Both the position numbers and the translations under genes were made by a program. Under the pieces are notes generated by a model, which was not told where the DNA came from, made no database searches, and worked only from the letters and a program-made list of their open reading frames with translations. DNA of 42,631 nucleotides from Candidatus Woesearchaeota archaeon (GTDB lineage: Archaea > Nanobdellota > Nanobdellia > Parvarchaeales > Parvarchaeaceae), in contig CAYOMU010000001.1 in NCBI GenBank assembly GCA_964405205.1, forward strand, positions 1 through 42,631, written 5' to 3'. The first letter of the stretch is position 1; the number at the start of each line of letters is the position of its first letter. This document shows positions 1-42,631 of the stretch, one piece after another.

Positions 1-56
1 AATACACATTGTTTGTAAAATTTAAAAATAGATTTAAAATAAATTTATATTTCAAA

Positions 57-81
57 CGCACACACCTATATTTCTACTGCA
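57..81 (-). repeat. ORB-like box with G/T-rich tail (inverted copy)
   Basis: The reverse complement reads TGCAGTAGAAATATAGGTGTGTGCG. It shares CAGTAGAAAT plus a G-rich extension with the box at 232-257. Confidence 0.55.
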
Positions 82-170
82 AGGTTTATTATTATTAATA
101 ATGAACTTAAGTAAATTTATCTTAATTAGGAATAAATATAAAAATTTTACATGATCATGATCTATTATAA

Positions 171-188
171 TCTCCAGTAGAAATATGG
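171..188 (+). repeat. mini-ORB-like box
   Basis: Sequence is TCTCCAGTAGAAATATGG, with core TCCAGTAGAAAT at 173-184. Confidence 0.55.
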
Positions 189-191
189 TAA

Positions 192-207
192 TCTCCAATA
201 GAAATTC
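192..207 (+). repeat. mini-ORB-like box (one mismatch)
   Basis: Sequence is TCTCCAATAGAAATTC. The core at 194-205 lies 21 bp after the previous core. Confidence 0.5.
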
Positions 208-231
208 AGTTATATACTTATTATTATATAA

Positions 232-257
232 TTCCAGTAGAAATGGAGGGGTGGGTG
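232..257 (+). repeat. ORB-like box with G-string
   Basis: Sequence is TTCCAGTAGAAATGGAGGGGTGGGTG. This closely resembles the TCCAGTGGAAA dyad plus GGGG tail of described archaeal origin recognition boxes. Confidence 0.6.
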
Positions 258-285
258 TTTTTATTTTTATGATGATGAAATAATA

Positions 286-639
286 ATGAACAAAAGCATT
301 TTTTTATTAGGTGCTGTACTTCTCGCTTCGACTGTAGTTATTTTTGCAGCCATTTACAATATTCAAGAGTCTAATAATTTAAAGATGGCACTTGCTATGA
401 ATGCTTTTTGCGAGCAATATGGACAGCAAATAACTAATTCATTTAACAATTCATTAGTAAACAATTCTTTAATGAATAAATTATATAATAACGAAAGTAT
501 TAAAGTATTTTGCTTTTACTCTCCAGAATGTAGCAACTATGGTAATGCCTTGATTAAAAATGTTCCTTCATGTATGTGTAATGTATTAACTAAGAATAAA
601 ATAATCGAAACAAACGTTTGTATAAAAATTGCAGAATGA
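286..639 (+). CDS. Small secreted or membrane-anchored Cys-rich protein, unknown function
   Basis: It has an N-terminal hydrophobic helix (FLLGAVLLASTVVIFAAIY) and 6 Cys in an Asn-rich ectodomain. Its stop overlaps the next ATG (ATGA at 636-639). Confidence 0.5.
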   Translation: MNKSIFLLGAVLLASTVVIFAAIYNIQESNNLKMALAMNAFCEQYGQQITNSFNNSLVNNSLMNKLYNNESIKVFCFYSPECSNYGNALIKNVPSCMCNVLTKNKIIETNVCIKIAE

Positions 640-1670
640 ATTTACGAAGTATAGGTATTTTTACACTTGATTACCCTAATCCTGTAGATTTTCATTGGAC
701 TCAGAATTACAATAATTTTTGTGTTGAAGAGATAAGAAATAATGATATTGCTTCTATAAATAACAATAACACATATTATAGTAATAAAAATGGTGAATAT
801 TTGTACTTTGTTTTAGTGAAGAAAAATTTATCTACAATAAGAGCAATAGATTTGTTATCTAAAAAATTGAGTATTAGTAGGAAAAGATTTAGATACGCTG
901 GTATAAAAGATAAAAATGCCACAACAGCTCAATGGATAAGTGTTTTCGATCCTGATAAGAAAATAGAAGTTGCACTGAAAGAAATAAAATCTACGTTTTT
1001 TAAAATTTATGTAGTTGGTAGAGAAGAAAAGCCCATAAAAATAGGTGATCTTGATGGAAATAGGTTTACAATTAGATTAACTAATTTTACTAAAGCAGAT
1101 AACATTAATGATTTTATTAATTTTGCTAACAAATACGGCATTCGTAATTATTATGGGATGCAGCACTTCGGTAAAGATGCTATCAATCTAAAAATTTCTC
1201 TTTTGTTTGTTAAAGGGATGATAGGATTGGCAGCAAAAGAATTAGAAAATAATAATATCATTCACTTTAGCTCAAAAGATTATAATAAATACATATTACA
1301 ACACAAAGATTTGCTATTATTAATTGTGCAGGCGTATCAGAAATATCTGTTTAACAAGCTTTTATCAAAACAAGATATCTATAAGAAAGATGAATTGCCA
1401 GTCCCTGGCTACGATTTTCTTAATTTCAATTTGAAAGAAGAAGAAACGATAAAGAAAATTCTTGAAGAAGACAATGTTGATTATCATGAATTGTATTTGC
1501 CTTCGATTCCAGATTTAAGTATGCATACTTTTTTCAGGAAAGCAAGATTTTTCCCAAAAAACTTTTCATATTCGAAAGATGATAATGGTATTGTTTTATC
1601 TTTTATTTTGGATAAAGGAAGCTACGCTTCGATTCTAATGGCAGAGTTAACTGGTGGAAAAGTAAATTAG
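636..1670 (+). CDS. truD: tRNA pseudouridine synthase TruD/Pus7 family
   Basis: It carries the GIKDKNATTAQW motif (catalytic Asp of the TruD family) and FCVEE near the N-terminus. The first ATG is at 636; the 618 start in the track is a TTG. Confidence 0.85.
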   Translation: MNLRSIGIFTLDYPNPVDFHWTQNYNNFCVEEIRNNDIASINNNNTYYSNKNGEYLYFVLVKKNLSTIRAIDLLSKKLSISRKRFRYAGIKDKNATTAQWISVFDPDKKIEVALKEIKSTFFKIYVVGREEKPIKIGDLDGNRFTIRLTNFTKADNINDFINFANKYGIRNYYGMQHFGKDAINLKISLLFVKGMIGLAAKELENNNIIHFSSKDYNKYILQHKDLLLLIVQAYQKYLFNKLLSKQDIYKKDELPVPGYDFLNFNLKEEETIKKILEEDNVDYHELYLPSIPDLSMHTFFRKARFFPKNFSYSKDDNGIVLSFILDKGSYASILMAELTGGKVN

Positions 1671-1695
1671 TTCTTTTAGTTTTATACATTATTAT

Positions 1696-2916
1696 ATGAT
1701 CAATATAATCGAATTTATTTTCATCTTAATTGATATTTTTCTACTGTTTTCTTCTATCTTTTGGATGCTTGTTTATTTAAGTGAAAATAAGCCTAAAAGC
1801 AAAAATGTACGAGGAAGCGTTGCGATTCTTATTCCTGCGATTTACGAAGGTAAAGCGCTTGAAAAAACAATAGAGAGAGCAATTAATATTGCATACAAAG
1901 ATAAGCAAGTTTATGTTGTTTTAAATAAAGATTCTACAAAAGATACTATTGAGGCAGCTTATAATTTTAGCGATAAAATAAAAGTAATTCAAGCCCCTTT
2001 TAACGGCAAATCAAAAGTAATGAACTATGCAATAAAGAACTTTATAAAAGAAGACTATGTAATGATCTTAGACGCAGATACAGTCCCAGAAAAGAACATA
2101 ATTTTAGAAGCTTTACCTTTTTTTAATAATAGTAGAGTTGCAAGTGTAGTTTCTTCTGTAAAGGTTCTTAATTATAAAAAATCTGCAATAACTTGGTTTC
2201 AAAAATATGAATACGATTTATCTATATTAGCTAGAGAAGGCTTAGCAAAGATAAATAGCTTAGTTATTGCACACGGTGCAGGTTCTTTTTTTAGAACAAA
2301 CATCTTGAAGAAATTAGGATATTTTGATGAAAACAACTACACTGAAGATCTTGAAATAGGGCTAAGAATTCAAACAAATAATTTTTTAGTCCAAAACGCA
2401 ATAAACGCAGTTACATACACAAGCGTACCATATACGCTTAAGTCTTTATTTAAGCAAAGATTAAGGTGGTATTCAGGCTTTATTGTTAACATATTTAATT
2501 ATAGAAAACGTCTAAGGCACAGCAAAAACGTATCGATGACTTATGTTGGTTTGCCCATGTCCATTTTCTCTGTTATTTTAGCTTCATTTTCTCTTTTTCT
2601 GATTATTCAGGCTATAATAAGTAATTTTTCCTTTATTTACTTTGTTGCTAGAAATCCAGAGATATTGTCATCTTTAATTATAAGCGAAACTAATTTAGTT
2701 ATTGCCCCTACATTTGTAAATTTATTAAGCGTGCTTTCTGCCTTACTTGGATTTTCAGTCCTTATTTTTATGTTATACATTGCAAACAGAAAAATCTCCT
2801 TTATAGATATTATAGGAGTTCTAGCATACGTATTTATTTATAACTATATTTTAACTGCAATATGGATTTATTCAGCTTTTTACATTATAATAAATAGGCA
2901 AGCGGCAAAATGGTAA
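1696..2916 (+). CDS. Processive family-2 glycosyltransferase (PgaC/NodC/chitin-synthase-like), polytopic membrane protein
   Basis: Motifs present are LDADT (DxD), TEDLEIGLR (ED) and QRLRWYSG (QxxRW). There are an N-terminal TM helix and several C-terminal TM helices. Confidence 0.85.
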   Translation: MINIIEFIFILIDIFLLFSSIFWMLVYLSENKPKSKNVRGSVAILIPAIYEGKALEKTIERAINIAYKDKQVYVVLNKDSTKDTIEAAYNFSDKIKVIQAPFNGKSKVMNYAIKNFIKEDYVMILDADTVPEKNIILEALPFFNNSRVASVVSSVKVLNYKKSAITWFQKYEYDLSILAREGLAKINSLVIAHGAGSFFRTNILKKLGYFDENNYTEDLEIGLRIQTNNFLVQNAINAVTYTSVPYTLKSLFKQRLRWYSGFIVNIFNYRKRLRHSKNVSMTYVGLPMSIFSVILASFSLFLIIQAIISNFSFIYFVARNPEILSSLIISETNLVIAPTFVNLLSVLSALLGFSVLIFMLYIANRKISFIDIIGVLAYVFIYNYILTAIWIYSAFYIIINRQAAKW

Positions 2917-3539
2917 AAAAAGAAGATCTTAAGAAATTGCTATTTGAGTCTATTGTTATTTCAGGAATATTGGTAGTACTTGCTTTCTTCCTTGGATTAT
3001 ACGTTTCTTCAGTGTTTTATTCAAAAACTGAAGAGCTTATCTTTACTTTTCAAGAAGATATTGCACAGCTTCAATTTACTTTTTCTTTAAACAAATCTCT
3101 AACAAATTTAACTTGTAATAGCATTAGAGATTCTATATTATTGCTAGGATCAAGCAACAAACAACTAAGTGTCTTATTCTCTAGCAATACTACTTCTAAC
3201 AATGAGCTTATTAATCAGCTTATGTTTATTAGAGTAGAAGAATGGGAGCTAGCTCAAAAATACAACGAAGAATGTAAAGGAAATTTGTCAGCTGTGTTAT
3301 TTTTGTATACAAAGAATTCCTTAAGTTCAAATGAAGAGGGATTAGAACTAAATACTTTATACAACACATATCCTTCAAGAATTATTATAGCTGCTATTAA
3401 TGTAAACAGTACCGCCCCTTTTGTGAAGGAATTAATTCAAAGTTTTAATATATCTAAGTTCCCGGCGGCAATAATAAATAATAAAGTAATAACTGGACTT
3501 CAAAACTATTCTTACTTAAGTAAGTTAATTTTAAGCTAA
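2910..3539 (+). CDS. Single-pass membrane protein, unknown function, coupled to the GT2 gene
   Basis: It overlaps the GT2 stop by 7 nt. One TM helix (IVISGILVVLAFFLGLYV) is followed by an Asn/Ser-rich ectodomain. Confidence 0.5.
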   Translation: MVKKEDLKKLLFESIVISGILVVLAFFLGLYVSSVFYSKTEELIFTFQEDIAQLQFTFSLNKSLTNLTCNSIRDSILLLGSSNKQLSVLFSSNTTSNNELINQLMFIRVEEWELAQKYNEECKGNLSAVLFLYTKNSLSSNEEGLELNTLYNTYPSRIIIAAINVNSTAPFVKELIQSFNISKFPAAIINNKVITGLQNYSYLSKLILS

Positions 3540-5708
3540 TCCTTTTCTCTCTCTTATTTCTTTAACTATTTGTTGATATAATTGTGGAGGTAATTTCTTA
3601 AGCTCTTCTCCTACTAACGAGAACGATCCTCTTCCTTCGCTTGTACTTCTTATTTCATCTGCAAGATTAAATGTTTCCGCTACAGGAATTTTAGCAATTA
3701 TTACAGCATTTCCTAATTCTTCAGTTACACTTTCAACTTCTCCTCTTTTAGACTGAATTAAAGTAGATATTGCACTTATATATGAAGGAGGCACATCTAC
3801 TCTTATTATTTGAATTGGTTCAAGCAACACAGGATCTGCGCTTAAAAATGCTTGAATTATTGCGTCTTTAACAGCAGGAATTACTTGGGCTGGGCCTCGG
3901 TGAATTGCATCTTCGTGTAATATTGCATCATCTAATACAACTTTAACTCCTTCTACTTCTTCTCTGCATTGTGGCCCTCCTGCCATGACTTCTTCAAAAG
4001 CTTGAGCACACATATCTATAACTTCTCCTATATGAAGGATTCCTCTAGTATTGTCAACAAACATGTTATTGTTGTATATATCTACAATTCTTTTAATTTC
4101 ATCATTGCTCATTCCTGCTTCCATTAGTTTTTTCTTTATTGGTTCTGAAAATTCTCTAACTTTGCCTCTAGGTATGTCTTCTTCTCGTAATAATTTAAGT
4201 ACCTCTTCCGATAAGGGCTCAACATGTAAATAGAATTTATTGTGTTTGTTAGGAGATTTTCCTTCAAAGTCTTGGCTCTTTTTACTTATACTTTCTTTAT
4301 AAACTACAATAGGCGGAGAAGTAATCACTGGAATGCCATATTTTCTTTTTAACGCATCCTCAATGATCTCTAGATGAAGAGGACCAAGCCCAGCAACTAA
4401 TATTTGTCCTGTTTGCTGATTAATTTTAACTTTTAATGTTATATCTGAGATAGAAAGATCCCTTAAAGCCTCAGTTAATTTAGGCAAATCTTTTGGATTT
4501 TGTGGTTCAATAGCTTTAACCATTACAGGTTCCAATACGTGTTTTATTGGTTCGAAAGGCTCAACATTTGGAATTGAAGAAATAGTTTCTCCAGCAATTA
4601 CGTTCTTTAATCCAGCAATTCCAATTATATTTCCTGCGATTCCTTCGTCTATAGCAAATTTATGAGGGCCTTTCCAAATATACAGAAGTTGAGCCTTATT
4701 AATTTGTCCTTGATTAACAAGATAAACATCCTGTCCTTTCTTTATTTTTCCAGAGAATACTCTGCAAACTGCAATTTCCCCTGCTTGAGGATCTACTTCT
4801 ATACTAGTAACAGAAATCATTAAAGGACCATTTGGATCGCAAGTAATTAAAGCCTTGCCTATATCTGAGTTCAGATCGCCCTTCCAGATTATAGGAATTC
4901 TGTATTTTTGAGCCTCATAAGGGGGTGGGATGTGTTGTATTACCATTTCTAACAACGTTTTATAAACAGGGCTCTTCTTCGATAGTTCTCTTATTTTTTC
5001 TTGGTCTAAATTTCTATAAGCATCATAAACCTGTTGAAAACCAACACCAGTTTCTTTTATGCTTTTGATGGAAATCGCCCAATTGTCTCTTGATGCACCG
5101 AAAGCAACACTATTATTTTGCACGTTTACTTGCCATTTTTCTTTGAATTCATCTCTTGCGAAAGTTTTAATCAATACATTAATTTGTCCAATAATTTTTG
5201 CTAGCCAATCTTGCATTGCTTTTGGATCTAATTTTAACTCAGTTACTAATCTATCTATTTTGTTTATGTAAAGAATAGGCCTCACATTATTTTGCAGGGC
5301 TTGCTTTAATGTCATCTCTGTTTGTGGTCTTGCACCTTCTACTGCGTCTACAACTACAATAGCTCCATCTATTGCTCTTATGGCTCTTGTTACATGACCG
5401 CCAAAATCTACATGTCCTGGAGTATCAATAAGATTAATTAAGTACTCATCGCCTTCACTACGCGTATAAACCATGTTTACATTAGATGCTTTTACTGTCA
5501 TTTGTCTCTCTTGTTCAATTTCTTCGGAATCTAAAACTAAGACTTTTCCTGCTTTTTCCTCAGAAAGCATGCCACATCCAGCTAAAAGACCATCTGCAGT
5601 AGTAGTTTTTCCATGATCCACATGCGCTATTATGCCTATATTTCTAATTCTTTCCGGTATTTTCATTAAGCGCGTTACCTTTTCGGTCAAACTTTCTTTT
5701 TCGGGCAT
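3531..5708 (-). CDS. fusA: Translation elongation factor 2 (aEF-2)
   Basis: It has AHVDHGKTT and DTPGHVDF G-domain motifs and is 725 aa. The domain IV motif HEDAIHRGPAQ contains the diphthamide-target His (His603, codon 3900-3902). Confidence 0.97.
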   Translation of the reverse strand: MPEKESLTEKVTRLMKIPERIRNIGIIAHVDHGKTTTADGLLAGCGMLSEEKAGKVLVLDSEEIEQERQMTVKASNVNMVYTRSEGDEYLINLIDTPGHVDFGGHVTRAIRAIDGAIVVVDAVEGARPQTEMTLKQALQNNVRPILYINKIDRLVTELKLDPKAMQDWLAKIIGQINVLIKTFARDEFKEKWQVNVQNNSVAFGASRDNWAISIKSIKETGVGFQQVYDAYRNLDQEKIRELSKKSPVYKTLLEMVIQHIPPPYEAQKYRIPIIWKGDLNSDIGKALITCDPNGPLMISVTSIEVDPQAGEIAVCRVFSGKIKKGQDVYLVNQGQINKAQLLYIWKGPHKFAIDEGIAGNIIGIAGLKNVIAGETISSIPNVEPFEPIKHVLEPVMVKAIEPQNPKDLPKLTEALRDLSISDITLKVKINQQTGQILVAGLGPLHLEIIEDALKRKYGIPVITSPPIVVYKESISKKSQDFEGKSPNKHNKFYLHVEPLSEEVLKLLREEDIPRGKVREFSEPIKKKLMEAGMSNDEIKRIVDIYNNNMFVDNTRGILHIGEVIDMCAQAFEEVMAGGPQCREEVEGVKVVLDDAILHEDAIHRGPAQVIPAVKDAIIQAFLSADPVLLEPIQIIRVDVPPSYISAISTLIQSKRGEVESVTEELGNAVIIAKIPVAETFNLADEIRSTSEGRGSFSLVGEELKKLPPQLYQQIVKEIRERKGLA

Positions 5709-5737
5709 AGTTTATATCTACAAAAGGTATTAATAAA

Positions 5738-6175
5738 ATGTTTTTATTAAATAAAAATACTTATAGAATCAATATGGTTGTTGTTGACGGCGAATTTTCG
5801 CCCCTAGGAAGATTAGCATCTTTTGTAGCAAAGAAAGCTAGAGAAGGAGAAAACGTTATAGTGATAAATGCTGACAAGATAGTTATTAAGAAAAATAAGC
5901 AAGAAGCAATTAAGATATACTTAGAAAAAAAGAGCAAAGGTTCGAATACTAAAGGTCCTTTCTTTCCTATAAACACAAAAGGTATTGTTCTTAGAGCAAT
6001 AAGAGGTATGATAAATAATAAAAGGTATCTTGGAAGAGTAGCATTTAAGAGAATAGAAGTTTACGAGGGTGTTCCTGATAATATCAAAGAGCAAGCAATT
6101 AAATTATATAAAGAAGCTCCTAAAGTAAAGTATATAACAGTTAAAGAATTAGTAAAGCTGCTTAACCATGAATAA
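5738..6175 (+). CDS. rpl13: 50S ribosomal protein L13 (uL13)
   Basis: The sequence VVVDGEFSPLGRLASFVAKKAREGENVIVINADK is typical of uL13. An alternative ATG lies at 5774. Confidence 0.9.
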   Translation: MFLLNKNTYRINMVVVDGEFSPLGRLASFVAKKAREGENVIVINADKIVIKKNKQEAIKIYLEKKSKGSNTKGPFFPINTKGIVLRAIRGMINNKRYLGRVAFKRIEVYEGVPDNIKEQAIKLYKEAPKVKYITVKELVKLLNHE

Positions 6176-6563
6176 ATCAAATATCGTGAGAGGAAATAGA
6201 AAAAGAGCAAAGGCAGTTGTAAAAATAGTAGAAGGAAAAGGAAATGTTATTGTTAATAAAAAACTATTAGATGCGTATAATAACGAATTATTTAAATACG
6301 AAATATTGGAGCCGATAATAATTGCTGGGGAAATAGGGCAAAAGTACGATTATTATGTTTCTGTCCGTGGTGGAGGAATTATGGGACAAAGCAGAGCTAT
6401 AAGAAGCGCAATTGCGAAAGCGCTTGTAGAGAAAGAAAGTAGCTTAAAGCAAAAATTCCTAGCAATCGATAGAACTTTACTTGTTGATGATAGAAGAATT
6501 ACTGAACCTCAGAAACCTTACCGTAGCGCTGCTAGGGCATTGAAGCAAACTAGCTATAGATGA
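6168..6563 (+). CDS. rps9: 30S ribosomal protein S9 (uS9)
   Basis: It contains VRGGGIMGQSRAIRSAIAKAL and a basic C-terminus. It follows L13 in the conserved order with an 8-nt overlap. Confidence 0.92.
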   Translation: MNKSNIVRGNRKRAKAVVKIVEGKGNVIVNKKLLDAYNNELFKYEILEPIIIAGEIGQKYDYYVSVRGGGIMGQSRAIRSAIAKALVEKESSLKQKFLAIDRTLLVDDRRITEPQKPYRSAARALKQTSYR

Positions 6564-7018
6564 AAACAGCACAAGACTTAGAGAATTTTATAAAAATCAA
6601 TAATGTTAATGCTAAAGTCATTTGCGGTGCCGATTTTTCTTCTTCAGAAAAAGCAGCAGGATCTCTAGGCTTAAAGCCACATAATATTTTAAAAACAATA
6701 ATTCTGCATTCTTCCAAAGGTTTTTTATTTGTTTATGAAAGAGGAGATCGTAGAATTTCTTTTTCTAAACTCAATTCGTTAGGCTTTGAAAATCTAAGAC
6801 TTGCTCATGATGATGAAATAATTAAGATATCGGGATATCAAAAAGGCGGGGTGCCTCCTATAGACCTGCCAAAAGATGTTATAAAAATTTTAGATAAATC
6901 CTTTGATCTTGATGAAAAAGTTTACGCTGGTGGTGGGCAAAGTGATTGCACACTTGAAATTTTCGTAAAAGAAATTGTTAGGTTATACGACCCATTAGTT
7001 CAAGATATAAGTCAATAG
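6560..7018 (+). CDS. YbaK/ProX-family aminoacyl-tRNA deacylase (trans-editing domain)
   Basis: It has ILKTIIL (conserved Lys) and GYQKGGVPPI (the GG-x-x-P loop). Length is 152 aa, and it forms an ATGA overlap with rps9. Confidence 0.75.
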   Translation: MKTAQDLENFIKINNVNAKVICGADFSSSEKAAGSLGLKPHNILKTIILHSSKGFLFVYERGDRRISFSKLNSLGFENLRLAHDDEIIKISGYQKGGVPPIDLPKDVIKILDKSFDLDEKVYAGGGQSDCTLEIFVKEIVRLYDPLVQDISQ

Positions 7019-7539
7019 AATTCCTCCTTAATATTGTCAATTTTATTTTGATACCTGAATAACACAAAGAGAAGAGAAGATAGACGATTTAAATACTTAA
7101 CAATAGTTTGCTCTTTTATTTCACATTTTATTACCTCTCTTTCTGCTTCTCTTGCCTTAGTTCTACAAACATTTATTAATGTAGCAACTTCAGAGCCGTT
7201 TGGAGAAACAAACTTTGGAACAAATTCAATCTTATTTCCAAAATAATCTATTTTTTCTTCCAAGAACTTTATCAAATTATCATTAAATTCTTTGTCTTTA
7301 TTAGTTTTCTCCAAATATCCGCTCAACTTTGCATTTATCAAATATAAATGATATTCTATTTGTTCAAGTACTGATTTTATTTCTTCATCCTTTTCTTTTG
7401 AATTTACTACTCCAATAAATGCACTTAGCTCATCAATTTTGCCAATGGCAGAAACAATTATATCTGATTTTGGAACTCTTTTAGCGTTAATATCTGTGAA
7501 TCCATTATCTCCATTGCCCGTGTAATATTTACTGTTCAT
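7012..7539 (-). CDS. PduO-type ATP:cob(I)alamin adenosyltransferase family protein (COG2096/MMAB-like)
   Basis: The N-terminal YTGNGDNGFTD and IGKIDELSAFIG motifs are present. Confidence 0.8.
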   Translation of the reverse strand: MNSKYYTGNGDNGFTDINAKRVPKSDIIVSAIGKIDELSAFIGVVNSKEKDEEIKSVLEQIEYHLYLINAKLSGYLEKTNKDKEFNDNLIKFLEEKIDYFGNKIEFVPKFVSPNGSEVATLINVCRTKAREAEREVIKCEIKEQTIVKYLNRLSSLLFVLFRYQNKIDNIKEEFY

Positions 7540-7864
7540 TGTCTTCTTTTTCGTTGAGCAAATAATATTTCGCCTTTCTTCTTAAATTATCTAAATAAAT
7601 TCTAAACATGTCGTAGGATAATTTATAAACAACTGTTTTGCCTCTGTGCTCTGAAATTAAGATTTTATTAAACATAGGAGAAATTATTGCGTAAAAGTGC
7701 TTTTTATCTTTTTTATTGTTTAGATCTAAATTAAGCAATTGAGCTACTTTTTCTCTTTCCATCTCGCCATTTTCTCTGAGAGCATTTATTACTTTTTCAG
7801 CCTCATTATAGAGTTTTTTGCTCTTAGGGTGATTTCCGTAAATTAAAAACAACAGATCATCCAT
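7529..7864 (-). CDS. Small putative winged-helix DNA-binding protein
   Basis: The pattern is helix-turn-helix-like (MEREKVAQLLNL) followed by a beta-wing-like HRGKTVVYKLS. It overlaps both neighbouring genes (11 and 8 nt). Confidence 0.45.
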   Translation of the reverse strand: MDDLLFLIYGNHPKSKKLYNEAEKVINALRENGEMEREKVAQLLNLDLNNKKDKKHFYAIISPMFNKILISEHRGKTVVYKLSYDMFRIYLDNLRRKAKYYLLNEKEDNEQ

Positions 7865-8162
7865 AACAAGTTGCCACCAGGTTATTGTATTCTATTGTAT
7901 TATTAAATACTAATAAGTTGTTTCCTAATTGTGAGCTAATTTGATTATAAAGATTTTCAATTTCTAGCGCAGAAGGGCTTTTATTCAGTTCTTTATATAG
8001 TAAGCAAAAACTGTTTTTAGCAATCAGAAAACTTTCTAAATTAATGTTATATTTGCTTTGTGTTATTGACTGAGAGTATATAAAATTAGCATAGCTATAT
8101 ATTCCAATTACTGCAAGAATTAATATAGGTAAAATCGCAATCAATATTGCCTGGGATTTCAT
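7857..8162 (-). CDS. Small membrane protein, possibly type IV pilin-like (class III signal peptide)
   Basis: The start is taken at the internal Met (MKSQAILIAILPILILAVIG), because the 8204 start would overlap the divergent KH gene start. A short charged N-terminus, then Q, then about 20 hydrophobic residues resembles prepilin signals. Confidence 0.4.
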   Translation of the reverse strand: MKSQAILIAILPILILAVIGIYSYANFIYSQSITQSKYNINLESFLIAKNSFCLLYKELNKSPSALEIENLYNQISSQLGNNLLVFNNTIEYNNLVATCYG

Positions 8163-8202
8163 AAAGAATAAATATTTTACTAAATAATTATTTAATCGAA
8201 GC

Positions 8203-8691
8203 ATGGAAACTTATGTTTTGATGAATAAACCTAGATATAATAGTTTTAAAAATGCATCAAAGATACGTGAGGAGTTTGAAATGCGCGGCATAAAAATAGA
8301 AGACGAAGGTGACGGCTCTATAAGAATTATTGGAGAAGATGCGTATGTTGCAACTCAAGCAGCCGAGGTTTTAAGCGCTTTTAATCGTGGATTTAGTGAG
8401 GAAGATTCTCTTCTGCTTTTTAATGAAAATTATGAATTTTTATCAATCGACATAAGAGATTACGCTAATTCTAAGAATAGACAGATTCAGTTAAAAGGTA
8501 GAGTTATTGGAAAAGAAGGCAAAATTAAGGAGCAAATAGAAGCCAGAACAAATACAAAAATTAGTGTTTTTGGAAAGACTGTAAGCATAATTGGTGAATA
8601 TGAAAATGTAGATAGAGCAAGTAGAATAATAGGTGCAATACTAGAAGGAAAGCAGTTTTCAACAGCATTCAAATTACTAACTTATGGTTGA
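8203..8691 (+). CDS. KH-domain RNA-binding protein (Dim2/Pno1-like)
   Basis: GRVIGKEGKIKEQIEARTN is a KH GxxG loop, and a second KH-like half lies N-terminal. Confidence 0.75.
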   Translation: METYVLMNKPRYNSFKNASKIREEFEMRGIKIEDEGDGSIRIIGEDAYVATQAAEVLSAFNRGFSEEDSLLLFNENYEFLSIDIRDYANSKNRQIQLKGRVIGKEGKIKEQIEARTNTKISVFGKTVSIIGEYENVDRASRIIGAILEGKQFSTAFKLLTYG

Positions 8692-10519
8692 AGATAACAT
8701 TACAGATATTGCCGAGGAGCTTGCAAAAGGACAGAAGAGCATAAGTATTACTGAGTTCTTTGAAAAAAATAGGCACTTGCTTGGATTTGAAAACAAGCAA
8801 AAAGCTTTACTAACTTGCGTAAAAGAGGCCCTAGATAATGCATTAGATGCGTGTGAAGAACAAGCATACGCGCAACTAAAAAGAGGAATGAAGGTTGATT
8901 TACCAGAGATTAAAGTAGAGGTTAAACAAGTTAGTGAAGACTATGAGGTTTTAGACAATGATACTGTAATTGGGGAACTTTCTGTCTATGATAAAGAAGT
9001 TGTATTTAAGTTTAAAGGAAAAACCCTTTCAGCAAAGAAAAGTACAAATATAAAATTCACTCATGAGGATAACGAAATAAACGTATCTTTGGCAGAGGAC
9101 AAAATTGTTGTTACTTTAAATAATAAACAAGTGCAATTAAAGAAGAAAAGTCCTAGATTTAGGATTTCAGTTGCAGACAATGGCCCAGGAATTGTTGAAA
9201 CTCAAATTCCGTATATATTTGGTAAAATGCTTTATGGTAGTAAATTTCACAGGATGAAACAATCAAGAGGTCAGCAAGGTATTGGTATTCATGCAGCAGT
9301 TCTTTATGGACAACTAACAACAGGAAAACCAGTAGTGGTTACTTCAAAAACTTCTTCAAAAGAAAAAGCAATTAAGATGGCAATAATGATTGATATCGTT
9401 AAAAACGAGCCGATTGTGATTAGCAAGGAAGAAACTGAATATGAATATCCTCATGGTACGAAAGTTGAACTTGAGGTTGAAGGAAATTATGTTCTTGGAG
9501 AGCACAGCGTGGATGAATACATAAGAAGAACAGCTATAGTAAATCCTCACGCAACAATTATATATTTCAGCCCTGAAGGTAAAGAATACAAGTATCAGAG
9601 AGTATCCACAGTTCTTCCTCCTGAGCCAATAGAAATTAAACCTCATCCTCAAGGACTAGAGTTAGGTACATTTATGAGAATATTAAAAGATGCTCAAGAA
9701 AGAACGATAGTTTCTGCCTTAGAAAATGAGTTTTCTAGAGTGAGTAGAAGTATAGCAGAAGAAGTGGTAAATAGCGTAGGAATAGATCCAAAAACAAAAC
9801 CTGGTGAGCTTACTAGAGAGCAATATGATTCTCTTTTAAGGGCATTGCAATCTGTGGATTTGCTTAGGCCGCCAACAGATTGCCTTTCTCCAATTGGTGC
9901 AGAGTATATAGAAAGAAGTTTAAAATCTGAATACAACCCAGAGTTTGTATTCGCAGTAACAAGAAAGCCTGAAGTATATAGAGGTATTCCATTTCTTATA
10001 GAAGCGGCTGTTGCTTATGGTGGTAACATAAAATCTGAAAAAGCGTCTTTGTTAAGATTTGCTAACAAAATACCTTTACTACTAGATGCTTCATCATGCG
10101 CTATAACAGCTACTTTTCTTTCCATTGATTTTAGTAGATATGGCATAAAAACTGATGGAAAAACCCCGCTTGGGCCTTTTGTTTTTCTAGTTCATATTGC
10201 AAGCGTTTGGGTTCCTTATACTAGTGAAGGAAAGACGGCGATTGCAAAATATCCAGTGATAATGGAGGAAATTAAGTTAGCATTACAAGAAGTTCTTAGA
10301 GAGGTTTCTAAGTATTTGAGTAAGCAGACAAGAAAAAGGCTTTTAGAAGAAAAACTCAGTTTATTTGATAAATATTCATTAGAGCTTGCAGATTCATTAT
10401 CAAAATTAACAGGAAAAGATCGAGAATATGTTGAGAAAAAGATTAAAGATTTATTAAATACAAGAAGAGAAGAAATTAAATCTAATATATTAAATGAAAA
10501 TGGAACACAAAGCAATTAG
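8684..10519 (+). CDS. top6B: DNA topoisomerase VI subunit B
   Basis: Bergerat-fold motifs LDNALDA, DNGPGI and SRGQQGIGIHAA are present. Length is 611 aa, and top6A follows immediately. Confidence 0.93.
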   Translation: MVEDNITDIAEELAKGQKSISITEFFEKNRHLLGFENKQKALLTCVKEALDNALDACEEQAYAQLKRGMKVDLPEIKVEVKQVSEDYEVLDNDTVIGELSVYDKEVVFKFKGKTLSAKKSTNIKFTHEDNEINVSLAEDKIVVTLNNKQVQLKKKSPRFRISVADNGPGIVETQIPYIFGKMLYGSKFHRMKQSRGQQGIGIHAAVLYGQLTTGKPVVVTSKTSSKEKAIKMAIMIDIVKNEPIVISKEETEYEYPHGTKVELEVEGNYVLGEHSVDEYIRRTAIVNPHATIIYFSPEGKEYKYQRVSTVLPPEPIEIKPHPQGLELGTFMRILKDAQERTIVSALENEFSRVSRSIAEEVVNSVGIDPKTKPGELTREQYDSLLRALQSVDLLRPPTDCLSPIGAEYIERSLKSEYNPEFVFAVTRKPEVYRGIPFLIEAAVAYGGNIKSEKASLLRFANKIPLLLDASSCAITATFLSIDFSRYGIKTDGKTPLGPFVFLVHIASVWVPYTSEGKTAIAKYPVIMEEIKLALQEVLREVSKYLSKQTRKRLLEEKLSLFDKYSLELADSLSKLTGKDREYVEKKIKDLLNTRREEIKSNILNENGTQSN

Positions 10520-11618
10520 TGAGGAAGATGTAAAAAAGCAAAAGGAAGAAACAATTAAAGAATTAGAAAAGATAGGCGAATCTTTACTTTCACAAATAGA
10601 GAAAAAAGAAAATCCTTACTTAGAAATTCCTATTAGAAGACTTTCTAACGTTAAATACAATGAAGAAAAAAGGATATTAGAATTAGGTGAAGCTTTAGCT
10701 AAAAGATATTTCCTTGATGTGGGAGAAGTAAGAAAGTTCGTACAAACTACATCCATTGCAGCATTAGCTAAGCAGCTTATTGAAGAGAAAACTCATGCAG
10801 GATTGAGAGATGTGTTCTATATGCTAAAGAGGACAATTCCAGGTACATCAATCGACCTCGCATATGAACAAGAAGAGACGGATAAGGCAATAGAAGATCT
10901 CGAGCTAATTACTGATTTAACAAGAGAGCAATTGAATATAAATGCAGATAAACGCGGAGTTGTTGCTGGCGAGGTTATAATAGATGATCACGGTGATTTA
11001 ATAGATTGGTCTAAAATGGGGAGTGGTGGCTGGGCAATTCCAAGCAATACAGAGGAAATAGTATTTAAGAAAGTAAGCGCAGATTTTGTTCTTGTAATTG
11101 AGAAAGATGATCTTTGGGAAAGATTAAATGAAGACAGAGTGTGGAAAAAACTTCATTGTTTAATTTTATCAACTAAGGGACAAGCAACTAGAGGAACTAG
11201 AAGATTGTTACAAAGACTAAACAAAGAATTTGGTTTACCAGTTTATGTCTTAACCGATTTTGATCCGTGGGGAATTTATATTTATTCAGTAATTAAATTT
11301 GGTTCTATAAATTTAGCTCACGCTTCTGAGAAGTTAGCATTGCCAGAAGTGAAATTTGTAGGAATGCGTTATGATGACATTCAGAAATATAATCTTAAAA
11401 AACATCTTATAAAGTTTAAAGATGTTGACTTTAAGAGGATTCAACAAGTCAAAGAATATGAGTGGTTCAAGAAAAACAAAGCATGGCAAGAAGAACTTAA
11501 TAAAATGGAATCTATTGCAGCAAAAGTAGAGTTAAACGCATTAGCTTCTAATGGAATTAGATTTATTTCAGAGAAATATATTCCTGATAAAATAAAGGAA
11601 AAGGACTTTTTAGATTAA
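10494..11618 (+). CDS. top6A: DNA topoisomerase VI subunit A (Spo11 family)
   Basis: It has the Toprim motif LTDFDPWGIYIY and a GLRDVFY region. It overlaps top6B by 26 nt. Confidence 0.93.
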   Translation: MKMEHKAISEEDVKKQKEETIKELEKIGESLLSQIEKKENPYLEIPIRRLSNVKYNEEKRILELGEALAKRYFLDVGEVRKFVQTTSIAALAKQLIEEKTHAGLRDVFYMLKRTIPGTSIDLAYEQEETDKAIEDLELITDLTREQLNINADKRGVVAGEVIIDDHGDLIDWSKMGSGGWAIPSNTEEIVFKKVSADFVLVIEKDDLWERLNEDRVWKKLHCLILSTKGQATRGTRRLLQRLNKEFGLPVYVLTDFDPWGIYIYSVIKFGSINLAHASEKLALPEVKFVGMRYDDIQKYNLKKHLIKFKDVDFKRIQQVKEYEWFKKNKAWQEELNKMESIAAKVELNALASNGIRFISEKYIPDKIKEKDFLD

Positions 11619-11909
11619 ACCAAGTTGTTGTTTTGCACTTTCACTCATTTTGTCTGGAGACCAGGGCGGCTCGAAAGTTATTTCTATTTCTACATCTTTA
11701 GCTCCGGTTTTTTCTTTTACTTTTTGTTTTACATCTTCAACAAAATAGTCTATTATTGGACAAAATGGTGAAGTTAAAGTCATAGTTATAGATACTGAAT
11801 CGTCAGTAGTTTTAATATCATATATTAATCCAAGGTCTACTACATTTATTGGAATCTCAGGATCATAGCAATTCCTTAATGCTTCTATCACCTTGTTTTT
11901 ATCTATCAT
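11610..11909 (-). CDS. DUF59/MIP18-family Fe-S cluster assembly protein (SufT-like)
   Basis: YDPEIPINVVDLGLIY and TLTSPFCP motifs are present; length is 99 aa. Confidence 0.85.
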   Translation of the reverse strand: MIDKNKVIEALRNCYDPEIPINVVDLGLIYDIKTTDDSVSITMTLTSPFCPIIDYFVEDVKQKVKEKTGAKDVEIEITFEPPWSPDKMSESAKQQLGLI

Positions 11910-12721
11910 AATATATTCAGCAATCCTTGAGTTATTAGTTGAATTGGAACTATGAATGCGAGTGCAGGGTATCCTTTTCCTCTTTCTCCAAATAATAAAA
12001 TTATTAGAAGTCCTATAATTGCTGCTATTCCTTCTAAAATTCCAGACAATAGATGACCACTTAATACTTGAGCGCTTACTAATATATTAGGGAAAGCAAT
12101 ATCACCATTTCCTAAAAACAACATATCTCCAAACAAGCCTTTCTTCTTTTTTGCCATTGCAATTATTAAGCCTCCTTTTTCTGGATTATTTTTATATGCT
12201 TTTGCTAAGCTTATCATGTGTTTAGAAATAAACACAGAGATATAATCGTACAGAGCTAATGCTGTGATCAAAAACAATGAACCAAGGATTCCTAAATATA
12301 AAGCGAATGTAACAGCAATAACAACATCTGTTATTATGTTTATGGCGTCAGAATACCACCATCTCTTGATTTTGTTCTCAATGAACAATATTATTCCTGA
12401 GATAATAATAGATGGAATTATACCAACAAAAATATTGATAAAAAGTATAAGAAGCAAAAGTCTAACTATATCAATTACACTCATTGAAATTTTTGATATT
12501 CTTTTCTTTAACAAAAAGATTAAAATTAACGAAAAAACAACAATATAAGCTAAAATAGATACTACGAATATTAGAGAATTAGTTGCTGATAATTGAACTT
12601 TTTGCAAGCTTATTTGTGTTGTAAATACATTTTTAATATACAAGGAAGTAATTATTGTCACTTCTACTGAGATTAAAAACAGCAATATGAGTTTTATAAT
12701 TTTATCTGGTTTGTTCTTCAT
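11906..12721 (-). CDS. Presenilin/signal-peptide-peptidase family (A22) intramembrane aspartyl protease
   Basis: It has LYDYISVF (YD), LGNGDIAFP (GxGD) and YPALAFIVP (PAL) motifs in a polytopic membrane protein. Confidence 0.8.
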   Translation of the reverse strand: MKNKPDKIIKLILLFLISVEVTIITSLYIKNVFTTQISLQKVQLSATNSLIFVVSILAYIVVFSLILIFLLKKRISKISMSVIDIVRLLLLILFINIFVGIIPSIIISGIILFIENKIKRWWYSDAINIITDVVIAVTFALYLGILGSLFLITALALYDYISVFISKHMISLAKAYKNNPEKGGLIIAMAKKKKGLFGDMLFLGNGDIAFPNILVSAQVLSGHLLSGILEGIAAIIGLLIILLFGERGKGYPALAFIVPIQLITQGLLNIL

Positions 12722-13361
12722 TTATTCTATCAAATATCGCTGCAAGAATTAATAATATCATGCGCGGATTACCTTCAGCCTTTTTATATGCAGTTTCTAT
12801 GTCTTTCTCTTGAAAAGGCTCAATTGAATCCGAAGCAACTCTTCTTATTAAGTTAAGCCTATTTATGATTATTTGTTTAATGTCCGCAAATGATAATCCT
12901 TTTAATTCTATTATCTGTATTTTGTTTTCTTGAATACAAGTCACACATTTCTCTATACCTTCTTCTCTGTTTTCAACTAATATCAAGCAAGCATGTTCGC
13001 TCACGACACTTATTAAATTCCTTAATCTGTTTTTTTGAAGTTCTGTAAATCCATCCTCGTTATTTATATCGTCTATAGCAATAATATACTTGTACCTGTT
13101 ATCAAAAGCTAATTCATTTAATCTCTCAAGTGTGGCAGCATTTAATTCGAAGTAAGCAGTTCTAATATTATTTTCTTTTTTGAGTGAGTTTAGTGCATAC
13201 TTGACTAAAGAAGTTTTACCTATTCCTGGGGGCCCTTTAACAACTATAACACCTCCATTTATAAACTTGTTTATGGCTAAATGCAATTCAGCAAGCTCAG
13301 TATCTCTATCTACTATTTGTTCGTGCTCAGAAGGAACTATATATAAAAAAGGGTTTTGCAT
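12702..13361 (-). CDS. Short AAA+/P-loop ATPase, Orc1/Cdc6-like or Arch_ATPase-like core without a C-terminal winged helix
   Basis: Present are DRDTELAEL upstream of Walker A GPPGIGKTS, Walker B IIAIDDIN, and a sensor-2-like AEGNPRMILLIL. Length is only 219 aa. Confidence 0.6.
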   Translation of the reverse strand: MQNPFLYIVPSEHEQIVDRDTELAELHLAINKFINGGVIVVKGPPGIGKTSLVKYALNSLKKENNIRTAYFELNAATLERLNELAFDNRYKYIIAIDDINNEDGFTELQKNRLRNLISVVSEHACLILVENREEGIEKCVTCIQENKIQIIELKGLSFADIKQIIINRLNLIRRVASDSIEPFQEKDIETAYKKAEGNPRMILLILAAIFDRINEEQTR

Positions 13362-13397
13362 AAGATGTTTTATTTTTCACCTATTTAAATTATAATT

Positions 13398-13472
13398 GCG
13401 CCCGTAGTTCAGCCCGGATAGAACGGCCGCTTCCTAAGCGGCATGTCGCAGGTTCAAATCCTGCCGGGCGCA
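13398..13472 (+). tRNA. tRNA-Arg (anticodon CCT)
   Basis: A hand-folded cloverleaf gives acceptor GCGCCCG/CGGGCGC, anticodon loop TTCCTAA (CCT at 13433-13435), T-loop TTCAAAT and discriminator A. No CCA is encoded. Confidence 0.95.
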
Positions 13473-13504
13473 ATTAACATACTAATTTACAAGGTTAATT
13501 ATTT

Positions 13505-13795
13505 ATGTTAAATCTAATTTGTCCAGATAAAGAAAACATAACTAAAGATACAATTAATAAGGCTAAGAAACTAACAAGTTCCGTTAAAGTAGACTTTATA
13601 TCTGCTCGTAACATTTATTTTTCAGTTATTAGCAAAGAAAAGCACAGTGTTATATACTCTTTTTTGAAAGGACAATGGTCCTGTGATTGTAAATATTTTG
13701 CGCTAAATCATAAAATATGCTCTCATATTTTAGCAGTAAATTATAAAATCGCAGAATCAGCTATTTATCGCAGTGATAAGATCAATTATTCCTAA
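13505..13795 (+). CDS. SWIM-type zinc-finger protein
   Basis: WSCDCKYFALNHKICSHILAV matches the CxC-x(n)-CxH SWIM signature; length is 96 aa. Confidence 0.7.
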   Translation: MLNLICPDKENITKDTINKAKKLTSSVKVDFISARNIYFSVISKEKHSVIYSFLKGQWSCDCKYFALNHKICSHILAVNYKIAESAIYRSDKINYS

Positions 13796-13915
13796 AATTA
13801 TCAAAGAATAGCCTAGAGTTCTTTTATTAATATAATTGAATAAATTCAGTACAATACTTATACACAGAAGCAACGTAGATAATATAAATACTGTTTGTTT
13901 AGTTGTTAGTTTCAT
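13757..13915 (-). CDS. Possible 52-aa two-helix membrane peptide (not in ORF track)
   Basis: An ATG-to-TGA ORF reads MKLTTKQTVFILSTLLLCISIVLNLFNYINKRTLGYSLIILGIIDLITAINS. It fills most of the 154-nt gap but overlaps the SWIM gene 3' end by 39 nt. Confidence 0.25.
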   Translation of the reverse strand: MKLTTKQTVFILSTLLLCISIVLNLFNYINKRTLGYSLIILGIIDLITAINS

Positions 13916-13949
13916 TTATTAGTTAATTATTTTGAAATATAATTATATT

Positions 13950-14471
13950 ATGGAGGACTTAGATCAATTAAGGGAGATGATAAAGCATGCTTCAGATGTT
14001 GTATTAGATTTGGCTCAAATTAAAGTGCGTATTTTAGCTATTTCTGGCAAACAAGAATTGAGTCAATTAAATATTTCTTATAATAACGTTCCTTTAGAAA
14101 GTGAGCAAAGCAAAGCTACAAATATAAATATGCCTAATGCAAATATTAGTGCAATAAATATTAATCAATTGCCAACCACAGTAAATTCTACTGAAACAAA
14201 AGTACCTAAACTTAATTTATCTAAAATGAAATCATTACAAGAAACATATTCACAAGTACCTATAGAGTCTGAGACTAAAAATCCACCAGCAAATTCACCT
14301 GAAGGCCTTCTTCATTATGTAATTAGTAAAAGGAAAGTAAGATTATCAGAAGCATCAAAGAGCTTGAATGTGCCAAAAGATGTAGTAGAAAAATGGGCTA
14401 CAGTTTTAAGCGAGGAGGGTTTAATTAAAATAAGTTATCCTTTTTTTGGTGAGCCCACTTTATCTGTATGA
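13950..14471 (+). CDS. Hypothetical protein with C-terminal winged-helix-like domain, coupled to a KaiC-like ATPase
   Basis: The first ATG is at 13950; the 13932 start is a TTG. It has an N-terminal helix, an Asn-rich low-complexity linker, and a C-terminal RLSEASKSLNVPKDVVEKWATVLSEEGLIKISY. It forms an ATGA overlap with the next gene. Confidence 0.5.
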   Translation: MEDLDQLREMIKHASDVVLDLAQIKVRILAISGKQELSQLNISYNNVPLESEQSKATNINMPNANISAININQLPTTVNSTETKVPKLNLSKMKSLQETYSQVPIESETKNPPANSPEGLLHYVISKRKVRLSEASKSLNVPKDVVEKWATVLSEEGLIKISYPFFGEPTLSV

Positions 14472-15154
14472 TAGAGAAGATTAAAACAGGAATAGATGGT
14501 TTGGATGAAATGCTTGATGGAGGAATTCCAAAGGGCTATACGATATTTTTATCGGGAGTTGCAGGTAGTGGTAAAACTACATTTAGTTTGCAGTTTTTAA
14601 GTTATGGTGCAAGACAAAATGAACCAGGTCTTTATATAACTCTAGAAGAAAGTGCAGATCAGATTATTAATGATTATGAAGTATTTGATCCCGATATAAG
14701 GAATATAATAAACTCAGGTAAACTAAAAATAATAGAAATTCCAATTTCTGACTTCGAAACATTTAAGGATACAATATCTAATGAAATCATAGCTGGAGGA
14801 ATTAAACGACTAGTTCTTGACTCCATTTCTTATTTGCAAATTCTATTTACAGATAATTTGTCATTTAGAAAAGCAATAATAGAGCTTTCTAATTTATTGA
14901 AGAGGTCTGGGGTTACTTCAATTCTTATTGGAGAAATGCAATCTGGAAGCAATAGCTTTTCTGTTAGCGGAGTAGAGGAATTTGCAGCAGATGGAGTTAT
15001 AGTTTTATATTCTGTTCAAAAAGAAGAATCATTTATTAGAGCAATTAGAGTAGCGAAAATGCGTGGTACTAAAATATTAACAAAAATGTGCCCCTATGAA
15101 TTTGTTGAAGGAAAAGGTATTGTGGTATATCCTTCAGCCGAGGTATTTACGTAA
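14468..15154 (+). CDS. Single-domain KaiC-like / RecA-superfamily ATPase
   Basis: Present are GIDGLDEMLDGGIPKG, Walker A GVAGSGKTT, YITLEES, Walker B RLVLDSIS and VAKMRGTK. Length is 228 aa. Confidence 0.8.
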   Translation: MIEKIKTGIDGLDEMLDGGIPKGYTIFLSGVAGSGKTTFSLQFLSYGARQNEPGLYITLEESADQIINDYEVFDPDIRNIINSGKLKIIEIPISDFETFKDTISNEIIAGGIKRLVLDSISYLQILFTDNLSFRKAIIELSNLLKRSGVTSILIGEMQSGSNSFSVSGVEEFAADGVIVLYSVQKEESFIRAIRVAKMRGTKILTKMCPYEFVEGKGIVVYPSAEVFT

Positions 15155-15161
15155 ATAAGTT

Positions 15162-16118
15162 ATGGAAGATTTATGGGTCGATAAGTACAGACCTTCTTCC
15201 TTTGAGGAAGTAGTAGGTCAAGAAGAAGCAGTTAAGAAATTGGCCGCAATGGCTGCTAGTGGCAACGTTCAGCATTTATTATTTTCTGGCCCCCCAGGAG
15301 TAGGTAAAACGACATGTGCGTTAATATTAGCTCATACTGTTTTAGGTGACACTTGGTCGGACAATTTTATGCAATTAAATGCTTCTGATGATAGAAAACT
15401 ACAGGTAATTCAAACAAGGGTTAAGGAATTTGCAAGATCTAAACCAATAAACGCAAAATTTAAGATATTGTTTTTAGATGAAGCAGATTCATTAACTACT
15501 GAGGCTCAGCAAGCATTAAGAAGAATGATGGAGGATTATGGAGAAAATTGTAGATTTATTTTTAGTGTTAATTATCAATCAGAAATTATTGAGCCTATAC
15601 AATCCAGATGCGTTATAGTTAGATTTCAAGCGCTAGATAAAAAAGATGTATTTAAACTTATTGATAGAATTGCTAACGCTGAGAATCTTTCTATAAGCGA
15701 AGATGCAAAAGATGCGCTATTTGCAATTACTAGAGGAGACCTTAGAAGACTAATAAATCTGCTTCAATCTCTAGCAATGGTTAATAACAATATAAGTGCT
15801 GAAATGGTTTATAAAAGTGCGACTAGAATAAGTATAGAAAAAATAGATGGAATTATAAAGTTTGCTTTAAATGGGAATTTTATTGAGGCCAAAAAAATTA
15901 TTGATGAATTATTAGATCTAGGAATTTCTCCTTATGAAATTCTTAATGCTTTATATAACCGAATTTCGTATGATGAATCTGTTCCAATAAAAAAGAAAAT
16001 TAAACTAATAGAAAAAATAGCAGACGCTGATTATAGAATTATAAATGGGGCAACGCCTTTAATACAACTCGAGGCCTTAATTGCTTTTCTGAGTGAAGAT
16101 GATAGAAATTCCGAGTGA
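15162..16118 (+). CDS. rfcS: Replication factor C small subunit
   Basis: Motifs WVDKYRP, GPPGVGKTT, LFLDEADSLT and QSRC (the SRC motif) are present. Confidence 0.95.
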   Translation: MEDLWVDKYRPSSFEEVVGQEEAVKKLAAMAASGNVQHLLFSGPPGVGKTTCALILAHTVLGDTWSDNFMQLNASDDRKLQVIQTRVKEFARSKPINAKFKILFLDEADSLTTEAQQALRRMMEDYGENCRFIFSVNYQSEIIEPIQSRCVIVRFQALDKKDVFKLIDRIANAENLSISEDAKDALFAITRGDLRRLINLLQSLAMVNNNISAEMVYKSATRISIEKIDGIIKFALNGNFIEAKKIIDELLDLGISPYEILNALYNRISYDESVPIKKKIKLIEKIADADYRIINGATPLIQLEALIAFLSEDDRNSE

Positions 16119-17049
16119 ACTAGATTATTTTATAGACAATGATGTATTAAGGCAAGTACTTCCTAATTTAAAGCCTAATTCCAAGTTTATATTTTCAGGA
16201 CCGTCAGGTGTTGGTAAGACGTTTCTAGCAAAGTGTATTGCAAACAAGCTTGGCTATTCTTTTGTGAGCATTGATTTACTATTATTAACATTTCAAAACT
16301 CTGATCAATTATTTAATTTTATTGCAAGAACTTCTCTCTCTAAGAATTTGCAAGGACAAGCTAATCTTTTATTAATTACAAATTCTGAAAAACTACTGGA
16401 TATAAATCCCTCTTTATTTCTCAAGATAAAGGATTTGCCAGGTATTATAATTTTTGAAACTAATTCAGATTTTCCTTTTCTTTCAAAATATAAGAGATAT
16501 GTTGAAAACTATGTGATTGTTAAATTTAATAAATTACCTTATTCAGCTTTAAAGCGAATAATGTCCATTCTAATAAAATTAAATAACGTTTATGTTCCTC
16601 AAGATGTGCAGGAGAGCATTATTAATAATGCACATGGAAATGCACAAAGTTTAATTAATGATTTAAAATCGTTTCTATTAACGCATTCATATGTTTTTTC
16701 AGAGAGAAATTCAGAAGATAGTCTGTTTATGAGTATAAAGAATCTTTTAAGCGGAAGGCAAAGTAATGTATTTTTAGCATCTGAAGACGAAATAAAGGTA
16801 TTTTTAATGTGGCTTGCGGAAGAAGTGCCTTTAAATCTCAATAAGGAAAAACTAAAATTAGCCTTCGATATTTTAAGTCAATCCGATATTTTTCTAAATA
16901 AAATTCAGAAACAAAATTGGTTTCTTTTAAAGTATATAAATAGTTTGATTAATGAGATATCTGAAATTTCCAATGTCTATAATCCAAAAATGACCTATAA
17001 GATCAAATATTCTCATTATCTAAGTACTTATTCTAAAACAAATCCTTGA
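16099..17049 (+). CDS. rfcL: Divergent, short replication factor C large subunit
   Basis: It has Walker A GPSGVGKT and AHGNAQSLINDLK (compare GDLRxAxNxLQ). FLMWLAEEVP and SQSDIFLNK align to the RFC-L collar region as I recall it from Pyrococcus RFC-L. It sits directly after rfcS. The first ATG is at 16099; 16093 is a GTG. Confidence 0.65.
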   Translation: MIEIPSELDYFIDNDVLRQVLPNLKPNSKFIFSGPSGVGKTFLAKCIANKLGYSFVSIDLLLLTFQNSDQLFNFIARTSLSKNLQGQANLLLITNSEKLLDINPSLFLKIKDLPGIIIFETNSDFPFLSKYKRYVENYVIVKFNKLPYSALKRIMSILIKLNNVYVPQDVQESIINNAHGNAQSLINDLKSFLLTHSYVFSERNSEDSLFMSIKNLLSGRQSNVFLASEDEIKVFLMWLAEEVPLNLNKEKLKLAFDILSQSDIFLNKIQKQNWFLLKYINSLINEISEISNVYNPKMTYKIKYSHYLSTYSKTNP

Positions 17050-17835
17050 AACGTAGGGAGCACTTTCTCCAGCATTAATAGTTGTGATAGATTTTATTTC
17101 AGTATATTTGTTTTTAAGCTTGCGTATCTCATTGCTTATTGCTGTAGTTTTGGAAGTATTGTAATAATCAAGAAATTTAAATAAATATATAATTCCTCTA
17201 CTTCTCAGATGTTTTAAAGCTAATGGTAAATAATCTTCTGCTTTCGTTGGGAGATTCATTATTATTTTATCAAATTTTTCGTCTAGTTTTTTTATTATTT
17301 TAGCAGCATCTCCGAGCAAAGGAACTACATTTTTAACTTTATTTAATTTGATATTTTTCTCGAGTAAATTGAATGCATACTTATTAATTTCTATTGCATA
17401 TACTTTCTTTGCAACCTTTGCTATTTCAATTGAAAATGGACCTACTCCTGCAAACATATCAAGTACAATATCATCTGGCTTTGTTTCCTCAACTACTATT
17501 TTTCTTACATTTTGTAGGGTTGGAGAGAAAAATACTTTTCTTATATTTACAAGCAATTGAGCTCCATTTTCTTTGTACAAAAATATGTTTTTATTTTTTC
17601 CTCCTATTAATTTAACTTTATAAACCCTTTCTACGCCTTCTGTTTTTCCTATTTTTAGAAAAACACTTTCTACATTAGGTATATTATTCAGTATAGCATT
17701 GCCAATTATTTTATTGTATTTTCCAAAGTCTTTGTTAGAAAAGATGATCAGCGCTTTCCCTATTTTTTCGTATCCATTTGGAACATCATTTAATATTTTA
17801 TCTGGTATTTTTCCTTTTAATAATTCTCTTATCAT
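17020..17835 (-). CDS. trm5: tRNA (guanine37-N1)-methyltransferase Trm5/Taw22 family (Met-10+ like)
   Basis: It has a SAM-binding DMFAGVGPFSI and a MNLP motif; length is 271 aa. Confidence 0.8.
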   Translation of the reverse strand: MIRELLKGKIPDKILNDVPNGYEKIGKALIIFSNKDFGKYNKIIGNAILNNIPNVESVFLKIGKTEGVERVYKVKLIGGKNKNIFLYKENGAQLLVNIRKVFFSPTLQNVRKIVVEETKPDDIVLDMFAGVGPFSIEIAKVAKKVYAIEINKYAFNLLEKNIKLNKVKNVVPLLGDAAKIIKKLDEKFDKIIMNLPTKAEDYLPLALKHLRSRGIIYLFKFLDYYNTSKTTAISNEIRKLKNKYTEIKSITTINAGESAPYVSRICFRIST

Positions 17836-18019
17836 GGTTTATAACGATTGGAATTGGATAAAATATAATTAAACCGCCAAGTAATATAGAAATAAACATT
17901 ACTATCAACATAACTAAAATAGAAATAATTATTGAACTGGCAAGTTTAAATTTTCTTTCTTTTTTAGTTGAGAACCTAATAAAAGGAAGAGCAAATACAA
18001 AGAAAAAATTCATTTCCAA
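17798..18019 (-). CDS. Small two-helix membrane protein, unknown
   Basis: This 73-aa hydrophobic ORF is wedged between leuS and trm5 and overlaps both. Confidence 0.35.
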   Translation of the reverse strand: MEMNFFFVFALPFIRFSTKKERKFKLASSIIISILVMLIVMFISILLGGLIIFYPIPIVINHDKRIIKRKNTR

Positions 18020-20703
18020 ATAATATTTATTTTTGGTCTTCCAGGCAATGCTTCTTTGTGGCCTTCTTTAATTTCCACTTCACTTGAAAATATTTTCTCG
18101 ATGTATTTTTTGCTTTCTATAAAGGCTGTTTTCTCTAACTCATATTCTCCAGATTCAATTATTCCTTTTTTAGCTAAAATTTTCTTAATTTCAATATCAT
18201 CTATTTCTTTCAGAATTTCTTTCACATTTTTTCCATTTTTCTTTTCTTCTATAATTTTTGCTATAGTATCAAATCTGCTTTTATCTGCAGTGTATATTTC
18301 TATTTTTGCAGGTTCTCTTCCTACTGCAGAAATTATAGCATTTATATCCTCTATTGTTTGATCCACTACCTTGAATGCCTTTTCTACATTTTCATCAATC
18401 TTTTGATCGTTAAATGTAGGCCAAGAATTATATGCTTCTAATTGCGTGCTTTGAAATATTGTATTAATTTCTTCAGTTATAACCGGGAAAATTGGATGTA
18501 ATAATTTAATTAATGTATTTATATATTCTGTTACAGTTTGTTTATTATTTCCTCCGGCATCTAGATACCATTTTAATTTTTCTATACCTTCAAAAAATGC
18601 TAAAACAAGAGCGTTTCTAAATCTAAAAGACTCAAGGTCTTCTGTTACTGATTTTATTAACCTTTGTTCAAAGCTTATTAGATATTTATCAATCAGTTTA
18701 TTTTCATCTCCAAAAGCATTTAGTAATTCTACTACTGATAAAAGAAAGTTTATCTTTTGATCATAAGATTTTAATTCATCAAGTGAAACATTTTCATCAT
18801 CTATTCCATTTCCGAGACAAGCAATCATTCTTAACTTGTCTATTCCTTCTTTTTTTACAAAATCTTCTATTAAAATTCCATTACCTTTTGATTTTGACAT
18901 TTTCACGTCGTTTATTTTAATCCAGCCATTAGTTTGTAAGCCTTTTGGCCACTTACTTTCATCAAAAAGCTCAACATGATTCATTATCCAGAATGTTATA
19001 TGATTAGGTATTAATTCTTTAGCAGTTATTCTCATGTCAACAGGATACCAATATTCAAAGCTTTCTCTCATTTCTTCGATAATATCTTTATATTGTTCAG
19101 GTATCTTCGCATCTTTCTTGTTTAGAAAAACATAATCAAACAATTCATCATTTATTATATCATTCGGTAGTTTCTTTATTAAATCTGCAATAGTGTAATA
19201 TGCCATATAGATAGTGGAATCACTTAATGGTTCAATAACTTGCGAATTGTCCCAAGGGAACGTTGTTCCTAATTCTCTTTCTCCGCTTCTTGTGCAAGCC
19301 TTATCTTCTAGATCTATAATCGAATTAATAAGCATATTTCTTGCCTCCTCAGGATAAATTTTCATTTTTTCTACTGCTTTTAGTGCTTTCTTTTTCCATT
19401 CTTCATCAGAATACTTAATAAACCATTGATTTTCTACAATTTTTACAATTCCTTTTGCTCCGCATCTACAAATTACAGGGTTTATAGTATCGTATATTTC
19501 ATCATACACTTTATGCTGCACTAATAACTCTACAATCTTTTCTTCACTATTGCTTACTGGAAGGCCATCAAAAGGAGTGTTTTTATTTAATATTCCTCTT
19601 TCTTTTTCAACTCTATAAAGATATTTTGTTGCTTCTTCTAATCCTTTCTTAGTTTTATTGAACATAGACATAACTTTTTCAATATCTAAACTTTCTCCAG
19701 GCACATCTATTACTTTTTTAGGAGTAATGTTAACATTCGCATTTTTAATATAGAAATAATCAAAAGGCGCATGAGCTGGAACTGACATTACTATTCCTGT
19801 GCCTTTATCATTTACAAAATCTGCAGGAAGAATTGGAATTTCTTTCTTATTTATTTTATCTCTTGCTGTTTTGTTTACTAGAGAGGCTATGTCAAAATCT
19901 TCTACCTCTTTTATTTCTTTTCCTTGATTTTCTAGTTTAATAATCGTGTCTTTAGCTACTACCCAAGTTTCATTATTTACTTTAGCTTTTACATATTGAA
20001 TCTCCGGATTGATCCAAAGATTTGTTACACCAAAAATAGTCTCTGGTCTTAATGTTGCAGCAGGAAGCACAAGATCATCAACATAGAACTTTATTATGTG
20101 AAACTTAACAGGGGATTCTCCTTCCCCTTCAGCTCTATCATGATCTCCTAAAGCAGTTTTTTCTCTTGGGCACCAAATTACAGGGTGGCTTCCTTTATAA
20201 ATTAAACCCTTATTGTATAAGTGTCTAAATTGCCAAGCTACAAATTTTTGAAACTGTGGATCAATAGTTTTAAATTGTTTGCTCCAATCAATGGAAAATG
20301 CTGCCTCTTCGAATGTTTTCTTTATTTGTTCAGCAAAATAACTTCCTAATGCTAGAGGATCTTCAAATTCTTTTAGCTCACTTTCTTTAATATTATACAC
20401 ATCTTTAAGTACATGAAGTAACTGAGTGTCTTTGTTTTTAATCTTTATACTCATTCCTACCAAAGGGCCGCCCGTAAAATGAAAACCTTGAGGCCAAAGT
20501 ACATTTAGTCCTTGCATTCTCTTAAATCTGGCATATATATCTGCTCTGCCCCAAGTATATGCATGACCTAAATGCACTGGACCGTCTGGATAAGGAATCG
20601 GTACAGTTATAAAGTACTTTTCTTTTTCTTTTTCGATTTTAGGCTTATTTTTCTTCCATTCTTCCTTCCACTTTTTTTCTATTTTTTCTCTATCAATGTT
20701 CAT
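18010..20703 (-). CDS. leuS: Leucyl-tRNA synthetase
   Basis: Class I motifs HLGHAYTW (HIGH) and KMSKSKGN (KMSKS) are present. At 897 aa it includes an editing-domain-sized insertion. Confidence 0.97.
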   Translation of the reverse strand: MNIDREKIEKKWKEEWKKNKPKIEKEKEKYFITVPIPYPDGPVHLGHAYTWGRADIYARFKRMQGLNVLWPQGFHFTGGPLVGMSIKIKNKDTQLLHVLKDVYNIKESELKEFEDPLALGSYFAEQIKKTFEEAAFSIDWSKQFKTIDPQFQKFVAWQFRHLYNKGLIYKGSHPVIWCPREKTALGDHDRAEGEGESPVKFHIIKFYVDDLVLPAATLRPETIFGVTNLWINPEIQYVKAKVNNETWVVAKDTIIKLENQGKEIKEVEDFDIASLVNKTARDKINKKEIPILPADFVNDKGTGIVMSVPAHAPFDYFYIKNANVNITPKKVIDVPGESLDIEKVMSMFNKTKKGLEEATKYLYRVEKERGILNKNTPFDGLPVSNSEEKIVELLVQHKVYDEIYDTINPVICRCGAKGIVKIVENQWFIKYSDEEWKKKALKAVEKMKIYPEEARNMLINSIIDLEDKACTRSGERELGTTFPWDNSQVIEPLSDSTIYMAYYTIADLIKKLPNDIINDELFDYVFLNKKDAKIPEQYKDIIEEMRESFEYWYPVDMRITAKELIPNHITFWIMNHVELFDESKWPKGLQTNGWIKINDVKMSKSKGNGILIEDFVKKEGIDKLRMIACLGNGIDDENVSLDELKSYDQKINFLLSVVELLNAFGDENKLIDKYLISFEQRLIKSVTEDLESFRFRNALVLAFFEGIEKLKWYLDAGGNNKQTVTEYINTLIKLLHPIFPVITEEINTIFQSTQLEAYNSWPTFNDQKIDENVEKAFKVVDQTIEDINAIISAVGREPAKIEIYTADKSRFDTIAKIIEEKKNGKNVKEILKEIDDIEIKKILAKKGIIESGEYELEKTAFIESKKYIEKIFSSEVEIKEGHKEALPGRPKINIIWK

Positions 20704-20743
20704 AGCTAATTATAAATTATTTCTTATTAATTAATAATTAATC

Positions 20744-22159
20744 ATGAAGAAGCTAGAGAATTTAGGAGAATGGTATGACAAAGCATTATTAGATGCAGAG
20801 ATGGTAGATTTTTCTCCAATTAAGGGGTTTGCAATATACAGACCATATCTTTATAAAATGTGGGAAATTTTTTCTTCAACTTTAGATTCAAAATTTAAAG
20901 AGAGAGGTGTGGAAAATAGTTATTTTCCTTTGCTGATTCCTGAAAGTATTTTATCAAAAGAAGGGGAGCACATTAAAGGATTTAAGCCAGAAGTAGCTTG
21001 GGTTACTGAAGCAGGGGATTCTAAGCTACCAGAGAGATACGCAATTAGGCCAACATCTGAAACAATAATGTATAACTCTTATGCAAAATGGATAAGAAGC
21101 TATAAAGACTTACCTCTTAAATATAATCAATGGAACAATGTAGTTCGTTGGGAAACTAAAGAAACTAGATTCTTACTTCGTGGAAGGGAATTTATTTGGC
21201 AAGAAGGACACTCTGTATTTAAATCTGCTGATGAAGCAGATAAAGATGCATATGAAATGCTTAAGATTTATAAACAAGTTGTTGAGGATTTATTAGCTGT
21301 GCCTGTATTTGAGGGCATAAAGAGTGAGAGTGAAAAATTTGCGGGAGCAGTTAAAACATATACTATTGAGCTAATAGTTGATGATGGTAAGGCAATACAA
21401 ATGGCAACATCACATTATTTAGGCCAGAACTTTTCTAAAGTTTTTGATATCTCTTTTTTAAATGAAAACAATCAAAAGGAATTTGCATATCAGAACAGTT
21501 GGGGTATTTCTATAAGATCTTTAGGAGCAGCAATGATGTTTCATGGTGATGATAGGGGGCTTATATTACCGCCAAAGATTGCACCAATCCAATTTATCAT
21601 TGTTCCAGTGTATAAAGGCGATGAGTCAGATAATAAGATAGAAAAATTTGGAATGGAAATAATGAAAAAGATAAGCTCGCTTAACTTAAGAGTAAAGATA
21701 GATACCGATAGAGATAAAACTCCAGGATGGAAATACAATTACTACGAAGTTAAAGGAGTTCCTTTCAGAATAGATATTGGTGAAAAGGAAGTAAATGAGC
21801 AGCGTATCTCGATTAAGAGAAGATTTGATAGCAAAATAATTAGTATAAACGTCAATGAAATAGAAAAATTAAAAGAATTAGTTGAAAGTACAAACAAAGA
21901 CATGTATGAAAAAGGGAAAGAAAAGATTAATTCTTTGGTAAAAGAAACTTATAATAAGGAAGAAGCATTATCTCTTCTTAGTAATAGTAAACCAGTAATT
22001 ACTTCTTGGTGTGGCTCCGAAGAGTGTGAGGCAGAAATTAAGAACAAATCTGCAGCTACTTCACGTTTAATATTTTTAGATGAAAAACCAAAATTAGATG
22101 TGTGTACATTTTGCGGTAAAAAAGCCAGATTTCAAGCATTATTTGCAAAATCTTACTAA
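20744..22159 (+). CDS. proS: Prolyl-tRNA synthetase, archaeal/eukaryotic type
   Basis: It has class II motifs, a C-terminal Zn-binding module (CGSEECE ... CTFCGKKA) and the conserved terminal Tyr. Confidence 0.95.
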   Translation: MKKLENLGEWYDKALLDAEMVDFSPIKGFAIYRPYLYKMWEIFSSTLDSKFKERGVENSYFPLLIPESILSKEGEHIKGFKPEVAWVTEAGDSKLPERYAIRPTSETIMYNSYAKWIRSYKDLPLKYNQWNNVVRWETKETRFLLRGREFIWQEGHSVFKSADEADKDAYEMLKIYKQVVEDLLAVPVFEGIKSESEKFAGAVKTYTIELIVDDGKAIQMATSHYLGQNFSKVFDISFLNENNQKEFAYQNSWGISIRSLGAAMMFHGDDRGLILPPKIAPIQFIIVPVYKGDESDNKIEKFGMEIMKKISSLNLRVKIDTDRDKTPGWKYNYYEVKGVPFRIDIGEKEVNEQRISIKRRFDSKIISINVNEIEKLKELVESTNKDMYEKGKEKINSLVKETYNKEEALSLLSNSKPVITSWCGSEECEAEIKNKSAATSRLIFLDEKPKLDVCTFCGKKARFQALFAKSY

Positions 22160-22160
22160 G

Positions 22161-22664
22161 ATGGAAAGCTATATTTATTACAACGCAATAGCAAATAGTT
22201 ACGAAAAGTTATACAGAGAAGAACAACTACAAAAAGCTCTATTCATTAAAAGAATATTAGATGGATATAACATAAAAATTGCGTTAGATGTTGGAGCTGG
22301 CACTGGAATATTAGAAGAAGTCTGCTCAAATACAGTTTTTGATATAGTAGAACCATCTATTTCTATGTTGAGAATATTAAAGTCTAAGCATTTATCAAAC
22401 ATAAGAAAAATTTATGATAAAAAGATTGAGGATATAGATGTTAGAGAAAAGTTTGATGCTGTAATTTCTCTTACTGTTTTACAAGATGTCACTGACAAAA
22501 AAGAGTTTGTTAACAAACTATTTTCATTTTCAAAAGAAAGAGGATTAGTAATAATATCTTACCTTGATAGATCAAAAATCAATATTAAAGATTACATTGA
22601 TAAGATTCCGATTGTTTCTCAATCTGTAGCAAACGATAAAATAAATGTATTTTTAAATGTTTAA
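22161..22664 (+). CDS. Class I SAM-dependent methyltransferase
   Basis: Motif I LDVGAGTGIL is present. The start is taken at the ATG at 22161, just after the proS stop; the longer ORF lies inside proS. Confidence 0.8.
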   Translation: MESYIYYNAIANSYEKLYREEQLQKALFIKRILDGYNIKIALDVGAGTGILEEVCSNTVFDIVEPSISMLRILKSKHLSNIRKIYDKKIEDIDVREKFDAVISLTVLQDVTDKKEFVNKLFSFSKERGLVIISYLDRSKINIKDYIDKIPIVSQSVANDKINVFLNV

Positions 22665-22676
22665 ACTTATTATATT

Positions 22677-22934
22677 ATGAACGAAAGAATAGAATCACAT
22701 TTAATTATTGGAAAACCAGTAGTTAGTAAAAGTGGAAAAAAGATGGGCATAGTTAAAGATCTTATCTATGATGTAAGAAGTGGCGAGATTATTAATTTTT
22801 CAGTTAAAGATGCTACTTCATATGCTAAAGAATTTAAATTAGAAAAAGATGAAGAAGGCGATATATTATTGCCGTATTCTGCTGTAATTTCTGTGGGAGA
22901 TTTTGTAGTAGTTTCTGAGGAAGATATTGTTTAA
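22677..22934 (+). CDS. PRC-barrel domain protein
   Basis: The pattern GKPVVSKSGKKMGIVKDLIYDVRSGEIINFSV is PRC-barrel-like; length is 85 aa. Confidence 0.65.
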   Translation: MNERIESHLIIGKPVVSKSGKKMGIVKDLIYDVRSGEIINFSVKDATSYAKEFKLEKDEEGDILLPYSAVISVGDFVVVSEEDIV

Positions 22935-24589
22935 ATTTTTACTTTTTTGATTAAAAATCCTCCTGGAGGTAATAATCTGTCTATATTATCTTTTTGAATT
23001 CTGTACTTCATTTTTTTAGCTATTGTTTTGACAATTTCCTCTGTATTTCGTTTTCTTCCAGGTTGTATTAAAAAGAAATGTTGAGTTTCATGAGCATAAG
23101 GCAAGATTTTTAGTAATCCATCGCTTATTTTATCTATTCCTAGATAAATTTGGTTAACAGCTGTAATATAATTTCTACTTCCTTTTATATAAAATGCTCC
23201 TTTCTTAAGGAATTCGCCGCTTGGAGGAGACTTTGAAACTTGCTCTCCTTTTACATAAAATACCTTTACATTGCTAATTTGCTCTTTCCAAGCTGAGGAA
23301 TATGAGGCTGCTATAGTTGCAGCCTCTTCTATTTCTTCTTCATTAGGCTCACCCTTTAAAATTACAAATGGCGCACCCATGATATCGGCGTGGAAAACAT
23401 TATCTTTGCTATCCAGATATTTATTTATTAGTAAGTTATTTTGCGTTTGATCCTTTCCCCAAACAATAAGTTTATTATTTTTACTAAATGAATATAAAAA
23501 TCTAGCGTACCACTTGTTTTCAAAGTATAATTTAGCTTCTTTTATGTTCTGCTCTTCTTTTTTGTATTTTGTTTTAATTCTTTTCAACTTTTCATATAGT
23601 GCATTTATTAGATCATATGGATTTTGTTTTATTCCTATACTAACATTATCGATGATAAATTTATCGTTACTTAATTCGATTCCCAGGTCTTTTATTTGTT
23701 TAACTCTTTCAGAAAATGATAGATTTTTATCAAGAAGTATTTTTTGAGCTTCAAAAATTTTATCTATGTTGTTTTGAATTGTTTGAATTTGTAATTGAAT
23801 TATATTGTTATCTGTTTTATCTTTTTGTTTATTTGCTGTGAGTTCTTTTTCAAGAATTGCAGCGTTCACAGAATCAAATTGTTTCTCATTGCATTTTATT
23901 GTTGTAATTTCATCATTGCACACTGAAGGAATGTATTCTTCTATAAGTTGTCTATAAATTTTATATAAGTTATCTAAATTATTTTCATTTAAATTACTTA
24001 TTGGAGTAGCTGTATCAATATTGGATCGTCTGCAGATTTCATTAGCGTACGTTCCTCCAAGATTAAGGTCTATTGCTAAAGCTGTTACTATAGTGTTCTT
24101 TTTACTGTTTTTTATTTTTTGAGAGAACTCTTCATAATTTTGAATAATCGGTATTTCTATAGTGTTATAGGTTTGCCCTTTTTCTATTTTCCTTTTACCA
24201 AAGTTTTTGTAATTGTTTGCAGACAATATCATGTTTTCGTTGTCAGTTATAACTATTATGCCAGGATTATAAAATTCTGCAAATATTTTAATCGTAGGAA
24301 GCAAAATTACTATTGTTCTATTTAATCCAAATATTTTCGAGTCCAAAATTTTTTTCCCTATTGTTTTTTCAAGGAAACTAACTATTTCATCATTTCTTTT
24401 TTTGTTAATGATTTGATTATAAAAGAAAGGATACTCTGGAACATCTAAGTATAATATTCTTTTTCCTTCCTTCGTAAATAGTTCAAGGGCATATCCTTTT
24501 TCGGTTAAGGCAGCATCATTTATGTAAGCATCTTTTATATTTGGTTGTATTTCTTTATTCCAAAACTTATACAGATCAAGAGAATTCAT
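22931..24589 (-). CDS. NFACT-family protein (Rqc2/NEMF/RqcH homologue, ribosome quality control)
   Basis: There is an N-terminal NFACT-N-like region, a central coiled coil, and a C-terminal NFACT-R/DUF814-like FHADIMGAPFVILKG. Confidence 0.75.
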   Translation of the reverse strand: MNSLDLYKFWNKEIQPNIKDAYINDAALTEKGYALELFTKEGKRILYLDVPEYPFFYNQIINKKRNDEIVSFLEKTIGKKILDSKIFGLNRTIVILLPTIKIFAEFYNPGIIVITDNENMILSANNYKNFGKRKIEKGQTYNTIEIPIIQNYEEFSQKIKNSKKNTIVTALAIDLNLGGTYANEICRRSNIDTATPISNLNENNLDNLYKIYRQLIEEYIPSVCNDEITTIKCNEKQFDSVNAAILEKELTANKQKDKTDNNIIQLQIQTIQNNIDKIFEAQKILLDKNLSFSERVKQIKDLGIELSNDKFIIDNVSIGIKQNPYDLINALYEKLKRIKTKYKKEEQNIKEAKLYFENKWYARFLYSFSKNNKLIVWGKDQTQNNLLINKYLDSKDNVFHADIMGAPFVILKGEPNEEEIEEAATIAASYSSAWKEQISNVKVFYVKGEQVSKSPPSGEFLKKGAFYIKGSRNYITAVNQIYLGIDKISDGLLKILPYAHETQHFFLIQPGRKRNTEEIVKTIAKKMKYRIQKDNIDRLLPPGGFLIKKVKI

Positions 24590-25062
24590 TGATAAGTCGT
24601 TTTTAACGCAGAAATGAAACTATCTATTTCTTGCTGCAATCTAGTACTTCTATCTTTTCTTTGTTCTTCGTTTATTTTATCAAATAAGGGGCGCATTAAT
24701 TTCATAATTCCAGTGCTCCATTTATCCTCATAGTCCAGTACTAAATTTCCTGAAACACTTAAATTTATTGTCCCTGTTTTTACTGTTGTAGGCGTGTTAT
24801 CTTTCATCATAGTTGTATCGGATACATTGGTAATCTGGATTTTAATTGATAATGAATATTTCATATAATCATCCAATAGCTTTTCTCCTATCATTTCTGT
24901 ATTATAATTGTTCTTTCCTTTATCAGATGTTTGTTCAAATTTTGTTTCGGTTACTGTATATCCTAAATTCGTTAAGAGCGTTTTAATTTGATTAAGAAAA
25001 TTATTAATGTTTATTACCCCGGTATATACAAACGTTTTTGACGTAATTGGTATACTATCCAT
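24586..25062 (-). CDS. Hypothetical protein
   Basis: The ORF is coupled by an ATGA-type overlap to the downstream NFACT gene. The start is taken at the internal Met (MDSIPIT) just after the aglH stop. I recognise no motif. Confidence 0.45.
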   Translation of the reverse strand: MDSIPITSKTFVYTGVININNFLNQIKTLLTNLGYTVTETKFEQTSDKGKNNYNTEMIGEKLLDDYMKYSLSIKIQITNVSDTTMMKDNTPTTVKTGTINLSVSGNLVLDYEDKWSTGIMKLMRPLFDKINEEQRKDRSTRLQQEIDSFISALKTTYQ

Positions 25063-25069
25063 AATTGAA

Positions 25070-26101
25070 TTATATAAGAATAGTAATAAATAAACCAATA
25101 ATTCCCAGTAAAATTTCTATTCCTGTTAGAATTAATACAATTTCATACTCTTTGAACCTTCCTCTAGTGTAGAAAATATGAGTTAGAGAATATATTTTAT
25201 TTCCATGTGGTGATTTTAAAGTGCCATCAGATTGAATTATTCCCCAAGAATGTGCGTGAAAATGAGCTCTTGCTTTAAGTATGAACTCTATTAACCAAGG
25301 TAAACTCAAGAATAAGGCAAGCGTATACGCATGTGAAAGAAAAACCGATTCGCCAAGAATTATTCCTAGTAAATATGTTAAACTATCTCCAGGCAATATT
25401 TTTGCTGGATATGATCCGTAATATACGTATCCTAGCATTCCGCCTGCAGCAATTACTTCAATTGCTAATGCATTCCAATTTTTTAATAGAAAAGAATTAA
25501 TTCCTAAAAATGAAACTGCAACTAAAACTAGATAAAGAGAAAGTCCGTTTAATCCTTCAAGCATATTTACAACATTAGTATAGAAAATCAATATTATAAT
25601 TTCAAGGAAAATTAGTAACCAAATAATCGAAGTAAAATTGATTGTAATACCAAATAAATTTACTATTGGGTTTATAGGAATCAATAGGAAAGGTGTTATT
25701 GATAGTAAGCTCCAGAGTACTTTTTCTTTTTGAGGAATTCCTCCAGCTAAATATTCTTTTAAAGCTTTTTTGAAAAATTTTGCTAATCTTATCTTGTTTT
25801 GTACGATGTCATCTAAAAATCCAATCAATGTAGCTAACATCATCGAAGTCAATGTTAAAAGAAAGTAAATCAAATTGGTTCCACTATTTACAAATTTATT
25901 TTCGAATAAGAAAGCAATCGCTCCAAACATAATTCCTATTAACAGTAAAATACCTCCGCTAGTAGGAATTGTTGGCTTATTTGGTTTGTTTATATCTACA
26001 GCAAGTATTAATGCTCTGTGTAAAATTGATTTAATATAATTTCCTAATAATAGTGTACTTAAGAACGAGATTATTCCAGCAACAGCGATTTCTAATAGCA
26101 T
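25070..26101 (-). CDS. aglH: UDP-GlcNAc:dolichyl-phosphate GlcNAc-1-phosphate transferase family (MraY/WecA/AglH, GT4 polyprenyl-P transferases)
   Basis: It has GFLDD and NMLEGLNGL motifs and about 10 TM helices. Confidence 0.85.
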   Translation of the reverse strand: MLLEIAVAGIISFLSTLLLGNYIKSILHRALILAVDINKPNKPTIPTSGGILLLIGIMFGAIAFLFENKFVNSGTNLIYFLLTLTSMMLATLIGFLDDIVQNKIRLAKFFKKALKEYLAGGIPQKEKVLWSLLSITPFLLIPINPIVNLFGITINFTSIIWLLIFLEIIILIFYTNVVNMLEGLNGLSLYLVLVAVSFLGINSFLLKNWNALAIEVIAAGGMLGYVYYGSYPAKILPGDSLTYLLGIILGESVFLSHAYTLALFLSLPWLIEFILKARAHFHAHSWGIIQSDGTLKSPHGNKIYSLTHIFYTRGRFKEYEIVLILTGIEILLGIIGLFITILI

Positions 26102-26139
26102 AAATTAATAATTATGTTTAAATTAATTATTTGTTATAA

Positions 26140-26212
26140 AGCCCTGTGGTGTAGCGGTCAAGCACGCCGGGCCTTGGCCCCGGAAACTCCGGTTCAAATC
26201 CGGACAGGGCTA
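26140..26212 (+). tRNA. tRNA-Gln (anticodon TTG) with C at position 33
   Basis: The cloverleaf has acceptor AGCCCTG/CAGGGCT (A1-U72, A73, typical of archaeal tRNA-Gln). The anticodon stem is CCGGG/CCCGG, the loop is CCTTGGC and the T-loop is TTCAAAT. Confidence 0.85.
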
Positions 26213-26213
26213 T

Positions 26214-26286
26214 GCCAGGGTAGCTCAGCTGGCAGAGCGCTTCCTTGGTAAGGAAGAGGTCGCGAGTCCGAATCTCGCCCCTGGCT
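26214..26286 (+). tRNA. tRNA-Thr (anticodon GGT)
   Basis: The cloverleaf has acceptor GCCAGGG/CCCTGGC, anticodon loop TTGGTAA (GGT at 26247-26249), and T-arm GCGAG-TCCGAAT-CTCGC. It starts 1 nt after the tRNA-Gln discriminator. Confidence 0.9.
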
Positions 26287-26288
26287 AT

Positions 26289-26690
26289 TTAATATAAAAG
26301 TTCAGCTACACCGCCTATTAGAATTAATACTATGCCAGCGATATATCCTCCTACAGATGCAGGAATTGTAAACATTCCTAAAATCATAGATATTACTGCA
26401 TACGCTTTTTTCTTGTACTTGGCTGTTAATGCCCCAAAAATCAATCCTAGTATGCTTGCTGCCAGACCAATGTAATTTAAGAGCAGCAGGTAATTTATCA
26501 AGCCTGGTGTTACATTCATGTATTTTAATGCATTTATTATAGCAGGAAAACTAGATAGAGAAATTATTATTAGTAGAGAAGCAGCCAAAGTTATTGCGAA
26601 TCCGACCTCTATTAAAATAGGTGGCCAGATCTTTCTTTCTTTTTCTTCTTTCCTTAATATTTTCCTGCTTTTACTTCTTTTCCTTTCCAC
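26289..26690 (-). CDS. Four-helix membrane protein with basic N-terminus, unknown
   Basis: This is a 133-codon hydrophobic ORF. The start codon at 26690 is GTG and no in-frame ATG occurs before residue 58. Confidence 0.5.
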   Translation of the reverse strand: MERKRSKSRKILRKEEKERKIWPPILIEVGFAITLAASLLIIISLSSFPAIINALKYMNVTPGLINYLLLLNYIGLAASILGLIFGALTAKYKKKAYAVISMILGMFTIPASVGGYIAGIVLILIGGVAELLY

Positions 26691-26696
26691 AAAATT

Positions 26697-26704
26697 TTTA
26701 AAAA
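26697..26704 (+). promoter_or_regulatory. Candidate TATA box for rps17e (leaderless geometry)
   Basis: TTTAAAAA is centred about 26-27 nt upstream of the ATG at 26727. Confidence 0.3.
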
Positions 26705-26726
26705 TATACAGATATAAATCTTTCCC

Positions 26727-26945
26727 ATGGGAAGAATAAGGACTAAAGTAATTAGAAGAAACACAGCTATAATAGTTTCACTAGCTAAAGATAAATTGAA
26801 CGATAATTTTGAGCACAATAAGATAATTATAAAAGATTATATTCCTGAGAAAAAAATCAGGAATAAAGTTGCTGGCTACGCAACTTACTTATTTAAGCAC
26901 AATAAGGTAGATGAATTTTTAATTAAATATAGGAAAAGGATCTAA
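26727..26945 (+). CDS. rps17e: 30S ribosomal protein S17e
   Basis: MGRIRTKVIRR ... NFEHNK ... IRNKVAGYATYL matches the eS17 pattern. Confidence 0.9.
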   Translation: MGRIRTKVIRRNTAIIVSLAKDKLNDNFEHNKIIIKDYIPEKKIRNKVAGYATYLFKHNKVDEFLIKYRKRI

Positions 26946-26974
26946 AGATTAATTTGAATAACTACATATAAATT

Positions 26975-29278
26975 ATGGGAGAAGAAAAACCAGAAATTGT
27001 TTTACGTGTTGCCGAGGCATTTTCAGATGATAGAGATCAAGGAAAAGTTAGAATTCCTGGCGATGCTCTTAAGAAATTAGGCTTAAAAGCAGGAGATTAC
27101 GTAGAAATTCAAGGTCAAAGAACTACCGTTGCAATTGCAGATCGTGGTTATATTAGCGATGCTGGGCTCAATATAATCCGAATGGATTTTATTACTAGAA
27201 AGAATGCTGGCGTAAGTGTAGGAGAAAACGTAACGATTAGGCCTGCAGAAGTAGAAGAAGCAGAGTCAGTAGTTCTTGCTCCAGTATCAAATATTTCAGT
27301 AAAAGGCCCTACAAATTGGCTTAACAGGCTATTAGATAGAAGACCTGTAACCAAAGGAGATGAAGTTTCTGTAAATGGCGGTTTAGGTACTGGTTTAGGC
27401 GGAATCGATGAGCTTTTTGAAGATATATTTATGGGAATGAATATAGCTCCGTTTTTCGGTGAGCCACTTAGATTTGTTGTTGTTTCAACAACTCCTAAAG
27501 GTTATGTTTTCATTTCAGATAACACTGAAATTACGATAAGCGCTCAAAGTAAGCAAGCTCTAGAGGAGGCTAAAATTAGACAAGTAAGCTATGAGGACAT
27601 AGGCGGTTTAGACGATGCTATTGCAAAAATAAGAGAAATGGTTGAAATTCCATTAAGACATCCTGAGATATTTATGAGATTAGGAATTGAGCCCCCTAAA
27701 GGAGTATTGTTATATGGTCCTCCAGGTACAGGTAAAACTTTGTTAGCTAGAGCAGTAGCTTCTGAATCAGGGGCCTCATTTTATGCAATTAATGGCCCAG
27801 AGATAATGAGTAAATGGGTAGGAGATGCAGAAAAGAGATTAAGGGAAATATTTGACAATGCAGAGAAAAATGCTCCTGCAATTGTTTTTATTGATGAAAT
27901 TGATGCTATTGCGCCTAAAAGAGAAGAAAGTGTAGGCGAAGTAGAGCACAGAGTAGTCTCTCAACTATTAACTTTAATGGATGGATTAAAAGGAAGAGGT
28001 AATGTTATTGTCATTGCAGCAACGAACAGACCAAATGCAATAGATCCTGCACTTAGAAGACCTGGGAGATTTGATAGAGAAATTTATATAGGGGTGCCAG
28101 ATGAACGTGGAAGATTACAAATACTTAAAATTCATACTAGAAGAGTACCATTAGACAAAAGTGTAGATCTGGAGTATTTAGCTAGAATTACTCATGGTTT
28201 TGTTGGTGCAGATATAGAAGCCCTCGTTAAAGAAGCTGCAATGAATGCTATAAGAAGGAATATGAATGAACTTAATCTTTCAGAAAGCAGCAAGATACCA
28301 AGATCAGTTTTAGAAAAGTTGTACGTTACTTTAGATGACTTTCAAGAAGCACTAAGATTTGTTAGACCAAGTGCACTTAGAGAGGTTCTTATTGAAAGAC
28401 CAAACGTTAAGTGGGAAGATATTGGTGGCCTAGAGGAAGTAAAACAAAGACTAATAGAAGCAATAGAGTGGCCAATTAAATATCCCGAAGCTTTCAAGAA
28501 AGCAGGAATTTCACCACCAAAAGGAATTCTTCTTTTTGGTCCTCCAGGTACAGGTAAAACTTTGTTAGCTAGAGCAGTAGCAGGTGAAACTGAATCTAAC
28601 TTTATCTTAGTAAAAGGCGCAGAGATAATGAGTAAATGGGTAGGAGAAAGCGAGAAAAATGTTAGAGAAATATTTGATAGAGCAAAAAGAGTGGCCCCTT
28701 GTGTTATTTTCTTCGATGAGATTGATGCTATTGCCTCTACTAGAGCAATAGCAGAAGAAAATAGAGTAGATGCACAAGTAGTTGATACTTTATTAAGCGA
28801 ATTAGATGGATTAGAGCCGCTTAAAAACGTTACAGTGCTTGCAGCTACAAACAGAATAGACATACTTGATCCTGCTATATTAAGAGCAGGAAGATTTGAC
28901 GAGATTATTTTTGTTCCTCCACCAGATACAAAAGAAAGAGAGGCAATATTTAGAGTATATATAAATAAGATGCCAGTCGAAAATAAAGAGGAATTAATAA
29001 AAGATTTAGCTGCAAGAACAGAAGGTTTTGTTGGTGCAGATATAGAGCGATTAACTAAAGAAGCTGCATTAATTGCACTTAGAAAAATTAGAGATAATTT
29101 AGATAAGATAGCTAAGAATGAGATGGAGCTTAAAATAACAAAGGAAGATTTTGATAGAGCGTTGGAAATAGTACACCCAAGCTTAACTAAATCACAAGTC
29201 GAGGAGTATTATGCGCAAGCTGCTAAGTTTTATTCACGTGGAAAATCTATAGCAACAGAATCTAAATATTTTGGATGA
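26975..29278 (+). CDS. cdc48: Cdc48/VCP/p97-type double-ring AAA+ ATPase
   Basis: It has an N-domain and two AAA modules, each with [15 protein letters not shown] Walker A, DEIDA Walker B and an SRH. Length is 767 aa. Confidence 0.97.
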
Positions 29279-29934
29279 ATTCAGACGAAATTTACGAATT
29301 AGTATTACAAGGTCAATTGGAGTGGGAGTCGCTAATTTCTACAATTATTAGAGAAGAGGGCATCGATCCACTTAATATTGATATATCACTTTTAACTGCT
29401 AGGTTTATAGATATTACTAATAAGCTTGCAAAAGCAGATTTCATTTATTATGGAAAATTTATATATGTAGCTGCAATTCTTTTAAGACTTAAGTCTGAGC
29501 GTTTATTAGATATGCTCACGAGCAAAAATTCTTTTATTAAAAGGAAAAATCAATACATTAAAAGTACGCCTTTTTCAATTATTTTGTCTCCTAAAATGTA
29601 TTTGATTAGAAAAAGGAGAATTACATTGTCAGATCTAATCTTTTACATTCGAAATTCTTTGAATTTTATTAAAAGTCAACAACAATCATTTCAATTTAAT
29701 TTTAAATTAAATGAAATGAAGATAGCTCAAACTATAATAAATGTACAAAGCATGTTAATCGAGATATTCAAAAAATCGGATACAATCATGTTTTCTGAAC
29801 TTGTAAAGGGAAAAGAGTGGCAGGATATAGCCAGAACATTTATTTCTCTTTTATTTTTATTTCACGACGAAAAGATTAGTTTGTATCAAAATGAACCAAT
29901 GGCTGATATTGTAATCAAGAATATTGCACTATGA
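29275..29934 (+). CDS. scpA: Segregation and condensation protein A (kleisin)
   Basis: IDPLNIDISLLTARFI and AAILLRLKSERLL are typical of the ScpA N-terminus. It forms ATGA overlaps with cdc48 and scpB. Confidence 0.75.
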   Translation: MNSDEIYELVLQGQLEWESLISTIIREEGIDPLNIDISLLTARFIDITNKLAKADFIYYGKFIYVAAILLRLKSERLLDMLTSKNSFIKRKNQYIKSTPFSIILSPKMYLIRKRRITLSDLIFYIRNSLNFIKSQQQSFQFNFKLNEMKIAQTIINVQSMLIEIFKKSDTIMFSELVKGKEWQDIARTFISLLFLFHDEKISLYQNEPMADIVIKNIAL

Positions 29935-30446
29935 AAGAAGCTTTACCTAAGATAGAAGCCTTAATATTTTCTTCACCTAATGGCATTAGTATAGAGGAAT
30001 TAGGAGCAAAATTAAAAATGCCCACTGAACTTGTTAATCATTATTTGAATCAATTAGTTAAAAGATACTCCGATCCTCAATTTGGTATAGAAATTGTTAA
30101 AGAAAACAATGTTGCAAAGATGAAAATTAAAATTCAATACGCAGACCTAATATCAGGTAAACCAGAACTGAGCAAGGGTATTTTAATGACATTGAGTTTA
30201 ATAGCAGTAGAGAGTCCAATCAAGCTAGCAGATTTAGTTAAAAAACGTGGTACAGTTGCTAGGATGCACGTTAAAAAACTAAGGGAGATGGGATTAATAT
30301 CAGAATCTGTTGATAAAGGCAAAAAAATAATTAAATTATCTCAAGGGTTCTTTCAATATTTTGATCTTTCAAAAGAAGAATTAGAATCACTAAAGAAAGA
30401 ATTTCAATTAAAAGAATCTGAAAATAATCAAACTGCTAAACAATAG
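29931..30446 (+). CDS. scpB: Segregation and condensation protein B
   Basis: IEALIFSSPNGISIEEL and LSKGILMTLSLIAVESPIKLADL indicate tandem winged helices. Confidence 0.8.
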   Translation: MKEALPKIEALIFSSPNGISIEELGAKLKMPTELVNHYLNQLVKRYSDPQFGIEIVKENNVAKMKIKIQYADLISGKPELSKGILMTLSLIAVESPIKLADLVKKRGTVARMHVKKLREMGLISESVDKGKKIIKLSQGFFQYFDLSKEELESLKKEFQLKESENNQTAKQ

Positions 30447-30945
30447 GCGTTTTTCTTTTTATCTCAATAATTTTTGGTTTTTCTTCTTTTTGTTCTTGTA
30501 CTTTCTCTTCTGATTTTGTTTCTTTTGAGTATCCTTTTATCTCATCTAGTTTTGCAATGATCAATTTTCTTATCTCTTCTAGGTTTTGTCCTTGTTCTCG
30601 TTTAAATAAATAACTATTGTTATCGTTTTCATATCTAGGTAGTAAAGTAATAATTGCATGAGGAATTATTGATCCTTTATTAATTTCTTTCGAGTAGATG
30701 ATATCAACATCTGTTGCATTTAATGCGTTTTTAATTGCAAATCCAAGAGCTCTTGCGATTGATAATAGATGTAAATATTCTTCTTGTGGAATTTCGTATA
30801 GTGTAGAATAATGCTTCTTCGTAAAAACAAGGGTATTTCCTGGAGATGCAGGATTAATGTCTAAAACAGCAATTACTATTGGATCTTCATAAATGACGTA
30901 AGATTCTGTTTTTTTGTTTGCTATGTTGCAAAATATACATTCCAT
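30436..30945 (-). CDS. HIT-superfamily protein with degenerate histidine triad and a Lys/Glu-rich tail
   Basis: It has CIFCNI, VIYEDPIVIAVLDINPASPGN and LLPRY framework motifs. The triad position reads HAIITLL instead of HxHxHxx. Confidence 0.75.
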   Translation of the reverse strand: MECIFCNIANKKTESYVIYEDPIVIAVLDINPASPGNTLVFTKKHYSTLYEIPQEEYLHLLSIARALGFAIKNALNATDVDIIYSKEINKGSIIPHAIITLLPRYENDNNSYLFKREQGQNLEEIRKLIIAKLDEIKGYSKETKSEEKVQEQKEEKPKIIEIKRKTPIV

Positions 30946-30978
30946 AAAGACTTAAATTATGTCATATAAAATATTAAT

Positions 30979-31197
30979 ATGGCTAAAGCAAGACTAAAGT
31001 ACAACGAGGAGCATAAATTACTTCTAGACAGCGTTTTAGGGCTATTTTACTTAGCATTAGCCTCTACGTTTATTGTAGTAGGCGCAGTAAGTATTTTCTA
31101 TCAAGTATTTTCGAAAGCACTTGCAGCGGCTTCTACAATAATTTTAGGAGTAGTGATTTACTTTATAGGGCTTGCAATCCTTAGAATAAGGATTTAA
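30979..31197 (+). CDS. Small two-helix membrane protein, unknown
   Basis: This is a 72-aa hydrophobic ORF in its own intergenic slot. Confidence 0.4.
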   Translation: MAKARLKYNEEHKLLLDSVLGLFYLALASTFIVVGAVSIFYQVFSKALAAASTIILGVVIYFIGLAILRIRI

Positions 31198-31206
31198 TTT
31201 TTTATT

Positions 31207-31584
31207 TTATATTTTTACTAAATTTATTATTCCTTCTTGCCCCGGTCTATTTACAATTTTAGCCTTTCCTTGATCAGTTTCCACAATTGCTCCTTTAGTA
31301 AGTATACCTCTTCTTGCAAATTCTCTATTAGCAGGATTTTCTACAACTTTAATTATTTTAACTTTTTTCGCAGTTTTAGTGCTATAATCAAATAGTATCC
31401 CTTCATTCGCTGAGAGCAATCTTATTTTTTTATTGTTTCCTCTACCTCTAATTATTTTTCGTTTTACTTCTCCCAGTACAGTAGGATTTGCTGGTGCAAC
31501 AGTTTCATATCTTCTTGTATCTCGCCATTTACCTTTCTTTCCGCCGCTTCTTTTTCTTCCATCGTTACCTGTTTTGATTCCCAT
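31207..31584 (-). CDS. rps8e: 30S ribosomal protein S8e
   Basis: The start is taken at the internal Met. MGIKTGNDGRKRSGGKKGKWRDTRRYE and the C-terminal AKIVNRPGQEGIINLV match the eS8 pattern. Confidence 0.9.
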   Translation of the reverse strand: MGIKTGNDGRKRSGGKKGKWRDTRRYETVAPANPTVLGEVKRKIIRGRGNNKKIRLLSANEGILFDYSTKTAKKVKIIKVVENPANREFARRGILTKGAIVETDQGKAKIVNRPGQEGIINLVKI

Positions 31585-31617
31585 AAATATTAATTTTATA
31601 TTCAACCTATATTTAAA

Positions 31618-32058
31618 ATGATAAAGGTTGAATTTCCAGAGATTGCAGGTCAAAATTGTCCACCAATATATACTTGTGACGGAGAAAATATTTCTCCTGC
31701 AGTAAAATGGACTAAAGTAAATGGAGCAGTTGCTTATGCATTAATAGTAGAAGATCCAGATGCACCTTCAGGGTTGTTCGTGCATTGGATTATATATAAC
31801 ATTAAGCAGAACTTTTTGCCAAAGGAATTTCCAAGAGAATCACAATTAGCTTATCAAGGAATTAATGATTTTAAGCGCCAAGGCTATGATGGTCCTTGTC
31901 CACCAAGAGGGCATGGCCCACATCATTATCATTTTAAAGTGTTTGCGCTTTCTTCTGAATTAGACGAAGGAATTAAGAATAGAGAGGAGTTAATAAAAGC
32001 AATGCAGGGCAAAATACTCGATCAAGGCGAGGCAATATTAATATATCAAAGAAAATAA
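31618..32058 (+). CDS. PEBP / YbhB-YbcL family (Raf-kinase-inhibitor-like) protein
   Basis: DPDAPSGLFVHW and GPCPPRGHGPHHYHF motifs are present. Confidence 0.9.
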   Translation: MIKVEFPEIAGQNCPPIYTCDGENISPAVKWTKVNGAVAYALIVEDPDAPSGLFVHWIIYNIKQNFLPKEFPRESQLAYQGINDFKRQGYDGPCPPRGHGPHHYHFKVFALSSELDEGIKNREELIKAMQGKILDQGEAILIYQRK

Positions 32059-32067
32059 ATTGTAAAA

Positions 32068-32184
32068 ATGAAAAGAAGTTCAAAGAAATGGAAGAAATGG
32101 CACATTAATAGATGGAAAACTAGAAAGCAAAGAATTAGAGAAAGAAAAAGAAAGAGAAAATTAATGAAAATGAGGACTGCATAA
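32068..32184 (+). CDS. rpl41e: Probable ribosomal protein L41e (38 aa, not in ORF track)
   Basis: The ATG..TAA ORF reads MKRSSKKWKKWHINRWKTRKQRIRERKRKRKLMKMRTA. It is extremely basic and rich in Trp, Arg and Lys, like archaeal eL41. It fills the gap between the PEBP gene and tRNA-Leu. Confidence 0.55.
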   Translation: MKRSSKKWKKWHINRWKTRKQRIRERKRKRKLMKMRTA

Positions 32185-32186
32185 AT

Positions 32187-32309
32187 GCAGGGGTAGCGAA
32201 GCCCGGTCAAACGCGCAGGACTTAAGATCAAAGATCTTAAGTTATGAGGAATCGATGATTGGAAATCCTGTGGCTTAGGCCTTCGTGGGTTCAAATCCCA
32301 CCCCCTGCA
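32187..32309 (+). tRNA. tRNA-Leu (anticodon TAA) with a 38-nt intron at the canonical 37/38 position
   Basis: This is a type II tRNA with acceptor GCAGGGG/CCCCTGC, A73 and a long variable arm TGGCTTAGGCCTTC. The anticodon stem CAGGA (32216-20) / TCCTG (32266-70) is interrupted by intron 32227-32264. The exon loop is CTTAAG+A. Confidence 0.85.
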
Positions 32310-32327
32310 CATTGAATCGAAAATGTA

Positions 32328-32335
32328 TTTAAATA
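32328..32335 (+). promoter_or_regulatory. Candidate TATA box for the 32354 membrane-protein gene
   Basis: TTTAAATA is centred about 22-23 nt upstream of the ATG, giving near-leaderless geometry. Confidence 0.25.
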
Positions 32336-32353
32336 ACTCTGTGCTTATATTTT

Positions 32354-32653
32354 ATGGCTTGGGACAAGGAGAAGAATGCAAGCAAAATTTGGATATTTTT
32401 GGGCTTCCTTGGAATAGGTTACTTAATTGCATTAATATATAGTTTGATAAGTAATCATGATGAAGATAGATTATATGGTATACTTTTCATTCTAGGATTC
32501 CTAGGATCTATAATAATTTACATATTAGAGAAAGACAAAGATAGGTATCTTTCAAGCTTAGCTTTATACCTATTGATTGGAACAATTATTGATATTGTTG
32601 TTGGTATAATTTTGTTTTCTCTAGGCGTTTTTATGCCTCATATTGTGGTTTAA
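32354..32653 (+). CDS. Small polytopic membrane protein, unknown
   Basis: It is 99 aa with three hydrophobic helices. Confidence 0.45.
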   Translation: MAWDKEKNASKIWIFLGFLGIGYLIALIYSLISNHDEDRLYGILFILGFLGSIIIYILEKDKDRYLSSLALYLLIGTIIDIVVGIILFSLGVFMPHIVV

Positions 32654-32682
32654 AGTAATATATCACATTCCAAGTAATTTAA

Positions 32683-33297
32683 TTAAGTAAAATGCATTAA
32701 AGTAGGTTGAGATGTATACCATTTTAATCTTACATACTTTCTTAACTCCTTTATTTTACCTTCTTTAATTATTTTTTTGATAAATTCTTTTGTTTTTGGA
32801 TCAGAAGGATAACCAGAACCGAAATCTCCTATTTCTTTTCTTATTTTTTCTATTTCTTCTTCTCTAGTTTTTTTAGCAATAATTGATGCTCCTCCAACTT
32901 GAATATAATCTCTATCTGCAAAATTTCTTGCAATAACTTTCTTTTTTGTCATCTCAATTAATTTATCTTCTATTCTTTTTTCGTTTGAAGAAGGAGCATC
33001 TACTATTGCTTCGTCGCAATTAGCTTCTTTTATAAATTTTGCAAAAACATTTAATTCTAGTTCATTGATATTATTTTTATCTAATTCCTCGGGTTCAATT
33101 TTTTCAATAAAATATTCAAAGTTGTTTTGCAACCAATTTCCAATTTCAAATATTTTCTTAATTGAAAGCAATTTAGAATCCTTCACACCTTTTTCTTCTA
33201 GTAATTTTAAATCCTCATCTTTTACTATAAGTCCTGCAACCACTAAGGGTCCAATTACTGGGCCTCTACCAGCTTCATCAATACCTATGTATTTCAT
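32683..33297 (-). CDS. rnhB: Ribonuclease HII
   Basis: IGIDEAGRGPVIGPLVVAG (the DEAGRG catalytic motif) and a later DSK motif are present. The start is taken at Met preceding KYIGIDE. Confidence 0.9.
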   Translation of the reverse strand: MKYIGIDEAGRGPVIGPLVVAGLIVKDEDLKLLEEKGVKDSKLLSIKKIFEIGNWLQNNFEYFIEKIEPEELDKNNINELELNVFAKFIKEANCDEAIVDAPSSNEKRIEDKLIEMTKKKVIARNFADRDYIQVGGASIIAKKTREEEIEKIRKEIGDFGSGYPSDPKTKEFIKKIIKEGKIKELRKYVRLKWYTSQPTLMHFT

Positions 33298-33556
33298 CTG
33301 CTCTGAACATTGCATGTCCAAAATGCACAAGTAAATCAATTCCAAATTTGCTTACACCTATCGGAATATCACAAGCACCATAAGCTGAGCCGCCCCAAAT
33401 GTATACTTCTGCCTCTGTGTTTTCTTTAATGTACTTTGCAATTTCTAATGCTTTAGGCTTCAATCCAAAAGGAAGCTGAATTAAAACTCTTTTGTAGTTC
33501 TTTTCTTTAATTTTATTTACTATTTTTTCTAATTCTAAATCAAAGTCCTCTTTCAT
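33278..33556 (-). pseudogene. dph2: N-terminal fragment (about 85 of about 340 residues) of diphthamide synthase subunit Dph2
   Basis: KRVLIQLPFGLKPKALEIAKYIKENTEAEVYIWGGSAYGACDIPIGVSKFGIDLLVHFGHAMF matches the Dph1/Dph2 N-terminal domain, including the first Fe-S Cys (YGAC). The ORF then stops inside the rnhB start region. Confidence 0.75.
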
Positions 33557-33604
33557 ATTTCTATTAATAGTTTCAATAGTTGTTACTATTTAAAAACCGA
33601 AAGA

Positions 33605-33612
33605 TTTAAATA
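33605..33612 (+). promoter_or_regulatory. Candidate BRE/TATA for the RNA polymerase operon
   Basis: CGAAAG followed by TTTAAATA lies 38-45 nt upstream of the rpoH ATG, in the only sizeable gap (33557-33649) before the operon. Confidence 0.3.
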
Positions 33613-33649
33613 TTAAATATTTACATGTAAATAATCAATATTAACCTGA

Positions 33650-33874
33650 ATGGATGTTTTAAAGCACAGATTGAATCCAGCCTGCCGTATTCTTACATCT
33701 GAAGAGATAGAGCAATTACTAGCGAAATTTAAGTGTAAAAAAGAAGATTTACCAAAAATAAAGTCTTCTGATCCTTTAGCTCAAGCCTTAAAAGCAAAAA
33801 TTGGAGATGTAATTGAATTTGATCGTGTAAGTCATACTGCAGGAACTGCGAAGTATTATCGTGTCGTAGTATGA
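33650..33874 (+). CDS. rpoH: DNA-directed RNA polymerase subunit H (Rpo5)
   Basis: LPKIKSSDPLAQALKAKIGDVIEFDRVSHTAGTAKYYRVVV is present; length is 74 aa. It forms an ATGA overlap with rpoB''. Confidence 0.9.
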   Translation: MDVLKHRLNPACRILTSEEIEQLLAKFKCKKEDLPKIKSSDPLAQALKAKIGDVIEFDRVSHTAGTAKYYRVVV

Positions 33875-35382
33875 ATAAGGAAGAACAATATACGTTGATC
33901 AAAAGCTTTTTCAAAGAGTTTGGATTGGCACCTGTGCACATAAGATCTTTTGAAAGATTCGTAGAAAATGTTATGCCAGTTATAGCTAAAAATGTAGAGA
34001 TGAAACCTTCTGTTGCACCTCCTGGATATAAGAAAGTGGAAATAAAGATAGAAAACATAAGAATAGGTAAGCCAGATGTTAAGGAGAGCGATGGTAATGT
34101 AAGAACTATTTATCCTATGGAGGCAAGAATTAGAGATCTAACTTATGCAGCTCCTATTATAGTAGATGTAGCATACATTGCTGATGGAGAAAAAGTTCAA
34201 GAAGAAGAAGCAACCATTGGAAGACTACCGGTGGTGGTGAAATCAAAGTATTGTAATCTTCATGGGTTAAGCAGAAAAGAATTGATTGAAAAAGCAAGAG
34301 AGGATCCTGATGATCCTGGTGGGTATTTTATAATTAATGGAACAGAAAGAATAATATTAACTACAGAGGATCTTGCGCCGAATAAGTTAATAGTAACTAA
34401 ATCTTCTCAGGAAGGAATTGAATACGTTGGAAGAATATACGCTGATGCTGGGCCCATTAAGTTGCCACATTCAATTATCATGGCAAAGAATGGTCAATTC
34501 CTTATAAGTTTTGGCGTGTTCAAAAAGTTACATTTGATTTCATTGATTAAAGCTTTGGGTGTAAAAGACGATGATGACATTAGAGCATTTATAGACCCAG
34601 AGCCTAAAGCTGCTTGGTTGCTAGAGGCAAATTTAATGGAAGCCAGCAAGGAACAAGATAAAATTAACAAATATTTAGAAGAATCCTCTGGTATTTCTAC
34701 TAAGAAAGCTGTGGTTGCAAACATTGATAATTTCCTTCTTCCATTTATTGGTCAAACACCATCTTCCAGACTTGCAAAGGCAATGTATCTCATGTATGCG
34801 ATCAAGACAATGCTATGGCATTGGGCCAATAACACTGAGGATGATAGAGATAGCTACTTCAATAAGCGTGTTCACCCAGAGGATTATAATCTTGAAATTA
34901 TTTTTGCTACATCTATGAAAGCCTTGGCCAAAGAAGCTGTAAATGCATTTGAAGTTATAGTCAATAAGCAAAAAAGATTTCCAAAAGCAGATTACATTTT
35001 TGAAAGAGATGTGTTGATAAGAAGATTACTTTCTTCTCTTTCTACAGGATTGTGGCCAGGTAATAGAACTGGAGTTACTCAGCAATTATCAAGATCTAGC
35101 TTTATTGATTCTATCTCATATCTTAGAAGAGTAGAATCTTTGCTTACTTCTAACAGAGAAAATGAAATGGCGAGAATGTTGCATGGAACACATTTTGGGA
35201 GATTGTGTGCAATAGAAACTCCAGAAGGTCCTAATATTGGTTTGACTAAGAACCTTGCTTTGTTTGGATATATTCCATCTGAAATCGATGAAAGTGACAG
35301 AAAGAAAGTGCAACAAATTATAGAAGACATGGGATTGAAAGAATATGAGCTTAGTTCTATTAGACGGAAAGCCAATAGGTGA
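33871..35382 (+). CDS. rpoB2: DNA-directed RNA polymerase subunit B'' (N-terminal part of split Rpo2)
   Basis: GGYFIINGTERI and THFGRLCAIETPEGPNIGL motifs are present; length is 503 aa. Confidence 0.97.
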   Translation: MNKEEQYTLIKSFFKEFGLAPVHIRSFERFVENVMPVIAKNVEMKPSVAPPGYKKVEIKIENIRIGKPDVKESDGNVRTIYPMEARIRDLTYAAPIIVDVAYIADGEKVQEEEATIGRLPVVVKSKYCNLHGLSRKELIEKAREDPDDPGGYFIINGTERIILTTEDLAPNKLIVTKSSQEGIEYVGRIYADAGPIKLPHSIIMAKNGQFLISFGVFKKLHLISLIKALGVKDDDDIRAFIDPEPKAAWLLEANLMEASKEQDKINKYLEESSGISTKKAVVANIDNFLLPFIGQTPSSRLAKAMYLMYAIKTMLWHWANNTEDDRDSYFNKRVHPEDYNLEIIFATSMKALAKEAVNAFEVIVNKQKRFPKADYIFERDVLIRRLLSSLSTGLWPGNRTGVTQQLSRSSFIDSISYLRRVESLLTSNRENEMARMLHGTHFGRLCAIETPEGPNIGLTKNLALFGYIPSEIDESDRKKVQQIIEDMGLKEYELSSIRRKANR

Positions 35383-37153
35383 AGTAGAAAATGGCGCGTC
35401 AGTAGCGCAAAAACTTAGAGAGGCAAGAAGAAAAGGTGAGATTTCACCATTTATCGGCATTGCTTACGACAAAGATAAGGACGCTTTGATAGTAAACACC
35501 GATAACAATAGAATAATGAGACCTCTAATTGTAGTTAATAATGGGAAACCTTTAGTCGTTAAAGAAGATATAATTGCACTAGAAAAAGGAGAAATAACTT
35601 TTATGGATTTAGTAAAGAAAGGAAAAATCGAATTCTTAGATGCGGATGAAGAAAACGAAGCATATGTTGCAATGAATGAGGAAGATTTAACTCCACAACA
35701 TACTCATCTTGAATTATCTGCGCTTTCTGTCCTTGGATTTCAAGCAGCTATGCTGCCATTTGTAAATCACACATCACATTACAGAAACATAGTAGCTGTC
35801 AAAAGCTTGAAACAGGGAATAGGTACTTATACTGCAAATTATTTGCTTAGAGCAGACAACGATAGATATGTTGCAGTTGATCAGCAAGTTCCTATAGTTA
35901 AAACTATGTTATATGATGTAGTAGACTATGCTAAGCATCCATCAGGTCAAAATGTAGTTGTCGCAGTAGCATCTTATTTAGGTTATAACATGGATGATGC
36001 TATTATTGTTAATAAGTCAGCAATTGAAAGAGGATTATTTAAAGGATTTTTCTTCAGGCCATATAAAACTGAAGAAATAAAATACACTGGAGGAAGATCT
36101 GATGAAATAGGAATTCCAGATAAAGATGTAAGTGGTTATAGATCTGAAGAAGCTTACAGAAACTTAGACTCTGATGGAATTGCGAAGCCAGGAAGTTACA
36201 TTAAAGAAGGCGATGTAATTATTGGTAAGGTTTCCCCTCCGAGGTTTGCTTCTTCTATCGATAAGTTTAGGTTAGGTATTATAAAGCGAATAGAGTCCTC
36301 TGTTGCAAGCAGAAAGGGAGAGGAAGGCGTAGTAGACACAGCTATACTTACTACTAATCAAGAAGGTAACAAATACATAATTGTTAAAGTAAGAGAAGAT
36401 AGAACAGTCGAATTAGGAGATAAGTTTATGACTAGAGAAGGACAGAAGGGAGTAGTAGGTATGATACTAGATGAGGCAGATATGCCATTTACTCAATCAG
36501 GAATTATTCCAGATATTATTTTCTCTCCTTATAGTATTCCTTCTCGTTATACATTTTCTCTTCTTCTTGAATTAATTGCTGGAAAATCTGGTGCAATTAA
36601 TGCAAAATACTACGATGGAACTCCATTTCTTGGAGTGACAGAGGAAGAGATCAGAAAGGAATTAAAGGCGGCAGGGTTTAGAGATGACGGAGTAGAAGCA
36701 ATGTATAATGGCATAACCGGCAATAAGATGAATGCTAGAATTTTTGTTGGAGATTTATTTTATCTTAGACTTAAGCATACAACAGCTACAAAAATGCAAT
36801 GGAGATCAAGAGGACCTGTGCAGATATTAACTAGACAGCCAACTGAAGGAAAGGCAAGAGGAGGAGGATTAAGACTTGGAGAAATGGAAAAGGATGTTTT
36901 CGTAGCTTACGGTGCTGCAGCTGTATTAAAGGATAAATTCTCCTCAGATACTATGAAAGTGCCTGTATGTGAAAAGTGCGGATTGGTTGCAATATACAAC
37001 TTTAAGACTAAAACTGCTAGATGTCCTATTCATGGCGATAATGCACCTATTAAATTAGTAGAAGTACCAGCAGCATTTAATATTTTATTAAATGAAATGA
37101 AAACACTTGGAGTTTATCCAAGATTGATATTAGGTAGCAAATATGAAGATTGA
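35345..37153 (+). CDS. rpoB1: DNA-directed RNA polymerase subunit B' (C-terminal part of split Rpo2)
   Basis: Present are NMDDAIIVNKSAIERG, GQKGVVG, GGLRLGEMEKD and a C-terminal Zn motif CEKCG...CPIHG. Length is 602 aa. Confidence 0.97.
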   Translation: MSLVLLDGKPIGEVENGASVAQKLREARRKGEISPFIGIAYDKDKDALIVNTDNNRIMRPLIVVNNGKPLVVKEDIIALEKGEITFMDLVKKGKIEFLDADEENEAYVAMNEEDLTPQHTHLELSALSVLGFQAAMLPFVNHTSHYRNIVAVKSLKQGIGTYTANYLLRADNDRYVAVDQQVPIVKTMLYDVVDYAKHPSGQNVVVAVASYLGYNMDDAIIVNKSAIERGLFKGFFFRPYKTEEIKYTGGRSDEIGIPDKDVSGYRSEEAYRNLDSDGIAKPGSYIKEGDVIIGKVSPPRFASSIDKFRLGIIKRIESSVASRKGEEGVVDTAILTTNQEGNKYIIVKVREDRTVELGDKFMTREGQKGVVGMILDEADMPFTQSGIIPDIIFSPYSIPSRYTFSLLLELIAGKSGAINAKYYDGTPFLGVTEEEIRKELKAAGFRDDGVEAMYNGITGNKMNARIFVGDLFYLRLKHTTATKMQWRSRGPVQILTRQPTEGKARGGGLRLGEMEKDVFVAYGAAAVLKDKFSSDTMKVPVCEKCGLVAIYNFKTKTARCPIHGDNAPIKLVEVPAAFNILLNEMKTLGVYPRLILGSKYED

Positions 37154-39665
37154 AGATAGAGTAGATAGTAAGATAGTTGGGCTAGAATACGGCTTACTTT
37201 CACCAGCAATGATTAAAAACATGGCAGCTGTAGAAATAACATCACCAGAACTTTACGATATTGATGGGATGCCTGTAGATGGAGGACTAGCAGATACCCA
37301 CATGGGTGTAATAGATCCAGGATTGATATGTAAGACTTGTGGCAATTCAATTCACGAATGTCCTGGTCATCCTGGATACATTACTCTTGCAAGACCAGTT
37401 TATCACATAAAGTATTTGCCGACTATTGTAAATACATTGAATGCGACTTGCGAAAAATGCGGTAGGCTTTTACTAGATGATAAAACAATTGAAAAATTAA
37501 CAAACCTAATTAGTTCTCCAGAATATAAGGATCCTAGAAATAAAAGAAGACTTGTAAGATGGGTACTTAATAAAGCTACTAATACGAAAGTATGCCCACA
37601 TTGCGGTTATAAGCAAGAAAAAGCTAAATTGCAAAAACCATTTGATATCTACATAGGAAATAAGAAAGTAACTCCTATAGAAGTAAGGGAAAAGCTAGAA
37701 AAAATTCCAGATTCTGATGCAATATTGCTTGGATTTGATCCTGAGTTTTCTAGGCCCGAGTGGATGGTATTAGAACTGCTTCCAGTTCCTCCAGTAACTG
37801 TTAGGCCTCCAATTACCTTAGAAAATGGAATGAGAAGCGAAGACGATCTAACTCATGCTCTTGCTTCAATAATTAGAGTAAATGAAAAACTTAAAGAAAA
37901 TCTTAGATCAGGGGTGCCAATTCCATTTATTACTCAGATATGGGATGTATTGCAATATTATGTTGCAGTTTTAATGTCTAATAGTGTTGCTCAACTTCCA
38001 AAAGCAAAGCAAAGATCTGGTACAAAAACTTTGCGTGGCATTGAGGAAAGACTTAAAGGTAAAGAAGGTAGATTTAGAGGTGATTTGCTTGGAAAACGTG
38101 TAAATTATGCGGCTAGATCTGTTATTTCACCAGATTCATTTCTAGAGTTAGATGAGGTAGGAATTCCTCTTAAATTTGCTAAAGATATAACAATACCAGA
38201 AAGAGTTACTTCAATTAACATTGAGAAAATGAAAGAATTAATTAAAAATTATAATAAATACCCCGGAGCTCTTTACATTGTAACTCCTGACGGTATTAGA
38301 AAGAAAATTACTGATAACACAGTAGAGCAAATCCTTAAGGAATTAAACGAAGGCTATATAGTAGAGAGGACTTTAGTTGATGGAGATCTAGTATTACTTA
38401 ATAGGGAGCCAACCCTTCACAAATATTCCATAATGGCACATAGAGCAAGAATTTTACCAACTAAAACATTAACAATTAACCCAACAACAACAACGCCTTA
38501 TAATGCAGATTTTGATGGAGATGAAATGAATATTTTCATACCTCAAGATATTGAGGCATTTGCAGAAGCTCAAGAGTTAATGAGTGTTAAAAAGAATTTA
38601 GTATCGGTTAGGCACGCACTTCCATTAGTTGGAGCCAAGCAAGATTATATTTCTGGCTGTGCTATACTTACTTCTAAGGACTTCAAAGTTAATAAGAAGG
38701 AAGCTAGTTTTCTTTTAGCAAACATAGGAGTATATCCTGATCTGACTGAAGAGTATTACACTGGTAGAGAAATTTTCTCAATGTTGTTGCCTGACGATTT
38801 TGATTTTGAAGGTCCAAGCTCAATATATAATACTACACACAACGATGATGATTACGTTAGGATTCACAAAGGAAAGTTGATTAGTGGGATAATAGATAAT
38901 GCAACCATCGGAGTGGAAGATGGAAAATTAATTCAAAAGTTCTGGGTTAAGTATGGAGCAGAAAAAACCGCAGAATTAATAAATAGAATTGCAAGACTTT
39001 CTGTATTGGTATTGCTCCTTTATGGTTTTTCAGTTAAGATATCCGACTACGATATGGCTGAAGAGATAATAAAGAAGAAAGAGGAATTAGTGAATTCGAC
39101 TATCGAGCAAGTAGAAAAAATAATAAAAGAAGAAAAAGATCCAGAAGAGAGAGAAGAAAAGATTTTAATGTTAGCTGAAAATCTAAACATGTCTTTAATA
39201 AAGCTAGTATCTCCTAAAAACAAAGATACAAACATGGTTTATCACATGGCCGTTACAAAAGCAAAAGGAAGTTTAAGCAATATTGCTCCTAATGTGTTTT
39301 TAGTAGGCCAACAAATATTGTTCGGTAAACGTTTGTCAATAGGATATAAAAACAGAGTTTTATCTCACTTTCTTCCTAATTCTCAAGGTTTATTGGAAAA
39401 AGGATTTGTGTTTTCAAGTTATAGAAAAGGCCTTTCTCCAATAGAGCTATTTATGCATTCTATGGCAAGTAGAGAAACCTCTATGGATAATATGATTTCT
39501 ACTCCTAAGTCTGGTTATCTTTATCGTAGGCTATCATTCGCGTTAATGGATCTTTATGCTGATGAAAATAGATCAGTTAGATACGGAAATAGGATAGTAC
39601 AATTTTTATATGGGGAAGACGGAATAGATGTATCAAAAAGTGATAATGGTGGTTTGTCAATATGA
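37143..39665 (+). CDS. rpoA1: DNA-directed RNA polymerase subunit A' (Rpo1N)
   Basis: It has Zn motifs CKTCG / CPGH and the catalytic NADFDGDEMN; length is 840 aa. Confidence 0.97.
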   Translation: MKIEDRVDSKIVGLEYGLLSPAMIKNMAAVEITSPELYDIDGMPVDGGLADTHMGVIDPGLICKTCGNSIHECPGHPGYITLARPVYHIKYLPTIVNTLNATCEKCGRLLLDDKTIEKLTNLISSPEYKDPRNKRRLVRWVLNKATNTKVCPHCGYKQEKAKLQKPFDIYIGNKKVTPIEVREKLEKIPDSDAILLGFDPEFSRPEWMVLELLPVPPVTVRPPITLENGMRSEDDLTHALASIIRVNEKLKENLRSGVPIPFITQIWDVLQYYVAVLMSNSVAQLPKAKQRSGTKTLRGIEERLKGKEGRFRGDLLGKRVNYAARSVISPDSFLELDEVGIPLKFAKDITIPERVTSINIEKMKELIKNYNKYPGALYIVTPDGIRKKITDNTVEQILKELNEGYIVERTLVDGDLVLLNREPTLHKYSIMAHRARILPTKTLTINPTTTTPYNADFDGDEMNIFIPQDIEAFAEAQELMSVKKNLVSVRHALPLVGAKQDYISGCAILTSKDFKVNKKEASFLLANIGVYPDLTEEYYTGREIFSMLLPDDFDFEGPSSIYNTTHNDDDYVRIHKGKLISGIIDNATIGVEDGKLIQKFWVKYGAEKTAELINRIARLSVLVLLLYGFSVKISDYDMAEEIIKKKEELVNSTIEQVEKIIKEEKDPEEREEKILMLAENLNMSLIKLVSPKNKDTNMVYHMAVTKAKGSLSNIAPNVFLVGQQILFGKRLSIGYKNRVLSHFLPNSQGLLEKGFVFSSYRKGLSPIELFMHSMASRETSMDNMISTPKSGYLYRRLSFALMDLYADENRSVRYGNRIVQFLYGEDGIDVSKSDNGGLSI

Positions 39666-40747
39666 GCGAGATTCCGAGCAGTTACATTAATTTAGCGTCT
39701 AAAAAAGGAATTTCAGAAGAAGAACTTAAAAACTTATACGAGAAAGCACTAGTAGATCCTTACGAGCCCATTGGAATGATAGCAGCTCAAAGTATTAGTG
39801 AAGCATCAACTCAAGCAACATTAAGAACAAAGCACATTGCAGGAATACAAGAAGCGAGAACAAGTGCAACTTTGCCAAGGTTAATTGAAATTTTTGATGC
39901 TCATGATAGAGCAGAAAATCCAGTTATGTACATTTATCTTCTGCCAGAAATTGCAAAAGATCAGGATAAGGTTATTGATTTCGCGTACACAAAACTTAAA
40001 GAAGTAAAAGTTAAAGACGTTGTAGATGATTTTAATGTTGATCTTAGTAAATCACATATTATTTTTACTATCAGCAAAGAAAAATTAGAGGAAAACAGAA
40101 TAAAAGCAAATGTATTAGTAGATAGATTAGCACAATACGATCCGAAGTTAGAGAGCAATAAACTAATAATACAATCAAAATCAAAAGAATTTCACAAAGA
40201 CGCGCTTAGAATAATACATAGAGTAATGGAGCAAACAATTTCTGGTATAAAAGGAATTAATAAAGTGATTATTAAGCGTGAAAAAGAAGGAGATTATTAC
40301 ATTATAACAGAAGGTTCTAATTTGAAAGAAGTTTTAGAGCTTCCAGAAGTAGACGCTACAAGAACTTACACTAATGACATAATGGAAACTTATGAGGTCT
40401 TAGGTATCGAAGCCGCAAGAAATTTAATTGTGGAAGAAGCTCATAAAGCATTTGAAAGTGGAGGTTTAAGAGTTGATATAAGGCACATTATGCTTGTAGC
40501 AGATTTAATGTGTCAAGAAGGCCAAGTTGTGGGTGTAACCAGATATGGAATAACAGGAAGATCTCCTTCAATATTGGCCAGAATGGCCTTTGAGATGCCA
40601 GTTAGACATCTTTTGGAAGCAGCAGTTTTTCATGAAAAAGAAGAATTTAAATACATGGTAAATAATATAATAACTAACCAGATAATGCCAGTAGGTACAG
40701 GAAAAGTCAAAGTAATTGTTAAAGAAAATGGAACAGATAATAAGTGA
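39662..40747 (+). CDS. rpoA2: DNA-directed RNA polymerase subunit A'' (Rpo1C)
   Basis: It has trigger-loop-region motifs (GMIAAQSISEASTQATLRTKH) and forms an ATGA overlap with rpoA1. Confidence 0.95.
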   Translation: MSEIPSSYINLASKKGISEEELKNLYEKALVDPYEPIGMIAAQSISEASTQATLRTKHIAGIQEARTSATLPRLIEIFDAHDRAENPVMYIYLLPEIAKDQDKVIDFAYTKLKEVKVKDVVDDFNVDLSKSHIIFTISKEKLEENRIKANVLVDRLAQYDPKLESNKLIIQSKSKEFHKDALRIIHRVMEQTISGIKGINKVIIKREKEGDYYIITEGSNLKEVLELPEVDATRTYTNDIMETYEVLGIEAARNLIVEEAHKAFESGGLRVDIRHIMLVADLMCQEGQVVGVTRYGITGRSPSILARMAFEMPVRHLLEAAVFHEKEEFKYMVNNIITNQIMPVGTGKVKVIVKENGTDNK

Positions 40748-40982
40748 AGTTAAAAACGCGATTGCGCAAAATAAGCTTACAATAGGCATAAGAAGTACAG
40801 TTAGAGCTAAAAAACAAGGAAAACTATTAAAAGCAATATTTGCTAAAAATGCTCCAATAGAAATTATTGAAAAGTTAAATAAAGAAAATATTGAATCTGC
40901 AATGTATCCTGGGGATTCAGAAAGTTTAGCAATAACTTGTGGTAAACCTTTTAATATTGCAGTAGTGGGTATTCTAAAGTAA
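40728..40982 (+). CDS. rpl30e: 50S ribosomal protein L30e
   Basis: Its conserved position after rpoA2 and the GKLLKAIFAKNAP ... SESLAITCGKPFNIAVVGI pattern support the call. The first ATG is at 40728; 40716 is a TTG. Confidence 0.85.
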   Translation: MEQIISEVKNAIAQNKLTIGIRSTVRAKKQGKLLKAIFAKNAPIEIIEKLNKENIESAMYPGDSESLAITCGKPFNIAVVGILK

Positions 40983-40983
40983 T

Positions 40984-41403
40984 ATGAGAGTTAAGCTAGA
41001 TTCAGAAGCAATTTCTGCAATGAGTGTTTTCTCATCAGTTACAAATGTTACTCCTTTAGATACGTTTGAAGTAGACAATAAAAGAGCTTTTATAGTAGAA
41101 GAAGGAATGGCGCCTTTATGTGTTGGTAAAAATGGATCTACTGTTAAAATTCTTGAGAAAATGATGAATAAAGAGATAGTTATTTTAGAAAAAAGTGATG
41201 ATCCAATTAAAACACTTGCAAGTATATTTAGGCCTATTAAAATACTCACAGGCTATCAATCAACTGATTCTTTAGGTAACAAAAAAGTAGTAGTAGAATT
41301 AAATAAAAAGATTAAGAAAAGTACAATAGAACTTGCAGAGCAAATCTTAAAACGTTATTTTAATATATCTGAGTTGCAAATTAGATATGGGAAAAAAGCC
41401 TAG
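40984..41403 (+). CDS. nusA: Archaeal NusA-like transcription termination/antitermination factor (two KH domains)
   Basis: It is 139 aa with a GKNGSTVKILEKMMNKEI KH loop, and sits in the conserved position between rpl30e and rps12. Confidence 0.85.
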   Translation: MRVKLDSEAISAMSVFSSVTNVTPLDTFEVDNKRAFIVEEGMAPLCVGKNGSTVKILEKMMNKEIVILEKSDDPIKTLASIFRPIKILTGYQSTDSLGNKKVVVELNKKIKKSTIELAEQILKRYFNISELQIRYGKKA

Positions 41404-41824
41404 AGGGTTGTTTGCAGGCAGAGCGATATTAGAAAGAAAAGCAAAATTTAGATTTAGTAAAAAAGGCTCTTTGCATAAGTTTCTTAGGGATAGATGGAAG
41501 TATGATCCTTTAGAAGGAGCTCCAATGGCTTCTGGCATAGTTTTAGAGTTAAGAGTAAACACGCCTAAAAAACCTTCTTCAGGAAATAGACAGTGCGCTT
41601 TTGTAAGTTTAACTAAAAACGGAAAAGCAGTTACAGCGTACATTCCTTATCCAAATGGTAAAAAATACATAGAAGAGCACGATGTTGTTACTATTGAAAG
41701 AGTTGGTGGCGCTCAGTTGGGTGCAAGAGGAGATCTTCCAGGAGTTAAATTTAAAATTATAAAAGTAAGAGGAGTTCCATTAAGGGATATAGTAACTGGA
41801 AAGAAGCAAAAACCTGCTAGATAA
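41387..41824 (+). CDS. rps12: 30S ribosomal protein S12 (uS12)
   Basis: DPLEGAPMASGIVLE, KKPSSGNRQ, NGKAVTAYIP and GDLPGVKFKIIKV are present. Confidence 0.95.
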   Translation: MGKKPRGLFAGRAILERKAKFRFSKKGSLHKFLRDRWKYDPLEGAPMASGIVLELRVNTPKKPSSGNRQCAFVSLTKNGKAVTAYIPYPNGKKYIEEHDVVTIERVGGAQLGARGDLPGVKFKIIKVRGVPLRDIVTGKKQKPAR

Positions 41825-41826
41825 AT

Positions 41827-42426
41827 ATGGATTCTTATAATAAAGCAAAAAGAATATACGATTTGATTTTCTCTTCAGTTGAATTAAAAGATCAATCGAT
41901 TAAAAGATATTTAAATACATCAACTCCAATTAAATTAGGCGGTTTATTTGCAAATACAAAATTCGGCAAAGCAAGAGTAAATATAATTGATAGATTAGTA
42001 GGCCATTTAATGGTTCCTGGGCACAAAGGGAAGGATCATTATAGGACTTCTAAGGTAATGACTGGTAAATATAACACTGCTTTTAATCTGTTGCTAGAAG
42101 CATTTGATATAATAAAAAGTAAAGGAATGAATCCGATGGAAGTACTTATTAGAGCAATAGAAAATGGAGCTCCGAGAGAAGGTGTTACATACATGATAGT
42201 TGCTGGTCAAAGATTAGCTAGACAAGCAGATTTGTCACCAATAAAAAGAATAGACCTTGCGCTTAGGTGGATAGCTCAAGGTACCTATCAAACTGCTGCA
42301 GCAATACATAAGCCAGCAAAAGAGGTATTAGCTGAAATTCTTATATCCGCAAGTAAAAATGATCCAAACTCATTTTTAATTTCAAAGAGAATTGAGTTAG
42401 AGAAACAAGCAGCAGCAAGCAGATAA
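41827..42426 (+). CDS. rps7: 30S ribosomal protein S7 (uS7)
   Basis: The pattern IIDRLVGHLMVPG ... GKYNTAFNLL ... NGAPRE ... RIELEKQAAASR matches uS7, and the gene follows rps12. Confidence 0.95.
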   Translation: MDSYNKAKRIYDLIFSSVELKDQSIKRYLNTSTPIKLGGLFANTKFGKARVNIIDRLVGHLMVPGHKGKDHYRTSKVMTGKYNTAFNLLLEAFDIIKSKGMNPMEVLIRAIENGAPREGVTYMIVAGQRLARQADLSPIKRIDLALRWIAQGTYQTAAAIHKPAKEVLAEILISASKNDPNSFLISKRIELEKQAAASR

Positions 42427-42450
42427 ATTAAATAAAGTATAATATTTAAT

Positions 42451-42631
42451 ATGGATAAAGCAGCAATTTTAGTAACTGTTGAGCCTGGAAAAACAGAGCC
42501 ATTATATCAAAAAATAAAAGAGTTTTTACAAAAAAATAAAGCGCTTAAGTATTCTATGATGCTCTATGGCATTTACGATTATTTGTTTATTGTTGAAACA
42601 CCAGTAGAAAACCTGCAAAAATTAGTTTTAG
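42451..42631 (+). CDS. Partial ORF (runs off the window): stand-alone Lrp/AsnC-type ligand-binding (RAM) domain-like protein
   Basis: The ATG at 42451 is open to the window end. AILVTVEPGKTEPLYQKIKEF ... MLYGIYDYLFIVETPVENLQKLV resembles the AsnC_trans_reg fold pattern. Confidence 0.45.
   Translation, partial: MDKAAILVTVEPGKTEPLYQKIKEFLQKNKALKYSMMLYGIYDYLFIVETPVENLQKLVL

Follow-up and report, generated by a model that had tools for sequence, protein, structure and literature searches.

The intergenic region at the left edge of the window

The window, that is, the whole stretch of 42,631 bp analysed here, derives from the chromosome of a Parvarchaeales (DPANN) archaeon. Its genes are archaeal and chromosomal and include TruD, aEF-2, L13/S9, Topo VI B and A, the RFC small and large subunits, LeuRS and ProRS, together with Cdc48, ScpA/ScpB, RNase HII, split RNA polymerase B and A subunits and S7. 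No Orc1/Cdc6 was found to be encoded inside the 42.6-kb window. A 219-aa AAA+ ATPase at 12702–13361 on the minus strand (Pfam ATPase_2 / AAA_16) reaches 27 bits on the orc1/cdc6 model, for which the cut-off is 181; we rejected it as a cryptic second initiator, as the similarity is confined to the P-loop level and the protein is devoid of the lid and winged-helix domains. No ORBs occur near this gene.

Positions 1–285 are non-coding. The gene that follows, at 286–639 on the plus strand, encodes a small protein that has counterparts in relatives (L001 7619–7972; L003 3400–3786 and L004 9339–9677, both on the minus strand). These proteins are 112–128 aa long, carry a hydrophobic segment at the N-terminus, share six invariant cysteines and have no match in Pfam or NCBIfam.

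A motif search of the 42.6-kb window locates exact matches to the 12-mer TCCAGTAGAAAT at 173–184 and 233–244, both on the plus strand. One-mismatch versions lie at 194–205 (TCCAATAGAAAT, plus strand) and, inverted, at 70–81 (TGCAGTAGAAAT, minus strand). The initial annotation had counted four copies of this box: all four are present, but only two are exact, and while the positions 173, 194 and 233 and the inverted copy hold, the latter ends at 81 and not at 80. With at most one mismatch, the whole 42,631-bp window contains five matches where 0.26 would be expected, a count that none of 100 dinucleotide-preserving shuffles attained. Four of these five lie inside 70–244, i.e., within 175 bp, and the fifth, at 40853, falls within a coding region. 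Within these 42.6 kb, the 12-mer is not scattered over promoters. Allowing two mismatches raises the count to 13 (6.8 expected) and the signal is lost in the background, so it is the cluster, rather than the 12-mer word, that constitutes the feature.

The two outer boxes form the arms of a 29-nt inverted repeat (54–82 / 232–260, 79% complementary), with their cores directed inward and their G-rich tails outward, distal to the spacer; this agrees with the earlier description of outermost copies facing away from each other. The claim that both carry G-rich tails stands for the right box, in which GGAGGGGTGGGTG at 245–257 is a true G-string, but not quite for the left one, whose tail GGTGTGTGCG (the reverse complement of 57–66) is an alternating GT run lacking a run of G. 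The left core faces the AT-rich spacer with its tail distal, and likewise the right core, whose G-string abuts the promoter of the 286–639 gene. As read from the sequence, the tails abut AT-rich promoter regions on both sides. The features of the region are as follows.

1–53, minus strand: presumed orc1/cdc6 promoter, the cdc6-proximal AT-rich part (gapless alignment of 18–82 with relatives)
54–82, minus strand: left full ORB, TTGCAGTAGAAAT-ATA-GGTGTGTGCGTTT on the minus strand; core 70–81, GT tail 57–66; inverted-repeat arm
83–172, no strand: candidate duplex unwinding element (DUE), AT-rich, 15% GC, lowest stability
173–184, plus strand: mini-ORB 1, TCCAGTAGAAAT, exact match
194–205, plus strand: mini-ORB 2, TCCAATAGAAAT, one mismatch; TCC/GCA...GAAAT kept in relatives
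206–231, no strand: short AT-rich second spacer, variable in length and sequence, 8% invariant columns, indels
232–260, plus strand: right full ORB, TTCCAGTAGAAAT-GGA-GGGGTGGGTGTTT; core 233–244 exact, G-string 245–257; inverted-repeat arm
258–285, plus strand: putative TATA-like AT-rich promoter region of the gene at 286–639, outside the origin core (sequence reading)

The spacer between the inverted box and the first direct box (82–172) is 91 bp long with 15.4% GC, consistent with the low-GC spacer noted initially, and just 0.04% of 90-bp windows reach this AT-richness. Among all 90-mers of the 42,631-bp window, stability is lowest at 85–174, with a nearest-neighbour dG of -88.4 versus a mean of -107, and this segment ties with 33555–33644 for the lowest GC. 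The latter segment, the runner-up in AT-richness and instability (14.4% GC), lies upstream of the RNA polymerase operon, between divergent genes; no ORB-like boxes were found in it, and it is probably just a promoter region. The sign of the GC skew follows gene orientation (coding strand) both in the window, which holds only one side of the site, and in the 21-kb locus of a relative (L004). The skew thus carries no origin signal, and we rejected it as a test for an origin.

The initial annotation called this region the only long non-coding stretch of the window, which is essentially right: the remaining sizeable intergenic gaps carry tRNAs, and about 440 nt at 26289–26726, downstream of two tRNAs, hold a single doubtful ORF (133 aa, GTG start, without a family match). 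No Rfam match was obtained in 26289–26726, even at E up to 1, and this segment could be non-coding or contain an unrecognised RNA. Within 1–400, no tRNA and no Rfam family were found; the best Rfam score, SNORD27 at 22 bits (E = 0.24), is noise, and a non-coding RNA was accordingly rejected for this interval. Elsewhere, Rfam detects a 123-nt tRNA at 32187–32309 on the plus strand (48.7 bits) that was missed by ARAGORN and presumably contains an intron. The ORF at 32046–32312 on the minus strand is probably spurious because this tRNA overlaps it.

Syntenic relatives and the initiator gene

Relatives of the locus belong to three independent lineages: L001, a JGI contig (with the Logan contig L002), L003, and L004–L006. 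L001 and L002 were reached via TruD, which is 50% identical to that of the window. The window's TruD is itself 100% identical to a protein of a 57,435-bp NCBI contig, and the Cdc6 homologues recovered included none from a contig of that length. The Cdc6 of L001 used as a query then led to L003 (61% identity) and to Ca. Rehaiarchaeum fermentans, a member of the Parvarchaeales (DPANN) described in PMC10134863 (L004–L006, 55–56%). The gene order of L004 and L005 mirrors that of the window exactly, with TopoVI-B, KH, two small ORFs, Cob-adenosyltransferase, tRNA-edit, S9, L13, EF-2, a 208-aa ORF, GT2, TruD and the small ORF. Beyond the small ORF, Rehaiarchaeum has a 323-bp intergenic region followed by a divergent 417-aa Cdc6. 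L003 shows the same arrangement across its 5.9 kb, and L001 and L002 share the origin-proximal part only (Cdc6, intergenic region, small ORF and TruD). In every relative the orthologous intergenic region is bordered by a divergent Cdc6 of 415–417 aa, and the small-protein gene always directly adjoins it on the side opposite to cdc6 (window, L001, L003 and L004).

The Cdc6 of the relatives (P0022) scores 361 bits on the NCBIfam TIGR02928 orc1/cdc6 model (cut-off 181). Its best matches are A. pernix ORC1, which binds ORBs (2v1u_A, 1e-77), and S. solfataricus Orc1-1 (2qby_A, 9e-75), with much lower similarity to Orc1-3 (1e-44) and P. aerophilum Cdc6 (2e-19). Judged by these sequence comparisons, it is of the Orc1-1 class. 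In L001, L003 and L004–L006 about 67–68 bp separate the start codon of cdc6 from the left ORB, and positions 18–82 of the window align gaplessly with the region upstream of cdc6 in L001, L003 and L004. Because this spacing is conserved and the alignment is gapless, the cdc6 ATG of the source genome is predicted at the window's left edge, at about position -2 to 0, which would place the gene immediately to the left of the window. Possibly, an ATG at 9–7 on the minus strand serves as an alternative start. The left edge itself is not accounted for by a window cut at gene boundaries, an explanation that we rejected since the right end cuts a gene mid-ORF: a small ORF at 42451–42631 on the plus strand (MDKAAILVTVEPGK...) runs past it.

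We aligned the intergenic regions in the orientation of the window across the four independent lineages, whose flanking proteins are about 50–60% identical. All share a common layout in which an inverted full ORB near cdc6 comes first, then an AT-rich spacer, then direct mini-ORBs, two or three in number, and finally a direct full ORB whose tail reads AGGGGTG(G/T)G. The fraction of invariant columns differs between the elements.

Left ORB core (columns 67–82): 69% invariant
Mini-ORB 1: 71% invariant
Mini-ORB 2: 57% invariant
Right ORB core: 79% invariant
Right G-string: 62% invariant
DUE: 15% invariant, with indels
Spacers: 8–14% invariant
Downstream promoter: 7% invariant

The sequence of the DUE has diverged; what the relatives retain is its AT-richness and its position. 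Positions 18–53 are 33% invariant, with a mean pairwise identity of 58%. The left ORB of the window is weaker than in the relatives, owing to a C-to-G change in the core and to its GT-alternating tail; in the relatives this tail is a true G-string (GGGGTAGG in L003, GGGGGAGG in L004), and the left ORB of L003, TCCAGTGGAAAT-ATA-GGGGTAGG, is a classical dyad. Rehaiarchaeum has an additional mini-ORB in the second spacer, at the equivalent of window positions 206–231. TCC-type boxes in L001–L006 cluster solely in the cdc6 intergenic region.

Mini-ORBs 1 and 2 of the window are 21 bp apart, start to start, and this spacing is exact in the four Parvarchaeales lineages (window 173–205, L001 7503–7535, L003 3833–3865, L004 9775–9828). 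We rejected it as a general archaeal rule, since spacings upstream of cdc6 vary in distant archaea. The initial annotation also pointed to a dyad with TAG instead of TGG, and this variant is seen in the right ORB of all four lineages. Constant in these lineages, it occurs in 19 of 132 ORBs from reference archaea and is therefore a minority form, not a unique one. The clade-specific traits are the exact 21-bp phasing of the mini-ORBs and the TAG dyad variant, to which the window adds a degenerate, GT-type left G-string.

The ORB pattern across Archaea

The right ORB is an exact instance of the pan-archaeal pattern TCCAGTRGAAAYNNAGGGGTG. A search for this pattern in one genome per species, covering 185,579 bacterial and archaeal species, yielded at least 120 exact matches in reference genomes. 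Among the matches listed, 69 of 80 titles bear archaeal names, and many phyla are represented, namely Thermoplasmatota, methanogens, Halobacteria, Thermoproteota, Bathyarchaeia, Thaumarchaeota, Asgard lineages and Woesearchaeota. Of the 120 chunks that carry the matches listed, 57 also encode a Cdc6 homologue according to local tblastn, in 56 of them at no more than 1.5 kb from the match, and many matches to TCCAGTRGAAAYNNAGGGGTG without such a homologue are close to the end of their chunk. Bacterial names account for 11 of the 80 titles among the matches listed, and for six of these 11 the 8-kb chunk with the match also encodes a Cdc6 homologue. The contigs that combine an ORB with an Orc1/Cdc6 homologue (L039, L053, L064, L068 and L077, and also L041) are filed as Lachnospiraceae, Acidoferrum, Eggerthellaceae, Anaerovoracaceae, Omnitrophota and Dormiibacterota, and are probably mis-binned archaeal DNA.

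A metagenome scan with a Cdc6 alignment revealed no closer Parvarchaeales and only distant relatives, with 36–44% identity. The 68 loci of these distant relatives are used here solely as the basis for a general statistic of box position. Boxes of the form T[CT]CANNNGAAA number 106 in the 250 nt upstream of the cdc6 start, versus 1–5 in most other 250-nt bins, and over the 700 nt that precede cdc6 core boxes reach a density of 2.88 per kb, versus 0.21 per kb elsewhere. The genome pattern search and this density upstream of cdc6 therefore identify the window element as a canonical pan-archaeal ORB in its usual place.

The published definition of archaeal ORBs and origins is likewise matched by the window element (PMC4010727, PMC1904270, PMC1868953, PMC12141716, PMC3089459). 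The euryarchaeal ORB consensus is GTTCCAGTGGAAAC-AAA----GGGGG (PMC1868953), and the right ORB agrees with the consensus quoted there at 11 of 14 core positions and in the GGGG. The archaeal-origin architecture proposed in the initial annotation is supported, since the ORB/mini-ORB consensus is matched and inverted full ORBs flank the most easily melted DNA of the window.

One of the closest parallels is found in Pyrococcus. The oriC of P. abyssi contains two long inverted ORBs and 13-bp mini-ORBs with invariant TTCC and GAA cores, and its Cdc6 binds weakly to single mini-ORBs and strongly to full ORBs (PMC1904270). The window resembles P. abyssi and P. furiosus in its two long ORBs arranged as an inverted repeat, its TTCC...GAA mini-ORBs and its AT-rich region (for example, Pyrococcus TTCCAGTGGAACT versus window ATTCCAGTAGAAAT; PMC1904270). 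The Pyrococcus oriC also lies directly upstream of the single cdc6/orc1 gene (PMC1904270), a likeness that extends to the window locus through the loci of its relatives. In contrast, Pyrococcus ORBs measure 34 bp, and the origin region there is larger, contains more mini-ORBs and has another ORB cluster in dp1, whereas the window has full ORBs of about 26–29 bp and two mini-ORBs only, 21 bp apart on one side of the DUE. Its dyad reads TAG, not TGG, and its origin is a candidate proposed from sequence.

In Sulfolobus oriC1, Orc1-1 binds as one monomer per ORB and with defined polarity, the inverted ORB2 and ORB3 flank the DUE and are both needed in vivo, and MCM is recruited to the DUE by ATP-bound Orc1-1 (PMC12141716). 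The positions corresponding to mini-ORBs are protected by the winged-helix domain, and the AAA+ ISM contacts and deforms the adjacent DNA (PMC3089459). As in Sulfolobus oriC1 (ORB3-DUE-ORB2; PMC12141716, PMC3607249) and Aeropyrum pernix oriC1 (ORC1-ORB4, 2V1U), inverted ORBs flank a DUE next to orc1-1, in the case of the window via the orthologous loci. The sizes are comparable, at about 130 bp for the Sulfolobus ORB3-DUE-ORB2 and 207 bp for the ORB-DUE-miniORBs-ORB of the window. Unlike these crenarchaeal origins, the window has no recognisable 'ucm' motif in its DUE (columns 15% invariant), possesses additional phased mini-ORBs and comes from a DPANN lineage.

Haloarchaeal oriC1 (Haloferax volcanii, Haloarcula hispanica; PMC1868953, PMC3936714) shares the mini-ORB core with G-string and the inverted ORBs around a primary DUE, next to orc1 (again via the orthologous loci for the window). 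H. volcanii even has GT stretches after some repeats that resemble the window's left tail. The haloarchaea differ in an extra halophile-specific G-string in their ORBs, in much longer intergenic regions of about 1.4 kb, in GC-rich genomes and in having multiple origins and multiple cdc6 genes.

Proposed origin mechanism and its alternatives

Based on the above data, we propose that 54–260 is very probably the chromosomal replication origin, of oriC1 type, of a Parvarchaeales (DPANN) archaeon. Its architecture, the statistical significance of the box cluster, the conservation, the tie of orthologous loci to orc1/cdc6 and the association of this ORB with cdc6 across Archaea are established. Protein binding and its polarity, MCM loading and firing in vivo are ascribed to 54–260 by analogy. 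The mechanism that we propose for the window locus is the Sulfolobus/winged-helix scheme, transferred by homology.

By analogy with Sulfolobus, Aeropyrum and Pyrococcus, monomers of Orc1/Cdc6 produced from the neighbouring gene would bind each ORB with fixed polarity, the winged-helix domain sitting on the TCCAGTAGAAAT core and the AAA+ initiator-specific motif on the adjacent G-rich tail. Such binding would bend and underwind the DNA. Because the full ORBs (54–82, minus strand; 232–260, plus strand) are inverted with their cores inward, the bound initiators would face each other across the 91-bp, 15% GC element, to which they could then recruit the MCM helicase for bidirectional replication. 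The mini-ORBs at 173–184 and 194–205, spaced by 21 bp (two helical turns) on the far side from cdc6, probably provide cooperative binding of lower affinity. Since the ORB tails abut both divergent promoters, the bound initiator may also exert autoregulation on cdc6 and on the small gene downstream.

The same abutment is what would be expected if genuine Orc1/Cdc6 sites served here only or mainly as an operator for the promoters of cdc6 and the small ORF, or marked a dormant origin, with replication starting elsewhere or by recombination. A point against the assignment as an origin is that some ORB clusters adjacent to cdc6 are inactive or dispensable: T. kodakarensis can replicate its genome in the absence of both cdc6 and oriC (PMC5663688), dormant origins exist in haloarchaea (PMC4595724) and ORB clusters can have titrating or regulatory roles (PMC4010727). 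Other points against it are that no cdc6 of the source genome was seen in the window, which starts about 56 nt to the left of the left ORB, that GC skew gives no origin signal and that the left ORB is weaker here than in the relatives. However, the full layout, with inverted ORBs around the least stable DNA, is conserved across lineages and would be needless for a pure operator. DPANN genomes are also small, and no second ORB cluster was found in the roughly 42 kb of the window and 21 kb of L004 examined. Furthermore, the roles of operator and origin are not mutually exclusive. We therefore consider a purely regulatory or dormant site to be quite unlikely.

It is highly improbable that the repeats are sites of an unrelated transcription factor at divergent promoters, with a coincidental likeness to ORBs. 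The divergent promoter setting and the phasing of the 12-mers by two helical turns are indeed typical of operator arrays, but the 21-nt box with its G-string is identical to the pan-archaeal ORB, which is cdc6-linked in 56 of the 120 matches listed and in many phyla, and none of the window's other promoter regions carries the motif, not even 33555–33644 with its equal AT-richness. The notion that the 29-nt inverted repeats are the ends of a MITE, or of an origin cassette captured from an extrachromosomal element, is hardly conceivable: a 29-nt inverted repeat does flank 149 bp of AT-rich DNA and captured elements are a known source of additional archaeal origins (PMC4010727), but the element is single-copy in the window, occupies an orthologous position in relatives (flanking proteins 50–60% identical) within conserved housekeeping synteny, and has canonical ORBs as arms and an associated initiator of the widely conserved Orc1-1 class.

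The locus is the probable replication origin of an uncultured Parvarchaeales lineage; the literature searched contained no paper describing a Parvarchaeales origin or ORBs in DPANN. DPANN genomes are nonetheless reported to be routinely oriented at Orc1/Cdc6 (10.64898/2026.05.13.725050). The locus could be used for orienting and closing genomes, for peak-to-trough estimates of growth rate from metagenome coverage and as a candidate ARS for genetic tools. It also shows the classic ORB–Orc1-1 system kept almost unchanged in a reduced DPANN genome. As an origin, the element is well supported yet ordinary, a canonical, textbook-like case that opens no new question. It is conceivable, albeit unlikely, that Parvarchaeales origins represent a distinct asymmetric sub-type, in which strictly 21-bp-phased mini-ORBs found only on the side of the DUE that is remote from cdc6, together with a right ORB that always has the broken (TAG) dyad, would nucleate a one-sided, helically in-phase Orc1 oligomer. 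If so, this oligomer could bias helicase loading or couple initiation to the transcription of the adjacent conserved gene for the Cys-rich membrane protein.

Lastly, several replication and chromosome genes of the window lie within about 35 kb of the proposed origin, namely Topo VI B/A, RFC small and large, ScpA/ScpB and RNase HII (8684–17049 and 29275–33345). In Rehaiarchaeum, the PolD small subunit (L004 20868–21254) is located about 10 kb beyond cdc6, on the other side. These origin-proximal genes recall the replication gene clusters found near the origin in Thermococcales.

Follow-up and report, generated by a model that had tools for sequence, protein, structure and literature searches.

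Archaeal Dph2 is a homodimer, and each protomer consists of three similar α/β domains. One cysteine per domain holds a [4Fe-4S] cluster, which cleaves SAM to yield a 3-amino-3-carboxypropyl radical. The split form of this protein is already described in DPANN archaea, in which separate genes encode the N-terminal and C-terminal domains of Dph1/2 (Narrowe et al. 2018, PMC6143161); Parv-, Pace-, Woese- and Altiarchaeota have been listed as carrying it (Dombrowski et al. 2019, PMC6349945). The nanoarchaeote Nst1 also has a split DPH2 (Nst 222 and Nst 440), N. equitans has no DPH2 gene, and further split genes of Nanoarchaeota include reverse gyrase, AlaRS and others in N. equitans (Podar et al. 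2013, PMC3655853).

We analyzed a stretch of 42,631 nucleotides (hereafter, the window) located on contig C1 of a genome assembly of 413 kb in 42 contigs, estimated to be 82% complete. A sequence-only reading had found there a 92-codon ORF resembling the N terminus of Dph1/Dph2 and had considered it a truncated gene remnant, decaying as its lineage loses diphthamide, one part of a split gene with its remainder elsewhere, or an artefact of assembly or rearrangement. Our analysis favors the split gene. We conclude, with a probability of roughly 0.93, that this ORF, dph2N, is the first of two genes that jointly encode Dph2 (2-(3-amino-3-carboxypropyl)histidine synthase), that the two halves most likely associate noncovalently, and that the split is old and fixed in this DPANN class (GTDB Nanoarchaeota, Parvarchaeota/Acidifodinimicrobium-like lineage), reflecting neither decay nor artefact. 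The split itself is real and almost certainly functional.

[quoted passage not shown] We find no essential difference, the closest named relatives here being MAGs of Parvarchaeota and Ca. Acidifodinimicrobium; the split dph2 of the window is a further instance of a published phenomenon in an already named lineage, and as such is already known. Neither paper gives the break point, the pairing of dph2N with rnhB or frequencies, which are added here, including separated pieces in 135 of 151 sampled genomes. The split DPH2 of Nst1 is alike in that a reduced nanoarchaeal genome encodes the protein by two genes far apart, but it belongs to another lineage. The single-chain archaeal homodimers (P. 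horikoshii, 3LZC/3LZD; Ca. Methanoperedens, 6BXM; M. smithii, 6Q2D) share the family, the three Cys ligands and the domain-1 fold, but each protomer is one polypeptide of ~330 aa, whereas the chain here is interrupted between residues ~85 and 93 (6bxm numbering). The eukaryotic Dph1–Dph2 heterodimer likewise belongs to this family, has two polypeptides and transfers ACP to the histidine of EF-2 by radical-SAM-like chemistry; its subunits are full-length paralogues, whereas the two polypeptides here are complementary fragments of one protomer. The other split genes of Nanoarchaeota are alike in that fission has dispersed their halves in reduced DPANN genomes, and the window also contains a split rpoB. 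They encode different proteins, however, and dph2N and dph2C leave no room for intein halves.

Two complementary genes for Dph2

The ORF dph2N (Table 1) matches PF01866 (Diphthamide_syn) at positions 2–58 of 302 (E = 1.9e-13; 51 bits, cut-off 33.2) and TIGR00322 at positions 2–82 of 320 (E = 5.6e-25). Judged by these profiles, the family match is far above chance, and the initial assignment of the ORF to the N-terminal part of Dph1/Dph2 stands, as does the observation that it terminates inside the start of rnhB. The predicted protein aligns to residues 4–85 of 6bxm (Ca. Methanoperedens Dph2, CmnDph2; E = 3e-18), spanning the GACD cysteine and FGHA motifs, and ends 11 residues beyond the GH motif. 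We take its Cys62 to correspond to Cys59 of P. horikoshii Dph2, in which the cluster-binding cysteines, one per domain, are Cys59, Cys163 and Cys287. Against the archaeal Dph2 equivalog TIGR03682, dph2N covers profile positions 1–65 with 66.1 bits, relative to a full-length cut-off of 202.8.

Table 1. Features of the split dph2 locus and of related genes. Positions refer to the window unless another contig is named.
Feature	Position	Strand	Description
EF-2	3531..5708	-	Dph2 substrate; HEDAIHRGPAQ loop intact; target His603, codon CAC, at 3900-3902
rnhB (RNase HII)	32683..33297	-	204 aa, intact; directly downstream of dph2N; ATG at 33297
dph2N 3′/rnhB 5′ overlap	33278..33297	-	20 nt, in different frames; dph2N TGA at 33278-33280
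dph2N	33278..33556	-	92 aa, ATG to TGA; encodes domain 1, the N-terminal half of the split Dph2
Gly80-His81, GH motif	33314..33319	-	Last conserved element ahead of the break; invariant in the N-half alignment
Cys62 codon TGT, YGACD motif	33371..33373	-	First of the three predicted [4Fe-4S] ligands; aligned to 6bxm GACD
TTTTAAATA, candidate archaeal TATA box	33587..33595	-	31-39 nt upstream of the dph2N ATG; proposed from reading the sequence only
rpoH	33650..33874	+	RNA polymerase subunit H/Rpb5 C-terminal domain; divergent neighbor of dph2N; PF01191 E = 8.8e-25
dph2C	Contig C10, about 8050-8733 (L001:1504-2187)		227 aa, own ATG; domains 2 and 3, Cys74 and Cys200

A six-frame PF01866 search of the genome returned two real matches, the window ORF (2–58) and a second region at C10:8047–8703 (62–285; E = 3.7e-37). 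The latter is dph2C, the C-terminal remainder that a split gene would have elsewhere, and it lies well inside contig C10, which is 13.9 kb long. Its product matches TIGR03682 at positions 73–292 (E = 2e-44; 152.1 bits, cut-off again 202.8) and PF01866 at positions 64–285 (126.1 bits), and aligns to residues 93–306 of 6bxm, the GC and TAC cysteine motifs included. Finding dph2C revises one part of the sequence-only reading: the second and third cluster cysteines and the rest of the protein are indeed absent from the ORF, but they are encoded on contig C10. A complete dph2 elsewhere, named in that reading as a refutation, was not found in the assembly by the six-frame search. A third PF01866 match (contig C11, E = 0.0095) belongs to an FtsY/SRP54 GTPase and is spurious.

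The two products are complementary and do not overlap on the solved structure (6bxm residues 4–85 and 93–306), and their lengths, 92 and 227 aa, sum to 319 aa. Together they cover the TIGR03682 profile with a summed score of ~218 bits; each singly falls below the cut-off, as expected because the gene is split. In the alignments to solved Dph2, Cys62 of the N-half falls on the GACD motif, and Cys74 and Cys200 of the C-half fall on GC and TAC. By alignment, dph2N and dph2C together are one full-length archaeal Dph2 with all three predicted cluster ligands.

Structure models are in keeping with the alignments. In an AF2 model of dph2N (pLDDT 82), a long helix at the N terminus accompanies three parallel strands that are predicted with confidence (residues 23–27, 50–54 and 75–78), and the tail at residues 85–92 has low confidence. 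Foldseek comparison of this model with domain 1 of 6bxm, 6q2d and 3lzc gave a probability of 1.00, TMq of 0.69–0.74 and rmsd of 1.4–2.9 Å, and dph2N is predicted to fold as Dph2 domain 1. The fold of dph2C was assigned from a confident model (pLDDT 90) together with its sequence alignment to 6bxm residues 93–306; its first 15 residues are coil when it is modeled alone. Since the dph2N model has only three confident strands and residues 1–15 of dph2C are coil in isolation, the first strand of dph2C may complete domain 1, and the conserved M-x-x-h-[FY]-V-E-A-R start of the C-half plausibly docks on, or completes, the domain-1 sheet.

From the conservation and complementarity of the two pieces, we propose that dph2N (domain 1, Cys62) and dph2C (domains 2 and 3, Cys74 and Cys200) would associate noncovalently and rebuild a three-domain protomer in which one Cys per domain holds the cluster. 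The rebuilt Dph2 would cleave SAM and transfer the 3-amino-3-carboxypropyl group to His603 of EF-2, and dph2N would be expressed ahead of the overlapping rnhB as a compact gene pair. In N. equitans, a split intein links the two halves of PolB. Here, protein or RNA trans-splicing is unlikely because neither piece has length to spare for an intein half and both dph2N and dph2C begin and end with a start and a stop of their own. Neither process would find spare sequence, as dph2N ends 11 residues past GH and dph2C starts 2–3 residues before the next conserved strand.

On contig C10, dph2C is flanked by a DUF763 gene on the opposite strand (L001 430–1491, E = 3.9e-118) and by a DinB/Pol IV gene (L001 2159–3259), the latter overlapping the 3′ end of dph2C by ~29 nt. 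Neither DUF763 nor DinB was found beside dph2C in 18 relatives with a separate dph2C.

Distribution and conservation of the split

Among 40 relatives, 35 have separate N-terminal (profile ~1–59) and C-terminal (profile ~62–290) matches with a common break at ~59/62. A whole, single-ORF dph2 occurs in two (G040 and G034), adjacent halves in one (G025) and one piece only in two. Both separate pieces are present in 23 of 24 same-family genomes, and in the five relatives in which one contig carries both, the halves are 26–48 kb apart (G014, G008, G016, G015 and G009). We also surveyed a phylum-wide sample of 151 genomes with completeness of at least 85%. In this sample dph2 is in two or more separate pieces in 123 genomes and whole in 12; one piece only was found in another 12, adjacent halves parted by stop codons in three, and none in one. 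Over 100 genomes share this break point.

Stand-alone N-halves of 78–121 aa form at least 127 clusters in the protein database, and where these are named they are diphthamide synthesis proteins of Woese-, Pace- and Nanoarchaeota MAGs. The best named matches to dph2N, at 55–61% identity, come from MAGs of Ca. Acidifodinimicrobium mancum, Ca. Parvarchaeota and Nanoarchaeota from mine-drainage-type samples, followed by many Woesearchaeota and Nanoarchaeia MAGs. An alignment of 47 stand-alone N-halves has D6, G31, K33, G60, C62, D63, P65, G80 and H81 invariant, and all 47 terminate 3–23 residues past the GH motif. The separate C-halves all start with M-x-x-h-[FY]-V-E-A-R, and C74 and C200 are invariant among them. 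Relative to its counterpart in the same-genus genome G001, dph2N has pN of 0.155 and pS of 0.85 (saturated), a pN/pS of ~0.18; we give pN and pS rather than a corrected dN/dS because synonymous sites are saturated (pS 0.85–0.93). On this substitution pattern, dph2N is under strong purifying selection.

Other forms of the gene occur in the wider sample. In G025, a relative of the same class (contig C7; L007 108–1208), the two halves are adjacent and in-frame: the N-half ends in ...GHNKFNKRKEGW and a single TAA, and after 3 nt the C-half begins at an ATG (MKVSFVDATW) with GGAGG upstream. This arrangement looks like fission in place by a stop and a restart. Genomes G163 and G178 each have one match across the whole PF01866 profile with internal stops. 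Five families (f4, f17, f18, f23 and f37) mix genomes with whole and split dph2; for example, the gene is whole in G040 and G139 and split in G120, and whole in G142 and split in G041. Since whole and split forms occur within the same families, alongside adjacent ones, the distribution suggests more than one event of fission, re-fusion or transfer.

Some database records of N-halves carry unexpected labels or contexts. Many records titled "uncultured Methanosarcinales archaeon," from binchicken co-assemblies (e.g., L056, L057, L061 and L062), encode N-halves 50–60% identical to dph2N and interleave with Woesearchaeota records, and one N-half record is titled Aminicenantes bacterium (L120). These titles are probably taxonomic mislabels or reflect contaminating contigs. 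An 84-aa stand-alone N-half (P0058) is encoded on a 1.84-Mb contig, which is large for a DPANN genome.

Gene neighborhood of dph2N

The gene directly downstream of dph2N is an uninterrupted rnhB (PF01351 RNase_HII, E = 4.4e-42; TIGR00729, E = 4.2e-51, 173.9 bits, cut-off 123.3). In 13 of 20 relatives examined, dph2N is likewise directly upstream of rnhB, abutting or overlapping it. Each of the nine same-family loci retrieved has the pairing, as do four other families (G036, G039, G031 and G026), and a gap of ~0.7–1.1 kb separates the two genes in G033 and G028. Over the last eight codons of dph2N (33278–33301), which overlap the start of rnhB, there are zero nucleotide differences between the window and the congener G001, whereas synonymous sites in the rest of the gene are saturated, a pattern that fits a dual-coding constraint.

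At two of these loci, G036 (contig C1, L034 about 2660–2790) and G039 (contig C10, L035 about 2440–2560), rnhB is broken directly after its GIDEAG(R) motif by a short insert (L034, 28 nt; L035, about 22 nt). At both loci the dph2N frame is stop-free through the first rnhB exon and terminates inside the insert. The 20-nt overlap, the abutment in relatives and this run-on of the frame allow for a functional coupling of dph2N and rnhB. It might act at the level of translation or, in some lineages, involve splicing to a Dph2N–RNase HII fusion product; that the pairing is functional rather than a by-product of genome compaction is, in our estimate, unlikely.

On its other side dph2N faces rpoH, which is followed by rpoB (33871–37153) as two consecutive genes of 503 and 602 aa that overlap by 38 nt (35345–35382). 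Split rpoB is known in various archaea. The rpoH and split rpoB genes adjoin dph2N in the same-genus G001 and are 1.5–1.7 kb off in five relatives of genus g2 (G002, G004, G012, G014 and G016); neither was found near dph2N at three loci of genus g3. A scan for sigma-70 promoters and terminators returned 5 sites against 6.5 expected, the sigma-70 model being uninformative for an archaeon. The G+C content of the window is 31.5%, and a tiny, AT-rich genome is as expected for DPANN.

Diphthamide pathway and alternative explanations

The window's EF-2 retains the HEDAIHRGPAQ loop with the modifiable His603, as first read. Of the two other pathway genes sought in the genome, dph6 is present (C2:13620–14273; PF01902, E = 4.7e-63), and dph5 was found in the assembly neither by HMM nor by tblastn with the Dph5 proteins of three relatives. 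The gene was found in 22 of 25 genomes searched, among them all 15 same-family relatives and the congener G001. The ORFs of the congener's 3.6-kb dph5 neighborhood (L128, contig C35 of G001) have no match in the assembly either. Since this whole neighborhood is absent, we read the lack of dph5 as an assembly gap and not as a specific loss, best explained by the ~18% of the genome missing from the assembly. The Dph5 of G001 is itself short (~219 aa) and matches only positions 1–167 of the 258-position TIGR00522.

These observations bear on the possibility that dph2N is a pseudogene fragment, left after the loss of most of dph2 in a lineage that is giving up diphthamide. The small extent of the ORF, with only ~60 family positions in the window, and the missing dph5 speak for such decay. 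Yet the genome has the complementary half as an intact 227-aa gene at another locus, the catalytic-site residues are invariant in the 47 N-halves, the low pN/pS (with pS saturated) points to constraint, dph6 is intact and the EF-2 histidine is kept, while the dph5 result is weakened by its presence in most genomes searched, congener included, and by the loss of the entire neighborhood from an 82%-complete assembly. We consider decay very unlikely, contrary to what was first suspected. Still less credible is a misjoin at ~33280–33300 that cut dph2 and set it beside rnhB. A fragmented, 42-contig MAG invites that suspicion, but local misassembly is excluded because the same break recurs in independent assemblies: the uniform break point and the identical dph2N–rnhB junction, the latter at every same-family locus fetched and in four other families, are found across dozens of independently assembled genomes, and dph2C has an ATG start of its own at the corresponding point, well inside its contig.

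The conserved neighborhood raises a different alternative, namely that the stand-alone N-half has a role of its own, for example one linked to the co-transcribed RNase HII, and is not simply a subunit of Dph2. The adjacency of dph2N to rnhB is kept across families, whereas the context of dph2C is not, and the dph2N frame of G036 and G039 extends into the first exon of rnhB. However, invariance falls precisely on GACD and GH, the cluster and active-site motifs of Dph2, nearly all genomes carry N- and C-halves together, and in the window dph2N and rnhB overlap out of frame; conserved adjacency in very compact genomes is, moreover, weak evidence of shared function. We judge a separate role to be about as improbable as decay. 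The preferred reading remains that dph2N and dph2C are the two subunit genes of one Dph2.

The main relevance of the split dph2 is to annotation and quality control. Short Dph2 N-halves are not to be called pseudogenes, nor should they be read as signs of a lineage losing diphthamide, and dph2 is unsuitable as a single-copy marker for the completeness of DPANN genomes, a warning against Dph1/2 as a marker gene already given by Narrowe et al. 2018 (PMC6143161). What we add is small: the uniform break just past GH, how often the split occurs within the class, the conserved dph2N–rnhB pairing, the adjacent stop-plus-restart forms and the whole forms within split families. As an incremental point, the uniform break directly past GH makes Dph2 a natural two-piece system in which to study the assembly of its three-domain [4Fe-4S] site. 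This archaeon, extremely reduced as it is, seems to have kept its diphthamide pathway.
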